A program made the translations under genes and the position numbers. Below, piece by piece: positions 1-64,000 of a stretch of DNA of 64,000 nt (its first letter is position 1; each line of letters starts with the position of its first letter). Under the pieces are notes generated by a model that was not told where the DNA came from, ran no database searches, and worked only from the letters and a program-made list of their open reading frames with translations. The stretch comes from Myxococcota bacterium (lineage in GTDB: Bacteria; Myxococcota_A; UBA9160; JAFDDA01): NCBI GenBank assembly GCA_965228475.1, contig OZ245817.1:1536001-1600000 (forward strand). Direction: 5' to 3'.

Positions 1-41
1 GGATGCGTACGATCCCGCGGAATCGACGCATTTCGCGAGAA

Positions 42-55
42 TGGAACCTGTTACA
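42..55. promoter_or_regulatory. KstR-type palindromic operator TGGAACCTGTTACA
   Basis: Matches TnnAACnnGTTnnA at all 8 fixed positions; lies between -10-like TACGAT (8-13) and the P450 RBS (GGAGG 67-71)/ATG 80. Confidence 0.6.
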
Positions 56-79
56 ATTCGTCGCCTGGAGGTCCTCTCG

Positions 80-1321
80 ATGTCCGGTGACACGTTCGGC
101 TTCAACCTCGTCGGGCCGGCCGACTACGCCGCCCACGGCTACCCCCACGAAATCTGGACGAAGCTCCGCAAGGACGACCCGGTCCACTGGTGGACCGAGA
201 CCGAGGGCATGCCCTTCTGGGCCATCACCAAGCACGCCGACATCACCACGATCTCGAAGCGGCCGGACATCTTCCTGAACAACCCGCGCATCACCGTCTC
301 GCACCAGAAGGAAGAGCCGCGGCTCGACCAGTTCCCGGACACCCTGATCCAGATGGACAATCCGCGCCATCGGGCCTTCCGCAAGATGATCTCGAGCCGC
401 TTCACGCCGCGCGCGCTGAAGAAGATCCACGACCCGATCGAGGCGATCGGCAAGGAGATCGTCGACGCATTGGTGGCCGACAAGGACGAAGGCGAGTGCG
501 ACTTCGTCGCGGAGGTCTCGGCGCCGCTCCCGATCGCCGTGATCGGTTGGCTGCTCGGCGTCCCGAAGTCCGATTGGAAGCTGCTCTTCGACTGGACGAA
601 CCGTATCCTCGGCGCCCAGGACCCGGACTTCCAGGAGGAGGGCGTCGAGCCCATCGAGGCGGCCCGCTCGACCATGGTCGAGCTCTTCACCTACTTCGCG
701 AAGCTGCTCGAGGAGAAGAAGGGCGGCGACGCCGACGACCTGATGACCCTCTTCACGCAGCTCGAGTACGAGGGCAAGCCCCTCGACGTGATGGACCAGC
801 TCGCCTGGTGCCTGATCATCGTGGTCGCGGGCAACGAGACCACGCGCAACGGCACGAGCGGCGGCATGCTCGCCTTCGTCGAGAACCAGGGCGAGATCCG
901 CAAGCTCCAGGAACGGCCCGAGCTGCTGGCCGGAGCCGTGGAGGAGGTCGTGCGCTGGTCGAGCCCGATCATCCACTTCGCGCGCACCGCCGACGCTGAT
1001 TTCGAGCTGCGCGGGAAGACGATCCGCAAGGGGGACGCCTGCGCGCTCTTCTACCCCTCGGCCAACCGCGACGAGGAGGTGTACGAAGACCCCTTCGTCT
1101 TCCGCATCGACCGCCCGCGCAACCCGCACCTCGGGTTCGGGATCGGCGAGCACTTCTGCGTCGGGTCGCACCTGGCGCGGCTCGAGCTCGCCGTCGCGTA
1201 CAAGTACCTGCTTCCGCGGGTCGAGGAGATCGAGCTCGCGGGCCCGGTCGAGCGGCTGCACTCCGCGCTCGTCGGCGGCGTGAAGAAGCTGCCGATCCGC
1301 TACAAGCTGCGCCCGGAGTAG
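80..1321 (+). CDS. Cytochrome P450, CYP125/CYP142-like
   Basis: AGNETT I-helix, EVVR ExxR, FGIGEHFCVG heme-binding Cys; ATG 80 follows GGAGG. Confidence 0.92.
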   Translation: MSGDTFGFNLVGPADYAAHGYPHEIWTKLRKDDPVHWWTETEGMPFWAITKHADITTISKRPDIFLNNPRITVSHQKEEPRLDQFPDTLIQMDNPRHRAFRKMISSRFTPRALKKIHDPIEAIGKEIVDALVADKDEGECDFVAEVSAPLPIAVIGWLLGVPKSDWKLLFDWTNRILGAQDPDFQEEGVEPIEAARSTMVELFTYFAKLLEEKKGGDADDLMTLFTQLEYEGKPLDVMDQLAWCLIIVVAGNETTRNGTSGGMLAFVENQGEIRKLQERPELLAGAVEEVVRWSSPIIHFARTADADFELRGKTIRKGDACALFYPSANRDEEVYEDPFVFRIDRPRNPHLGFGIGEHFCVGSHLARLELAVAYKYLLPRVEEIELAGPVERLHSALVGGVKKLPIRYKLRPE

Positions 1322-1330
1322 GGCGGCGGG

Positions 1331-2062
1331 CTACTCGCCCGGGTCTTCGCCCCGGGCCGCCTTGATCTCTTCGAAGTGCTGGCGCCGCTCCATCAGCTTC
1401 TCGATGCGCTCGACGGGGACCGCGATGAAGATGCCTTCGGCCTCCGCGCAGAGCGTGTGCCCGGCGAAGACGCGGGCCTCGCAGAAGGTCTTGCGGCCCT
1501 CCACGCGGACGAGTTCCCCTTCGAACAGAAGCTCCGTGTGGAGCGGCGTGGGGGCGCGGTAGCGGACGGTCAGCGTGCCCGTGAAGCCGGGGTTCCCGCC
1601 GAGGGACTGCACGTAGCCGAGCACCTCGTCGAAGGCCGCGGCCACGAAGCCGCCGTGGACCGAGCCCGGCGGCCCTTCATAGGCCGAGCCGAAGGTCACC
1701 GACGCCACCGCCGTGCGTTCGCTCGCCTTTCCGATCGTGATGGGCGGCGCGAGCGGGTTTGCGAGTCCGATCAGCGGGCTCTGGTCGAAGAAGGCACCGA
1801 CGTCGCCGGCGGTCGAGGATTCCGAGGCGCCCATGAACTTCTTCAGCCGGGGGTGCGCCGAGAGCGTCTCCGCGTAGCGTTCGAGGCCTTCGGCGGCCCG
1901 GCGCAGCTCGTCGGCGGGGGCGTTGCTCGGGACGAGGCGTTCGATCACCTCGCGCATCGCGCTCGCCACGCGGCGCTTCTGCTCCCAGGCCTCGACGTTG
2001 TCGGCCTTGGTGTGGTCTCCGTAGAGCTCGACGGGGACGCCCTGGATCTGTCCCCGGCTCAC
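1331..2062 (-). CDS. PaaI/hotdog-fold thioesterase
   Basis: YEGPPGSVHGGFVAAAFDEVLG motif; GTG start overlaps upstream esterase stop (GTGA). Confidence 0.85.
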   Translation of the reverse strand: MSRGQIQGVPVELYGDHTKADNVEAWEQKRRVASAMREVIERLVPSNAPADELRRAAEGLERYAETLSAHPRLKKFMGASESSTAGDVGAFFDQSPLIGLANPLAPPITIGKASERTAVASVTFGSAYEGPPGSVHGGFVAAAFDEVLGYVQSLGGNPGFTGTLTVRYRAPTPLHTELLFEGELVRVEGRKTFCEARVFAGHTLCAEAEGIFIAVPVERIEKLMERRQHFEEIKAARGEDPGE

Positions 2063-3924
2063 GAGGCGGTCTCCGTACCTTCTTCGGGAAGCCAGGGCGC
2101 TTCGTCGTAGGGGAAGGTGCGGCAGGCGGCGAGCGCTTCGTAGTCGCCGCGGCCGAAGCCGCGGCTGAAGGCCCAGGCGGCGAGCTCGCGGTAGACGTAG
2201 CAGCGCTCGCGGTCGTCCCGGAGGCGTTCGTCCTCGGCGACGCCGGCGATCACCGTTTCGATCGTCACGGGCTCGGAGCCCATGCGGACGCCGCCGTCGG
2301 ACTCGGTATCGAGGATCACGTAGCGGTGGGCATCGTCGCTCGAGTCGTCCCAGGGGAGCCAGGCCGGCAGCGTGCCGTCGCGCCCGGTGCCCGGGTCGCC
2401 CGAGGCCGCGAACTCCGCCCAGTAGGACATCATCTGCTCCGAGAGCTCCCGCCGCGCGCGGCGGTTGAAGGGCGTGAAGATGCCGATGGCTTCCGGCCCG
2501 AGTTCGAAGTGGCCGAACACGAAGGGAATCTCGAAGCCGTGGGAGGCGCCGAGCATCTCGTCGAGGCGTACGCCCGGGAGCGAGAGCTCTTCGTCCCAGT
2601 CGAAGCGGTAGACCCAGACCTGGCCGCGCTGGTGGTTCTGCAGGGCCATGGCGGGCATGTCGGCGCCGGTGGCCTTCCAGAAGGTCGAGAGGTGTTCGGC
2701 CAGGGCGTGGAAGCGGTCGGGGTCGTGGGCCGTCGGGATGAGGCCGAAGCGCCGCGTGGCGTAGCGCTCGTCGAGCGCGTGGAAGAGCTTGTTCTCGTCG
2801 CGGTTCGTGCCGAGGATCGCGGGCACGGCGTTGAAGCCGCCGCGGCGGAAGCGGGCGAGCGCTTCCTGGCGCGGCAGTACGACGCCGTCGGCGAACATCT
2901 GCGGTACTTCCATGCCCCCGTCCTCGCGCCGGTAGGGTTCGAGCACGTCGTAGGCCGGGACCTTGCGGAGATACTCCGCGATCTCCCAGTCGTCGAGCGT
3001 GGCGAGGTAGGCGCGCGCGGCGTCGCGGTCCGCGGCGGTGCCGTCGGCGACGAGCCAGTGCGCGAGCGCCTCGTTCGAGCTGTCGGGGGCGCCGCCCTCT
3101 TCGCTCCAGTTCTCGGCCCGGGCCGGCGGCATCGTTCCGGTGCCGCCGCTCTGGGCGATCGCGCGGTGGAACAGGCCGCGCGCCTCGCGCGAGAGCATCA
3201 GCATGAAGACGTTCCGGGCGCCGGCGGACTCGCCGAAGATCGTCACGCGATCCGGGTCGCCGCCGAAGGCTTCGATGTTGGCCTGCACCCATTCGAGGGC
3301 GCGGATCTGATCGAGAATGCCGAAGTTGCCCGAGCGGCCGGCGGCCGTGGTGCCCTCGCCGCGCAGGGCCACGTTGCGGAACCAGCCGAAGGGGCCGAGC
3401 CGGTACTGGAGCGCTACGACGATCACGTTCTGGCTCGCCGCCAGGTTCCCGCCGTTGTAGAAGCCCGCGAGGCCGGTGACGTTGCCGCCCCCGTGGATCC
3501 AGACCATGACGGGCAGTCTCTCGTCGCCCTCGGGCACCTCGGCCGGGGCGAAGCGCGGCGCCCAGATGTTCAGGGTGAGGCAATCCTCGCTCCCGACGGC
3601 CGTGTCGGGTTCGGCGTCGTTCACGCCGGCGAGCGGCGTCGCGAGCTGGACGCAGGGCTCGCCGAACTCGAGCGCCTCGAAGGTCTCCTCCCAGGGCAGG
3701 GCCATGCGGGGCGCCTTCCAGCGCAGGTCTCCGACCGGCGGCTCCGCGAAGGGGATGCCGAGCCAGGCGTGGCTTTCGTACTCGGCCGCGAGGCCGACGA
3801 CGGGCCCGGCGCTCGGGGCGCGGAGCGTGTCCGCATCGGCGACGCGGGCGGCGCGCTCCGGGGCTTCGCTGCAGCCGGCGACGGCGAACAGCAGGGTGGC
3901 GGCGGCGAACAGGCGGCGGTCCAT
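2059..3924 (-). CDS. Type-B carboxylesterase, lipoprotein
   Basis: SEDCLTLNIW, WIHGGG oxyanion, GESAG nucleophile; N-terminal AVAGC lipobox. Confidence 0.92.
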   Translation of the reverse strand: MDRRLFAAATLLFAVAGCSEAPERAARVADADTLRAPSAGPVVGLAAEYESHAWLGIPFAEPPVGDLRWKAPRMALPWEETFEALEFGEPCVQLATPLAGVNDAEPDTAVGSEDCLTLNIWAPRFAPAEVPEGDERLPVMVWIHGGGNVTGLAGFYNGGNLAASQNVIVVALQYRLGPFGWFRNVALRGEGTTAAGRSGNFGILDQIRALEWVQANIEAFGGDPDRVTIFGESAGARNVFMLMLSREARGLFHRAIAQSGGTGTMPPARAENWSEEGGAPDSSNEALAHWLVADGTAADRDAARAYLATLDDWEIAEYLRKVPAYDVLEPYRREDGGMEVPQMFADGVVLPRQEALARFRRGGFNAVPAILGTNRDENKLFHALDERYATRRFGLIPTAHDPDRFHALAEHLSTFWKATGADMPAMALQNHQRGQVWVYRFDWDEELSLPGVRLDEMLGASHGFEIPFVFGHFELGPEAIGIFTPFNRRARRELSEQMMSYWAEFAASGDPGTGRDGTLPAWLPWDDSSDDAHRYVILDTESDGGVRMGSEPVTIETVIAGVAEDERLRDDRERCYVYRELAAWAFSRGFGRGDYEALAACRTFPYDEAPWLPEEGTETAS

Positions 3925-4005
3925 GGGGTCTCCTCGGGCGGTGCCGAAGAGTACCGCGTCCCGTCGGGGTGACGAGCCGTCTGCGGCCTCGCAGCCCGGT
4001 CCCGC

Positions 4006-4337
4006 CTAGTGGAGCGGCTCTTCCCGGAGCACGTACTCGCCCTCGGAGTCGACGTCGAACATCTCCCCCATGAGCGGGTGGCGGTGCGGTTCGTCGGAGT
4101 CGTCCGGCAGGAGGTTCTGCTCCGAGACGTAGGCCTCGTAGGTCGTCTCCGCGTTCTCGGCCAGCAGGTGGTAGTAGGGCTGGTTCTTCGCCGGGCGCTT
4201 GTCGGCGGGAATGGATTCCCACCACTCGTCGGTGTGGTCGAAGACCGGGTCGACGTCGTAGATGACGCCGCGGAACGGGTAGAAGCGGTGCTTCACCGGG
4301 TCGCCGATTCCGAACTTCGCCTTGCGCACGGGCTCGC

Positions 4338-4341
<4 letters not shown>
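4006..4341 (-). CDS. hspQ: Heat shock protein HspQ (YccV-like)
   Basis: KFGIGDPVKHRFYPFRGVIYDVDP...QPYYHLLAE...AYVSEQNL; ATGA overlap with glnS stop. Confidence 0.9.
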
Positions 4342-6056
<1,715 letters not shown>

Positions 6057-6147
6057 GAGGGTTCCAGGCGGGGCGGTTGCGGGATCGTTCGGGGCCGGAG
6101 GGTAGCGGTCCTCTCCGGCTCGGGGAGGCCTTCCTCGGCGCATCCGA

Positions 6148-7149
6148 TCAGGGGAGCTCTTCGTCCTCCGCCGCCAGTTCGTCGAGCGCATCGCGCAGCT
6201 CGGCGGCCTCGGCGAAGAACGCCTCGGGCGTCTGGCGCGGGAGCCATGCCGTGGGCAGGGGCTCGAGGCGCGACCAGTAGGGCAGGGTGGTCACCCACAG
6301 GTCCTCGTCGGCGACCTGGTTCGCCCAGTCGAAGGCGATGAGCAGCGCGGCCAGGCACGCGCCCGCGAGGACCCGCCGGGAGGGCCGGAGCGCTTCGGCC
6401 ACCGTGAGGTGGGCGGCGAGGTTGACCGCCATGATCGTCGCGCCGGCGATGGACTCGGCCATCATCATCGGCTCGATCGGGGCGAACACGAAGCGTGCCT
6501 GCCCGAACAGCTCGGCCTCCGCGTAGCGGGCCACGGCGGTCACCGCCGCGATCGCCCAGTGGGCGAGGAAGCGCGAGCGGCCCGTGAGGAGCCGGGTCAC
6601 CAGGGCCCATGCCCCGGCCCAGGCCGCGACGACCAGCAGCAGGAGGGCCGGTTCGGTCCACAGCTCGACCGCCTCGTACTCGGCGTAGGTCTCCCGCCAG
6701 GCCTCTCCGACACCGAGGAACCAGAGCAGCGCCGCAAGGAGGACTCCGCCCACCGGGTGACCGAGCCAGCGCAGGGGGCCGCTGACCGGGGCGAGGGGGA
6801 CGGTCTCTGCCAGGGCCTCTCGGGAGTCCGCGAGGCGCAGCACCGTCCGGCCGAGGCGCAGCCGCGCTCCCGGTGCGATGGCCGTGCGCTCGACGGCGCG
6901 GCCGTCGACCCGCGTGCCGTTGCGGCTTCCGAGGTCGCGCAGCGAGACGACGCGCTCCTCGTCGAGTTCGAGCACGGCGTGGTGCGGGCAGACGTGGGGG
7001 TCGTCGAGGATCAGGTCGTTGTCGAAGGCGCGGCCGATCCGGAGTCCGGGGCCGGTGAGGCGCACGCGCTCGACCACGCTGCCGTGGCGGTCGAGCCGCT
7101 CGACGAAGAGGCTTGCCTCGGTGGAAGGCCGACGGTCGATCGGGGTCAC
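6148..7149 (-). CDS. FHA-domain membrane protein
   Basis: IGRAFDNDLILDDPHVCPHHA...DLGSRNGT FHA core followed by ~5 hydrophobic helices; GTGA overlap with protease stop. Confidence 0.82.
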   Translation of the reverse strand: MTPIDRRPSTEASLFVERLDRHGSVVERVRLTGPGLRIGRAFDNDLILDDPHVCPHHAVLELDEERVVSLRDLGSRNGTRVDGRAVERTAIAPGARLRLGRTVLRLADSREALAETVPLAPVSGPLRWLGHPVGGVLLAALLWFLGVGEAWRETYAEYEAVELWTEPALLLLVVAAWAGAWALVTRLLTGRSRFLAHWAIAAVTAVARYAEAELFGQARFVFAPIEPMMMAESIAGATIMAVNLAAHLTVAEALRPSRRVLAGACLAALLIAFDWANQVADEDLWVTTLPYWSRLEPLPTAWLPRQTPEAFFAEAAELRDALDELAAEDEELP

Positions 7150-8381
7150 TCCTTCCACGCGAGCGACTCCAGGTAGCGGCGCGCGAGCCGTTCGCCCGAT
7201 TCGAAGGAGACGCCCGAGAGCGTGAGCGTCGTGTTCAGGGCCTCCTGGTCGTGGCCGAGGGAGGCGGCCTTCAGCACGACGTCGAAGAGCCCTTCGATCC
7301 GCTTGTAGCGCCGGGCACAGAGCGCCGTCTTCCACAGCAGGCCTCCCTGCTCGACGAAGCGCGTGTTGCAGCGGAACGCGGTCAGGTCGTCTTCGTCCCC
7401 GTCGAGGGCGAGCTCGTTGTCCTCGAAGAACCAGGTGTGAAGCGAGTGGAAGCGCACGGCGCCGAGGCGCTCGCTCGAGACGCGATCGTGGCTCACGTGG
7501 ATCCACTCGTAGGTGTGGTCCTCGGAGAGGTAGATCTGATCCTCGGTCGCGCAGGTCTGGTAGGCGAGCTGGTAGAGCCAGTCGTCCTCGCTCTCGGTGT
7601 CGCCCCAGCAGCTGAAGAAGGGCGCGAGCCGGCCGGGCACGACGAAGGGCCCGATGCGCGCGGTTTCGAACGGCTCCGCGAGGATCGCCTCGACGAAGCG
7701 CTCCTGGTAGCCGAGGAGCTGTCGCCGCAGCGATGCCCGATGGTCGGGGTCGGGCGCGCGCTCGAGCAGGGCGCGCACCTCCCCGGCCGGAACGAGGAAG
7801 CTCACGTCGTCGCCCGAGGTGGAGACGTTCACGCCGATCAGCCGGCCCGCGTCGTCGAGCGCCGGGCCTCCGCTCATGCCCGGGTTCAGGGAGCCGGTGA
7901 AGTGGATGCGCTCGAGGAACGCGTTCTCGAGGCGTCCGTTGTAGGTGCCCGAGACGATCGAAAGGCCGATGTCGAGGGGGTTGCCGAGGGCGTGGATCGC
8001 GCTCCCCGCCGCGGGCGGCTCCGCCTCTTCCCGGAAGGCGACGAACCGCTCGGTCGTGCGTTCGGTCTTCAGGACGGCGAGGTCGGCCACCGGGTCGAAG
8101 GCCAGGAGCGTGGCTTCGTAGCGGGTTTCGGCCCGGTCGAGCACCTCGATCCGGTAGCGCTCGGGCCGGTGAACCGTCTCCGCGACGACGTGGTAGTTGG
8201 TGACGATGCGGCCATCCGCCGCGGCCGCGAAGCCCGAGCCGATGCCGCGCTTGGCGGAGCTCGCGAGGTCGATCACCTGGACCTGCAGCACGAGGTCGGC
8301 GTGGTCCCGGAACACGTCCCGCGCGCGCGCGGCCTCGGCCGGCGGGCTCGCCGTGCCGAGGCCGATCGCCAGCGCGAGCAC
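7146..8381 (-). CDS. Exported trypsin-like (S1C) serine protease with uncharacterised C-terminal domain
   Basis: GSGF, TNYHVV, DLAVLK, NPGMSGGP triad motifs; signal-peptide-like N-terminus; start uncertain (8381-8441). Confidence 0.85.
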   Translation of the reverse strand: MLALAIGLGTASPPAEAARARDVFRDHADLVLQVQVIDLASSAKRGIGSGFAAAADGRIVTNYHVVAETVHRPERYRIEVLDRAETRYEATLLAFDPVADLAVLKTERTTERFVAFREEAEPPAAGSAIHALGNPLDIGLSIVSGTYNGRLENAFLERIHFTGSLNPGMSGGPALDDAGRLIGVNVSTSGDDVSFLVPAGEVRALLERAPDPDHRASLRRQLLGYQERFVEAILAEPFETARIGPFVVPGRLAPFFSCWGDTESEDDWLYQLAYQTCATEDQIYLSEDHTYEWIHVSHDRVSSERLGAVRFHSLHTWFFEDNELALDGDEDDLTAFRCNTRFVEQGGLLWKTALCARRYKRIEGLFDVVLKAASLGHDQEALNTTLTLSGVSFESGERLARRYLESLAWKE

Positions 8382-8437
8382 GGTGCGCAGGAGAAGGGTG
8401 CGAAGCCCTCCTCCTTTCTCTTCGCGAGGCGTTCCTC

Positions 8438-9838
<1,401 letters not shown>

Positions 9839-9881
9839 GGCTCCTCCCGGGCGACGGTGGGGCGGTCGCCACCTCGGGAGT

Positions 9882-10670
9882 CTAGCCTTTGCTCGCCTCG
9901 AGTTGGGGCCGCTCCTTCGGCGTCGGTGCGGGCCGGCGGAGCGCGGAGGGGGCGAGCAGGCTCGCGAGGAGCACCGCCAGGGAGGGAGCGGGCACCGAGG
10001 CCGGCGGCGCCGCGAACAGCGCGGACGGGTCCTCGACGCTGTCGAAGACCCGGACGTCGTCGAGGTCGCCCTGCCAGAAGTTGTTCGTGTTGCGGTTGGT
10101 GCCGAGGCGGAAGTTCTGGAGCCCGCCCGGGTTCGTGCCGAAGCTCGCGCCCACCTGGACGCCGTTCAGCCAGAGGTCGCCGTCGTTGCCGCCGAACTTG
10201 CGGACGACGATGTGGTCCCAGACCCCGAGGCCGCTCGGCGCGCCGATCGTGTAGAGGTTCTGCCAGGTGCGGAACTGGTAGACGCCGCCCGCGCTCTCGA
10301 CCTGCCAGGAGTAGTTCGCGCTCGGGCTCGTGTTGTTGCTGAAGAGGCCCTGGAAGGCGCCCTGATCGAGGGCGCCCTGGGAGCGGACCCAGAGGGAGAT
10401 CGTCCAGTTCGGCATGCCGCCCGGGCCGGAGGTCTCGAGGAAGGACGGGCTGGCTTCACTGCCGTCGAAGCGGGCGAAGCCCAGCGAGAGGTCCGGGCCG
10501 CCGCCCACCGCGCCGAGGTCGTAGTCCGTGGCGCTGCCCGAGACGTCCGCGGCGGTGCCGCCGTCGAAGTCCCAATGGGCGATCAGCGTGGCCCGGGCGG
10601 GGGTCGCCAGGAGGAAGAGGGCGGTGGCGAGCCAGAGGGCCCGGCACCGATGGGGGGATTCGTGCTTCAC
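9882..10670 (-). CDS. Secreted LamG/concanavalin-like protein with PEP-CTERM-like sorting tail
   Basis: Signal peptide; LIAHWDFD...WTISLWVR...WQGDLDDVRVF; C-terminal VPAP-hydrophobic-RR. Confidence 0.75.
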   Translation of the reverse strand: MKHESPHRCRALWLATALFLLATPARATLIAHWDFDGGTAADVSGSATDYDLGAVGGGPDLSLGFARFDGSEASPSFLETSGPGGMPNWTISLWVRSQGALDQGAFQGLFSNNTSPSANYSWQVESAGGVYQFRTWQNLYTIGAPSGLGVWDHIVVRKFGGNDGDLWLNGVQVGASFGTNPGGLQNFRLGTNRNTNNFWQGDLDDVRVFDSVEDPSALFAAPPASVPAPSLAVLLASLLAPSALRRPAPTPKERPQLEASKG

Positions 10671-10679
10671 CCCCAGCCC

Positions 10680-10705
10680 ATCGACCGGGGGAAAGCCCTA
10701 CTGAA
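10680..10705 (-). promoter_or_regulatory. sigma28-like promoter TTCAG-N15-GTCGAT
   Basis: 9 nt upstream of GTG 10670; same geometry as sites at 20104 and 30413. Confidence 0.5.
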
Positions 10706-10814
10706 GCCGAAATGTGTTCAAAAACACACGATTCGAGAGAGCGCGGGGGCGCACGGGTTTGGGGCAGACGTTGCGGGGCCCCTGCGCGACCCCGCCCGTG
10801 CAGCACTCCGGCAG

Positions 10815-13800
10815 CTACGGAGTCGAGGCGACTTCGAGTCCCTTCGGCGCGGCCTCTTCGGCCTCGGCCGCGCGGCAGGCGCTCGGGTCGCAGCCGTCGA
10901 CGAGCGGCTCGAGCGCCGGGGCGAGCATGCGCAGCACCTGGGAGGGCAGGCTGCTCGTGAAGTCGTACTGGCCGGCCTGGCGGCCTTCGACGTAGGCGGT
11001 CAGCACGCCGAAGTGATCGTCACCGAGGAAGAAGGCGAGGGTGGCCGAGCGGCTCGCGACCTCGGCCGAGAGGAGGCGCCCGTCGCTCGCGAAGCGCTTG
11101 CGCCGGTTGTCGCCCGTGCCGGTCTTGCCGCCGATCGCGACGGGCTGGCCGTCGAGCGTGTGGAGTGCGCCGTTCGCGCGCCGCGCGGTGCCGTTCGCGA
11201 CGACGTCGAGCAGGGCTTCGCGGGTGGCGCGGGCGACCTCCGGGCGGAGCACCCGCTCGGATTCTCCGTCCACCGGGCGAAGGCGCGTCTCGAAGGGCGT
11301 GCGTTCGGCGAGACGGATCCCGTCGATGCGGCGGGCCGGGCGGCGGAGCCCGTCGTTCTGCAGGATGCCCATCAGCTCGGCCAGGGCGGCGGGTCGATCC
11401 GCCGAGGAACCGATCGCCGTGGCGTAGGAAGGCACGAGGCTCGGGAACGGATATCCCATGCGCGACCAGTCCGCGTGGATCTGTTCGAAGGCGTCGCGCT
11501 CGAGCTCGGCGCGGATGCGGAGCTTCTTCCCGCTGCGGCGGCCGTTGCGCAGCCAGTCGTAGATGTCGGAGCGCACCTTGGCGCTCGCGGTGCGGAGCTC
11601 CGCGGCATCGGCCTCCGGGTTCTGAGCGCGGTAGTGCACCAGCCAGAGCTCGAGCGGGTGGAGACCCGTCAGGAAGGCGCGGTCCGCGAGCGAGAGCCGC
11701 CAGGGGTTCGCCTGGGCGTGCCAGCGCCGGAGGTCGTCGCCCGTGTAGCGCGTGCCCGGGTTCGCCTGCGAGAGGAAGCGATGCATCGCGGCGACGTCGC
11801 CCGCCGGGTGGAGGGAGCGGTACACGACGGCCTGCCGGAAGCCGCCCTTGCGCGCCCGGTTCGCGAGCTGGATCTCGCGTTCGAGCGGCGTTCCTTCGCG
11901 ATAGCGGCGGACGAAGGTGGTCAGGAAGCCCAGGCTCTCGCGCTCGATGAAGCGCTCGAGCAGGGCCTGGCCGTAGGGGTCGCCCGGGTCGTCGAGGGCG
12001 CGCGCGCCCGGGCCGCCCGGGCCGAAGGTCAGGTGGTCGGCGACCTCGCGCATGAGGCGGATGAACGGAAGGTTCACCGAGTGGCGCAGGGCGAGGCGGA
12101 GGGGGACGTGGCTGCCGTCGAAGGTCGAGTCGAAGTTCCCGAAGTGGTGGGAGCCGCCGCCGGTGTAGAAGCGGCCGGGCCGCGCGGAGATCGGCCGGTC
12201 GAGGGCGGCCGCGATCATGCCTTCCAGGGAGAGCCCGGGGCGAGCGCGCAGCGTGTCCACGACGAAGCGCGTGAGCGTGTCGCGCGGGTCGATGACGAGG
12301 GCGCCGAGCTCCCGGCGCGAGAGGCCCGCGTGGGCGTCGAACACGCCGGCGACGAGCTCCAGGTGATGCAGCAGCGTGCGCAGCTTCGCGGTCGAACCGA
12401 GGTCGAGCATCATGCCCTCGTTCACGTCGAAGGGCTGATCGAGCGTGTCGGCCTGGACGCGCAGCACGTTGGCGTCGCCCTCGCGCTCGTAGAGCAGGAA
12501 CGAGTAGACCACCTGGCTCGGGTCGCCGTTCTCGAGCAGCCGCGGCGCCTTGAGCTGGGCGCCGAGGCCCCGGGGATCCGCGAGTTCGCGCAGGACGCGC
12601 GAGACCTCGGCCTGGGCCGGTGCGTCGAGCGTGGCTTCGACCGTGAGGTCCATGCGGTCGAGGTCGTAGGCGCCGGGGACGTCGAGCCAGCCGAGCAGCT
12701 CCGCGCGGACGGCGTGGGCGGCCTTGGGACGCGGTCCGTCCACGGCCGGCTTCCGGTATCGGCCCGCGAGGAACCCGGGCCGGGCGGCGAGGGCGGCTTC
12801 GCGCAGCGGTTCGTCGATGACGCCCGCTTCGCCGAGCAATCCGAGGTAGACGTCCGTCAGCGCGTGCAGGTCTTCCTGGCCCGCGCGCAGGTAGTGGGAC
12901 GGCCGGCGCTGGGCGAGGAAGAGCGACAGCACGCGCCGGTAGGCGAGGGCGCGTTCCTCGAGCGTGCCCGCTTCGAGCGCGCGCGCCGTCTCGCGGTGGT
13001 CCGCGCCGAACCAGGCGTGCAGGCCATCGGGGACGCCGTTCACTTCGCCGAAGCCGGCGCGCGCCGCGAGCGGGACGGTGTTCACGTAGTCGGTCACGAT
13101 GCGGCGGCGGGAGTCCCGCGTGTCGGGCCCGCCCTGGTAGGCGCGGAGCGTCGCTGCCGTGATCTGCCGGACCTTCTCCGGGACGGAATCGGTGAGACCC
13201 CCCGGCGAGTGGCGGTACTTCTCGATCTGGATGGCGAGGGTGCTCGCGCCCGGCCGCCGGCCGCCGCCGCTCGGCAGGACCTGGAGGAGCGCGGCGTGAA
13301 GGAGCCGCGGCCACTCGATCACCGGGCTCCGGTACGGGAAGCCCGGTTCGAGCAGCTGCCGGTTCTCGATGAAGAGCAGCGTCTCCACCACGAGCCGCGG
13401 GACTTCGTCGAAGCTCGCGAAGTGGCGCTGGGGGTAGATCGTCCGGGTGAGCGGCGCGCCGTCGCGTCCGAGGATGGTCAGGCCAGCGCGCGCCTTCTCG
13501 GGATAGATGGCCGGGAGCCCGAGAGCCGCGAACCGTTCGCTCTGGAGGCTCGGGCGCGCCTGGGCGATGACCTCGAAGCCCGCGCCCTCGAGGGCGGCGA
13601 CGTGCTCCGAGAGGCGGTCGTAGCCGAGGCGGCGGTCGTAGGGGCCGTCGGCGGCGAGCAGCGGCGCGGGGTTCTTGCCGCCGAGGACGTGGAAGTCGGC
13701 CCGGGCCGAGGCATCCGAGGTGGCGAAGGCCTGGACGCGGTTGGTGCGGACCTCGGTCCGGACGGCGGCCATCACGAGGAGCAGCCCGAGCAGGGTGACG

Positions 13801-13913
13801 AGCCCGCGGCCCAGGCGGGACGGCCGGCCTCCGAGGAGCACCGGCTTGCGCGGCGCCTGAACGCCCGGCGAGGCGATCGGCTTCCGCGGCGCGCTGACGA
13901 GGCTCGAGTCCAT
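10815..13913 (-). CDS. Large bifunctional transglycosylase/transpeptidase (class A PBP-like)
   Basis: N-terminal TM; GT51-like LFIENRQL and GASTLAIQIEK; transpeptidase STAK, SVN, KTGT. Confidence 0.85.
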   Translation of the reverse strand: MDSSLVSAPRKPIASPGVQAPRKPVLLGGRPSRLGRGLVTLLGLLLVMAAVRTEVRTNRVQAFATSDASARADFHVLGGKNPAPLLAADGPYDRRLGYDRLSEHVAALEGAGFEVIAQARPSLQSERFAALGLPAIYPEKARAGLTILGRDGAPLTRTIYPQRHFASFDEVPRLVVETLLFIENRQLLEPGFPYRSPVIEWPRLLHAALLQVLPSGGGRRPGASTLAIQIEKYRHSPGGLTDSVPEKVRQITAATLRAYQGGPDTRDSRRRIVTDYVNTVPLAARAGFGEVNGVPDGLHAWFGADHRETARALEAGTLEERALAYRRVLSLFLAQRRPSHYLRAGQEDLHALTDVYLGLLGEAGVIDEPLREAALAARPGFLAGRYRKPAVDGPRPKAAHAVRAELLGWLDVPGAYDLDRMDLTVEATLDAPAQAEVSRVLRELADPRGLGAQLKAPRLLENGDPSQVVYSFLLYEREGDANVLRVQADTLDQPFDVNEGMMLDLGSTAKLRTLLHHLELVAGVFDAHAGLSRRELGALVIDPRDTLTRFVVDTLRARPGLSLEGMIAAALDRPISARPGRFYTGGGSHHFGNFDSTFDGSHVPLRLALRHSVNLPFIRLMREVADHLTFGPGGPGARALDDPGDPYGQALLERFIERESLGFLTTFVRRYREGTPLEREIQLANRARKGGFRQAVVYRSLHPAGDVAAMHRFLSQANPGTRYTGDDLRRWHAQANPWRLSLADRAFLTGLHPLELWLVHYRAQNPEADAAELRTASAKVRSDIYDWLRNGRRSGKKLRIRAELERDAFEQIHADWSRMGYPFPSLVPSYATAIGSSADRPAALAELMGILQNDGLRRPARRIDGIRLAERTPFETRLRPVDGESERVLRPEVARATREALLDVVANGTARRANGALHTLDGQPVAIGGKTGTGDNRRKRFASDGRLLSAEVASRSATLAFFLGDDHFGVLTAYVEGRQAGQYDFTSSLPSQVLRMLAPALEPLVDGCDPSACRAAEAEEAAPKGLEVASTP

Positions 13914-14041
13914 CCATCTCCCCAGAGAGAAGTCTCCGTGGAGTGGGTCGATTCCAACTCGGTCGAGGTGACGAAAGCGGCAATCCGCCGGCAGGAGGGG
14001 TGCATCGAGGCCGCTGCATGCACGAAAGGTGTGCATTGAAA

Positions 14042-14061
14042 GATATATCGTTCGATATATC
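14042..14061. promoter_or_regulatory. Perfect inverted repeat GATATATCG-TT-CGATATATC, probable PadR operator
   Basis: AT-rich palindrome filling the spacer between TTGAAA (14036-41) and TATCCT (14058-63), just upstream of the padR ATG. Confidence 0.75.
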
Positions 14062-14070
14062 CTCCGATCC

Positions 14071-14595
14071 ATGTACAAACAACGACACCGACGACGACAC
14101 CACCGGCGCAAGCGCTTCGCGCGCGGGCGCTTCTTCGGACGCGGCGAGGTGCGCCTCGCCCTGCTGGGCCTGCTGGCCGAACGGCCGCGGCACGGATACG
14201 AGCTCATGAAGGCGCTCGAGGAGCGTTCCGGCGGGGCCTACCGGGCCAGCGCCGGCACGATCTACCCGACCCTCCAGATGCTCGAGGACGAAGGCCTCGC
14301 GGCCGTCCAGCACGAGAACGGAAAGCGCGTCTACCGCGTCACCGAAGAGGGCCGGGCCCTCCTCGAGGAGGAGCAGGAGACCGTCGAGGAGATCTGGCGC
14401 CGGGCCGAGGACTGGAGCGACTGGGGCCCCTTCGGGCTCGGCGACCCCGACGCCGCCGAGGTGCTGAAGCCGGCGCTCCGCCTGGCCAAGACCGCGGTGC
14501 GCGCGGTCTCCCGCGAGCCGGACCTGGCCGACGAGGTCCGCGCCATCCTGCGCCGCGCGCGCCGCGACGTGCAGAGCCTGACGAAGATCGGATAG
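14071..14595 (+). CDS. PadR-family transcriptional regulator (YqjI-like, basic/His-rich N-terminus)
   Basis: RFFGRGEVRLALLGLLAERPRHGYELMK...GTIYPTLQMLEDEGL...KRVYRVTEEGR. Confidence 0.92.
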   Translation: MYKQRHRRRHHRRKRFARGRFFGRGEVRLALLGLLAERPRHGYELMKALEERSGGAYRASAGTIYPTLQMLEDEGLAAVQHENGKRVYRVTEEGRALLEEEQETVEEIWRRAEDWSDWGPFGLGDPDAAEVLKPALRLAKTAVRAVSREPDLADEVRAILRRARRDVQSLTKIG

Positions 14596-14667
14596 GGCAC
14601 CGCCCCGCTCTGGTACGCTGCGCAGCGCTCGGAGGCACCGCCGCCTCCCGGTCGGACGGAGGATCGC

Positions 14668-15426
14668 ATGTCGCTAGCGGGACGCGTGGCACTGGTGACG
14701 GGAGGCGGGCGCGGCATCGGCCGGGCCATCGCGCTCGCCCTGGCCGAGGACGGCGCCGACGTCGCCATCAACTACCGGAGCGACGCGGACGCGGCGGCCG
14801 AGACCGTCGCCGCCATCGAGAAGCTCGGCCGCAAGGCCGCGGCCTACGCCGCCTCCGTCGACGACCTCGACGCCTGCCAGGCCATGGTCGATGCGGCGGC
14901 GAAGGATCTCGGGACCGTCGGCATCCTCGTCAACAACGCTGGCATCGCGAGCCGCGGCCAGAGCATCAAGAACACGGACCCGGCGGAGCTCGAACGCGTG
15001 ATGCGCATTCACGCCCTCGGCCCTCATGCCCTGTGCGGCATGGTGATCCCGGGCATGCGCACGCTCGAGCGCGGCGACGTGATCATGATCTCGAGCGCGG
15101 CGACCCGGTACAACAACGAGGGCGGCGCGCCCTACAACATGGCCAAGGCAGCCGGGGAAGCCCTCGCTTTCACGCTCGCGCGCGAAGAGCGCAAGCACGG
15201 CATCCGCGCCAACATCGTGGCGCCCGGCCTCGTCGAAACGGAGATGGGTCGTCGTCTGATGAAGGCCGTCGCGGGAGTCGACGATCTGCGGAAGCTCGAC
15301 GCGACCATGCCCTTCGGGCGTGTCTGTCAACCTGAAGACGTGGCGGCCGTCGTGCGCTTCCTGGTCTCTCCCGGTTCGGGATATGTGAACGGCCAGCGCG
15401 TCTACGTCGACGGCGGCGGCGCCTAG
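14668..15426 (+). CDS. Short-chain dehydrogenase/reductase
   Basis: TGGGRGIG, VNNAG, YNMAK. Confidence 0.93.
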   Translation: MSLAGRVALVTGGGRGIGRAIALALAEDGADVAINYRSDADAAAETVAAIEKLGRKAAAYAASVDDLDACQAMVDAAAKDLGTVGILVNNAGIASRGQSIKNTDPAELERVMRIHALGPHALCGMVIPGMRTLERGDVIMISSAATRYNNEGGAPYNMAKAAGEALAFTLAREERKHGIRANIVAPGLVETEMGRRLMKAVAGVDDLRKLDATMPFGRVCQPEDVAAVVRFLVSPGSGYVNGQRVYVDGGGA

Positions 15427-15454
15427 CCGCCGGGTTCAGTCTGGCGGCGAGGCG

Positions 15455-17167
<1,713 letters not shown>

Positions 17168-17290
17168 CGCGAGATCTCCATCCAGGGAAGGAAGGCAGAC
17201 TACCATACGGTCTTCCGGTATCGTCGCCCGGCCCGCCCCCGGTCCCCGCCTCGCCCCGGTCCCCACCTCGGGTACCCAGGAGTCTCCCCC

Positions 17291-18652
17291 GTGTCCGGCC
17301 CGTCCCTTCGCGAAGAGGGCAGAACCCTCGTCCGCCTGTCGCTGCCCGTGGTGGCCGCGCAGGTCGGCACGATGTCGATGGGCATCGTGGACACCGCGAT
17401 GCTCGGGCGCGTGAGCGTCGAAGCCCTCGCTGCCTCCTCGATCGGGAACGCCTGGGTCTACTTCACGCTGCTCTCCTGCAACGGCCTCCTGATGGGCATG
17501 GACCCGGTGGTGAGCCACGCCCACGGCCGGCGCGACGGCCACACCGCGGCCATCGCGCTGCAGCGCGGCCTCGTGCTGGCGGTGTTGCTGAGCGTCGTCG
17601 TCGGCTTCCTGTGGACGGGCACCGAGGCGCTGATGCGGCTCATGCGTCAGGAGGAAGCGCTCGTTCTGGCGAGCGCGCGCTACGTCGAGGTCCAGATCCC
17701 GAGCATCGCGCTCTTCCTGGGCTTCACCGCCCTGCGCCAGCAGCTCCAGGCCCGGGAGCTCATGCGGCCCGCCATGTACGCGACGCTCGTGGCGAACGTT
17801 TCGAACGCGGCGCTCAACTGGGTGCTGATCTTCGGGAACCTCGGCTTCCCGGCGCTCGGCCTCGAGGGCGCCGGCATCGCGACGGCCGTGAACCGCGGCG
17901 TGATGTTCGCCCTGCTCGTGTTCTTCGTGTGGAAGGCGGACCTGCTCGAGGGCGCCTGGGTGCCGTGGTCGCGCGCGGCGGTCTCGCCGGCCGGGCTGAT
18001 GAACATCCTTCGGCTCGGCATCCCGGTCTCGATCCAGGTGGGGCTCGAGGTGCTCGCCTTCACCGGGTCGACCTTCCTGGCCGGTTGGATCGGCGCGTCG
18101 TCGATCGCGGCGCACCAGGTCACGCTGAACTTCGCGGCGCTCTCGTTCATGATGCCGCTCGGGGTTTCCCAGGCGGCCGCCACGCGGGTCGGGAACCTGC
18201 TCGGGGCGGAGCACCATGATCAGGCGCAGCGGGCGGCCTGGCTCGCGCTCGCGCTCGGCGCGGGCATCATGGTCTTCTGGGCCGTCGTCTTCATCCTCGG
18301 CCGCGCGCACCTGCCCAAGCTGATGACGGTGGACCCGGAGGTCGTCGCGCTCTCCGCCTCGATCTTCCCGATCGCCGCGGCCTTCCAGATCTTCGACGGC
18401 ACCCAGGTCGTCGGCTGCGGGATCCTGCGCGGCATGGGGCGCACGCGGCCGGTGGCCTGGTTCAACCTCGTCGCGTACTGGGTGATCGGCCTGCCGATCG
18501 GCGCCTGGTTCGCCCTCCGCGCCGGGTGGGGGCTTCCGGGCATCTGGTGGGGGCTCTGCCTCGGGCTGGCCGTGGTGGCCGGGGCCCTCGTCGCCTGGAT
18601 CCGGGTGCGCGGGCCGGCCAGCCTCGTCGGCGCCGATCCGATCCGGGCCTGA
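17291..18652 (+). CDS. MATE efflux transporter (NorM-like)
   Basis: VDTAMLGR, GFPALGLEGAGIAT, AAHQVTLN, FQIFDGTQ; ~12 TM. Confidence 0.92.
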   Translation: MSGPSLREEGRTLVRLSLPVVAAQVGTMSMGIVDTAMLGRVSVEALAASSIGNAWVYFTLLSCNGLLMGMDPVVSHAHGRRDGHTAAIALQRGLVLAVLLSVVVGFLWTGTEALMRLMRQEEALVLASARYVEVQIPSIALFLGFTALRQQLQARELMRPAMYATLVANVSNAALNWVLIFGNLGFPALGLEGAGIATAVNRGVMFALLVFFVWKADLLEGAWVPWSRAAVSPAGLMNILRLGIPVSIQVGLEVLAFTGSTFLAGWIGASSIAAHQVTLNFAALSFMMPLGVSQAAATRVGNLLGAEHHDQAQRAAWLALALGAGIMVFWAVVFILGRAHLPKLMTVDPEVVALSASIFPIAAAFQIFDGTQVVGCGILRGMGRTRPVAWFNLVAYWVIGLPIGAWFALRAGWGLPGIWWGLCLGLAVVAGALVAWIRVRGPASLVGADPIRA

Positions 18653-18672
18653 GTCGAGCGCATTCGCGGCGG

Positions 18673-20094
18673 CTACTCCCCCGCTTCGGCCGGCTCGTTT
18701 CCGCGCAGCAGTCCCCGGATCTTGCGGCCGGTGTTCCGGAACGCATCCGCGACCGCACCGAGGCTCCGCCCGGGGATCCGGCTGGGGTGGGTCTCGAGTT
18801 CGGGGTGGGGCAGGGCGCCGCCGATCGTGACGGGCACGGCCGGCCAGCCGGCCAGGTGGAGCTCGCCTTCGAGTTCGAGGGAGCGGTCGAGGCCGACGCT
18901 CCCCGCCGCCCGGAGCTCGTAGTCGCCCGTGACGAGGGTCGCCGCCTCGCTGCGGACGCGGCCGTCCCGCAGCGTCACCGGGGCTTCGAGGGATTCGACG
19001 GGAGTCGTGCGCGGTTGCTCGAGCCCCATGCCGAAGGCGTCGGAGAGCTTCGCGCTGAGCGACGTCGTCGGGAGCGTTCCCCCGGTGATCGTGAGGTGCC
19101 CGTCGCCGTGGCCGCGTTCGAAGCGCGGCCCGCCGTCCCAGGGGATGCGGAGCTGCCAGGCCGTCCGGAGGCGGCCGAGGTCGGCCAGCGCGTCGTCGGG
19201 GCGCGACGTGCCGAACAGCCGCGCGACGCTCACGTCCGTGATCCGGGTCTCGAAGTCGAGCCGCGTGCCGCCGCGCAGGTGGACCACGCCGTCGGCCTGC
19301 CAGCGGCCGTCGAAGCTCACGACGTCGAGCGGATCGACCTCGACGCGACCGTGGTCGTAGCGGAAGCGGGCGCGCACGTCGCGGCCGCTCCACCAGCCGA
19401 CGTAGGCCTCCTCGGCGCGGACCCGCCCGTCCTCGAAGGAGAAGCGATCCGCGTGCCGGACCAGCCGACCGCGCAGCTGGAGCGGGCGGACGGACCAGCC
19501 GTGATCCGCGCCGCCGACCCGGCCGGCGAGCACGAGCGGGGCGCCGAGGGTTTCGTCGTCGCCCTCGTGGAAGCGGGCCAGCGAGAGCGACTGGAGCCCG
19601 ATCACCGCCGAGACGTTCTCGCCCTGGACGATGCGCAGCTCGCCGCGCTGGGCTTCGACGCGAGGAAAGGCCCGCCAGTCGAAGGGTGCGCCCGATTCAC
19701 GCGGCGCCACGATCGGCTCGAAGCCGCCGTCCTCCCGGCGGTACAGCGTGACCGCGAGGTCTTCGAACCGGACGGAGCGCGCGACGACCTTTCCGCGCAG
19801 GAGCGGCCGCGTGCGGACGTCGACCTCCGCGGCGCCCGCCGTTCCGAGCCCGGCGAGTACGACCCCTTCCATGCGCACGCGGGGAAGGGGCGTGAGGGAG
19901 AGCGCGACCGAGTCGATCGAGATGTCGCGGCCGAGCCCGCGGGAGAGGTGCGCCGCGAAGGGCTCAGGGGCAAGGGAGTGCTGCAGCACCAGGGCCGCCG
20001 TCCCCGCCGCCGCGACGAAGATCATCGCCGCGCCCGAGAGGATCAGGGCGACGGGTCGAGCCCAGCGGCTGCGTTGGGGTGCGGGGGGGCGCAT
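18673..20094 (-). CDS. AsmA-family protein
   Basis: Single N-terminal TM, LGRDISIDSVALSLTPLP, beta-rich body, C-terminal VPVTIGGALPHP. Confidence 0.75.
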   Translation of the reverse strand: MRPPAPQRSRWARPVALILSGAAMIFVAAAGTAALVLQHSLAPEPFAAHLSRGLGRDISIDSVALSLTPLPRVRMEGVVLAGLGTAGAAEVDVRTRPLLRGKVVARSVRFEDLAVTLYRREDGGFEPIVAPRESGAPFDWRAFPRVEAQRGELRIVQGENVSAVIGLQSLSLARFHEGDDETLGAPLVLAGRVGGADHGWSVRPLQLRGRLVRHADRFSFEDGRVRAEEAYVGWWSGRDVRARFRYDHGRVEVDPLDVVSFDGRWQADGVVHLRGGTRLDFETRITDVSVARLFGTSRPDDALADLGRLRTAWQLRIPWDGGPRFERGHGDGHLTITGGTLPTTSLSAKLSDAFGMGLEQPRTTPVESLEAPVTLRDGRVRSEAATLVTGDYELRAAGSVGLDRSLELEGELHLAGWPAVPVTIGGALPHPELETHPSRIPGRSLGAVADAFRNTGRKIRGLLRGNEPAEAGE

Positions 20095-20103
20095 CCAAGC
20101 AGC

Positions 20104-20129
20104 ATCGGCGGGCGCAGGCCTGCGCTGGA
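20104..20129 (-). promoter_or_regulatory. sigma28-like promoter TCCAG-N15-GCCGAT
   Basis: 9 nt upstream of ATG 20094. Confidence 0.55.
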
Positions 20130-20255
20130 GGGGCGAGAGCTCTGGCCCGGCGGCGAGCCCGCCGGCGAAGCAGGGGACGGGCAAGACGCGCGCAGGCGCG
20201 CGGCAACGCCCTGTGCGGGAGTCCGCGCCGAACCCGGCCGCCGAGCCGCGGGCGG

Positions 20256-21401
20256 CTACTTGATGGCCTGGGCCTCGCGGAGCTTGCCGAGGTCTTCGCT
20301 CGAGAAGCCCCAGTCGGCGAGTGCCTCGTCCGTGTGGGCGCCCGTGTGGGGCGCGCCGCGTTCGATGGCGCCGTCGGTTCGGCTGAAGCGCGGTGCGGGC
20401 GCGGGTTGGGCGATGCCGTCGACCTCGACGAAGACGTCCCGGGCCCGGTTGGCCGGGTGGGCGACGGCCTCCTCGGGCGAGAGGACGGGCGCGAAGCATA
20501 CGTCGCTGCCCTCCATGAGCTCGCACCACTCGGCGCGCGTCTTCGTCTTGAAGATCTCGCCCAGGCGGACCTTGAGGGCCTCCCACTGGGAGCGATCCAT
20601 CTGGTGCGGGAGCTCTTCGCCGGCGAGGCCGGTCTTCTCGAGCAGCTCGGCGTAGAACTGGGGCTCGATCGAGCCGATCGAGACGTACTCACCGTCGCTC
20701 GTTTCGTAGACCTCGTAGAAGTGCGCGCCGGTGTCGAGCATGTTGGTGCCGCGCTCGGGATTCCACACGCCCATGTTCTTGAACATGTAGAACATGGTCG
20801 TCAGCGAGGCGGCGCCGTCGACCATCGCGGCATCGACGACCTGGCCCTTGCCCGAGGTCTGGCGCTCGAGCAGCGCACACACGACGCCGAAGGCCAGGTA
20901 CATGCCGCCGCCGCCGAAGTCGCCGACCAGGTTCAGCGGCGGCAGGGGCGGCTCGCCCTTGCGGCCGATCATACCGAGGGCGCCCGACTGGGCGATGTAG
21001 TTGATGTCGTGGCCGGCGGCGTGGGCGAGGGGGCCGTCCTGGCCCCAGCCGGTCATGCGCCCGTAGACGAGCCGCGGGTTGCGGGCGAGGCACTCTTCCG
21101 GGCCGAGGCCGAGGCGCTCCATCACGCCCGGCCGGAAGCCCTCGGTCAGCACGTCGGCCTTCTCGACGAGCTTCAGCACCGCCTCGACGCCGTCCGGATG
21201 CTTCAGGTTGATGCCCACGCTGCGGCGCCCGCGCGCGAGCAGGTCCGAGTTGGCACCGGTCGGGATCTCGTCCTTGACGCGGTCCGCGCGGTCGATGCGC
21301 AGCACCTCGGCGCCCATGTCGGCGAGCATCATGCAGCCGAACGGGCCGGGCCCGATGCCTGCGATTTCGAGTACGCGGATGCCGGTGAGCGGTCCTGCCA
21401 A
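20256..21401 (-). CDS. CaiB/BaiF family III CoA-transferase, alpha-methylacyl-CoA racemase-like
   Basis: GIRVLEIAGIGPGPF, EGFRPGVMERLG, AGHDINY, NLVGDFGGGG; TTG after CAGGAG. Confidence 0.9.
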   Translation of the reverse strand: MAGPLTGIRVLEIAGIGPGPFGCMMLADMGAEVLRIDRADRVKDEIPTGANSDLLARGRRSVGINLKHPDGVEAVLKLVEKADVLTEGFRPGVMERLGLGPEECLARNPRLVYGRMTGWGQDGPLAHAAGHDINYIAQSGALGMIGRKGEPPLPPLNLVGDFGGGGMYLAFGVVCALLERQTSGKGQVVDAAMVDGAASLTTMFYMFKNMGVWNPERGTNMLDTGAHFYEVYETSDGEYVSIGSIEPQFYAELLEKTGLAGEELPHQMDRSQWEALKVRLGEIFKTKTRAEWCELMEGSDVCFAPVLSPEEAVAHPANRARDVFVEVDGIAQPAPAPRFSRTDGAIERGAPHTGAHTDEALADWGFSSEDLGKLREAQAIK

Positions 21402-21487
21402 CGAAAGCTCCTGGTCTTGGATGGTCAGGCCACCCTGACACGATTCTGGGTAGGCGGGGCCAACCTTGTCTGACTTCTGACCTTCGG

Positions 21488-22633
21488 TCAGACCTTTTCG
21501 AGGATGTGGATCGCGCACGCCGAGCCCAGACCGATCACGTGGGTCATGCCGAGCCGTGCGCCTTCGACCTGGCGCTTGCCGGCTTCGCCACGCAGATGGG
21601 TCGAGACCTCGAAGATGTTCGCGATGCCCGTGGCGCCGAGCGGGTGCCCCTTCGAGAGCAGGCCGCCCGAGACGTTCACCGGCACCTTGCCGCCGAGGGC
21701 CGTCGCGCCCTCGTCGATCATCTTGCCCGCCTCGCCGTCCGCGCACAGGCCGAGGTTCTCGTAGTGGAGGATCTCGGCGGTCGCGAAGCAGTCGTGCAGC
21801 TCGACGAGGTCGATGTCGTCGGGGCCGCAGCCCGCCATCTCGTAGGCCGTCCTCGCCGCCATGCGCGTGCAGGTGTTGACGTCGGGCATGACGAGGTCGC
21901 GCTCCTGCCACGGGTCGCTCGCGAGGGCGCTCGCCTTCACGCGCACGGCGCGCTCCATCAGGCCGAGCTCCTTCGCCTTCTTCTCCGAGCAGAGCACCGC
22001 GGCGGCCGAGCCGTCGACGTTCACCGAGCACATGAGCTTCGTGTTCGGGTAGGCGATCATCTCGGCGCCCATCACCATCTCGAGGGGCGTCTCCTTCTGG
22101 TACATGGCCTTCGGGTTCAGCGTCGAGTGGTGGTGGTTCTTCACCGAGACCTTGGCGAACTGCTCGAAGGAGGTGCCGTACTTGCGCGCGTGCTCCTGGC
22201 CCGCCTCGGCGAACACCGCCGGCATCAGGCCCGAGCCGAGCAGCCCTTCCTTCGGGATGCCCTTGCCGCCGCCGCCTCCGCCGAGGAGGCCCTTGCCCAT
22301 CTGCTCGACACCGACCGCCATCACGACGTCGTAGACGCCGGCCTTCACCGACATCCAGGCGTCGCGGAAGGCCGTCGCACCCGTGGCGCAGGCGTTGGCG
22401 ACGTTCACCACCGGGATGCCCGTCTGGCCGATCTCCTGGAGGATGCGCTGCCCCACCATGGCGCCGGCCTGGTAGAGGTTCCCGCACCAGAGCGCCTGCA
22501 TGTCCTGGATCTTCAGGCCCGCGTCGTCGAGGGCGCCGAGGGCCGCCTCCGCCGCGATGTCCGGAACGGTGCGCTCGGGGAAGCGCCCGAACTTGATCAT
22601 GTCGATGCCGACCACGTAGACGTCTTCAGACAC
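21488..22633 (-). CDS. SCP2/SCP-x type thiolase
   Basis: NACATG, ELHDCFA, NVSGGLLSKGHPLGATG. Confidence 0.92.
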   Translation of the reverse strand: MSEDVYVVGIDMIKFGRFPERTVPDIAAEAALGALDDAGLKIQDMQALWCGNLYQAGAMVGQRILQEIGQTGIPVVNVANACATGATAFRDAWMSVKAGVYDVVMAVGVEQMGKGLLGGGGGGKGIPKEGLLGSGLMPAVFAEAGQEHARKYGTSFEQFAKVSVKNHHHSTLNPKAMYQKETPLEMVMGAEMIAYPNTKLMCSVNVDGSAAAVLCSEKKAKELGLMERAVRVKASALASDPWQERDLVMPDVNTCTRMAARTAYEMAGCGPDDIDLVELHDCFATAEILHYENLGLCADGEAGKMIDEGATALGGKVPVNVSGGLLSKGHPLGATGIANIFEVSTHLRGEAGKRQVEGARLGMTHVIGLGSACAIHILEKV

Positions 22634-22647
22634 GGTGCGATCCTCCG

Positions 22648-23070
22648 CTAGCCCTGCGCGGGCTCGAAGAAGTAGGAAACGTAGGCGTTGCCCTCTTTGT
22701 CCTTGCGGCCGAGGGCGTCCTTGTAGACCACCTTCACGGGCATGCCGAACTGGATCTTCTCCGGGTCCGGGTCGATGCCGATCAGGTTCCCCTTCACGGT
22801 GCCGCCGCCGTCGAGGTCGACGATCGCCGAGACGTAGGGCACCTCGATGCCGGGAAAGGAGCGGTGCACGATCGAGAAGACGTGCAGCGTGCCCGTGTCG
22901 GAGAGCTTCGTCGCCGTGAACTTCCCGCGGGCGCCGCACTTGCTGCAGACCTTGCGCTCGCCGAGGAAGATCGACCCGCACTCGCCGCACTTCTGCCCTT
23001 CCAGGAAGGGGGCGCCGTCGTCCGGGAGTTTCAGGTAGGAGACCGCGGGGAGCGGCTTCGCTTCGGCCAT
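22648..23070 (-). CDS. DUF35 Zn-ribbon/OB-fold acyl-CoA-binding protein
   Basis: CGECG...CSKCG, PYVSAIVDL, GMPVKVVY; adjacent to thiolase. Confidence 0.9.
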   Translation of the reverse strand: MAEAKPLPAVSYLKLPDDGAPFLEGQKCGECGSIFLGERKVCSKCGARGKFTATKLSDTGTLHVFSIVHRSFPGIEVPYVSAIVDLDGGGTVKGNLIGIDPDPEKIQFGMPVKVVYKDALGRKDKEGNAYVSYFFEPAQG

Positions 23071-23111
23071 GGGGGTCCTCGCTTAGATCGCTCGACCGAG
23101 GTCGAGGCCCG

Positions 23112-23127
23112 TTGATTCTGGAATCAA
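23112..23127. promoter_or_regulatory. Palindrome TTGATTC-TG-GAATCAA, probable repressor operator of the DUF35-thiolase operon
   Basis: Perfect 7-2-7 inverted repeat immediately downstream of minus-strand TTGACC(23165-60)-N17-CACCAT(23142-37). Confidence 0.65.
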
Positions 23128-23170
23128 TCTGCGGCCATGGTGCGCGGAACGGGCGAGGAGGTCAAGCCAT

Positions 23171-24016
23171 TTAGGGCCGTGGGCCGAGTGCGGTGTCGTT
23201 CAGGCGCCAGTCGTAGGGGATGCGCTCGATCCGGAAGCCTGCCGCCTCGGCGCGCCGCAGGGCGGCGGCGCGTTCGGCGTCGCCGAGGTGGTCGGCGACG
23301 AAGGCGAGGAGCGTCGGGTCGGCGCCCCGATGGCGTTGCCAGCGTTCGTAGTCGCCGCGGTACCAGAGCAGGATCTCCGAGATCTCGACGACCCGGCGCT
23401 CCGCATCGATCCGCAGATTCCGCGTCCCGGCGAAGAACCGCGCCGTCTCCCGGGCGAGCTGCTCTTCGAGCCGGCCCGGCACGAAGGCTTCGGCGGGCAG
23501 GACCGGGCAGCCGAGGGACGCACAGTTCAGCGCGAAGTGGAGGCGCGCGTCGGGGAAGCGCGCGCGCACGATGCGGTTCTCGAGGGCGTAGAGGCTCGTC
23601 GGGTCGCCGCCGATCGGGTAGCGAAGGGCGAAGAAGAAGCCGGCGCCGTCCGGCAGCGGCCGGGTCCAGAGGGGCGCCACGTCCTGCACCGAGCCGAGCG
23701 GATGGTGCGCCAGGACGAAGTGGATCGTGATCGCGTTGTAGGCGTTGATCCAGTAGGCGAAGCGGTCGGCTTCGCTCGGGAACGCCCGGGGGTGGGAGTT
23801 GGGGCTGCGCTCGCGGATCGCGCGCAGGTAGGTATCGAACTCGGCGCGATCCTCGGCGAGGGCGGCGTAGTCGACGAGCCCCTCGGCGTCGACGAAGGCG
23901 CTCAGGACGCGGTCGAAGGCGTCGTGACGGAAGGGGGCGGCGGACTCCGGCGGCGGGATCGTCGCGCAGCCGCCGAGTGCGAGCGTGAGCGCCGCGAGGG
24001 CGGTGAGACGCCTCAT
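23171..24016 (-). CDS. DUF547 lipoprotein
   Basis: LGGC lipobox; GLVDYAAL, FAYWINAYNA, DARLHFALNCASLGCP. Confidence 0.88.
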   Translation of the reverse strand: MRRLTALAALTLALGGCATIPPPESAAPFRHDAFDRVLSAFVDAEGLVDYAALAEDRAEFDTYLRAIRERSPNSHPRAFPSEADRFAYWINAYNAITIHFVLAHHPLGSVQDVAPLWTRPLPDGAGFFFALRYPIGGDPTSLYALENRIVRARFPDARLHFALNCASLGCPVLPAEAFVPGRLEEQLARETARFFAGTRNLRIDAERRVVEISEILLWYRGDYERWQRHRGADPTLLAFVADHLGDAERAAALRRAEAAGFRIERIPYDWRLNDTALGPRP

Positions 24017-24768
24017 CGCTTGCGCAGGGCGTTCAGGGTCCAGTCGTAGTCGAGATAGACGAGGTCCATCTCGTCGGCGTACTCGCGCAGCCAGGGTCGG
24101 TCGGCCTCCGGCGCGTACTTCGTGATGAACGCGACGATCCCCTCAGCCTTGCCGAAGTCCTCGGAGAACCAGTTGAAGATCGAGGAGACGTACACGTCCT
24201 CGGAGTCCCGATCGATGCGAAGGCCCTTCTCCGGGCTCGCGAGGAACTCCCGGGACTGCTCGTCGAGCTGGCGATCGAGGGCGTCCGCGCGGAACGGTTC
24301 CCGGCGCAGCGAAGGGCAGGAGGTCGAGGCGCACACGATCGCCGCGTGGATGCGCGGCTCGTCCATCTTGCGCAGGATGGCGTGCTCGACCTCGTCGAGG
24401 CTGACGTCGCGCCCGGCCACGCGGCCGGCCTTCTTCTTCCAGACCGGGCGAAGCAGGTTCCCGAGGTCCCGGATGCTCTTCTTCGGGTTGCCCTGCACGA
24501 CGACGTCGATGGCGAGCGCGTTGTAGACGTTGATCCAGAAGGCGAGCCGCTCGTTGCGGGCTTCGGGCACCTCGGCGCGCGCGAGGCCTTCGATGAAGCT
24601 TCGCCACTCGGCCGAGCGGCGCAGGCCTTCGTAGTCGACGCGCGTGCCGGCCGGGTCGTCGACGGCCCGGGTGTGCTGCTCGAGGAGCCTGGCGTAGCGG
24701 TCGAGATCCAAGGAGGCCTCCGCGGGCGCGGCCGCGAGCAAGGCGAGGACGAGGAACAGGGTTTTCAT
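24013..24768 (-). CDS. DUF547 secreted protein
   Basis: RVDYEGL, LAFWINVYNA, EPRIHAAIVCASTSCP, SSIFNWFSEDF, YDWTLN. Confidence 0.88.
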   Translation of the reverse strand: MKTLFLVLALLAAAPAEASLDLDRYARLLEQHTRAVDDPAGTRVDYEGLRRSAEWRSFIEGLARAEVPEARNERLAFWINVYNALAIDVVVQGNPKKSIRDLGNLLRPVWKKKAGRVAGRDVSLDEVEHAILRKMDEPRIHAAIVCASTSCPSLRREPFRADALDRQLDEQSREFLASPEKGLRIDRDSEDVYVSSIFNWFSEDFGKAEGIVAFITKYAPEADRPWLREYADEMDLVYLDYDWTLNALRKR

Positions 24769-24820
24769 GCTGACATGGATGCCGCGGCGCGCTTCGGGGT
24801 TTCGGGGGCCGCCAGGCAAC

Positions 24821-25885
24821 CTAGCCGCGCAGCGCCTCGACGACCCGCAGGAAGTTCCCGCCCATGACCTTTCGCACCCGCTCGATCGACCAGCCCCGCC
24901 GCAGCATGTGGTCGACGAGCCGCGGGAGTTCGTAGGGCGTCACCAGATCCCGCGGCGGCGTGATCGCGCCGTCCCAGTCGCTGCCGAGCGCGGCGTGATC
25001 CTCGCCGACCGTTTCGACGATGTGCGCGATGTGGTCGACGACCCGCTCCGAGGTCACCTCGCCGCGTCCGAGGAAGCTCTGCTGGTACATGACGCCGATG
25101 GTGCCGCCGAGATCCGCGATGGCGCGCAGCTGCTCGTCGTCGAGGTTCCGCCAGTGGCGGTGGACGCCGCACACGCCGGTGTGGGTGACGAGCGCCGGCT
25201 GACTCGCGTCGTGGTGGGCGAGGGCGTCGAAGAACCCGGCCCGGTTGATGTGCGCCAGATCCAGGAAGATCTTGCGCTCGTTCAGCTTGCGGACGTATTC
25301 GCGGCCGAGGTTCGAGAGCCCCTCGTCCTTGCGCGAGCCCGCGGCCGGCGAGCTCGTCACGCCGAGGCTCGAGGTCGAGAGGTGGACGAGGGTGATGCGC
25401 AGGATCAGGCCGTCCGGGATGCGGTCGAGGTCCGCGAGATCCTGGTCGAGGGCGTTTCCGCCCTGGATGCCGAGGAAGGCGCCGTGCTTGCCGGCCGCGC
25501 GCGCGGCGCGGTACTCGGCGGTGTTGCGCACCACGGCGATGTCCGGAGCGCGCTCGAGGGTCCGCTTCAGCCGCTCGAGGTTCTTGAAGAAGGCGCCGGG
25601 CCGGCCGCCGCCGGGCCGGAACGGGTTCGTCGTGATGACCCAGGTGGCGCCGGTGACCTGGCCGTCGCGCATCCGGGGGATGTCGATCTGGCTGTAGAAG
25701 CGTCCGCCGAACAGGCCCGTGCCGTGCCGCCGGTGGAGGTCGTAGCCGAAGATCCGGTTCCAGATGAAGGTGTCGACGTGGCCGTCGAGGACGTCGCATT
25801 CCAGGTAGAGCTCGACGGCCTCCTTCGGGATGCCGAGGCGTCGCGCCCATTCGGCCGGGTCCGAGCGGTGATCTTCGAAGCGCAT
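24821..25885 (-). CDS. Membrane dipeptidase (M19) family
   Basis: DGHVD, DLAH, THTG, RNLDD, LGSDWDG. Confidence 0.85.
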   Translation of the reverse strand: MRFEDHRSDPAEWARRLGIPKEAVELYLECDVLDGHVDTFIWNRIFGYDLHRRHGTGLFGGRFYSQIDIPRMRDGQVTGATWVITTNPFRPGGGRPGAFFKNLERLKRTLERAPDIAVVRNTAEYRAARAAGKHGAFLGIQGGNALDQDLADLDRIPDGLILRITLVHLSTSSLGVTSSPAAGSRKDEGLSNLGREYVRKLNERKIFLDLAHINRAGFFDALAHHDASQPALVTHTGVCGVHRHWRNLDDEQLRAIADLGGTIGVMYQQSFLGRGEVTSERVVDHIAHIVETVGEDHAALGSDWDGAITPPRDLVTPYELPRLVDHMLRRGWSIERVRKVMGGNFLRVVEALRG

Positions 25886-25941
25886 CGCGCGAGCCTGACG
25901 GAGGCGCCGGGGCCGGTCAAGCGCCCGCGGCCCGAGCCGCG

Positions 25942-26424
25942 CTAGTTGAGGGCGTTGATGACGGCCATGGCCTCGGCCTGGGTCAGGTGGCTCTTCTTGG
26001 CGAGGCCGGCCATGCCCGGCGCCTTCTTGCCGTTCGAGAAGACGGGCAGCTGCGGCGCGGGCTGGAAGAGTTCGAGATCCCGGTCGTCCCAGCCGGCGGC
26101 GGTGAGGACGATGCCCGCGGCATCCGTGCCGGTCGCGACGATGCGGCCTTCCTTCACGGCGAACCCCATCGGCAGGTCGGCGACCAGCCGCTCGCGGGCC
26201 ACGGCGTCCCGCACGCTGGCGACGCTCTCGGGCGTGCGGACGAGGAACACGAGCACCGGCGGGCGGGCATCCGGCAGGGACAGGCGGGGCAGGGTGATCT
26301 CGGCCGGAGCTTCGAGGGAGCCGACCAGCGCCGCCGGCTCCCGGCCGGTCCGGTGGACGGTCTCCGAGAAGATCACCATCGAGACCACGAGGCACCCGAT
26401 CGAGAGATAGAACCAGCGCAGCAC
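25942..26424 (-). CDS. Hypothetical protein with N-terminal membrane anchor
   Basis: Fills the gap co-directionally; hydrophobic N-terminus; GCCGATAA upstream. Confidence 0.6.
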   Translation of the reverse strand: MLRWFYLSIGCLVVSMVIFSETVHRTGREPAALVGSLEAPAEITLPRLSLPDARPPVLVFLVRTPESVASVRDAVARERLVADLPMGFAVKEGRIVATGTDAAGIVLTAAGWDDRDLELFQPAPQLPVFSNGKKAPGMAGLAKKSHLTQAEAMAVINALN

Positions 26425-26448
26425 GCCGGCCTTATCGGCCGCCCGGGC

Positions 26449-27558
26449 CTAGAACTCCACCACCGTTCGGATCGACTCCCCGGCGTGCATCATCTCGAAG
26501 CCCTCGTTGATCTGCTCGAGGGGCAGCTTGTGGGTGATCAAGGGGTCGATCTCGATCTTTCCCTCCATGAACCAGTCGACGATCTTCGGCACCTGGGTCC
26601 GGCTGCGCGCCCCGCCGAAGGCCGTTCCCTTCCAGACGCGGCCGGTCACGAGCTGGAACGGGCGGGTCGCGATCTCCTCCCCGGCGCCCGCGACGCCGAC
26701 GATCACGCTCTCGCCCCAGCCCCGGTGACAGCACTCGAGCGCCTGGCGCATGGTGTCGACCCGGCCGATGCACTCGAAGCTGTAGTCCGCGCCGCCGCCG
26801 GTGAGGTCGACGAGGTGGGCGACGAGGTCGCCGCCGACCTCCTTCGGGTTCACGAAGTGGGTCATGCCGAAGCGCTCGGCGAGAGCGCGCTTCGAAGGGT
26901 TCGTGTCGAGGCCGACGATCTTGTCCGCCCCGGCCATGCGCGCGCCCTGGATCACGTTCAGGCCGATCCCGCCGAGCCCGAAGACGACGACGTTCGCGCC
27001 CGGCTCCACCTTCGCCGTGTTGATGACGGCGCCGATCCCCGTCGTCACGCCGCAGCCGATGTAACAGATCTTGTCGAAGGGAGCGTCCTCGCGGACCTTC
27101 GCCACGGCGATCTCCGGCAGCACCGTGTGGCTCGCGAAGGTCGACGTCCCCATGTAGTGGTGCAGCACGTCCTTGCCGAGGGAGAAGCGGCTCGTGCCGT
27201 CGGGCATGAGGCCCTGCCCCTGGGTCGCGCGGATCGCGATGCAGAGGTTCGTCTTCCCCGAGAGGCACGCCTTGCACTGGCGGCATTCCGGGATGTAGAG
27301 CGGGATCACGTGGTCGCCCGGCGCAACCGATTGCACGCCGGCGCCGACCTCGACGACCACCCCCGCGCCCTCGTGGCCCATGATTGCGGGGAAGAGGCCC
27401 TCGGGGTCCTTGCCCGAGAGCGTGAAGGCGTCCGTGTGGCAGAGCCCGGTGGCCTTCACTTCGACGAGCACCTCGCCGGCCTTCGGCCCCTCGAGCTGCA
27501 CGGTTTCGATGGCGAGAGGCTTGCCGGCCTCCCAGGCGACGGCGGCGCGCACGTCCAC
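26449..27558 (-). CDS. frmA: S-(hydroxymethyl)glutathione dehydrogenase / class III ADH
   Basis: GLCHTD, GHEGAG, CRQCKAC...NLC, TRPFQLVTGRVWKGTAFGG; GGAGG RBS. Confidence 0.95.
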   Translation of the reverse strand: MDVRAAVAWEAGKPLAIETVQLEGPKAGEVLVEVKATGLCHTDAFTLSGKDPEGLFPAIMGHEGAGVVVEVGAGVQSVAPGDHVIPLYIPECRQCKACLSGKTNLCIAIRATQGQGLMPDGTSRFSLGKDVLHHYMGTSTFASHTVLPEIAVAKVREDAPFDKICYIGCGVTTGIGAVINTAKVEPGANVVVFGLGGIGLNVIQGARMAGADKIVGLDTNPSKRALAERFGMTHFVNPKEVGGDLVAHLVDLTGGGADYSFECIGRVDTMRQALECCHRGWGESVIVGVAGAGEEIATRPFQLVTGRVWKGTAFGGARSRTQVPKIVDWFMEGKIEIDPLITHKLPLEQINEGFEMMHAGESIRTVVEF

Positions 27559-27623
27559 GGGTGTCCTCCTCGGGTGTGCGGCCGAGGGTAGCGTCCGGGG
27601 AAGGGCCCGCGCGGCCCGCGGGC

Positions 27624-28451
27624 TCAGAGGCCCCGGCGGAGGGCGCGCTCCGTGAAGCGCTCGTCGGGGACCGGCGTCGTGTAGTCGATCTTGCTGAAGT
27701 CGAGCGTGGTCGCGTGGCCGGTCTGGTGGTTCCGGGCCTCGAGCCGGTGCGGCGTCCAGACGCCGTCGACCTCGCGGACGTCGGAGACGAGCACGGTCTT
27801 GAGCTTCTTGCCCCGCTCGTCCCAGTACTCCGAGCGGCGCACGAGCCAGAGTTCTTCGTCCACCCAGGTGCGGACCCGGCCGTAGCCGAGCTCCCGGGCC
27901 ACGTCCTCGGAGACGGGGACGTGCTCCACCACGACGCACGGGTGGCCGTCCACCGGCTCCCGGGAAAGTGCCGTGTGGACGTAGTCTTCCGCGCCGAGCT
28001 TCGTTTCCTTCTTCAGGTCTTCGTAGCTGAAGTCGGTGCCGAGGAAGGCGCCGCCGCGGTCGGCCCCGGCGATGCGGCGCGACTTCCGGAGGGCCGGCAG
28101 GTAGAGCCACTGGTCGTCGTCGCGGCCGGCCTCGGGGTAGTCGTAGGTGAGGAGAGCGGTGTCCTTCACGTTCTTCGGCGCGGTGTAGACGAGGACGCTC
28201 CGCCGCTCGCCCGGGAAGTCCTTGCGGAAGCTCCGGGTCTCGCGCGTGCGGACGTTCCCCCGCTTGTCCGTGAGGGTCATGGTGAGCGTGCGCGTGACCC
28301 GGGCGCCGTCGTCGCGGGCGTTCACCCGGGCCACGACGGCGTCGCCCGTCGGCAGCTCGGCCGCCGCATCGAGGGCGTCGGCGCTCACGCCGCGCGCGGA
28401 GAGGCTCGGCACCGTCAGGCTCAACAGCAGCAGGAGCGAGGCTCGCTTCAC
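27624..28451 (-). CDS. LolA-like outer membrane lipoprotein-sorting protein
   Basis: [37 protein letters not shown]; signal peptide. Confidence 0.85.
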
Positions 28452-28545
28452 TTCAGAAAGTCTCCCTAAGTCCGCAGGATCCCATCGATTCTTGCCGGCT
28501 CGCGGAGGATGCCCCAAGATCCGATACGAAGCAGGGGGGATTCCG

Positions 28546-29490
28546 ATGGCGAGAGCCCGTTTTCCGCAATCCGAGCGGCCGCGCGAGCGAAAGCCGCCCT
28601 GGCTGCGCGTGCGGCTTTCCCCCTCGCCCGTCTTCGACGAGACGCGGGCCATCGTGAAGAGCCATGGCCTCCACACCGTGTGCGAGGAGGCCAACTGCCC
28701 GAACGTCCGCGAGTGCTGGGCGAAGCGCCACGCCACCATGATGATCCTGGGCGACGTCTGCACGCGCACCTGCTCCTTCTGCAACGTCGCCACGGGGCGG
28801 CCGCGCACCGTCGATGCCCGCGAGCCCGAGCGCCTGGCCGACGCCGTCGCCGAACTCGGCCTCCACCACGTCGTCGTCACCTCCGTCGACCGCGACGATC
28901 TCCCGGACGGCGGCGCAGGGCACTTCGCCCGCTGCATCGAGCAGATCCGCGAGAAGACGCCGAGCACGACCGTCGAGGTGCTGACGCCGGACTTCCTGCG
29001 CAAGGAGGGGGCCCTCGAAACCGTCGTCGCCGCGCGCCCCGACGTCTACAACCACAACATCGAGACCGTCCCGCGGCTCTACCACACCGTGCGGCCGGCG
29101 GCGGACTACCGCCATTCGATCCGCTTGCTCGAGCGCGTCCGCGAGCTCGACCCGGCGATCTTCACCAAGTCCGGCCTGATGGTCGGCCTCGGCGAGAAGC
29201 CCGACGAGGTCCTCGCCCTGATGGACGACCTGCGCGGTGCGGACGTCGACTTCCTCACGATCGGCCAATACCTGCAACCCACCCTCCGCCACATCGCCGT
29301 GGACCGATATGTGACGCCGGAGGAGTTCGCGGGATTCAAGCGCGCCGGCGAGGATCGGTGCTTCCTGCTCGTGGCGTCCTCGCCCCTGACGCGCTCCTCG
29401 CACCACGCCGGCGAGGACTTCGAGCGGCTGCGTGCGGCGCGGGAGGCCCGGCTCGCGAGGAGCGGAGGAGGGGCGCCCGCGAGCGCCTAG
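28546..29490 (+). CDS. lipA: Lipoyl synthase
   Basis: [32 protein letters not shown]. Confidence 0.96.
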
Positions 29491-29918
29491 CGGGGCCCGG
29501 TGAGCCCGAGGATGAGCTCCCGGACCTTCGGGAGCACCGCCGCGAAGACCAGCCAGAACGGGGCGTAGAGCAGGGTGATGTGGCCGTTCGAGAAGTCGCT
29601 GGCCCAGCCGTGCTCGTAGCGCCAGGGCCAGAGTCCGGCCGTCGCGTAGGCGGCGCCGAAGGCCCACTCGATCGCGTAGATCGCGACCACCGTGAGGGGG
29701 AGCCGCACCGCGGCGCCGTCGAACCCCAGGCGCTTCAGCAGGGCGAGCCCCGGCCCGAGAACCGCCCAGGCGAGGGCGTAGACCGGGATCATCAGGAGCG
29801 AGACCTCGCCGCGGAAGTTCCCGCCGAAGCCCGCCGAGACGCCGGTGAAGACGATTTCGGTGCAGAGCCCGAAGGCGATGAAGAGGACCGTTCGCGTGAG
29901 GGCCGTGCCGGGCTTCAA
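29487..29918 (-). CDS. Small membrane protein, CmpB/TMEM229-like
   Basis: 4 [39 protein letters not shown] overlap with GGCT stop. Confidence 0.6.
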
Positions 29919-30367
29919 AGGGGCTCCTTGCCGGGCTGGGTCGCATGGCCCGCCAGGTGGGCGACGTACTCGCTCGGGAGGGCGGCGTCGCGGGCGCCGC
30001 GCAGGATGTGCTCGAGGTACCAATCGTAGGGCAGGGCGCCCTCGAGCAACCGACGGGAGACGTAGGTCTCCGCCCGGACGCGGCCGTCGGCCCGCTCGAC
30101 CGTGACGGCCTCGCGTTCATAGCCGCCTTCGTAGCGGTCGAGCTCCCCGACCTCCGCGAGCGAGAGTTCCCAGAGCACGCCGAAGACCTCGCCCGTGGGG
30201 TCCGGCGCGAGGTTCGCCTTGGCGGAGCCGTCGCGGCCGCGCTTGTCCATCCGGAACGCGTAGCCGGGCAGGCGGCCCGTTCCGCGCACCGCCGCTCCGG
30301 GCACGCGCAGCCGCATGCGCTCCGCGTGCATGTTCGAGCCGTAAGCGAAGATCAGGGTTCGGGACAT
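29915..30367 (-). CDS. Gamma-glutamylcyclotransferase family protein
   Basis: IFAYGSNM, VFGVLWEL, LDRYEGGY. Confidence 0.88.
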   Translation of the reverse strand: MSRTLIFAYGSNMHAERMRLRVPGAAVRGTGRLPGYAFRMDKRGRDGSAKANLAPDPTGEVFGVLWELSLAEVGELDRYEGGYEREAVTVERADGRVRAETYVSRRLLEGALPYDWYLEHILRGARDAALPSEYVAHLAGHATQPGKEPL

Positions 30368-30412
30368 CGGATCGTGCGCGAGGGTACCCGCCCGCGCAGG
30401 CCGATGCGCCCC

Positions 30413-30438
30413 TACAGCGCCCGCGCGGCTTCGCCGAT
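30413..30438 (+). promoter_or_regulatory. sigma28-like promoter TACAG-N15-GCCGAT
   Basis: 10 nt upstream of ATG 30449. Confidence 0.55.
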
Positions 30439-30448
30439 TTCACCCGGG

Positions 30449-31389
30449 ATGTGGCTCGACCTCGCAGCCCTCGGGATCCTGCTCGCCGCCGCCTTCGTGG
30501 GGATGGTGCGGGGCACCCTCGTCTCGACGGTCCGGCTGGCCGGTGCGGTCGGGTCCTACGTCGGCGCGTGGTGGCTCGCGCCGCGGGTCGCCCCGTGGGT
30601 CGAGGCGCAGTTCCAGGTCGGGGGGACCTTCTCCGTCGTCGCCGGCGGGTTCGCCTCCTTCGTCGTGCTCCTCATCGGGGTCGAGGGGCTGAGTCAGCTC
30701 GTCCGGATCCTGGACCACCGCTGGCGGGACGGCGCGGAGCGGAGCCTGGCCGACCGCCTCGGCGGCGCGGGCGCCTCCCTCGTCGCCGGTTTCGCCTTCG
30801 CCGTTCTCGTGGCCTGGCTCGCCTTTGCCGTGGATGCCCTGCGCGCCAGGGCAACGAAGCCCTGCCCTCGACCGAAGGCTCCCGCTTCGCGCCGGTGGCC
30901 CGCACCGTGATCCGAGGGTTCGGGGAGTGGATGCTCGGCGATCGCGGGCCGAGCGGGACCGCCGTGGCCCGGGCCGCGAGCGACCCCGTCGAAACCATGG
31001 AGCGCGTCGAGCGGCTCTTCGCGAACCCGCACCTCGTCGATCTGAAGGACGACGACCGGTTCTGGATGCGCGTCGAGGCCGGCGAGTACGAGCACGCCGT
31101 CAGCCGCGCGAGCTTCCTGGCCCTCGCCTACGACGGCTCGACCCGCCGCGAGTTCGCCGCGCTCGGGCTCGTCGACGAAGAGGCCGCCCGGAGCTCCGCC
31201 GCCTTCCGCGACGCTTCGGTCGAGGCCCTGGCCGCCGTCGCGCCGCGTCTCCAGGCGATCCGAGAGGATCCGGCGCTCGCGCGCCTCGCCGAGGATCCCG
31301 AAGTCCGCACCCTCGTCGACTCCGGCGACACCCTGGCCCTGCTGCGCCACCCCGACGTCCGCGACCTCCTCTCCCGCGCCCTGCACTGA
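30449..31389 (+). pseudogene. CvpA-family membrane protein split by a 1-nt frameshift near 30847
   Basis: MWLDLAALGILL...GMVRG...DRLGGA in one frame; the protein-like continuation QGNEALPSTEGSRFAP... is in the -1 frame; GCCAGG lacks one C of GCC CAG. Confidence 0.75.
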
Positions 31390-31403
31390 CCGGGGAGGCG
31401 GTC

Positions 31404-32609
31404 CTAACGCCCCTCGGGTTTCAGCGCCGAGTTCGCGCGGAGGTGGCGGACCGCGTCCGCGTAGTCCTGGCGCTCGCGCTCGAGGTAGTCGCCGACGGCT
31501 CCGGCGAGGCGGGGGTCCGCGAGCCAGTGGGCCGAGAGGGTGGGCGTCGCGTCGAAGCCTCGCAGCTGCTTGTAGTCGCCCCCGGCGCCAGGCTCGAAGC
31601 GGCCGATGCCCGCCTCGATGCAGTGCCGGATCGCCTCGTAGTAGCAGACGGTGAAGTGCAGGTAGCGGACGTCGCGCAGGCAGCCCCAGTAGCGGCCGTA
31701 GAGGGCATCCCCCTCCTGCACGTTCAGCGTGCCGGCGATCGGTTCGTCGCCCGCGAGGGCGACCACGAAGCACAGGCGATCGCGGAAGCGCGCCCGCAGG
31801 GCGTCGAAGAACTCGCGGTTCAGGTAGCGCCGCCCGTAGTAGTGGCGGTCGACGTTCGTCCGGTAGAACTCGAACATCACGTCGAACCAGGCCTCCGGGA
31901 TGGCGTCGCCCACGGCCGTCTCCACCCGCACGCCGGCCTCCGCGACGCCGCGCAGCTCGCGCCGGATCTGGTTGCGCCGCTTGCTGCGGAAGCGCGCGAG
32001 GTAGTCCTCGAAGTCGCGGTAGCCCTCGTTCGTCCAGTGGTACTGCATGCCGACCCGGGGCATGAAGCCGGCCTTCTGGAGGACGCCGAGCTCGTCCGGC
32101 CGGCAGAAGTTGACGTGCACCCCCGAGAAGTCGTTCTCGGTGCAGAGCTCGACCAGCCCGGCGGCGAGGGCGCCGACCCAGCCCTTCCGCTCCTTGCGCG
32201 GGAGCCCCGGGCGCGTGAGGAAGCGGCCCCCGGTGACCGGCGTGAAGGGCGCCCCGACGAGGAGCTTCGGGTAGTACCGGATCCCGGCGCGCTCGGCGGC
32301 GTCCGCCCAGCCCCAATCGAAGACGAACTCGCCTTCGCTGTGCCCCTTCAGGTAGAGCGGACAGGCCGCGACGACCTCGCCCGCGTCGTCGGTCGCCACG
32401 AGGGGGCGCGGCAGCCAACCCGTGCGCTCGCCCACGCAGCCCGTCTCCTCGAGGGCCGCGAGGAAGTCCCAGGCCAGAAACGGCGACGCGCCCTCGGCGA
32501 GTGCGTCCCAATCCTCCTTGCGAACACCGGCGACGCCTTCGTGGACGCGCAGGGTGCCGCCTTCATGGGCGCGGAGCGTGACGCCTTCGTGGGCGCGAGC
32601 CTCGGACAT
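31404..32609 (-). CDS. FemAB-like GNAT protein (DUF482 family)
   Basis: PLYLKGHSEGEFVFDWGWA, YYPKLLVGAPFTPVTG, LYGRYWG, CYYEAI, FEPGAGG. Confidence 0.9.
   Translation of the reverse strand: MSEARAHEGVTLRAHEGGTLRVHEGVAGVRKEDWDALAEGASPFLAWDFLAALEETGCVGERTGWLPRPLVATDDAGEVVAACPLYLKGHSEGEFVFDWGWADAAERAGIRYYPKLLVGAPFTPVTGGRFLTRPGLPRKERKGWVGALAAGLVELCTENDFSGVHVNFCRPDELGVLQKAGFMPRVGMQYHWTNEGYRDFEDYLARFRSKRRNQIRRELRGVAEAGVRVETAVGDAIPEAWFDVMFEFYRTNVDRHYYGRRYLNREFFDALRARFRDRLCFVVALAGDEPIAGTLNVQEGDALYGRYWGCLRDVRYLHFTVCYYEAIRHCIEAGIGRFEPGAGGDYKQLRGFDATPTLSAHWLADPRLAGAVGDYLERERQDYADAVRHLRANSALKPEGR
32533..32597 (-). repeat. ~2.7 x 24-bp in-frame tandem repeat (RAHEGVTL/RAHEGGTL/RVHEGV)
   Basis: Units start at 32533, 32557 and 32581. 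Confidence 0.85.
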
Positions 32610-32653
32610 CTGCGCAGGCTAGCAGGCAGAAACCCCTGACCTATGCTCCCCCC

Positions 32654-33010
32654 ATGCCGAGCTGGTTCGCGGCGGAGGGCCCCAAGAAGCCGGAATCCGA
32701 CTGGGGAGACCCGGGGCGCGAGCGGGGCGTCGCGACGGAGACGCGGCCGAAGACCCGCCGCCCTCCGAAGTTCAAGGTCGTGCTCTACAACGACGATTAC
32801 ACGCCCATGGAGTTCGTGGTGCGCGTTCTCGAGCAGATCTTCCAGAAGAGCCCGGCCGAAGCGACCCAGCTGATGCTCCAGATCCACAAGAGTGGCTTCG
32901 GCATCGCAGGGGTCTACGTTCTGGAGGTCGCCGAGACCAAGGTGGCGATGGTGCACCAGGCAGCCGAGCACAGCGGCTATCCGCTGCGCGCGGGCGTGGA
33001 AGAGGAGTAA
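32654..33010 (+). CDS. clpS: ATP-dependent Clp protease adaptor ClpS
   Basis: PPKFKVVLYNDDYTPMEFVV, MLQIHKSG, VAETKV, YPLR. Confidence 0.96.
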   Translation: MPSWFAAEGPKKPESDWGDPGRERGVATETRPKTRRPPKFKVVLYNDDYTPMEFVVRVLEQIFQKSPAEATQLMLQIHKSGFGIAGVYVLEVAETKVAMVHQAAEHSGYPLRAGVEEE

Positions 33011-33019
33011 GACACGGCG

Positions 33020-35266
33020 ATGGCGAGCATGGGACGGGAGCTGCAGCTGACCCTCCAGGCCGCATTGCGGGAGGCCGCGGTGCGCCGCCACGCCTTCGCG
33101 ACGGTCGAGCACCTGCTCTACGCCGTGCTCCACGACGACCGCGGCGCCCAGATCCTGCGCTCCTGCGGCGCGGACATCGCCGCCCTCAAGCAGGAGCTCC
33201 AGCGTTACTTCGCCGAGGACCTCGAGGTCGATACCGAGAGCGCCACCGGCGAGACCCGCCAGACCCTGGCCTTCCATCGGGTGGTGCAGAGCGCGATCGA
33301 ACACGTCGCGAGCGCCGAGAAGGAGGAGGCCGAGGTCGACGATCTCGTGGCCGCGATCTTCCAGGAGCCCGACTCGCATGCGGTCGGCCTCCTGCGCAAC
33401 CAGGGCGTCTCGCGCCTCGACGTCCTGAAGTTCATCTCCCACGGCATCGCCAAGGTGCCGGGGCGCTCGGAGGGCGCCGAACCCAGCGGCGCGCCCACGG
33501 GCGACCCCTTCGACGAGGAGGGAGAAGAGGGCGTCGACCCGCTCGAGGCCTTCGCGACGAACCTCACCGAGCGCGCGAGCGAGGGCAAGATCGATCCGCT
33601 CGTCGGCCGCGAAGCGGAGCTCGAGCGCATCATCCACGTCCTGGCGCGGCGCCGGAAGAACAACCCGATCCTGGTCGGCGAGACCGGCGTCGGGAAGACG
33701 GCGCTCGCCGAGGGCCTGGCGCTGCGCGTGCACGAGGGCCGCGTCCCGGCCGACATGCAGACCGCCGAGATCTTCTCCCTCGACGTCGGAGCCCTGGTCG
33801 CGGGGACGCGCTACCGCGGCGACTTCGAGGCCCGCTTCAAGGCGCTCATCGCGGCGGTGCTCGAGCGCGAGAATCCGATCGTCTTCATCGACGAGATCCA
33901 CTCGATCCTCGGCGCGGGCGCGGCCCAGGGCGGCGCCGTCGACGCCTCGAGCATGCTGAAGCCGATGCTCGCCTCGGGCGAGCTGCGCTGCATGGGCAGC
34001 ACGACCTACGCCGAGTACCGGCACTTCGAGCGCGACCGCGCGCTCTCGCGGCGCTTCCAGCGTATCGACGTCCACGAGCCGAGCGTCGAGGAGAGCATCG
34101 AGATCCTGAAGGGGATCGCCTCGAAGTACGAAGAGCACCACGGCGTGAAGTTCACGAAGCCCGCCCTCGAAGCCGCCGTGCGGCTCTCCGAGAAACACCT
34201 CCAGGACCGCTTCCTCCCGGACAAGGCCATCGACGTGATGGACGAGGCGGGTGCCGCGATGCGCCTGAAGCCCGGGAAGAAGCGCAAGAGCGTCGGCGTT
34301 CCGGACATGGAGAAGACGGTCGCGCGCATTGCCGGCGTCCCCGTGGCCCAGGTCTCGACCCAGGACCGGGTCCGCCTCGAGAACCTCGAGGCCGACCTCA
34401 TGAAGGTCGTCTTCGGCCAGGACGACGCGATCCGGACCGTGACCCGGGCCGTGAAGCGCGCGCGCGCCGGGCTCGGGAATCCGGATCACCCGATCGGAAA
34501 GTTCCTCTTCACCGGCCCGACGGGCGTCGGCAAGACGGAGCTCGCGCGGCAGCTCGCCGAGACCCTGGGCGTCCCCTTCCAGCGCTTCGACATGAGCGAG
34601 TACAGCGAGCGGCACTCCGTGGCGCGGCTGATCGGCGCGCCTCCGGGTTACGTCGGCTACGACCAGGGCGGGCAGCTCGTCGAAGGGATCCGCAAGAACC
34701 CCTACACGGTGCTCCTGCTCGACGAGATCGAGAAGGCCCACCCCGAAGTCTTCGACGTGCTGCTCCAGGTGATGGACCACGCGACGCTCACGGACAACAT
34801 GGGGCGCAAGGCGGACTTCCGCCACGTCACCCTGATCATGACCTCCAACGTCGGCGCGCGGGACGCTTCGCGCCGGGCGATCGGCTTCTCCGGGGGCCGC
34901 AAGGGCGGCGAGGACGTGGCCATCGAGCGCATGTTCAGCCCCGAGTTCCGCAACCGGCTCGACGCCGTCGTGCAGTTCGCGCCGCTCACGCCCGAGGTCA
35001 TGGGCCACGTCGTCGACAAGTTCGTGAAGCTCGTGGAGGCGCGGCTCGCGGAGAAGGGCATCACCCTCGAGCTCACTGCCGAGGCGCGCGCCTGGCTCGC
35101 GGAGAAGGGCTACGACCCGGACTTCGGCGCCCGCCCCCTCGACCGCGTCATCCAGAACGAGCTCGAGGACCGCCTCGCGGACGAAGTCCTCTTCGGCGAC
35201 CTCGGCAAGGGCGGCACCGTCACCGTCGACCGCGGCGAGGACAGGCTGGTCTTCCGCTTGAGCTAG
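33020..35266 (+). CDS. clpA: ATP-dependent Clp protease ATP-binding subunit ClpA
   Basis: Two AAA modules (GETGVGKT, GPTGVGKT), RFDMSEY, GAPPGYVGY; follows clpS. Confidence 0.96.
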   Translation: MASMGRELQLTLQAALREAAVRRHAFATVEHLLYAVLHDDRGAQILRSCGADIAALKQELQRYFAEDLEVDTESATGETRQTLAFHRVVQSAIEHVASAEKEEAEVDDLVAAIFQEPDSHAVGLLRNQGVSRLDVLKFISHGIAKVPGRSEGAEPSGAPTGDPFDEEGEEGVDPLEAFATNLTERASEGKIDPLVGREAELERIIHVLARRRKNNPILVGETGVGKTALAEGLALRVHEGRVPADMQTAEIFSLDVGALVAGTRYRGDFEARFKALIAAVLERENPIVFIDEIHSILGAGAAQGGAVDASSMLKPMLASGELRCMGSTTYAEYRHFERDRALSRRFQRIDVHEPSVEESIEILKGIASKYEEHHGVKFTKPALEAAVRLSEKHLQDRFLPDKAIDVMDEAGAAMRLKPGKKRKSVGVPDMEKTVARIAGVPVAQVSTQDRVRLENLEADLMKVVFGQDDAIRTVTRAVKRARAGLGNPDHPIGKFLFTGPTGVGKTELARQLAETLGVPFQRFDMSEYSERHSVARLIGAPPGYVGYDQGGQLVEGIRKNPYTVLLLDEIEKAHPEVFDVLLQVMDHATLTDNMGRKADFRHVTLIMTSNVGARDASRRAIGFSGGRKGGEDVAIERMFSPEFRNRLDAVVQFAPLTPEVMGHVVDKFVKLVEARLAEKGITLELTAEARAWLAEKGYDPDFGARPLDRVIQNELEDRLADEVLFGDLGKGGTVTVDRGEDRLVFRLS

Positions 35267-36753
35267 ACCTCGGCGCCGAGGCGCCGCTTCCAGCGGCCTC
35301 GCAGGAAGACGAAGGCCAGGATCGCCGAGCGGGCGAGGTGGTCGAACACGAGGCACCACCACATCCAGACCGTCGGCAGCTCGAGGATGCGCGAGCAGAG
35401 GAAGCCGAGCGGAACGCGGAAGACCCAGTTGCCGATGCCCGCGGCGACGAGCGGCGTCATCGTGTCGCCGGCGCCGCGCAGGGCTCCCGCCAGGGTGAAG
35501 TGCAGTCCGAGCAGCGGCTGCGAGAGCGCGAGCAGCAGCATGAAGGGCACGAGCTCGGCGATCACGCCCTCGTCGATGCTGAAGGCGCGGGCCAGGGGCT
35601 CCCGGCCGATCGCGAACACGATGCCGAGCACGACGGAGACGGCCACGGCCATCCGCACCGAGCGCCATCCCGCGCGCTGGGCGATCTCGGGCTCGCTCGC
35701 GCCGAGCGCCTGGCCGACCAGCGTCGAGGAGGCGACCGAGAAGCCGACCCCCGGGATCCAGGTGAAGGAGAGGATCCGGATCCCGATCGTGTAGGCGGCG
35801 ACGGCGGCGCTGCCGTAGCTCCCGAGCATGGCGAAGTAGGACATCATCGCCGTGTTCATGAGCACGCGTTCGCCGACCGCGGGGAGCGAGATCCGCAGCA
35901 CCTGGGGCATCACCGCGCGCGAGGCGCGGAAATCCTGCCAGCGCAGGCGGAGCACCGGGTCGGTCCCGCGCCGCAGCACCGCGAAGACGAACAGCACGAG
36001 CCCGAAGGCCAGGGAGACGGCGGTGGCGATGCCCGCACCGACGAGCTCCATGCGCGGGAACCCGAAGAGTCCGAAGATCAGCACCGCGTTCAGGGCGGTC
36101 TTCACGACCGTGATCACCCCGGCCACCACCATGGGCGTGCGGGTGTCCTTGACCGCGCGCATGGCGCTCTCGATCGTGAGCGAGACGGCGAGGAGCGGGG
36201 TCGTGCCGAGCACCAGCAGGAAGTAGGGGCGGGCGAGGGCCACGACCTCGGGCTCCGCGTCGAGCAGGCGCAGGAAGAGGCTCGGGGCGAGGAAGGCGGC
36301 TCCGGTGATCACGCCGGCGAAGCCGAGGGCCACGATCAGGGTTCCGGCGAAGGCGCTCCGCGCGCGGCCGGGCTCCCCCGCGCCCACCGCGCGCGACATC
36401 ATCGCCACGCAGGCGATGCCGATCGAGAAGATCACGGACTGGGTGAGCCAGACGTACTGGGTCGTGTAGCCGACGGCCGCGACGGCCTCGCGGGTGAGCC
36501 GGCCGACCATGGCGATGTCCACGAGCGAGACGGCGCTCGCGAGCACCTGGGAGAGGATCACCGGCCAGGCGAGGGCCCAGATCTCCCCGTCCGTCCCCTG
36601 CGTCGGCGCGTGGGGCGCTTCGGGCTGGGGCGTCGCCGCGGCCGCCGCGACGGCCGCCGAGGGCAGGGCCGGCGCGGCCTCCGGGTCGCCGTACTCGGCA
36701 ACCTCGTCGCGGACTTCGTGGCTGACGTCTTCTTCGTCTCGCGGGTCGGGCAT
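35263..36753 (-). CDS. MATE efflux transporter
   Basis: IWALAWP, VDIAMVGRL, ELVGAGIAT, ALRGAGDT. Confidence 0.9.
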   Translation of the reverse strand: MPDPRDEEDVSHEVRDEVAEYGDPEAAPALPSAAVAAAAATPQPEAPHAPTQGTDGEIWALAWPVILSQVLASAVSLVDIAMVGRLTREAVAAVGYTTQYVWLTQSVIFSIGIACVAMMSRAVGAGEPGRARSAFAGTLIVALGFAGVITGAAFLAPSLFLRLLDAEPEVVALARPYFLLVLGTTPLLAVSLTIESAMRAVKDTRTPMVVAGVITVVKTALNAVLIFGLFGFPRMELVGAGIATAVSLAFGLVLFVFAVLRRGTDPVLRLRWQDFRASRAVMPQVLRISLPAVGERVLMNTAMMSYFAMLGSYGSAAVAAYTIGIRILSFTWIPGVGFSVASSTLVGQALGASEPEIAQRAGWRSVRMAVAVSVVLGIVFAIGREPLARAFSIDEGVIAELVPFMLLLALSQPLLGLHFTLAGALRGAGDTMTPLVAAGIGNWVFRVPLGFLCSRILELPTVWMWWCLVFDHLARSAILAFVFLRGRWKRRLGAEV

Positions 36754-37758
36754 CTATCCCCGGCCGCTGGCGTCGCCATCTCGATGGTGCCCGCTGGCGT
36801 CGCCATCTTCGCTGCGGCCGCCCGGGTCTCCGTGACGAAGCTCGGCGGGGAGCTGGAAGACGACGCCTTCGTCCACGCGGGGCAGGGCGTCGAGCCGGAA
36901 GTCTCCGGGCGCGAGTTCGCGGAGCCGGTCGATGACCTGCTCGACCAGCACCTCGGGCGCCGAGGCCCCGGCGGTCAGTCCGACGCAGTCGGCGCCTTCG
37001 AGCCAGGCCGGCTGGATGTCGTCGGCGCTCTCGACGAGATAGGCGCGGGAGCCGCGCTTCTCGGCCAGCTCGACGAGGCGGTTGCTGTTGCTCGACGTCG
37101 GCGCGCCGACCACGAGCACCACGTCGGCGCGCTCGGACAGGGTCTTCACCGCGTTCTGGCGGTTCTGCGTGGCGTAACAGATGTCGTCCTTGCGGGGCAG
37201 GGCGATCTGCGGGAAGCGGGCGCGCAGGGCTTCCATGATCTCGGCGGTGTCGTCCACCGAGAGCGTCGTCTGGGTGAGGCAGGCCAGGCGCGCCGGGTCC
37301 TTCACTTCCAGGGCCGCGACGTCGTCGACCGTCTCGACGAGGTGCATCTTGTCCGGCGCGTGGCCCATGGTGCCCTCGACCTCGACGTGGCCGGCGTGGC
37401 CGACCAGCACGATCTCGAAATCCTCCCGGGCGAAGCGGCCAGCTTCGACGTGGACCTTCGTGACGAGCGGACAGGTCGCGTCGAGCGTACGCAGGCCGCG
37501 ATCGGCGGCGGCGGCTACGACCGCGGGGGAGACGCCGTGGGCGCTGAAGACGAGCAGCGCACCCTCGGGCGCGTCCGCCGGGTCCTCGATGAAGACGGCG
37601 CCCTTCGCGCGCAGGGAATCGACGACGTGGCGGTTGTGCACGATCTCGTGGCGCACGTACACGGGCGGGCCGAACCGCTCGAGGGCGATCTCCACGATCT
37701 CGATGGCGCGGTCCACGCCCGCGCAGAAACCGCGCGGGCTCGCGAGAACGACTTCCAT
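36754..37758 (-). CDS. ispH: 4-hydroxy-3-methylbut-2-enyl diphosphate reductase
   Basis: [37 protein letters not shown]. Confidence 0.96.
36764..36808. repeat. 18-bp direct repeat, 27-bp period, in the ispH C-terminal tail
   Basis: CCGCTGGCGTCGCCATCT at 36764-81 and 36791-808 (DGDASG x2). Confidence 0.85.
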
Positions 37759-37859
37759 GGCGGGCAAGGTAACAGACTCCATCTCGGCCCCCTGCTACAC
37801 TCCCGCTCCGCAAAGGGCACCCGCTCCCGGCGAGGTGCCCCCCGCCGCAAGGAGTCTCC

Positions 37860-39059
37860 ATGTCCGACCTCGACGCCTTCCGCTCCGAGATCCGCAGCTG
37901 GATCGAGGAGAACGCGCCGAAATCCCTCCACGGCCGAGGCGCGAATCAGCTCGAGGGCGTCTGGGGCGGCAAGAAGTGGGTTTTCGACGAACCCGACAAG
38001 AAGGTCTGGCTCGACCGCTGCGCCGAGCGGGGCTTCACCGCACCGACCTGGCCGAAGGAATACGGCGGAGGCGGGCTCTCCCCCGCGGAGGCCAAGGTGC
38101 TCGGCCAGGAGATGGGCCGCCTGCGCATTCCGCCGCCGCTGATCGGCTTCGGCCTCACGATGATCGGGCCGACCCTGCTGCGCTTCGGGAACGAGGAGCA
38201 GAAGCAGGAGCACCTGCCGAAGATCTGCCGCGGTGAGATCCGCTGGTGTCAGGGGTACTCGGAGCCGGACGCGGGCTCGGACCTCGCCTCCCTCTCGACG
38301 CGCGCCCTCCGCGACGGCGACGACTTCGTCATCACCGGCCACAAGGTCTGGACCTCCTACGCGGACGAGGCCGACTGGATCTTCGCGCTGGTGCGGACCG
38401 ACCCCGAGGTCAAGAAACAGGAAGGCATCACCTTCATCCTGATCGACATGGAGACGCCGGGCGTGAGCGTGCGGCCGATCAAGCTGATCAGCGGCTCCTC
38501 GCCCTTCTGCGAGACGATGTTCGATGAAGTTCGCGCTCCCGTGCGCAACGTCGTCCACGAGATCAACGCCGGCTGGACCGTCGCCAAGGCGCTGCTCGGC
38601 CACGAGCGCAGCATGATCGCCGACGCCTTCGGCGGGGGCGCCGGCGGGACGAGCAAGAAGAAGAAGGGCCTCGCGGGGCTCGCCCGGGACTACGTCGGCG
38701 GCAACGGCGCTCTCGCGGATCCGGTCCTGCGCGACGACATCGCCCGCATGGAGATGGACACGCGGGCCTTCCTGCTGACCGTGCAGCGCGCGAAGGACGC
38801 CGCCAAGGCCGGCCAGCAGCCCGGGCCGGAATCCTCGCTCTTCAAGATCCACGGCACCGAACTCAACCAGGCGCGCAACGAGCTGATGATGCGGATCGCC
38901 GGCCCGAACGCCCTCGGCTGGGAAGGCCCGGGCTTCGACGAGGACGAGCTCGCCCGCACGCGCGACTGGCTTCGCTCGCGCGGCAACTCGATCGAAGGCG
39001 GCACGTCCGAAGTCCAGCTCAACATCATCGCCAAGCACGTGCTCGGCCTGCCGGATTGA
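37860..39059 (+). CDS. Acyl-CoA dehydrogenase (catalytic partner of a heteromeric pair)
   Basis: WCQGYSEPDAGSDLASL, GHKVWTS, LGHER, SIEGGTSEVQLNII. Confidence 0.93.
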   Translation: MSDLDAFRSEIRSWIEENAPKSLHGRGANQLEGVWGGKKWVFDEPDKKVWLDRCAERGFTAPTWPKEYGGGGLSPAEAKVLGQEMGRLRIPPPLIGFGLTMIGPTLLRFGNEEQKQEHLPKICRGEIRWCQGYSEPDAGSDLASLSTRALRDGDDFVITGHKVWTSYADEADWIFALVRTDPEVKKQEGITFILIDMETPGVSVRPIKLISGSSPFCETMFDEVRAPVRNVVHEINAGWTVAKALLGHERSMIADAFGGGAGGTSKKKKGLAGLARDYVGGNGALADPVLRDDIARMEMDTRAFLLTVQRAKDAAKAGQQPGPESSLFKIHGTELNQARNELMMRIAGPNALGWEGPGFDEDELARTRDWLRSRGNSIEGGTSEVQLNIIAKHVLGLPD

Positions 39060-39061
39060 CC

Positions 39062-40177
39062 ATGCAACTCGTTCTCACCGAAGACCAGGAACTCCTCGCC
39101 AAGACCGCGGCCGACTTCGTCGCGGAGAAGTCGCCGGTTGCCCGGATGCGCGCGCTGCGCGACACGAACGACGCCACGGGATTCTCCCGCGAGCTCTGGA
39201 AGGAGATGGCGGAGCTCGGCTGGGTCGGGATTCCCTTCGCCGAGGAGTACGGCGGGGCCGAGATGGGTCTCGCGGAGCTCGTCGTGGTGCTCGAGGCGCT
39301 CGGCAAGACGCTCGCGCCGGAGCCCTTCCTTTCGACGGTGCTGCTCGGCGGGCGCGCCCTCGCGGCCGGCGGGAGCGACGCCCAGCGTTCCGAGTGGCTC
39401 CCGAAGGTCGTGGAGGGCGAGGCGATCGTCGCGCTGGCCTACCAGGAGGCGGGGAGCCGCCACGACGCCCACCGCATCGAGACCGTCGCGAAGCCCGACG
39501 GCGGGGGATTCCTGCTCTCCGGCGAGAAGGTCCAGGTGCTGGACGGGCACGTGGCCGACGTCCTCGTCGTCTCGGCGAAGACGGGCGACGGCACGGGCCT
39601 CTTCGTGCTGCGCGCGGACGCTCCCGGCGTCACGATCACGCGCCAGCGCCGCATCGACGAGCGCAACGCGGCGCTCGTCGCCCTCGACGGCGCCCGGGCC
39701 GAAGCGCTCGGGGACGGCACGAACGGTGCGGCGATCCTCGACGATGCGATCGCCCGCGCGAGCGTCGGGATCTCGGCGGAGCTCCTCGGCAACATGCAGG
39801 AGGCCTTCGCCCGGACCCTCGACTACATGAAGACGCGCGAGCAGTTCGGCACCGTGATCGGGAGCTTCCAGGCCTTGAAGCACCGGGCGGCGCGCGAGTT
39901 CATCGCGATCGAGCTCTCGCGCTCGACGGTGATGGCCGCCGCGCGCGCCGTCGACGCCGGCGACCCGGAGGCCGCCAAGCTCGTGTCCCTGGCGAAGGCG
40001 CAGTGCACCGAGGCCGCGCTCCTCGTGGCGAACGAGTCCGTGCAGATGCTCGGCGGGATCGGCATGACCGACGAGCACGACATCGGCTTCTACCTGAAGC
40101 GCGCCCGCGCCGCCGAGATGAGCTTCGGGGACGCCGCCTGGCACCGCGCCCGCTGGGCCGAGCTCTCGGAGTACTAG
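39062..40177 (+). CDS. Acyl-CoA dehydrogenase (second subunit of a heteromeric pair)
   Basis: LTEDQELL, REQFGTVIGSFQALKHR, QMLGGIGMTDEH. Confidence 0.92.
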   Translation: MQLVLTEDQELLAKTAADFVAEKSPVARMRALRDTNDATGFSRELWKEMAELGWVGIPFAEEYGGAEMGLAELVVVLEALGKTLAPEPFLSTVLLGGRALAAGGSDAQRSEWLPKVVEGEAIVALAYQEAGSRHDAHRIETVAKPDGGGFLLSGEKVQVLDGHVADVLVVSAKTGDGTGLFVLRADAPGVTITRQRRIDERNAALVALDGARAEALGDGTNGAAILDDAIARASVGISAELLGNMQEAFARTLDYMKTREQFGTVIGSFQALKHRAAREFIAIELSRSTVMAAARAVDAGDPEAAKLVSLAKAQCTEAALLVANESVQMLGGIGMTDEHDIGFYLKRARAAEMSFGDAAWHRARWAELSEY

Positions 40178-40223
40178 TCCGGATGAGCCCGCTCGCGCGA
40201 CCGCAGCGATCCCGGGGGCCGCG

Positions 40224-41252
40224 TTGAACCGCACCGAGCGGCTGCTGCGCGCGTGCCGCGGCGAGCCCGTCGACCGGCCTCCCGTCTGGCTGATGCGCCA
40301 GGCCGGCCGCTACCTGCCCGAGTACCGCAACGTGCGCGAGGGCGTCTCGTTCCTCGAGATGTGCCGGGACGTCGACCGCGCCGTCGAGGTCTCGCTCCAG
40401 CCGCTGTCGCTGGTCGGGACCGAGGCCGTGATCTTCTTCTCGGACATCTTCGTCCCGGTGGAGGGGATGGGCGTCGACCTCGACTTCAAGCCCGGCCCGG
40501 TGATGGCCGAGCCGATCCGCACGCGCGCCCAGGTCGACGCCCTGCGCAATCCGGACCCGCGCGAATCCGTCCCCCACGTGTTCGAGATCCTGCGGACCCT
40601 GCGCGGCGAGCTCGAGAAGCACGAAGCGCCGCTCCTCGGCTTTGCCGGCGCGCCGTTCACCCTGGCCTGCTACATGGTCGAGGGGCAGGGCTCGCGGCAC
40701 TTCAGCACGGTGAAGCGCATGATGTACCGCGAGCCGGAGCTCTTCGCGGCCCTGCTCGACGCCCTCGCCGACATGACCGTCGCCTACTTGAATGCCCAGA
40801 TCGAAGCCGGCGCCCAGGCGGTCCAGCTCTTCGACACCTGGGCCGGGATGCTCGGCCCGGAGGACTACCGCCGCTGGGCCCTGCCGATCCACCAGCGCAT
40901 CGCGGCCCAGCTCGACCGCGAAAAGGCGCCCCTGATCCTCTACGTGACCGACGGCGGGCACGTCGTCGACGAGATGATCGAGGCCGGGCCCGACGTGATC
41001 TCCCTCGACTGGCGTCTCGACCTGGCCGACGCCGCCCGCCGCGCCGGGGACCGCGTGAGCATCCAAGGGAACTTCGACCCGACGTCCCTGCACGCACCGC
41101 CCGAGGAGATCGCCCGCCGGGTCCGGGAGATGGCCGCGGCCGGCTCCGCCGCGCGCGGCCACATCCTGAACCTCGGCCACGGCTGTCACCCCGACACCCC
41201 GGTGGAAGGCGTGCGGGCCTTCACCGACGCGGCGCGCGCGCTCGGCCAGTGA
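40224..41252 (+). CDS. hemE: Uroporphyrinogen decarboxylase
   Basis: PVWLMRQAGRYLPEYR, FSDIF, GFAGAPFTL, NLGHG. Confidence 0.96.
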   Translation: MNRTERLLRACRGEPVDRPPVWLMRQAGRYLPEYRNVREGVSFLEMCRDVDRAVEVSLQPLSLVGTEAVIFFSDIFVPVEGMGVDLDFKPGPVMAEPIRTRAQVDALRNPDPRESVPHVFEILRTLRGELEKHEAPLLGFAGAPFTLACYMVEGQGSRHFSTVKRMMYREPELFAALLDALADMTVAYLNAQIEAGAQAVQLFDTWAGMLGPEDYRRWALPIHQRIAAQLDREKAPLILYVTDGGHVVDEMIEAGPDVISLDWRLDLADAARRAGDRVSIQGNFDPTSLHAPPEEIARRVREMAAAGSAARGHILNLGHGCHPDTPVEGVRAFTDAARALGQ

Positions 41253-41289
41253 GCGCGGTCAGGCAGACCGGATCATCCGAGACCTCCGC

Positions 41290-42648
41290 ATGATGGACGC
41301 CGGCGGCAGGGTCGACGTCGTCGTGATCGGTGCCGGCCTCGCGGGCCTCGCCGCCGCGCACGAACTTCGCCGCGCGGGCCTTTCCGTCCGCGTTCTCGAC
41401 GCGGGGGAGCGCCCCGGCGGCGTCGTGCGAAGCGAGCGGGTCGATGGCTACCTCGTCGAGCACGGCCCGAACACGCTCCGCATCGCGGGCACGGCGCGGC
41501 CCGCCCTCCAGGCGCTCGGCATCGAGCCCCTGCTCGTTCCCGCGGCCCCGGCCAACCGGCTGCGCTTCCTCTACCGGGAGGGAGCGCTGGTTCCCTTCCC
41601 GCTCGGCCCCCTCGACGCACTGCGGACGCCGCTCGTCTCCGCGCGCGGAAAGCTCCGGATCGCCTCGGAGCCGTTCCGGCGCCGCGGGGACGGCGCGCAG
41701 GAGACCGTCGCGGAGTTCATCGGGCGCCGGCTCGGCCGCGAAGCGGTCGAACACCTGGTGGCGCCGTTCCTGACCGGCGTCTACGCCGGCGACGAGACCC
41801 AGCTCGGCGCCGAGGCCGTGTTCCCGAGCCTCGTCGAAGCCGAACGGGATCGCGGTTCGATCGTGGCCGGGATGCTCCGGCCCAAAGGCAAGGCCGCCGA
41901 GGCGCTCCCGGCCCTGCCGGGGATCCATTCCTGCGAAGCGGGCCTCGGGGCGATCCCGGCGCACCTGGCCGCGGGGCTCGGCGAAACGCTGGCCGTTGGC
42001 ACCGAGGTGATGGCCCTCGCCCGCGACGGCGAATGGATCCGCGTCGAGGCCGGGCACGCGGGGACGCTCGAGGCGCGCCAGCTCGTGCTCGCCACACCCG
42101 CTTCCGCCACGGCGCGGCTCGCGGCGCCGGTTTCTTCCGAAGCCGCGGAAACGCTCGAGGGGATCGGCCACGCGCCTCTCGTGGTGATGCACCTCGGGGT
42201 CGAACTCGGGACCACCGCGCATCCGATCGAAGGCTTCGGCTTCCTCGTGCCCCGCGAAGCGCGGCTCGGCCTGCTCGGCTGTCTCTTCCTCTCGAATCTC
42301 TTTCCCGGCCGAGCGCCCGAAGGGAAGGCCCTGCTCACGTGCATGGTCGGCGGCGTCCGCTGGCCCGAGGCCGTCGACGAACCCGAAGACCGCCTGCGCG
42401 AACGCCTCGCGGCGGAGCTCGAACGCACCCTCGGCCTGCGCGGCGCGCCGCACTGGCTGCGCACGCTGCGCTGGAAGCGTGCCGTCCCCCAACCGGGCGT
42501 CGGTCACCGGGCGCGCGTGGCCGACGTGCAGGCGCGGCTGGCACCGGCGGGCATCGAGGTGGCGGGGTCCTGGGTCGCCGGCGTCTCCTTCGCCGATACC
42601 CTGGCCTCGGGCGTCGCCGCCGCCCGCCGGGTGCTCGAAAGGCGCTAA
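41290..42648 (+). CDS. hemY: HemY-type (proto/copro)porphyrinogen oxidase
   Basis: VIGAGLAGL, EHGPN, GVYAGD, GFGFLVP, AVPQ; follows hemE. Confidence 0.9.
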   Translation: MMDAGGRVDVVVIGAGLAGLAAAHELRRAGLSVRVLDAGERPGGVVRSERVDGYLVEHGPNTLRIAGTARPALQALGIEPLLVPAAPANRLRFLYREGALVPFPLGPLDALRTPLVSARGKLRIASEPFRRRGDGAQETVAEFIGRRLGREAVEHLVAPFLTGVYAGDETQLGAEAVFPSLVEAERDRGSIVAGMLRPKGKAAEALPALPGIHSCEAGLGAIPAHLAAGLGETLAVGTEVMALARDGEWIRVEAGHAGTLEARQLVLATPASATARLAAPVSSEAAETLEGIGHAPLVVMHLGVELGTTAHPIEGFGFLVPREARLGLLGCLFLSNLFPGRAPEGKALLTCMVGGVRWPEAVDEPEDRLRERLAAELERTLGLRGAPHWLRTLRWKRAVPQPGVGHRARVADVQARLAPAGIEVAGSWVAGVSFADTLASGVAAARRVLERR

Positions 42649-42699
42649 GGCGTCGCCCATCCGGAAGGCGCCGAGGCGTCGCTCATCCGGAAGGCGCTA
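42639..42699. repeat. 26-bp tandem repeat between convergent hemY and cupin genes
   Basis: AGGCGTCGC(C/T)CATCCGGAAGGCGC at 42648 and 42674, partial unit from 42639. Confidence 0.8.
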
Positions 42700-43245
42700 G
42701 GCGCCGCGTTCGCGGGCCATCTCCGCCGTCCAGCGGAAGAACTGCCCCGCCTCGTACGGAAGCTCCTCGCCGGTCTTCGGGTGCCACATGCGGCGCTTCG
42801 CGGCGACCAGATCGCCGCCGTAGACGTGCAGCCCGAGCGTCGGTTCCGGGCTGCCGTTGGCGATGGCGTGGATCACGCCGTCCCCGAGCCGGACCGCTTC
42901 CCCGGCCCGCACGGCCCGCTCGTTGCGTTCGACCAGGCCCTCCTCCTCGCGCGTGAAGAAGGTGTTCTCCTCGCACCCCTCGTAGATCCCGATCACGGCC
43001 CACATCGTGTGGTCGTGGGGCGGGCTCACGGCGTTCGGCGGGAGCGCGACGTTCAGGATCGTGAGGTCGTCGCTGCGATGGAGGATGGCGTCCGCGATGG
43101 AGGTCAGGCCATCTCCCGACAGCGCCGCCCGCAGGCCTTCCGGGTCCGAGACGGCCTCCGACATGCGCTCCTCGACGAGCCGCGACCCCTCCGGGCCGGG
43201 GCCCGCGTCCACGCACGCGGCGATGAAGGCATCGAGGTCGAACAT
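42697..43245 (-). CDS. Cysteine-dioxygenase-like cupin metalloenzyme
   Basis: SPPHDHTMWAVIGIYEGCEEN...VIHAIAN...GLHVYGGD. Confidence 0.8.
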   Translation of the reverse strand: MFDLDAFIAACVDAGPGPEGSRLVEERMSEAVSDPEGLRAALSGDGLTSIADAILHRSDDLTILNVALPPNAVSPPHDHTMWAVIGIYEGCEENTFFTREEEGLVERNERAVRAGEAVRLGDGVIHAIANGSPEPTLGLHVYGGDLVAAKRRMWHPKTGEELPYEAGQFFRWTAEMARERGA

Positions 43246-43261
43246 GGGACTCCCCGGCGGT

Positions 43262-44284
43262 CTAGGCCTCGCGCTCCACCATCCCGGCGATGGCTTCGAC
43301 GAAGCGCGGGCTCGCGTTCGGACACGGGGCGAGCGCCAGCACGTCTCCGCCGAGTTCCCGCCACTGCTCCTGCGCGCGCATGCCGATCTCCTCGATCGTC
43401 TCGAGGCAGTCGGCGACGAAGGAGGGGCACACCACGGCGAGCCGCTTCACGCCGCGTCCGGCGAGCTCGGGCAGCGCTTCGTCGGTGAAGGGCTGGATCC
43501 ACGGCGTGCGACCGAGCCGCGACTGGAAGGCGACGGAGTGGATCTCGGGCCCGAGGCCGAGGGCGGCGGTGAGGCTCCGCGTCGTCGCGTAGCACTGGGC
43601 CCGGTAGCAGCGCGCGAGGGCCTTGCCCGGGGCTTCGCAGCAATCCGGCGAAGACAGGCAGTGCCCGCCGGTCGGGTCGGCGGCCCGGATCTGGCGCTCC
43701 GGAAGGCCGTGATAGCTGAAGAGCACGTGGTCGGGCCGGGTCTCGTCGAGCACCGGCCGGGTGGTGTCCGCGAAGGCTTCGATGAAGCCCGCGTCGTCGA
43801 AGAACGCCGGGAGGGTCTCGACGGGCGGCACGTTCGGCAGCGCTTCGATCTCTTCCTCGAGCTTCGCGACGGCCGAGCCCGTCGAGGAGTCGGCCCACTG
43901 CGGAAAGAGCGGGAGGGCGACGATGCCGTCCACGTCCGCGGCGACCAGGCGCTCGAGGGCGTTGCGGATCGACGGCGCGCCGTAGCGCATGCCGAGGGTG
44001 ACCACGTAGTTCTCGCCGAGCGCCGCGGCGACGCCGTCGCGCAGGGCCTGGCCGTGGAAGAGCAGCGGGGACCCCTCTGCGCTCCAGATCTTCCGGTAGG
44101 CCGCCGCCGACTTCGGGGAGCGGAACGGGGCGATCACGAGGTTCACGAGCGCCCAGCGCACGAGCGGGGAGGTATCGATGACGCGCGGGTCGGAGAGGAA
44201 CTCGCGCAGGTAGCGCCGGACGTCCCGCGTGGCGGGCGAAGCCGGCGTACCCAGGTTGATCAGCAGGACACCGGTCCGTTCCAT
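43262..44284 (-). CDS. hemH: Ferrochelatase with Cys-rich [2Fe-2S]-type insert
   Basis: LINLGTP, FSYHGLP, FQSRLG, FVADCLETIEE; insert HCLSSPDCC...RCYRAQC. Confidence 0.95.
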   Translation of the reverse strand: MERTGVLLINLGTPASPATRDVRRYLREFLSDPRVIDTSPLVRWALVNLVIAPFRSPKSAAAYRKIWSAEGSPLLFHGQALRDGVAAALGENYVVTLGMRYGAPSIRNALERLVAADVDGIVALPLFPQWADSSTGSAVAKLEEEIEALPNVPPVETLPAFFDDAGFIEAFADTTRPVLDETRPDHVLFSYHGLPERQIRAADPTGGHCLSSPDCCEAPGKALARCYRAQCYATTRSLTAALGLGPEIHSVAFQSRLGRTPWIQPFTDEALPELAGRGVKRLAVVCPSFVADCLETIEEIGMRAQEQWRELGGDVLALAPCPNASPRFVEAIAGMVEREA

Positions 44285-44299
44285 CGAGAAGTTCCGCCT

Positions 44300-45034
44300 C
44301 TAGCTGCGGCGCGGCCTGCGCCATCCGCCGAGCCAGGCGGAGATGGCAAGGTAGTAGATCGGATAGGCGAGGGTGGCCTTCGCCAGGTGGAAAGGTGCCG
44401 TGGCGTCCGGAAAGGCCACGGCGATGGCGAACAGGATCACCCACAGGAACCCGAGGACGTTGGTCGTCTTCTTCAGGCGCGGCGCCTTGCTCGGGTAGAC
44501 GTACTTGAGCGGGACGAACACCGCGACCGAGAGCAGGGTGAGCACGAAGGCGCCCGTCCCGGGCGAGACGTCCAGCACCCAGAGGTAGAGGACGACGATG
44601 TTCCAATAGGAGGGGAAGCCGAGGAAGAAATCGTCGTCGGTCTTGGCCTCGGTCTGGGAGAAGCCGTAGGCGCTCGCGAGGATCGGCGGCACGATCCAGA
44701 GCCAGGAGGGAACGAGCCCGGCGGCCACCACGAACACGACCGGCACGAGCACGTAGTTGAAGAAGTCGACCATGTCGTCGAGCCGGCGGCCGTCGAAGCC
44801 CGGGATGACCTCGCTGACCCGGGCGCGCCGGGCGAGCGTGCCGTCCACGGCATCGATCGAGAAGGCGACGAGCATCAGCAGGGCGGCGCGGTACCAGGCG
44901 CCCGCGTAGATGGCGAGCAGGGCCATCGTCCCCACCACGGCCCCGGTCGCCGTGAAGAGGTGGACGCTCCAGGCGGCGGCGAGCTGCTGGGGGGCCGGCT
45001 TCGTGGCGGCGGGTTCGCTTTCGGGGCCGGACAT
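44300..45034 (-). CDS. pcs: Phosphatidylcholine synthase (CDP-alcohol phosphotransferase)
   Basis: VHLFTATG, DAVDGTLAR, DGRRLDDMVD, FLGFPSYWN. Confidence 0.85.
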   Translation of the reverse strand: MSGPESEPAATKPAPQQLAAAWSVHLFTATGAVVGTMALLAIYAGAWYRAALLMLVAFSIDAVDGTLARRARVSEVIPGFDGRRLDDMVDFFNYVLVPVVFVVAAGLVPSWLWIVPPILASAYGFSQTEAKTDDDFFLGFPSYWNIVVLYLWVLDVSPGTGAFVLTLLSVAVFVPLKYVYPSKAPRLKKTTNVLGFLWVILFAIAVAFPDATAPFHLAKATLAYPIYYLAISAWLGGWRRPRRS

Positions 45035-45094
45035 CGCGGGATCATCGTACCCCACTCGCTATCCTCCCGGTCCGATGACGAGGCCCGCTGCGCA

Positions 45095-45658
45095 ATGAAC
45101 ACCCCGGACGAAGGCTCGCGGCGCCACCAGGCCCAGGAGTTCCTGCGGCAGGGTGGCGATTCGTTCCAGACGACCCGGCTCGACGCCGTGCTCAACTGGG
45201 CCCGCAAGTACAGCATGTTCATGTACCCCTTCGTGACCGCCTGCTGTGGCATGGAGTTCATGAGCGTGGCCGGCCCGCGCTACGACCTCGACCGCTTCGG
45301 CTGCGCGCTGCCGCGCTTCTCGCCCCGCCAGGCGGACCTCCTCTGGGTCGTCGGCACCATCAGCCATCGCCAGGCGCCGATCCTGAAGAAGGTCTACGAC
45401 CAGATGGCCGAGCCGAAGTGGGTGATCGCCTTTGGCGCCTGCACGACGTCCGGCGGCCCCTACGACAACTACGCGACGGTGCAGGGCATCGACACGATCA
45501 TCCCGGTGGATCTCTACATCCCCGGCTGTCCGCCGCGGCCCGAGGCCGTGCTCGACGGGCTGATGAAGCTCCAGGAGCGGGTCCAGCTCGAGCGCGTCGG
45601 GCGCGAGGGCCGGCACCGCGAGGTCGATGCGCCCGACGAGGCCGGGTCCCTCGGCTGA
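45095..45658 (+). CDS. nuoB: NADH-quinone oxidoreductase subunit B
   Basis: TACCGMEF, SPRQAD, QMAEPKWVIAFGAC, IPGCPPRPE. Confidence 0.95.
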   Translation: MNTPDEGSRRHQAQEFLRQGGDSFQTTRLDAVLNWARKYSMFMYPFVTACCGMEFMSVAGPRYDLDRFGCALPRFSPRQADLLWVVGTISHRQAPILKKVYDQMAEPKWVIAFGACTTSGGPYDNYATVQGIDTIIPVDLYIPGCPPRPEAVLDGLMKLQERVQLERVGREGRHREVDAPDEAGSLG

Positions 45659-45838
45659 AGACCCCGGCCTGCGGTGAGCGAGGCATTTTTGCCCCGTCCT
45701 CGCCGGGGGCAGCGCCGAAGGCTGGCGGCTACCCTCGCGGCATCGTCGAGCCGCAGGTCGCGGCATCGTCAAGAACCGCAGCTCGGGCGCCGAGAAAGCC
45801 CTGATGCCTGCGCTCGAAGACGGCAGCCTGGGGGGCAC

Positions 45839-47242
45839 GTGAGTTCCGGAGATCAGTTCGACGTCGTCGTCATCGGCTCCGGGCCGGGGGGCTACGTCTG
45901 CGCCATCCGCGGTGCCCAGCTCGGCATGAAGGTCGCGGTCGTCGAGGCCGATCGGCCCGGCGGGGTCTGCCTGAACTGGGGCTGCATCCCGAGCAAGGCC
46001 CTGCTGACGGGCGCCGAACTCGTCGAGAACCTGCGCAAGCACGGCGAGATGTTCGGCGTGAAGGCAGGCCAGCTCGAACTCGACTACGGCAAGGTCGTCG
46101 AGCACAGCCGGAAGTGCGCGGAGCGCCTCGGCAAGGGCGTCCTCGGCCTGCTCAAGAAGAACCAGATCGAGTTCGTGAAGGGTCGCGGCCGCCTGGCGGG
46201 GCCGAACACGGTCGAGGTCGACGGCGAAACACAGCGCACGCTCTCCGCGGGGCACGTCGTCCTCGCGACGGGCTCCGAGGAGCTCGTCTTCCCGGGCATC
46301 GAGGTCGACGGCGAGTCCGTCCTGACCTCGCGCGAAGCGCTCGAGAGCAAGCGGGTTCCCGAGCGCCTCGTGATCATCGGCGCCGGCGCCGTGGGCGCGG
46401 AGTTCGCCTACGTGTACGCGAACTACGGCTCCGAGGTGACGATCCTCGAGATGGCCGACCAGATGCTCCCGGGGGCGGACCCGGAGATCGCCCAGGCGCT
46501 CCAGCGCGAGTTCCGCCGCAAGAAGATCGACGTCCAGCTCGGCACGCGCTTCGAGCGCGTGAAGAAGGTGAACGGCGGCGTGAAGATCGACGTCACGCGC
46601 GGCGAGGAGTCCGGCGAGATCGAAGCCGATCAGCTGCTCGTGGCGGTGGGGCGCAAGCCGCTCTCGGGCGACCTCGGCCTCGAAGGGGTCGGGATCGAGC
46701 TCGACGAACGCGGCTTCATTCCGACGGGCGCGGAGCTCCGCACTTCGGTGGAGACCGTGCTCGCCATCGGGGACGTCAACGGCGGCGCGCTGCTGGCCCA
46801 CAAGGCCTCGGAGGAGGGCGTCGCGGCGATGGAGTTCCTGGCGGGTGTGGAGCGTCCGCCGCTCGACCATGCCGCGATCCCCGGCTGCATCTACTGCCAG
46901 CCCCAGGTCGCCTGGGTCGGGAAGACCGAGGCCCAGGCCCGCGAGGCCTACGGCGACGACGTCCGCGTGGGCAAGTTCCCGTTCACCGCTTCCGGGAAGG
47001 CCATCGCCTCGGGGCACACGGCGGGGTTCGCGAAGATCATCGCCGAACCGCGCTACAACGAGATCGTCGGGGCCCACATCGTGGGTCACGGCGCGACGGA
47101 TCTCATCGCCGAGATCGGTCTCGCGATGACGCTCGAATCGACCACGTCGGAGATCGCGGCGACGGTCCATGCTCACCCGACGCTGTCCGAGGCCATCCTC
47201 GAGGCGGCGCTCGCGGCCGAAGGCCGCGCGATCAACTTCTAG
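45839..47242 (+). CDS. lpdA: Dihydrolipoyl dehydrogenase (E3)
   Basis: IGSGPGG, GGVCLNWGCIPSK, HAHPTLSEA. Confidence 0.95.
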   Translation: MSSGDQFDVVVIGSGPGGYVCAIRGAQLGMKVAVVEADRPGGVCLNWGCIPSKALLTGAELVENLRKHGEMFGVKAGQLELDYGKVVEHSRKCAERLGKGVLGLLKKNQIEFVKGRGRLAGPNTVEVDGETQRTLSAGHVVLATGSEELVFPGIEVDGESVLTSREALESKRVPERLVIIGAGAVGAEFAYVYANYGSEVTILEMADQMLPGADPEIAQALQREFRRKKIDVQLGTRFERVKKVNGGVKIDVTRGEESGEIEADQLLVAVGRKPLSGDLGLEGVGIELDERGFIPTGAELRTSVETVLAIGDVNGGALLAHKASEEGVAAMEFLAGVERPPLDHAAIPGCIYCQPQVAWVGKTEAQAREAYGDDVRVGKFPFTASGKAIASGHTAGFAKIIAEPRYNEIVGAHIVGHGATDLIAEIGLAMTLESTTSEIAATVHAHPTLSEAILEAALAAEGRAINF

Positions 47243-47260
47243 CGAGGAGTCCACGGATCC

Positions 47261-48517
47261 ATGTCCACTGACGTCGAGCTGCCGGAGCTGGGGGAAAGCG
47301 TCGTCGAGGCCACCATCGGCCAATGGCTGGTGAAGGAGGGCGACTCGGTCGAGATCGACCAGCCGCTGGTCGAGGTGACGACGGACAAGGCCGACGCCGA
47401 GCTGCCGTCGCCGGTGGCGGGCGTGGTCGAGCAGATCCTCGTCTCCGAAGGGGAGACGGTCGCCGTCGGCACCGTGGTCGCGAAGATCGGCGCGGGTGCC
47501 GGCGCTGGCGCCGCGAAGTCCGCGCCGAAGGCCCCGCCCGCGGCAGAGGCCAAGGCTGCGCCCGAGGCGAAGGCGCCCCCGGCCGACGATGGGCCGCGCG
47601 CCACGCCGGTCGCGAAGAAGATGGCGAAGGAGCAGGGCGTCGATCTCGGAAGCGTGGAGGGGACGGGCGTCTCCGGCCGCGTGACCAAGGACGACGTCGC
47701 CAAGCGGGGCGCCGCGCCCGCGCCGCAGCCCACGCCGGCTGCGCCCGCGGCCAAGCGGCCCGCAGCGCCGGCCGCCCCGACGGAGCTCCCGGCCTACATG
47801 ACCTACCGCCTCCAGGAGGGGGACAAGGTCGTTCCGATGTCGCCGCTCCGGCGGATCGTCTCCGAGCACATGGTGCTCTCGAAGCGCACGAGCCCGCACG
47901 TCGGCACGGTCGCCGAGATCGACATGGGCGCGGTCTTCGCCCTGCGCGAAGCCCACAAGAAGGGCTTCAAGGCGAAGAACGGCTACTCGCTTACGTACCT
48001 GCCGTTCATCGTGGCGGCGACGGTGAAGGCGCTCCAGGAGTTCCCGGCGCTGAACGCCTCGGTGGTGGAGGACGCCATCGTCGAGCGGGCCGACATCAAC
48101 ATCGGCGTCGCCGTCGAGACCGAGAAGGGGCTCGTCGTGCCGGTGGTGCGGAACGCCGAGCGGCTCTCGCTCACGGGCCTCGCGGCTTCGATCGAAGACC
48201 TCTCGAGCCGTGCCCGGAACAAGAAGATCTCGCCCGACGAGCTGCGCGGTGGGAGCTTCACGATCTCGAACCCGGGCCGGAAGGGGAATCTCTACGGCTT
48301 CGCGATCATCAACCAGCCCCAGGTCGGCATCCTGCGCATGGGGGAGATGGTGAAGCGGCCCGTCGTGCGGGAATCCGAGGGCAGCGATGCCATCGTGATT
48401 CGCCCGATGATGCACCTGGCCCTGTCCTACGACCACCGGGCCGTGGACGGTTCGCCGGCGAACGGGTTCCTCTTCCGCATCCGCGAGCTGCTCGAGGAAG
48501 CCGACTTCGACCTCTAG
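47261..48517 (+). CDS. 2-oxoacid dehydrogenase E2 (SucB/DlaT-like), one lipoyl domain
   Basis: TDKAD lipoyl-Lys, E3-binding domain ATPVAKKMAKEQGVDL, SYDHRAVDG. Confidence 0.93.
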   Translation: MSTDVELPELGESVVEATIGQWLVKEGDSVEIDQPLVEVTTDKADAELPSPVAGVVEQILVSEGETVAVGTVVAKIGAGAGAGAAKSAPKAPPAAEAKAAPEAKAPPADDGPRATPVAKKMAKEQGVDLGSVEGTGVSGRVTKDDVAKRGAAPAPQPTPAAPAAKRPAAPAAPTELPAYMTYRLQEGDKVVPMSPLRRIVSEHMVLSKRTSPHVGTVAEIDMGAVFALREAHKKGFKAKNGYSLTYLPFIVAATVKALQEFPALNASVVEDAIVERADINIGVAVETEKGLVVPVVRNAERLSLTGLAASIEDLSSRARNKKISPDELRGGSFTISNPGRKGNLYGFAIINQPQVGILRMGEMVKRPVVRESEGSDAIVIRPMMHLALSYDHRAVDGSPANGFLFRIRELLEEADFDL

Positions 48518-48530
48518 GGAGCGCGCCCGC

Positions 48531-49259
48531 ATGGAAACGGCGCCTCGCACGCCGGCCTCCGAGGCCTCATCCGCCGGTACGCCGGCGCTGGCCGTCGAGT
48601 GGCTGGGGACCGTGCCCTACGAACGCGCCCTCACGCTGCAGAAGGAGCGGGTGGCGGCGCGCCGTGCCGGCGCCTGCGGCGATGCGCTGCTGCTGCTCGA
48701 ACACCCGCCCGTCGTCACCCTCGGCCGGAGCACGAAGCCCGGGAGCCTGGTCGATTCACCGGACGGGCTGCGCGCCCGGGGGATCGAGGTCCACGAGGTC
48801 GCGCGCGGGGGTGACGTCACCTGGCACGGGCCGGGGCAGCTCGTCGGCTACCTGGTGCTCGACCTCGACGCCCGGGGCGAGCGCGACGTCCACCGCCATC
48901 TGCGGCGCATCGAGGCGCTCCTGATCGACGCGCTGGCGGCGCTCGGTGTCCCGGGCGATCGGCGCGAGGGGATGACCGGGGTGTTCGTCGCGGGCTCCGG
49001 GCGGCCGCGCAAGATCGCCTCGATCGGTGTCGGGCTGCGGGGCTGGGTCACCTATCACGGCTTCGCGTTGAACGTCGAACTCGGGCCGGACGCCTTCGCC
49101 GGCATCGTTCCCTGTGGGTTGCACGGCGTCGAGATGACGTCGGTCGCCGCCGAACGGGGAGGGGCGCCCGGCTCGGGCGGGGGTCTCGCGGAGCGGGTGC
49201 GGGCCGAAGTCGGCCGGGCGGCGAGGCGTCTGCTCGAAGTGGGGGCGTCCATCGGCTAG
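48531..49259 (+). CDS. lipB: Octanoyltransferase
   Basis: LLEHPPVVTLG, RGGDVTWHGPGQLVGY, KIASIG, HGFALN, IVPCG. Confidence 0.95.
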   Translation: METAPRTPASEASSAGTPALAVEWLGTVPYERALTLQKERVAARRAGACGDALLLLEHPPVVTLGRSTKPGSLVDSPDGLRARGIEVHEVARGGDVTWHGPGQLVGYLVLDLDARGERDVHRHLRRIEALLIDALAALGVPGDRREGMTGVFVAGSGRPRKIASIGVGLRGWVTYHGFALNVELGPDAFAGIVPCGLHGVEMTSVAAERGGAPGSGGGLAERVRAEVGRAARRLLEVGASIG

Positions 49260-49270
49260 CTTGCGCTCCG

Positions 49271-49843
49271 ATGCCCGGCCGCGTCATCAAAGTCGATCGC
49301 CACGAGAAGCTCGGCTGGCTCGAGCGCCTCTACCTGCCCATGATCGTGGCCGGTCTCGCAACGACGGCCCGCCACTTCTTCGCGAACCTTCGCGGCTTCG
49401 CCACCGGGAACCGGACGACCTTCGTCGTTCAGTACCCCGAGGAGCAGGTCGACTTCCCGGATGCCTTCCGCGGGCAGCCGGTCCTGGTCGAACTGCCGAA
49501 TGGCCAGCCGCGCTGCGTCGCCTGCGGCCTGTGCGAGTTCGCCTGCCCGACGGATTGCATCACGATCGTGCCGGGGGAGCTCGAGGGGCACGGGATCGAG
49601 CGCTACCCGGTCCGCTTCGACATCGACATGTCCCGGTGCATGTTCTGCGGGCTCTGCGAGGAGGCCTGCCCCGAGGAGGCGATCGTGATGAGCCGGCGCG
49701 TCGAGCTCGCGACCTTCGACCGCCCGGGCATGATCCACGACAAGAAGGCGCTGCTCGTTCCGGAGGCGGAGCTCGACCGTCGCCTCACCTTCCTCCGGGA
49801 CGAGTACGACCGCGAGCACCAGCCGGCCGAGGGCGACCGCTGA
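49271..49843 (+). CDS. nuoI: NADH-quinone oxidoreductase subunit I
   Basis: QYPEE, CVACGLCEFACP, CMFCGLCEEACP. Confidence 0.93.
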   Translation: MPGRVIKVDRHEKLGWLERLYLPMIVAGLATTARHFFANLRGFATGNRTTFVVQYPEEQVDFPDAFRGQPVLVELPNGQPRCVACGLCEFACPTDCITIVPGELEGHGIERYPVRFDIDMSRCMFCGLCEEACPEEAIVMSRRVELATFDRPGMIHDKKALLVPEAELDRRLTFLRDEYDREHQPAEGDR

Positions 49844-50343
49844 TGGAGGACTTCGGCTTCCTCTCCTTGAGGCGCCTCGTCGAGGCCCACCGCGAGGCGC
49901 TCGAAGCGACCCACGCCCAGCTCGGCGACGCGACCGCGATTGTCGCGGCGGGTCAGGTGGTCGAGGTCCTGCGCTTCCTGCGCGACGACGGCGAGTGCGA
50001 CTTCGACATGCTGATGGATCTCTGCGCCGTCGATCACTTCGGCCCGGAGCTCGGCGAAGCGCCTCGTTTCGAGGTCGTCTACCACCTGTATTCGCTCGGC
50101 AAGAACCATCGCCTGCGCGTGAAGGCGCGGGTTCCCGAGAGCCCGTGCGAGATCGCGACCGTGTCGGACCTCTGGCCCTCGGCGAACTGGATGGAGCGCG
50201 AGGTCTGGGACCTCTACGGAATCCGCTTCACCGGCCATCCGGATCTGCGCCGCCTGCTCCTCTACGAAGAGTTCGACGGCCACCCGCTCCGCAAGGACTA
50301 CCCGAAGACGAAGCGCCAGCCGCTCGTCGGGCCGCAGAACTGA
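49843..50343 (+). CDS. nuoC: NADH-quinone oxidoreductase subunit C
   Basis: RFEVVYHLYS, ANWMEREVWDLYGI, GHPLRKDYP; TGATG overlap. Confidence 0.94.
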   Translation: MEDFGFLSLRRLVEAHREALEATHAQLGDATAIVAAGQVVEVLRFLRDDGECDFDMLMDLCAVDHFGPELGEAPRFEVVYHLYSLGKNHRLRVKARVPESPCEIATVSDLWPSANWMEREVWDLYGIRFTGHPDLRRLLLYEEFDGHPLRKDYPKTKRQPLVGPQN

Positions 50344-51590
50344 TGGCGAGCGAACCCGTCCGCTTCACCGAGCGCGCGCGCGAAGGCCCCGAGGACGACC
50401 TCGAGCGCGATCTCCACACCGAACACCAGATCCTGAACATGGGCCCGTCGCACCCAGCCACCCACGGCACGGTCAAGTTCATGGTGGAGCTCGACGGCGA
50501 GACGGTGATCGACATCGACGTGCAGGTTGGGTACCTGCACCGCGGCTTCGAGAAGGAGTGCGAATCCGGGAGCTGGTACCAGGCGATTCCCTACACGGAC
50601 CGGCTGAACTACAACTCCTCGATCCTGGCGAACCTCGGCTACTGCCTGGCGGTCGAGAAGCTCCTCGGAATCGAGACCCCCGAGCGCTGCCAGTGGCTGC
50701 GCGTGCTCTCGAGCGAGCTTTCGCGGGTCGCCGACCACCTGACGCGCTGCGGGGCGGCCTGCCTCGAGATGATGGCCATGACGCCCTTCATCTACGGGAT
50801 CGAGGCGCGCGAGCGGGTCTGGGATCTGCTCGAGATGCTGTGCGGGGCCCGGCTGACGTCGAACTACATCCGCATCGGCGGCGTGAAGCACGGCATGCCG
50901 AAGGACTTCCCGCGCATCGCGCGCAGCAACATCGAGAAGGTTCGTGAGCTGCTGGCCGACTTCGACGGCGTGGTCACGCGCAACCGGATCTTCGTCGACC
51001 GGCTGAAGAACACGGGCACGATCTCGAAGGAGGACTGCATCCGCTACGCCGTGACGGGCCCGCTCCTGCGCGCCGCCGGCGTGCCGCTCGACGTCCGCAA
51101 GGACGAGCCCTACCTGACCTACGACCAGATCGACTTCGACGTGCCGATCGGCGAAGTGGGCGACAACTACGATCGCTACCTCGTGTGTGTCGAGGAGATG
51201 CACCAGAGCCTGCGCATCGTGGAGCAATGCCTCGAGCGCCTGGAGGACCTGGGCGACGGCCCGGTCAACGTCGACGATCCGCGCGTGCGCTGGCCGGCGA
51301 AGGGCCGCGTCTTCAATCACATGGAAGAGCTGATCCAGCAGTTCAAGTCCGTGACGGAGGGGCCGCGAGTGCCGGCGGGGGAGGGCTATCTCGCCATCGA
51401 GTCCGCGAACGGCGAACTCGGCTTCTATCTCGTTTCCGACGGTTCCGCCGTCCCGAAGAAGGTCCGCTGCCGCCCGCCGAGCCTGATCAACCTGGCGCCG
51501 CTGCCCTTGATGGTTCGGGGCGGGCTGCTCGCCGACATCATTCCGACCTTCGACTTCGTGAACATGATCGGCGGGGAGTGCGACCGCTGA
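50343..51590 (+). CDS. nuoD: NADH-quinone oxidoreductase subunit D
   Basis: NMGPSHPATHG, GYLHRGFEK, DRLNY, GECDR C-terminus; no Ni-binding CxxC. Confidence 0.94.
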   Translation: MASEPVRFTERAREGPEDDLERDLHTEHQILNMGPSHPATHGTVKFMVELDGETVIDIDVQVGYLHRGFEKECESGSWYQAIPYTDRLNYNSSILANLGYCLAVEKLLGIETPERCQWLRVLSSELSRVADHLTRCGAACLEMMAMTPFIYGIEARERVWDLLEMLCGARLTSNYIRIGGVKHGMPKDFPRIARSNIEKVRELLADFDGVVTRNRIFVDRLKNTGTISKEDCIRYAVTGPLLRAAGVPLDVRKDEPYLTYDQIDFDVPIGEVGDNYDRYLVCVEEMHQSLRIVEQCLERLEDLGDGPVNVDDPRVRWPAKGRVFNHMEELIQQFKSVTEGPRVPAGEGYLAIESANGELGFYLVSDGSAVPKKVRCRPPSLINLAPLPLMVRGGLLADIIPTFDFVNMIGGECDR

Positions 51591-51835
51591 TGGCCGGCGC
51601 GCCCACGCGCGAATCGGTCTGGCGCCAGCTCGGTGCGCCGACGGACCAGCTCGGCTCCGTGAACGACCCGCGGACCCGCACGGAGCACGGCGTCGCCTGG
51701 AACGAAAAGTGGGTCTATCGCTCGCAGGCGGGCGAGGGCGTCGAGCGCGTGGTGCTCTGGAACCGCTACGACTTCCTCGGCGCCTTCCGCGTCGCTCCGG
51801 ACGGGTCGGTCGAACCCGAAGCCCTCGACGGCTAG
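51590..51835 (+). CDS. Small hypothetical protein coupled to nuoD
   Basis: TGATG overlap; LGAP...EKWVY pattern reminiscent of SmpA/BamE-like folds, no signal peptide. Confidence 0.65.
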   Translation: MAGAPTRESVWRQLGAPTDQLGSVNDPRTRTEHGVAWNEKWVYRSQAGEGVERVVLWNRYDFLGAFRVAPDGSVEPEALDG

Positions 51836-51837
51836 CG

Positions 51838-52305
51838 GTGCCGGGCCCGCCTCCGCTCCGCCCCTTCGGCCTCGTCCTGCACCACGACGGATCCTGGACC
51901 CACGAAGGCCAGCCGATCCGCCACCGCCGCATGCGCGAACACTTCGACCGGCATGTGCGCTATCTGCCCGAAGAGGAGAAGTACGTCGTCTTCCTGCGCC
52001 ACTTTCGCGGGCAGATCGAAGTCGAGGAGGCTGCCTTCTTCGTCATCGACTTCGAGCCCGAAGGGGCCGAGCTCGTCCTCTCCGACGGGACGCGAGAGGC
52101 GCTCGACGTCTCGAGTCTCCACCCCTCGCCGATCGACGGCGTCTGGCTCTGCCGCGTGAAGCGCGACCTCGCACCCGAGGGGTTGCTCGCGCGCTTCGAA
52201 CGCTTCGCCCAGGAGCGCGTGATGCAGGGGGCGGTGGAAGAGGGTGGGCGGATCGGGCTCGTCGGCGCGAAGGGCTTCGAGCCCTTCCCCGAGGGCCTCG
52301 AGTAG
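51838..52305 (+). CDS. DUF1285-like protein
   Basis: DGSWTHEGQPI, IEVEEAAFFV, LVLSDG, CRVK...LARFER. Confidence 0.65.
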   Translation: MPGPPPLRPFGLVLHHDGSWTHEGQPIRHRRMREHFDRHVRYLPEEEKYVVFLRHFRGQIEVEEAAFFVIDFEPEGAELVLSDGTREALDVSSLHPSPIDGVWLCRVKRDLAPEGLLARFERFAQERVMQGAVEEGGRIGLVGAKGFEPFPEGLE

Positions 52306-52309
52306 CCGT

Positions 52310-52684
52310 TCAGCCGGCGACCTCGCGGCCGAAGGCGAGCCCGGCGCCCACCCCGGCCAGGCCCCCCGCCACGCTTGCGAACACGTAGAGCGCCGCCGGA
52401 ACCCACGCGCCCCGCGTGAGCAGGTCCATCGTCTCGAGGCCGAACGCGGAGAACGTGGTGAAGCCACCGAGCAGGCCGGTGATGACGAAGGCGCGCAGGG
52501 CCGGGGGCGTGTGTTCGAGGCTCAGCCAGGCCGAGACCAGGCCGATCGCGATACAGCCGATCCAATTGACCGCGAGCGTGCCCCAGGGAAAGCCCTCGCC
52601 GGCCTGGGTCAGGAAGGCCCGCGCGACCGCAAAACGAGCGAGCGCACCCAGTCCCCCTCCGACGAACACCGCCAACCAATGCAT
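52310..52684 (-). CDS. crcB: Fluoride channel Fluc/CrcB
   Basis: GGGLGALARF, FPWGTLAVN, GLLGGFTTFSAF. Confidence 0.95.
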   Translation of the reverse strand: MHWLAVFVGGGLGALARFAVARAFLTQAGEGFPWGTLAVNWIGCIAIGLVSAWLSLEHTPPALRAFVITGLLGGFTTFSAFGLETMDLLTRGAWVPAALYVFASVAGGLAGVGAGLAFGREVAG

Positions 52685-52785
52685 GACCGAGTGTTACCGA
52701 GCCGTGGACGGACTCCGCAAGCCGGAGCCGCTCCCGCGTGCTCCGGCTCCGAGCGCGTGTGGTAGGTTCGAATTTCGTTCCGACC

Positions 52786-55700
52786 ATGTCGAACCCGAGC
52801 ACTTCGCCTCCGCTGTTCTCGAGCCCGTCGCGGCGCCGGACCCTGGCCCTCGCGGAGGAGCTGGTGAACGTCCCGCTGACGACCGTCGTGGCGCCGGGGG
52901 GCAGCGGGAAGACGACGCTCCTCTCGGCCTGGCGCGCGGCCCTGGCCGCGAATACGCGCCAGGTCTGGCTCGATGCTTCGACGATCCACGGCGACGTCGG
53001 AACCTTCGTCGACGATCTGCTCCACGGCCTGCAGGCCGCGCTGCGGGGCGCCCCGTTCGGCCGGGAGACGACGCGGATCCTCTCGAACCTGACCGGGGGC
53101 GAGGACGACTGGCGGATCCTGCACCGCGCCTTCCTGCGCGACTGGCTCGGCGTCGAGGGGGAGACCGTGGTCTTCCTCGACAACTTCCACAACGTCCCGG
53201 CGGGATCCCCCGCCGACCGGTGGGTTTCCGAGATGCTGCGGAGCCAGCCGGCCAACCTGCACTGGGTCGTGTCGTCGCGCGGCACGCTCCCCGGCGCGGC
53301 GGTTCGCCTGGCCGCGGGCGGGCTCGTTCACGAGGTCGGCTTCGACGACCTGAACCTGCGCTTCGAAGAAGCGAAGGCGCTGCTCGAATCGCGCGGGATC
53401 GAGGCGGACGACGCGCTCGTGACGACGCTCCTCGGGCGAACCGAGGGCTGGGTGACCGGGCTGCAGCTCGCGGCCCGCGTGCTCCAGCGCGTGGACCCCG
53501 ACGAGCGCCGCGCCTACGCCGAGCGGATCGGCCGGGAGCGGGACCTCTTCCACTACATCGCGGCCGAGCTGCTGGCCGGCGAGAGCGAGGAGCAGATCCA
53601 GCTCCTCGAGCGCGCCGCGGTCCTCGGGCGCGCATCGCCGGAGACGCTCGGCCAGCTCCTGGATCCTCCCGGGGGCCTCGACCGGATCGAGCACGCGATC
53701 GATCACGGACTCCTGCTCGGCGACGGCAACGAGGTCTGGCCCCATCAGCTCTGGCAGGAGTTCCTGCGCGAACGGCTGAAGGCCCGGCTCTCTCCGCAAG
53801 AGCACCGCGCGCTGCACGGGCGCGCCGCGCGGCTGTTGGCCGAGCAGGGGAGGGTCGAAGCGGCCCTCGAGGCCTATCGGGAATCCGAAGACTGGCAGTC
53901 GATCGCGTTCCTTCTCCACGAGGTCGGCCACGAATGGCTCGATCGTGGTCGCGCCCGGGGCGTCCAGCGCTGGCTCGAGGCCCTTCCCGGAGAGGTTCGG
54001 GAGTCGGAGCCGCGACTGCTCGAGATGCAGGGGCTGCTCCTTCTCGAAGCCGACCCGAAGAGCGCAACCCGCTACCTCGAACAGGCGGCTCGCGCCTTCT
54101 CGGAGAGCGGAGACTTGAAGAGCGAGGGCGGTGCCCTCGGCGCACTGACCTACCTCGGCATCACGCGCCTCGACCTCGCGGCGGCGAGACGCTCGTTGCT
54201 GCGGGGCTTCAAGCCCTCCCGGCTGATTTCGGACTCCGGGAAACGGGCGGAGGCCTTCGTCGGCCTCGCGGGTTTTGCCGCGCTCCGCGGCCGCTTCGGT
54301 CGCTCGCTGAAGCTCTCCGAGCGCGCGCTGCGGGCTCCTCTGCCGCCCCTGACGCGCTGGTTCAATCTCCTCAACCTGGGTCTGCTCTACTCCCTCGCGG
54401 GAGACTTCGACCGGGGCCGCACGCTGCTCGACGAAGGCCTCGGCGACCGTGCCGTCTCCCGGCGCGCGTTCGTCTACAACTCGTTGCTGATCGTGAGGGC
54501 GCTGCTCCTCTCGCGCTCCGGAGACCACGCCGCGGCCCGCCGCGACATCGAGGAAGCCCGCCGAGGGATCGAGGACTTTCGCTTCCGGAGCTTCCAGCCG
54601 CCCTGGGCGATGGTGGCCGCCGACGCGCACGCCCTGCGCGGCGATCGCGATGAAAGCGAGCGCGCCTACGCCGACTTCCTCGCCGCCATCGCGAAGGCCG
54701 ACGCCGTTCCGCTCGAGGCCGTGGCCCGGGGCCAGCGCGCGGTGCGTTGCCTCGGCTGGGGGGACGCCGACGGTGCGCGGGCCGAAGCCGAGCGCTGTGC
54801 GCAGCTGCACGAGCGGGGCATCCCGGAGGGCAAGATCGCCTTCCCGTGGTGGATCGCCGTCTCCCTCTGGGTGCTCGGCCGCACCGGCGATGCGAAATCC
54901 GCCTGGGCCCGGCTGGCTCCCTTCCGCCGCGACCTCCGGCCGTCGGGCCTTCCTTTGCTCGAGGCGATGATCGGTCTCACCACCGCCGAGCTCGCACACC
55001 GCGCGGGGGAGGACGCGGAAGCGGCTTCCCTGGCCCGCGACGCCTGGAAGCGGGCGGAGCGCGACGGGGTCCAGCTCGACCCGATGATCTCTCCGCTCGT
55101 GTTGCCCTGGGCCACGGCGGAGGCCTTCCGCCAGGGTGTGGCCGAGGACTTCGCATTCGATGCGCTTCGCCGTCTGTGCCCGGCGGCCGTGCCCGGCGTC
55201 CTCGCGACGCTCGCGAAGGATCGCAACACCTCGGTGCGGATGCGCGCCGTCGAGTGCATGGCGGAGTTCGGCGGCCGCGCGCTGCACGGCCCCCTCGAGC
55301 GCGCGACGCGGGACCGGAACGCCAAGGTGCGCGCGGCCGCCGAGCGTGCGCTGCCGGCCCTCGACCTGCGGCCCGACTTCGCCGTGCGGATCCGCTGCCT
55401 CGGCCGCCTCGTCGTCGAGCGAGACGGAGAGGCCCTTCCGGATTCCGCGTTCCGAGGGAACATGGGCCAGCGCCTGCTCGGGCGCCTGCTCGCGAGCGAA
55501 GGCAGGCCCCTTTCGCGGGACGTCCTCCAGACGGATCTCTGGCCGGAGGCCGACGAGGCCGCGGGAAAGAACAACCTCCGCGTCTCTCTTTCCCGGCTCT
55601 CCGATGCCCTCGACCCCGAGCGTCTGCCCGGTTCGCCCGCCTGGTTCCTTCAGACGGGGGGTGTCGGGGTGGCGCTCGACCTCGATCGTCTGGCGTCCTG

Positions 55701-56154
55701 GGACGTCGGCGAGTTCCGCGAGGCCGCTCGCCGGGCCGAGGCCGCGCGTCGCGAGGGAAACATGGAGGAGGCTCTGTCGGCGTACGCCGTCGCGGTCGAT
55801 CGCTACGAGGGTCCGTTCCTCCCCGAAGCGGCCTACGAAGAGTGGTCGCAGCCGGTGCGCCGTCGGCTCGAGGACGAGTTCCGGGGCGTGGCCGAGCGCT
55901 ACGGCGAGATGCTGCTCGACGGCGCGCGCCGGGAAGAGGCCCTGAAGCTCGCCGACCGTCTGCTCGACGACGATCCGGCGGACGAGAACGCGTGGCTCCT
56001 GCGCATGCGCGTCCAGCTCATGCAGGGCGATCGCGTGGCCGCGAGCCGAACCTACGACCAGGCCCGGGAAGCGGTGCGGGCCGCGCTCGACGTCGAGCCC
56101 GGCGAGGCCCTGCGCGATCTGGCGGCCCGGGTCCGGGGCGTCGCTCCGGAGTGA
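52786..56154 (+). CDS. Large ATP-binding transcriptional activator: MalT-like NTPase + TPR + HEAT + C-terminal SARP wHTH/BTAD
   Basis: APGGSGKTT, FLDNFH, RTEGWVTGLQL; HEAT-like DRNTSVRMRA/DRNAKVRAAA; CLGRL...DLWPE...NLRVSLSRL; YEGPFL...EEW...DPADE...LDVEP. Confidence 0.9.
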   Translation: MSNPSTSPPLFSSPSRRRTLALAEELVNVPLTTVVAPGGSGKTTLLSAWRAALAANTRQVWLDASTIHGDVGTFVDDLLHGLQAALRGAPFGRETTRILSNLTGGEDDWRILHRAFLRDWLGVEGETVVFLDNFHNVPAGSPADRWVSEMLRSQPANLHWVVSSRGTLPGAAVRLAAGGLVHEVGFDDLNLRFEEAKALLESRGIEADDALVTTLLGRTEGWVTGLQLAARVLQRVDPDERRAYAERIGRERDLFHYIAAELLAGESEEQIQLLERAAVLGRASPETLGQLLDPPGGLDRIEHAIDHGLLLGDGNEVWPHQLWQEFLRERLKARLSPQEHRALHGRAARLLAEQGRVEAALEAYRESEDWQSIAFLLHEVGHEWLDRGRARGVQRWLEALPGEVRESEPRLLEMQGLLLLEADPKSATRYLEQAARAFSESGDLKSEGGALGALTYLGITRLDLAAARRSLLRGFKPSRLISDSGKRAEAFVGLAGFAALRGRFGRSLKLSERALRAPLPPLTRWFNLLNLGLLYSLAGDFDRGRTLLDEGLGDRAVSRRAFVYNSLLIVRALLLSRSGDHAAARRDIEEARRGIEDFRFRSFQPPWAMVAADAHALRGDRDESERAYADFLAAIAKADAVPLEAVARGQRAVRCLGWGDADGARAEAERCAQLHERGIPEGKIAFPWWIAVSLWVLGRTGDAKSAWARLAPFRRDLRPSGLPLLEAMIGLTTAELAHRAGEDAEAASLARDAWKRAERDGVQLDPMISPLVLPWATAEAFRQGVAEDFAFDALRRLCPAAVPGVLATLAKDRNTSVRMRAVECMAEFGGRALHGPLERATRDRNAKVRAAAERALPALDLRPDFAVRIRCLGRLVVERDGEALPDSAFRGNMGQRLLGRLLASEGRPLSRDVLQTDLWPEADEAAGKNNLRVSLSRLSDALDPERLPGSPAWFLQTGGVGVALDLDRLASWDVGEFREAARRAEAARREGNMEEALSAYAVAVDRYEGPFLPEAAYEEWSQPVRRRLEDEFRGVAERYGEMLLDGARREEALKLADRLLDDDPADENAWLLRMRVQLMQGDRVAASRTYDQAREAVRAALDVEPGEALRDLAARVRGVAPE

Positions 56155-56228
56155 TGCGGCGCCGGGCGCCGGCGCGCGGGCGAGGCCGCAACTGATCGAA
56201 ACGGTTGAGGTTTCCCGCTCCGCGCCGC

Positions 56229-56261
56229 GGTAACGCCGGGGTAATGCCCGGGGCCGATCGT
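56229..56261 (+). promoter_or_regulatory. SARP-type direct repeats GTAACGC-N4-GTAATGC plus -10 region
   Basis: GGTAACGCC (56229-37) and GGTAATGCC (56240-48), 11-bp period; GCCGATCGT at 56253-61; GTG at 56268. Confidence 0.65.
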
Positions 56262-56267
56262 GTTCCC

Positions 56268-56495
56268 GTGGCAAACGAGAAGAAGAACGCATTCGTCGTC
56301 TGGCTCGACCCCGGCGCGGAACCCGGCCAGGCCGATCGCTACCAGGGCCGGATCGAGCACGTCCCGACCTCGACGCGCGAGACCTTCTCGGGCAAGGAGG
56401 AGCTCCTCGCCTTCATCGAGCGTCACTTCGGCGAGTCCGGGAGCACGCCGTCCGTCGAGCCGAGCTCGGACGATGGTTCGGAGCGGTCGCCGTGA
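56268..56495 (+). CDS. Small uncharacterised protein (75 aa)
   Basis: AFVVWL...YQGRIEHVPT...FSGKEELLAFI; stop overlaps the next GTG (GTGA). Confidence 0.75.
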   Translation: MANEKKNAFVVWLDPGAEPGQADRYQGRIEHVPTSTRETFSGKEELLAFIERHFGESGSTPSVEPSSDDGSERSP

Positions 56496-59400
56496 CGGTT
56501 CGCCTCGCCTTCCTGCTTCTGGCCCTGGGGCTCGTCCCCGCGGTGGGCTGCACGCCGATGTCCTCGGAAGGCATCGGCGTCGAGGTCCCTTCGTGGACGC
56601 TCGAGTCGGCGACCGGTGAGGATGGCGCCTTCGAGGTGGTGTACCGCGCGCGCTGCCAGGCCGTCGGGCGCGAGGTCCTGACCTCGGCGGTCCTGCTGCT
56701 TGCCGCGGGCGAGGCGACGGTCGTCGACGGACTGGCCCAGTGCGGGCCGATCGAGGCCGGGGGCGAGGTCGACGCGGGCGATGGCATCACGCTCCTCCAG
56801 TCCTCGCCAGACGCGCTCGACCCCGCGGACTTCGACTTCGCCACGGTGGTGGTCGGACGCGACGACGAACTTCCGTCGACGCGACAGACCTCGACGATCG
56901 AACAGTTCACCTACCCGGTGCAGCTCGCGAGCACCGCCGACGAGGCGATCGTGCTCTCCGCCATGGCCATGAGCGCGGCTCCGGCGACGCGCGTCGTCGT
57001 GGGCCTGACGGTCGCCGAGACACCGCCCGGCGGCAGCGTCGGGACCGCGGGCATCCTGTCGCTGCAGCACGATCTTGCGGTCCCCTTCGACCCGGCCGCG
57101 ATCCACTGGTCGCTCCGCAGCGAGACGGCCCAGGACCTCGCCGTGGGCGTCACCACGAGCCTCGATGGCGTCGGGCACCCGCTCGGTGGCGTCCGCGTCG
57201 AAGAGCAGGGCCCGGAGGGCGATGCCGTCCGCACCACCGAGGCGAGCACCGGCTTCGTGAGCCTCGCCCAGAGCGCGGGCGACTTCCGTTGGCGGTTCTC
57301 GAAGGAGGGGCATCTGCCGGTGTGGCGGCGCCTCACGCTGGCCGCGGGTGAGGTCGCCGCGGTGCATGCGCCCTGGCTCGCCCGGCAGGATTCGGAGCGC
57401 TACCCGGTCACCGTCTTGAACGGCGGCGTCGTCGGAGGCCCCGCCGCTCGCACGACCGTGACCTTCGGTGCCGGCACCGTTTCGGCGAACCTCGAGGCGG
57501 TCCTCACGGAGCTCGACGGCCAGGCGCTGCCCGCCGCGCTGCCGATCGGCTGGAGCCCGCTGAACGCCTTCTGGCTGGAGCTCGCGGAAGACCCGAGCGA
57601 GGCCGCGACCGGAGCGCTGCAGCTCCTCGACGCTCTCGAGCCCGGCGAGGCCGGTGCCTTCGCGCGGTTCGCTCCCGACGCTTTCGCCTGGCAGGTGCTC
57701 GAGGTGGTCGGCGGCGACGGCGGGGATGCGGTCGACGTGGCCGTGCCCGGAGCCGGCGCCTACGTCTTCGCGGTCGCGGACGTCCTGCCCGCGGCGCCGC
57801 CGGCGCCCGAAGTCGGGCTGCCGCTCGGCCCGGCCGCGGCAACCTTCCCCGAGCCCGGCGAACTCGAGGGCGAGGGCGCCGTCGATCCGGCCGTCCGCGC
57901 GGCGAGCCTCCTGCCGGAGCACGTCACCGGCCTCGGGCGCGTGGAGATCTCGCACGAGGACCCGCTCGCCAGCGGGCTCCTGCTGCGGGGCGAGGTCGAC
58001 GAGCACTACCGCTTCTTCGACGGAGAGGAGCGGCGAACGCCGCGCTATCCGATCTCGGTCGTCGCCTACCAGCGCCCGGGAGACCGGGATCCGCGCACGC
58101 TCGAAGCGACCTTCCCCCTGCGACCGACGGCCCTGTTCGGGCCGACCGAGCTGGCCGAGGCCACGCTCCAGGTCGAGATCCTTCCGCCCTCGGCCTTCGC
58201 CGGCGCCGTCCTCGGCGACAGCGGCGGCCTGGTGGTCTCGGCGCAGGCGGCGGCGCTGGTCCCGGCGGACGTCCTCGCCGGCGACACGCCCGTCGAGCTG
58301 CGCGACCTCGAAGCGGGGGCCTTCGGCCCGGACGCCGTCCTCGCCTTCGATCTCTCGGTCGGGGGCGTCGTATCCGGGCAGCGCTTCGAATGGTTGCTCG
58401 GCCGCGGCGAGCCCGGCGCCCACTACGTCCTGGCGGCGGCGGTCTCGCGCTTCGGGCTCTCCGGGCTCGAGCCCCTCGAGCGCTACCGGGCCGACGAGAC
58501 GGGCCTGATCGTTCGCGACGAGCCGGTGAGCGGGGGTCTCCCCGGCGTTCGCGGGCCGGGCCGGCTCGTGCTCGTGCGGGTCGACGGGCCGCAGGCGATC
58601 GTCGAGGGCATCGTGCGCGACACCGACGGGATCGCGCGCCCGGGCCTGGCCGTGCAGATCGCGGGCACGCCCTGGCTGACCTTCTCGGACGCCACGGGGG
58701 GTTACCAGCTCGTCGCGGGAATCGGGCCGCGCGAGGTCGTCGTGATCGACCCGGGGAACGGAGATCTCGGAACCGCGGGGTTCGAAGTGCCCGCGTCGCT
58801 CGCTGCCGTGGGCGTCGACGCCGCAACGGCCCCGACCGGGCCGCGCATCGTCGAGCGCATCCCCGCCGACGGGGAGCGGGGCGTCGACGCCGTGACCCCG
58901 GTGGTCGTCCGCTTCTCGGAAGCGGTCGCGCGGGCGAGCTTCGGAACGGACGGGCTGGTCCTGCTCGACGGCAGCGGGACCCCCGTCGACGGAAGCCTCT
59001 CGCTGAACCTCGACGGCAACGAGGCGACCTTCCTGCCCGTTTCACCCCTGGTCTACGGCAGCGTCCACACGCTCGTCGTCAGCGGCGCGCTGCAGGACGA
59101 GATCGGTCTGCCGATCGAAGGCGACGAGGCCTTCCGCACCTCCACCTTCACCATCCAGGCGGCACCGACTCGCGGCGAGGGCGCCCAGCTCGCGATCTAC
59201 GAGCCCGGCTCGACCCTCGGGTACGCGGCCTGCGACGCCGCGGGCGTCGCCGGGATGGAGTTCGTCCCAGAGACGTTCATCTGCGTCCTCGGGAGTCAGG
59301 GCGCCGCGGACCCGGAGGTTCCGGTCGTCCTCGCGAACGACAGCACGGGCGCCACCGCGACCACGGACTCGAGCCCCGACGGCAGCTTCGCCGGCGTGCT

Positions 59401-62400
59401 CGAGGCGACGGTCGACGACTTCGTCTCGGCCACCTTCGTCAACGGCAACGGAACGCGCATCCGCATTCCGGTGCAGCGCCAGCTCTTCGACGACGGGAGC
59501 GTGGCGCTCTACGCCGCCGGCGGGATCCTCGAAGCCGAGAACGAAGAAGCCGGTGTCGTGCAGGTGCTGGTGGAGCCGAACGCGATCCCGAACAAGTCCA
59601 AGTTCAAGCTCGACCTCTTCGACGACTTCGCGCAGCTCCTCGAGGCCGTCGAGAACACGCCGCCCGAGGACGGGCAGCTCCTCGGTGGCTTCGAGATCGA
59701 GTTCTCCGGAGACCCTCTCGAGGAGGCCGCCGACTTCACGTTCCCCGTCGATCCGGCCGACCTCGACCTCGAGCCGGGTCAGACCGTCGAAGACCGCTCC
59801 TTCATTCTCGCCGAACCGATCGAAGTGGACGGCACGCTCGTCTACCGGACGGTCGACGCCATGAAGTGGGATCCGGAGACACAGACCCTGTTCACGTCTT
59901 CGCCCCCCTTCGATGCGTTCCTCGGGTTCGGCCGCTTCCTGCTGACCCCGCTCATGCTCCCCGTCTTCAAGGACAACGAGCTCACCATGACGGGCCGCGT
60001 GGTGGCGGCCCCCGAGGAGATCGCGAACGAGCTCACGGAGGAGCAGATCCGCTTCGCGCTGCCGCCGATCCGGCCGGTTCCGGGCGCCATCGTGACGGCG
60101 GACATCGGCGGCTTCTCCCAGAACAACGCGGGCCTTCGCGCCGGTGCGATCGTCGCGCGGGCGAACTCTCGGGGCTTCTTCGCCTTGCGGGTTCCCTTCA
60201 ACCCCTTCACGGGCGATCCCGTCTTCCTGCGCGCCCAGAGTCCCCTCTACCCGGGCCGCCGCGCGACGGACGGCTCGGTCGCCCCCACGATCTTCAACGG
60301 GATCCCCGAGAAGGTTCGGAACCTCGTCTTCAGCATGCCCGAGAACGCGAGCGCGGACGGGTTCGCACCGCTCGTGACCGCGAGCCCCGAGACCAGCGTC
60401 CTCCCGGTGGGCGAGGACGTCACGGTCTACATGACCATCCAGGACGATCGCAGCGCGCCCTACCTGAACGGCATCGCCCTCGATCCGACGCGATCGATTT
60501 CGCTGGTTCCGGGCCAGGCGCTCGGCCCGGTGCTGGTGAGTCAGGGGGCGAGCACCCCGATCACGCCCACGTCCATCGGAGCGGAGGTCACCGTCCAGGT
60601 CGAACGCTCCTCCCTGGTGACCCTGCTCGCCACCGCGGTCGACCAGGCGGGCAACGAGCGCGTGGTTCCCTTCCGGCTGCGATTCGGCGTGCCGCCCGAA
60701 GCGCCCCCGACCGATCTTCAGCCCTACGACGACGACGATGCGACGCCGCCGCGCGTGGTCTCGGTCACGCCGGGCCGGGGCGTCATGCTCGCGGCGCTCG
60801 ACGAGATCGTGATCCGCTTCAGCGAGGCGGTGAGCGAGAGCATCGAAACGGACTCGGTGAGCCTCCAGCCTTCGGGGCTCTCGATCATCGATCCGATCGT
60901 CGAGCTCTCGGACGACCACCTCACCGCCGTCATCTATCCGTCCGGCCTTCCGCCCGGGACCGAGGTCACCCTCGCCGTCGACGCCCAGGATCTCGCGGGC
61001 AACGCCATGGACACGTTCTCGACGAGCTTCCGCACGGCGCCTTCGGAGACCGCCCAGCTCCAGGGCGTCGACTGGCCCGTGGCGACGGTGGTGAGCGGCG
61101 CCTTCGCGTACACCCTCGATCGCGGAGTGGGGGACGGCGCCGAAGGCATCGTCGTCCACGATCTGGGCAATCTTTCCCAGAACCCGACGCCGGCGGGCTT
61201 CTTCGGGCTGCCGGAAGCCCCGCGCACCCTGACGCTGCTCACCCCGTGGAGCTTCAAGACCGGCCCGACCGAGCCGACCCGCACCGCGTCGCTCCTGGTC
61301 GCGACCGGCGGGGTCCTCGGCGAGGGCAACGCGGGGCAGTGGATGTGGGTGGTCGACGTCTCGGACCCGGCATCGCCCCAGCGGGTCGCGGGCGGGCTCG
61401 TGAGCATCGACGTCGCATCGGCGGTGACGAACGTGCGCTGGTCGGCGCCGCGCGTGGCCCTCGGGCTGAACACGCCGGAAGGCGGGCGGATCCTGCACAT
61501 CGATCTGCAGGCCTTCATCCTCGGTTCGAACGGGACGCACCAGACCGGGTCGCCGAGCCCCGGCAACGACGACAACGCCGACGGCGACTACGTCGACTCC
61601 GGAGACACCCTGCCGACCCCCCAGTTCGGGACGCTCTGGGGCCACGACTTCACCACGGCGGCCGCGTTCAAGCGCATCTTCCGGGACTTCGACCTGGCCT
61701 TCGGCGGACTCCTCGTCGCGAGCGCGATGCCCACCCGGCCCGAGACGAGCTCGGGCGGTCCGGGGGGGCCGCTCCCCGAGTTGAAGGGCCGGCTCCAGAT
61801 CCACAGCTTCAACGGACTGCCCGTCGGGAACGGCGACGGTGCAGAGGGCGGGCTCGAGTTCGACGAGGACCCGTGGCGGGTCCGCCTCGATCCGAGCTTC
61901 CCCGTCACCGACGACACCGGCCTGCGCATCGTCCCGGTCGCCCTCGTGAGCTACGGCGCGAAGATCGGCGTGGTCGAACTGACCGACCCCTTCGAGCCCG
62001 AACTCCTGCATGAGGTGTTCCTCGGGCCCGACGTCTCGAAGATCTTCTCCATCGAACGCGCGGACCCGGACACCTACGCCGTCGGGACCCAGGAAGGTGT
62101 CTTCCTGCTCGACCGCGAAGAGCTCGGGGAGGAGGCGGACAGCACGACGCTCCCGCACCACGCCGTGCAGGCCCGGCTGCCCACGCCCTTCGGTTCGGGG
62201 CGCACCTTCGGTGCGTCGTCCACCGCCGTGGCCGTGCCGGGGGGTCAGGTCGCGCGCCGTCCCCCGGCGATCGCCGTGGCGCGCTCCATCGGGGAGTCGG
62301 TCCCGAGCCGGACCGACGTGCTCGGGCTCGCCCTGGAGGAGCGCCGTGCCTTCGCCGAGAACCTCGTGGAGACGTCGCTGCTCTTCCCGGCCTCGCTCAC

Positions 62401-64000
62401 ACCGAGCGATCCCGCGGCACCCGGCGCGCTGTCGGATCCGCCTTCGCCTGCCAACCACTACTACGCGATCGTCCGAGCGAGTGGCACGCTCGGCGAGGAG
62501 CTCTCGGTGGCCGTCGAGGCGCTCGGCGTCGATGGAAAGCTGCTCTCCCCGCGCGGGACGAGCTTCCCGCCGGTCATGCTCTCGGACGAGACCTTCGCGC
62601 TCGGCCTCTCGGACTTCCAGAACAGCGGCACCGGGGCGCTCCGCGCCTCGCGTCTCTCTTCGGATCCGACCGACCCGCTCTACGACCTCTACGTCTCGGA
62701 CCCGTTCCTGATTCTCCGCGAGGCGCTCTCGGACGAACAGTTCGAAGCCCTCGAGCTGGGCGGGGAGCGCTGGCGGCAGGTGGTCTGGAGCGGCGACGCG
62801 ATGCGCTTCAGCCTGGACGCCTTCCAGGCGGAAGCCGGAGACACATGGCTCGAATCCCTGCAAAGCGACATCCAGAGCGCCGAGTACATTCCGGGTCTCT
62901 CGCGGCGCTACGCGGCGTTCTGTGGGCAGTACGTCGATTCGCCGAACCCGCTGGCCGAACGCTCGTCTCCCCACGTGGCCGGCGTGAACACGCAATCCGG
63001 CGAGTTCCGGCACGCGATCGCCGACGCCCAGCTCCAGAGTCACTCCGTACCCCTCGGACTGACGCGTACCTACGAGAGCCGCTCCCTCTACGTCGGCCCC
63101 TTCGGCCGCGGATGGGACAGCAACGTCCACGCTCGCCTGTGTTCCCTGCCCACGACCGGATTGCCGAGCGAGTTCACCCTGCCGCTCACCGTGGCCGGGG
63201 ACCCCGCCGTCGACCGGATCGCCCGGCCGGGAGACGTGCTGGTGATCGACGGCGCGGGCTCGGTGCAGCTCTACCCGCGCATCGACTCGCTGCACGGGAA
63301 CGTCGACCAGCGCCCGGCCTACGAGGCGGATCCCGCCATCGCGACCTTCGGCTGGACCGGAAAGATCGGCTCCTACTACGCCTCGCCCCCCGGCCACTTC
63401 GAAACGCTGATGCGCTTCACCGACGGAAGCTTCGTCCTCCTCCAGACCAACGGCGAGCGCATCCACTTCGGCGCCGACGGCCGCATCGACCAGGTGATCG
63501 GGACCTTCCCGAGCGCACGGACGCGCTACCGCTATCGCGCGGACGGAAGGCTCGACGAGGTCGAGAACGACCGCGGGCAGAAGATCGAGTTCGGCTACTA
63601 CGAGCGCAGCACGAGCCCGAACTTCATGCTGCTCGACCGCCCCTACGGCGAGGTTTCGCAGATCGGCCTGATCGCCCGGGTGAAGACGCCCTGGGACGAC
63701 ACGGACTACCACTACGACGAGCTGAACAACCTCGTCGAGGTGGATTCCGACGAGGGTACGAGCCGCTTCTACGGCTACGACGACGAGGCGCCCTACCAGA
63801 TGACGTCGATCCGGCACGGGTCGGCGGACGGCGAGGCCGTGCAGACCATCGGCTACGGCGACGGCGGTCTCGTCGAGACGGTGAGCCTGCTCGGGGAGAC
63901 GACGACCTTCTCCGGCGCCGCCGCGACGGCGCGCGACCGGCTCGAGGGCGGCGACGGGACCACGAGCTTCACCGTCGGGGACGGCGAGCCCCAGCAGATC
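56492..64000 (+). CDS. Giant (>2500 aa, 3'-truncated) surface lipoprotein with Ig-like, beta-propeller, DUF6531-like and YD/RHS modules
   Basis: Frame open from GTG 56492 to window end; AVG-C20 lipobox; PRIVERIPADG...VVVRFSEAV and PPRVVSVTP...IVIRFSEAV...DLAGN; VVDVSDPASP; GVNTQSG...LTRTYES...GPFGRGW; YRYRADGRL, YHYDELNNL. Confidence 0.9.
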   Translation, partial: MTVRLAFLLLALGLVPAVGCTPMSSEGIGVEVPSWTLESATGEDGAFEVVYRARCQAVGREVLTSAVLLLAAGEATVVDGLAQCGPIEAGGEVDAGDGITLLQSSPDALDPADFDFATVVVGRDDELPSTRQTSTIEQFTYPVQLASTADEAIVLSAMAMSAAPATRVVVGLTVAETPPGGSVGTAGILSLQHDLAVPFDPAAIHWSLRSETAQDLAVGVTTSLDGVGHPLGGVRVEEQGPEGDAVRTTEASTGFVSLAQSAGDFRWRFSKEGHLPVWRRLTLAAGEVAAVHAPWLARQDSERYPVTVLNGGVVGGPAARTTVTFGAGTVSANLEAVLTELDGQALPAALPIGWSPLNAFWLELAEDPSEAATGALQLLDALEPGEAGAFARFAPDAFAWQVLEVVGGDGGDAVDVAVPGAGAYVFAVADVLPAAPPAPEVGLPLGPAAATFPEPGELEGEGAVDPAVRAASLLPEHVTGLGRVEISHEDPLASGLLLRGEVDEHYRFFDGEERRTPRYPISVVAYQRPGDRDPRTLEATFPLRPTALFGPTELAEATLQVEILPPSAFAGAVLGDSGGLVVSAQAAALVPADVLAGDTPVELRDLEAGAFGPDAVLAFDLSVGGVVSGQRFEWLLGRGEPGAHYVLAAAVSRFGLSGLEPLERYRADETGLIVRDEPVSGGLPGVRGPGRLVLVRVDGPQAIVEGIVRDTDGIARPGLAVQIAGTPWLTFSDATGGYQLVAGIGPREVVVIDPGNGDLGTAGFEVPASLAAVGVDAATAPTGPRIVERIPADGERGVDAVTPVVVRFSEAVARASFGTDGLVLLDGSGTPVDGSLSLNLDGNEATFLPVSPLVYGSVHTLVVSGALQDEIGLPIEGDEAFRTSTFTIQAAPTRGEGAQLAIYEPGSTLGYAACDAAGVAGMEFVPETFICVLGSQGAADPEVPVVLANDSTGATATTDSSPDGSFAGVLEATVDDFVSATFVNGNGTRIRIPVQRQLFDDGSVALYAAGGILEAENEEAGVVQVLVEPNAIPNKSKFKLDLFDDFAQLLEAVENTPPEDGQLLGGFEIEFSGDPLEEAADFTFPVDPADLDLEPGQTVEDRSFILAEPIEVDGTLVYRTVDAMKWDPETQTLFTSSPPFDAFLGFGRFLLTPLMLPVFKDNELTMTGRVVAAPEEIANELTEEQIRFALPPIRPVPGAIVTADIGGFSQNNAGLRAGAIVARANSRGFFALRVPFNPFTGDPVFLRAQSPLYPGRRATDGSVAPTIFNGIPEKVRNLVFSMPENASADGFAPLVTASPETSVLPVGEDVTVYMTIQDDRSAPYLNGIALDPTRSISLVPGQALGPVLVSQGASTPITPTSIGAEVTVQVERSSLVTLLATAVDQAGNERVVPFRLRFGVPPEAPPTDLQPYDDDDATPPRVVSVTPGRGVMLAALDEIVIRFSEAVSESIETDSVSLQPSGLSIIDPIVELSDDHLTAVIYPSGLPPGTEVTLAVDAQDLAGNAMDTFSTSFRTAPSETAQLQGVDWPVATVVSGAFAYTLDRGVGDGAEGIVVHDLGNLSQNPTPAGFFGLPEAPRTLTLLTPWSFKTGPTEPTRTASLLVATGGVLGEGNAGQWMWVVDVSDPASPQRVAGGLVSIDVASAVTNVRWSAPRVALGLNTPEGGRILHIDLQAFILGSNGTHQTGSPSPGNDDNADGDYVDSGDTLPTPQFGTLWGHDFTTAAAFKRIFRDFDLAFGGLLVASAMPTRPETSSGGPGGPLPELKGRLQIHSFNGLPVGNGDGAEGGLEFDEDPWRVRLDPSFPVTDDTGLRIVPVALVSYGAKIGVVELTDPFEPELLHEVFLGPDVSKIFSIERADPDTYAVGTQEGVFLLDREELGEEADSTTLPHHAVQARLPTPFGSGRTFGASSTAVAVPGGQVARRPPAIAVARSIGESVPSRTDVLGLALEERRAFAENLVETSLLFPASLTPSDPAAPGALSDPPSPANHYYAIVRASGTLGEELSVAVEALGVDGKLLSPRGTSFPPVMLSDETFALGLSDFQNSGTGALRASRLSSDPTDPLYDLYVSDPFLILREALSDEQFEALELGGERWRQVVWSGDAMRFSLDAFQAEAGDTWLESLQSDIQSAEYIPGLSRRYAAFCGQYVDSPNPLAERSSPHVAGVNTQSGEFRHAIADAQLQSHSVPLGLTRTYESRSLYVGPFGRGWDSNVHARLCSLPTTGLPSEFTLPLTVAGDPAVDRIARPGDVLVIDGAGSVQLYPRIDSLHGNVDQRPAYEADPAIATFGWTGKIGSYYASPPGHFETLMRFTDGSFVLLQTNGERIHFGADGRIDQVIGTFPSARTRYRYRADGRLDEVENDRGQKIEFGYYERSTSPNFMLLDRPYGEVSQIGLIARVKTPWDDTDYHYDELNNLVEVDSDEGTSRFYGYDDEAPYQMTSIRHGSADGEAVQTIGYGDGGLVETVSLLGETTTFSGAAATARDRLEGGDGTTSFTVGDGEPQQI

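Follow-up and report, generated by a model that had tools for sequence, protein, structure and literature searches.

A candidate regulated RHS toxin apparatus with a giant partner protein in a 29-kb block of a Myxococcota genome

The 64,000-nt stretch of a Myxococcota contig analysed here, hereafter the window, together with its continuation past position 64000, carries a 29-kb block of five genes (REG, SM, G1, G2 and G3) bounded by crcB on the left and tRNA-Cys on the right. The unit is built from two modules, namely a regulator with its promoter and the small-protein gene SM, and the pair of giant genes G1 and G2. With slightly better than even confidence, we propose that it encodes an inducible, Sec-exported, surface-displayed and T6SS-independent polymorphic-toxin apparatus, in which G2 serves as the scaffold.

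The inserted block and its cage protein

The source genome (G000) is a single contig of 5.0 Mb and is 96% complete; positions beyond the window continue its numbering (G000:C1 position minus 1,536,000). On the left flank lies crcB (52310..52684, minus strand) and on the right flank tRNA-Cys (81594-81667, past the window end). In four of the five relatives examined (G002, G097, G102 and G169) these two genes lie 54-304 nt apart, and the 29-kb block is therefore an insertion. Its ends carry no attachment-site repeats of at least 12 bp and its GC content is 71.7%, against 70.5% for the genome, so that there is no sign of a recent integration. A tblastn search of the genome gave no paralogue of REG, SM, G2 or G3, and for G1 a single weak YD match elsewhere in it; the genome G001 from the same genus, 89% complete, has no match to SM, G2 or REG. 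An earlier note on this DNA had described a regulator, a repeat promoter, a small protein and a giant RHS protein as co-directional and in tight order, with the last two genes coupled through GTGA, and all of this is borne out by the sequence, the SM frame ending at 56495 and overlapping the G1 GTG at 56492.

G1 (plus strand, 56492..64000 in the window and on to 68269) encodes 3,925 aa. Inside the window it comprises a lipoprotein-type signal, Ig-like/Big_5 and carboxypeptidase-regulatory-like domains, DUF6531 and the start of a YD shell, and past the window the YD shell, an RHS core with Asp3530 and Asp3553, and a C-terminal tip (aa 3557-3925); surface-type domains take up about 2,150 aa ahead of the shell. 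The hydrophobic leader has a lipobox-like Cys20, read by eye, which is invariant in all five aligned orthologues, and several verrucomicrobial orthologues have no obvious lipobox. Neither Pfam nor NCBIfam gave a PAAR, VgrG or WXG match in G1, and the VgrG model TIGR03361 had no match in G000, G036, G097 or G102, G169 giving partial VgrG matches below threshold. The lipoprotein route of export that had been suggested for G1 is upheld by these results.

The cage itself is supported by family matches to PF05593 (RHS_repeat, E 2e-17), TIGR01643 (YD, E 3e-20) and TIGR03696 (Rhs core), and by a profile of five G1 orthologues, which finds Rhs shells of known structure (7q97, E 5e-40). Similarity to the TLP structures 9ifo and 9pt5 is best in the YD shell; TEN_NHL gave no match by sequence in the source genome, but the region ahead of the shell could hold a divergent propeller. 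D3530 and D3553 align with the aspartates of TccC3 and are invariant in the five orthologues, and a dyad-like aspartate pattern occurs in 42 of 42 RHS cores; G1 carries a putative aspartyl autoprotease pair ahead of its tip. The earlier note had looked to the downstream contig for an RHS core ending in DPxG, a toxin tip and an immunity gene. Core and tip are indeed there, whereas the second core motif reads DRDG instead of DPxG and no immunity gene directly follows the tip, the G1 stop and the G2 start overlapping by 8 nt with no gene in between.

Exchangeable tips and the partner giant G2

The tip of the window's G1 is 369 aa long, helical and basic (its net charge is +11, whereas the remainder of the protein has -275), and is related to the tips of G102 (32% identity) and of locus L114. 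Searches with it gave nothing credible in Pfam, nothing in PDB and no homologue within longer proteins, and its model, built from a two-sequence alignment, is helical with a pLDDT of 36.5 and was not used for a fold search. The strongest hydrophobic stretch is marginal (1.6). Both this value and the lack of an assigned match were counted against the preferred reading. Weakly, and at somewhat less than even confidence, the tip would most likely be membrane-active.

Across orthologues, the C-terminal tips are hypervariable. The 42 tips, about 180-390 aa long, fall into 18 BLASTP-linked groups, an upper figure, because BLASTP missed the link between the G000 and G102 tips that is seen in the alignment and a frameshift affects the G097 tip; the true count is slightly below 18. 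The G036 tip matches TreX (8s2m, E 4e-8) and would be a TreX-like ADP-ribosyltransferase of the R-S-E type; TreX itself, in the available part of its report, acts between bacteria as an ADP-ribosyltransferase and has a dedicated immunity protein (PMC11606950). The G169 tip aligns with a papain-fold deamidase at E 1e-3, below the cut-off, and both the TreX-like and the papain-fold tips retain catalytic motifs. The L110 tip weakly matches DUF4347. For 24 of the 26 metagenome tips Pfam gave nothing at E<=0.02, a further point against the preferred reading. The largest tip family, to which the window's tip does not belong, has conserved K-x6-KT, GDxD and QHG motifs, which we take to resemble those of ExoY/EF-like class II nucleotidyl cyclases; profile searches of PDB and Pfam with this family returned nothing relevant, and the cyclase reading is unconfirmed.

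The distance from the G1 stop to the mature G2 start is at most 190 nt in 35 of the 42 RHS loci, or 31 of the 37 distinct ones, and these 31 therefore leave no room for an adjacent immunity gene. The six wide-gap loci comprise three with long leaders in the frame of G2, one with the tip in two pieces and two in which an ORF that might encode immunity separates the tip from G2 (G097, 133 aa; L121, about 235 aa). As far as the available text of PMC3482391 goes, toxin systems without adjacent immunity genes are read there as aimed at distant organisms.

G2 (68262-80189, past the window end) encodes 3,975 aa with a signal-peptide-like start, CarboxypepD_reg, Big_5 and Big_7 domains, TSP3 repeats and four PVVARPVGA repeats. 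Its N-terminal region of about 620 aa is unannotated, recurs across phyla and, at 57-65% identity within the closest group, surpasses the G1 shell by far in conservation. G3 (80207-81514, likewise past the window end) encodes a glycine-rich protein of 435 aa with a signal-peptide-like start and no Pfam or NCBIfam match. The G2 N-terminal region has matches in 14 of the 201 genomes searched for the class and in 8 of the 401 searched for the phylum, at 70 metagenome loci, and at 14 genome-collection loci with 55-62% identity, mostly titled Verrucomicrobiota; three of the latter are titled Bifidobacterium or Akkermansia, titles that we doubt. Among the 77 of 95 loci with 1.5 kb or more of sequence ahead of G2, the preceding gene is an RHS gene at 42, has no detected RHS core at 34, some of them truncated contigs, and at one there is no long frame. 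The pair therefore does not need the cage, which counts against the preferred reading.

The five genes are linked in four genomes of three families and in two arrangements. G000 and G169 have the order REG-SM-G1-G2, G3 of G169 being on another contig; in G097 the order is SM-G1-G2-G3 followed by a convergent REG, and G036 shares this order, split over three contigs. G102 has G1-G2-G3, with REG and SM not found, and SM had no match in any of the five genomes tested behind genome-collection G1-G2 loci. Since the pair occurs elsewhere without REG and SM, we consider G1-G2 to be the core, and the regulator cassette to have been recruited in one lineage. The earlier picture of a triad of regulator, small protein and giant thus survives as a linkage in these four genomes and fails as a unit: the cassette mostly drives other cargo, and the constant partner of the RHS giant is G2.

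The most serious alternative, unlikely but well above the others, is that G1-G2 form an inducible adhesive surface structure or coat in which the RHS cage is optional and the window's tip has a recognition or structural role rather than a toxic one. This reading draws on the 34 loci without a detected RHS core, many of which share N-terminal segments of G1, on the complete chromosome G548, where an RHS core is present in just one of three G1-G2 pairs and a G3-like gene follows a different one, and on the TSP3 repeats of G2, which are weakly like those of the adhesion proteins CglD and MtsD, far below the cut-off. The unmatched tip of the window and the PEP-CTERM-like exported proteins that follow the regulator cassette elsewhere fit it as well. 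However, a coat would hardly explain why a conserved cage carries many unrelated tip families, a TreX-like ART and a papain-fold domain with their catalytic motifs among them, nor the dyad-like pattern kept in every one of the 42 cores.

An ordinary signal-peptide RHS toxin against relatives, with immunity genes elsewhere in the genome and G2 as a co-regulated but independent adhesin, appears improbable. Sec-exported RHS toxins are already a known class in the accessible part of PMC3482391, and the two candidate immunity ORFs, at 2 of the 37 distinct loci, would suit it. Against an independent G2, however, stands its position immediately behind G1 in different phyla, in many cases with the G1 stop overlapping the G2 start, and its N-terminus outconserves the shell, as expected of a functional core. 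We retain the surface-displayed apparatus with G2 as scaffold as the preferred reading.

The regulator, its predicted promoter box and the small protein

REG (plus strand, 52786..56154) has 1,122 aa from the ATG at 52786, the longest frame beginning at GTG 52738, and consists of a MalT-clade STAND NTPase, a TPR/HEAT region, an OmpR-type wHTH and a C-terminal BTAD. The NTPase has the Walker A motif APGGSGKT and the Walker B motif VVFLDN. The STAND region matches the MalT model NF003420 over aa 31-455 (E 5e-33, 114 bits against a cut-off of 537) and the BTAD match covers aa 989-1133 (E 2e-19), whereas Trans_reg_C (aa 912-961, E 0.005) falls below the cut-off; the AAA_16, TPR and HEAT matches are weak, and there is no LuxR/GerE HTH match. 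The SARP-type activator with a MalT-like STAND part and a phased repeat promoter, as claimed from the window, is corroborated by the BTAD match and by a repeat pair at an 11-bp period.

This predicted activator box (56229..56245, plus strand) is GGTAAC-N5-GGTAAT, placed over the -35 position and made of two copies only (GGTAAC at 56229-56234 and GGTAAT at 56240-56245). A predicted -10-like hexamer of the form NAnnnT, GATCGT (56256..56261, plus strand), lies between the box and the SM GTG, at 10 nt from the second repeat and 6 nt from that start codon, and the SM start would be of the leaderless type. A sigma-70 consensus scan gave no site. With two copies, and with no such family reported by a repeat-family search of the window, the window alone cannot tell the box from chance, and the argument comes from other loci. 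The SM profile located 26 places in 20 of 225 class genomes, and at each of them we took the hexamer pair with an 11-bp period that came nearest to GGWAAC; 12 of the 26 have at most three mismatches to the GGWAAC pair, among them 9 of the 12 that lie within 1.5 kb of a REG relative, and the other 14 were set aside from the spacer count. NAnnnT occurs exactly 10 nt after the second repeat in 11 of these 12 loci and in 0-1 of the 12 at each of the spacers 5-9 and 11-15, the hexamer having been picked by eye from loci that include that of G000. A scoring matrix from 10 other loci, with the G000 locus left out, ranks the box at 56229 as the top site on both strands of the 5.0-Mb genome, with 22.5 bits against 20.2 for the next; its training rows are those with the -10 pattern, and related loci are not independent. 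In G097 and G036, REG lies at the far end of the operon, and yet a degenerate box stands before SM at the same spacing. According to the available text, the AfsR direct repeats lie 8 nt upstream of the -10 and overlap the -35 (PMC11301090); by analogy, the geometry of the box resembles this arrangement at the afsS promoter. The geometry match and the top genome rank were counted for a REG switch.

SM (plus strand, 56268..56495) encodes 75 aa from a GTG start with the motif FVVWL..GRVEHV..F.S.EELL.F. The ATG at 56244 was rejected as its start, as it lies inside the repeat and the homologues align from GTG 56268. The small protein was rightly seen as coupled to the giant; it is not an orphan, since a search of representatives clustered at 50% identity gave 2,745 relatives at E<=0.001. 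One homologue is named Myxococcaceae bacterium at NCBI. The alignment comprises 116 of the 150 matches listed plus three close sequences, match P0008, a repetitive protein, having been dropped as spurious, and none of the 119 family members has a credible Pfam match. The predicted fold is three strands and a helix (pLDDT 84). A fold search with it gave nothing at Z>=5, the best being 2yzt (Z 4.3, rmsd 2.8, 47 aligned), an arrangement common to dsRBD/HicB-like folds that gives no function, and Foldseek found nothing at E<=0.001. In the ESM Atlas, SM and the G2 N-terminus returned only hypothetical or CARDB/DUF11-type leads below 0.9. When SM was modelled in complex with the STAND part and the wHTH-BTAD part of REG, the score was 0.00, which is evidence neither way.

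Beyond the SM places near a REG relative, several others adjoin a wHTH-AAA regulator, and the cargo genes are varied and often exported or PEP-CTERM-like, both as read by eye. Conversely, SM is carried at 9 of 20 REG-homologue loci, seven of the nine known beforehand, and is therefore a frequent, not an obligatory, REG partner. The 11 loci without it, and G102 without REG and SM, were counted against the preferred reading. An immunity role for SM was rejected, as it is conserved irrespective of the tip family and is mostly found away from RHS genes; we read SM rather as a lead gene of the regulator cassette, perhaps a feedback or coupling factor.

That REG is where it is by accident and does not control the giants is very improbable: its relatives, in 21 of 225 class genomes, do mostly adjoin cargo other than RHS giants, and verrucomicrobial G1-G2 loci show no SM, but the two best REG relatives, both full-length, sit within the RHS loci of G097 and G169, the linkage persists through rearrangement, the sole top-scoring box of the genome lies directly before SM-G1, and the block was inserted as one unit.

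Proposed mechanism and relation to known systems

In the apparatus that we favour, REG, by its architecture, would be a MalT-type switch turned on by a signal. Its wHTH-BTAD would then bind GGTAAC/GGTAAT over the -35 and recruit RNA polymerase, as AfsR does at afsS, a step predicted with high confidence. Transcription would run from SM through SM-G1-G2-G3 as a single, probably leaderless transcript, as the coupling of the genes suggests. The processing of G1, which its domains and motifs make quite likely, would comprise Sec export, lipidation at Cys20, folding of the YD cage around the tip and cutting of the tip at the aspartate pair. G2 would be a long Ig/transthyretin-repeat scaffold that either displays G1 on the cell surface or tethers it to a target; contact between the two giants is moderately probable given their co-occurrence. 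The tip may then be an exchangeable effector, released on contact with a non-kin target, and a neighbouring immunity gene would usually be dispensable, because the tip presumably exits the cytoplasm unfolded and stays caged until such contact.

By analogy, the system may work like a TLP or a Sec-exported RHS toxin under an AfsR-like switch. TLPs, in the available part of their description, share with G1 the signal-peptide export, with Sec/SPII lipoproteins among those of Myxococcota, the adhesion-type N-terminal domains, the YD shell, the polymorphic C-terminus, a toxin in TLPs and a putative one in G1, and the lack of an obvious injection machine (PMC13018210). However, G1 tips of about 180-390 aa contrast with TLP tips of about 15 kDa, immunity genes follow almost all TLP genes and are mostly missing at G1-G2 loci, and a second giant partner is not described for TLPs in that part of the text (PMC13018210). 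Shell chimeras there suggested no protection of the producer, which counts against the preferred reading, and its discussion leaves open how such cages get to a target and into it when no injection machine is present (PMC13018210).

The T6SS Rhs toxins (the TreX carrier, Tse5, Tse15 and RhsA) have the same cage, core aspartate pair and exchangeable tips, whereas G1 has no PAAR or VgrG domain, its genome has no VgrG gene, a signal peptide and the surface-type part of about 2,150 aa stand at its N-terminus, and an immunity gene is usually missing beside it. In Tc/ABC complexes, an RHS container (TcB-TcC) with variable cargo is encoded beside a large partner. G1-G2 resemble this layout, and the G1 core aligns with TccC3, but G2 has no TcA family match in Pfam or NCBIfam and is rich in Ig/transthyretin repeats, and both giants have signal-like N-termini.

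For the regulator, the AfsR-afsS system of Streptomyces coelicolor is the nearest comparison, as a STAND and wHTH-BTAD activator with repeats over the -35 and, in the available text, a small-protein gene as the first target, a likeness to SM in gene position (PMC11301090). However, the order is reversed in REG (NTPase-TPR-HEAT-wHTH-BTAD), with the SARP module last instead of N-terminal, the box reads GGWAAC and its spacer is 10 nt, and the cargo is an exported-protein operon, not secondary metabolism. MalT of E. coli and the LAL regulators share the N-terminal STAND region with REG, whose output is wHTH-BTAD without a LuxR HTH and whose score is far below the family cut-off.

Full-text searches brought up no title or abstract that describes the G1-G2 pair or the SM family, which the supplements of PMC13018210 and PMC3482391 could list, and the available part of a giant-gene preprint (10.1101/2023.11.21.568195) does not mention the pair.

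A further-reaching and rather doubtful extension is that G1 and G2 constitute a new contact-dependent delivery machine, separate from T6SS, two-partner secretion and Tc, in which the G2 N-terminus would dock or trigger the cage and no immunity would be needed, as the toxin would never be free in the producer or its kin. It might serve as a weapon against prey or grazers in uncultured Myxococcota-like bacteria and Verrucomicrobiota, being STAND-wired here with SM as a family of regulator cofactors.

In conclusion, the constant G2 of about 4,000 residues is a concrete candidate for the missing machinery of injection-free RHS cages, and enzyme-like tips without adjacent immunity genes challenge the usual toxin-immunity rule. 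The loci supply up to 18 tip families, mostly unannotated, a precise operator (two hexamers, a 10-nt spacer and a -10) for a common and unstudied class of MalT-SARP regulators, and a link between STAND regulators and a family of small proteins that counts about 2,700 clusters and has no annotation. The apparatus points to an undescribed way in which toxins may be displayed on the bacterial surface.

Surroundings of the giant genes in the source genome and beyond

To the left of the giant-gene operon, the window carries a housekeeping region (43007-51590) in which ferrochelatase, dihydrolipoamide dehydrogenase, E2 acyltransferase, LipB and NADH dehydrogenase-like subunits were recognized by eye, and these genes bear no relation to the operon. 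Elsewhere on the same contig of the source genome, RHS cores besides that of the exported RHS giant (G1) occur in three genes (G000:C1:398295, 1026787 and 4632242), all of which start, as G1 does, with a hydrophobic leader followed by Cys; no VgrG match was found in this genome.

Additional genes accompany some pairs of G1 and the second exported giant (G2). An exported-looking gene of ~215-235 aa lies directly 5′ of G1 in three verrucomicrobial loci, L161 (G548), L174 (G550) and L176 (G551), and at least two of these carry a PEP-CTERM-like tail. Between a G1-like gene and G2, a secreted-type gene of ~335 aa, related-looking across loci, was observed at L098, L100, L115, L116, L117, L120 and L136, some of the loci in which no RHS core was detected. 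The records L010, L015 and L020, whose titles name Bifidobacterium sp. or Akkermansia muciniphila, also contain G2 genes; these resemble the Limisphaerales ones, with 61-69% GC, and the labels may be binning errors.

The C-terminal tips of G1

The largest family of the G1 C-terminal variable domain accounts for 17 of the 42 loci with an RHS core in the gene before G2, and conserves K-x6-KT, GDxD and QHG motifs (alignment A5, listing L008, L010, L013, L014, L071, L072, L075, L076, L084, L086, L091, L094, L102 and L124). These motifs appear to resemble those of ExoY/EF-type nucleotidyl cyclases, and database searches returned no confirming match for this likeness. In G097 (L022:18063-19338), a frameshift interrupts the tip, and the 133-aa ORF that comes after it is a candidate immunity gene, one of only two seen.

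Regulators and operators at other loci

At the small-protein loci L055, L059, L060 and L066, a GCAATC/GAAATC/GAATC repeat with 11-bp period was found, which is related to but distinct from GGWAAC and lacks its 10-nt spacing to the -10. L055 and L059 lie next to wHTH-AAA regulators, which suggests a second operator class. In G389, from another class of the phylum, an ATPase-type gene different from the MalT-type regulator precedes G1 in divergent orientation (L178:2588-6058); on inspection by eye it was taken for a STAND regulator, and it possibly represents independent recruitment of a STAND-type switch beside G1.
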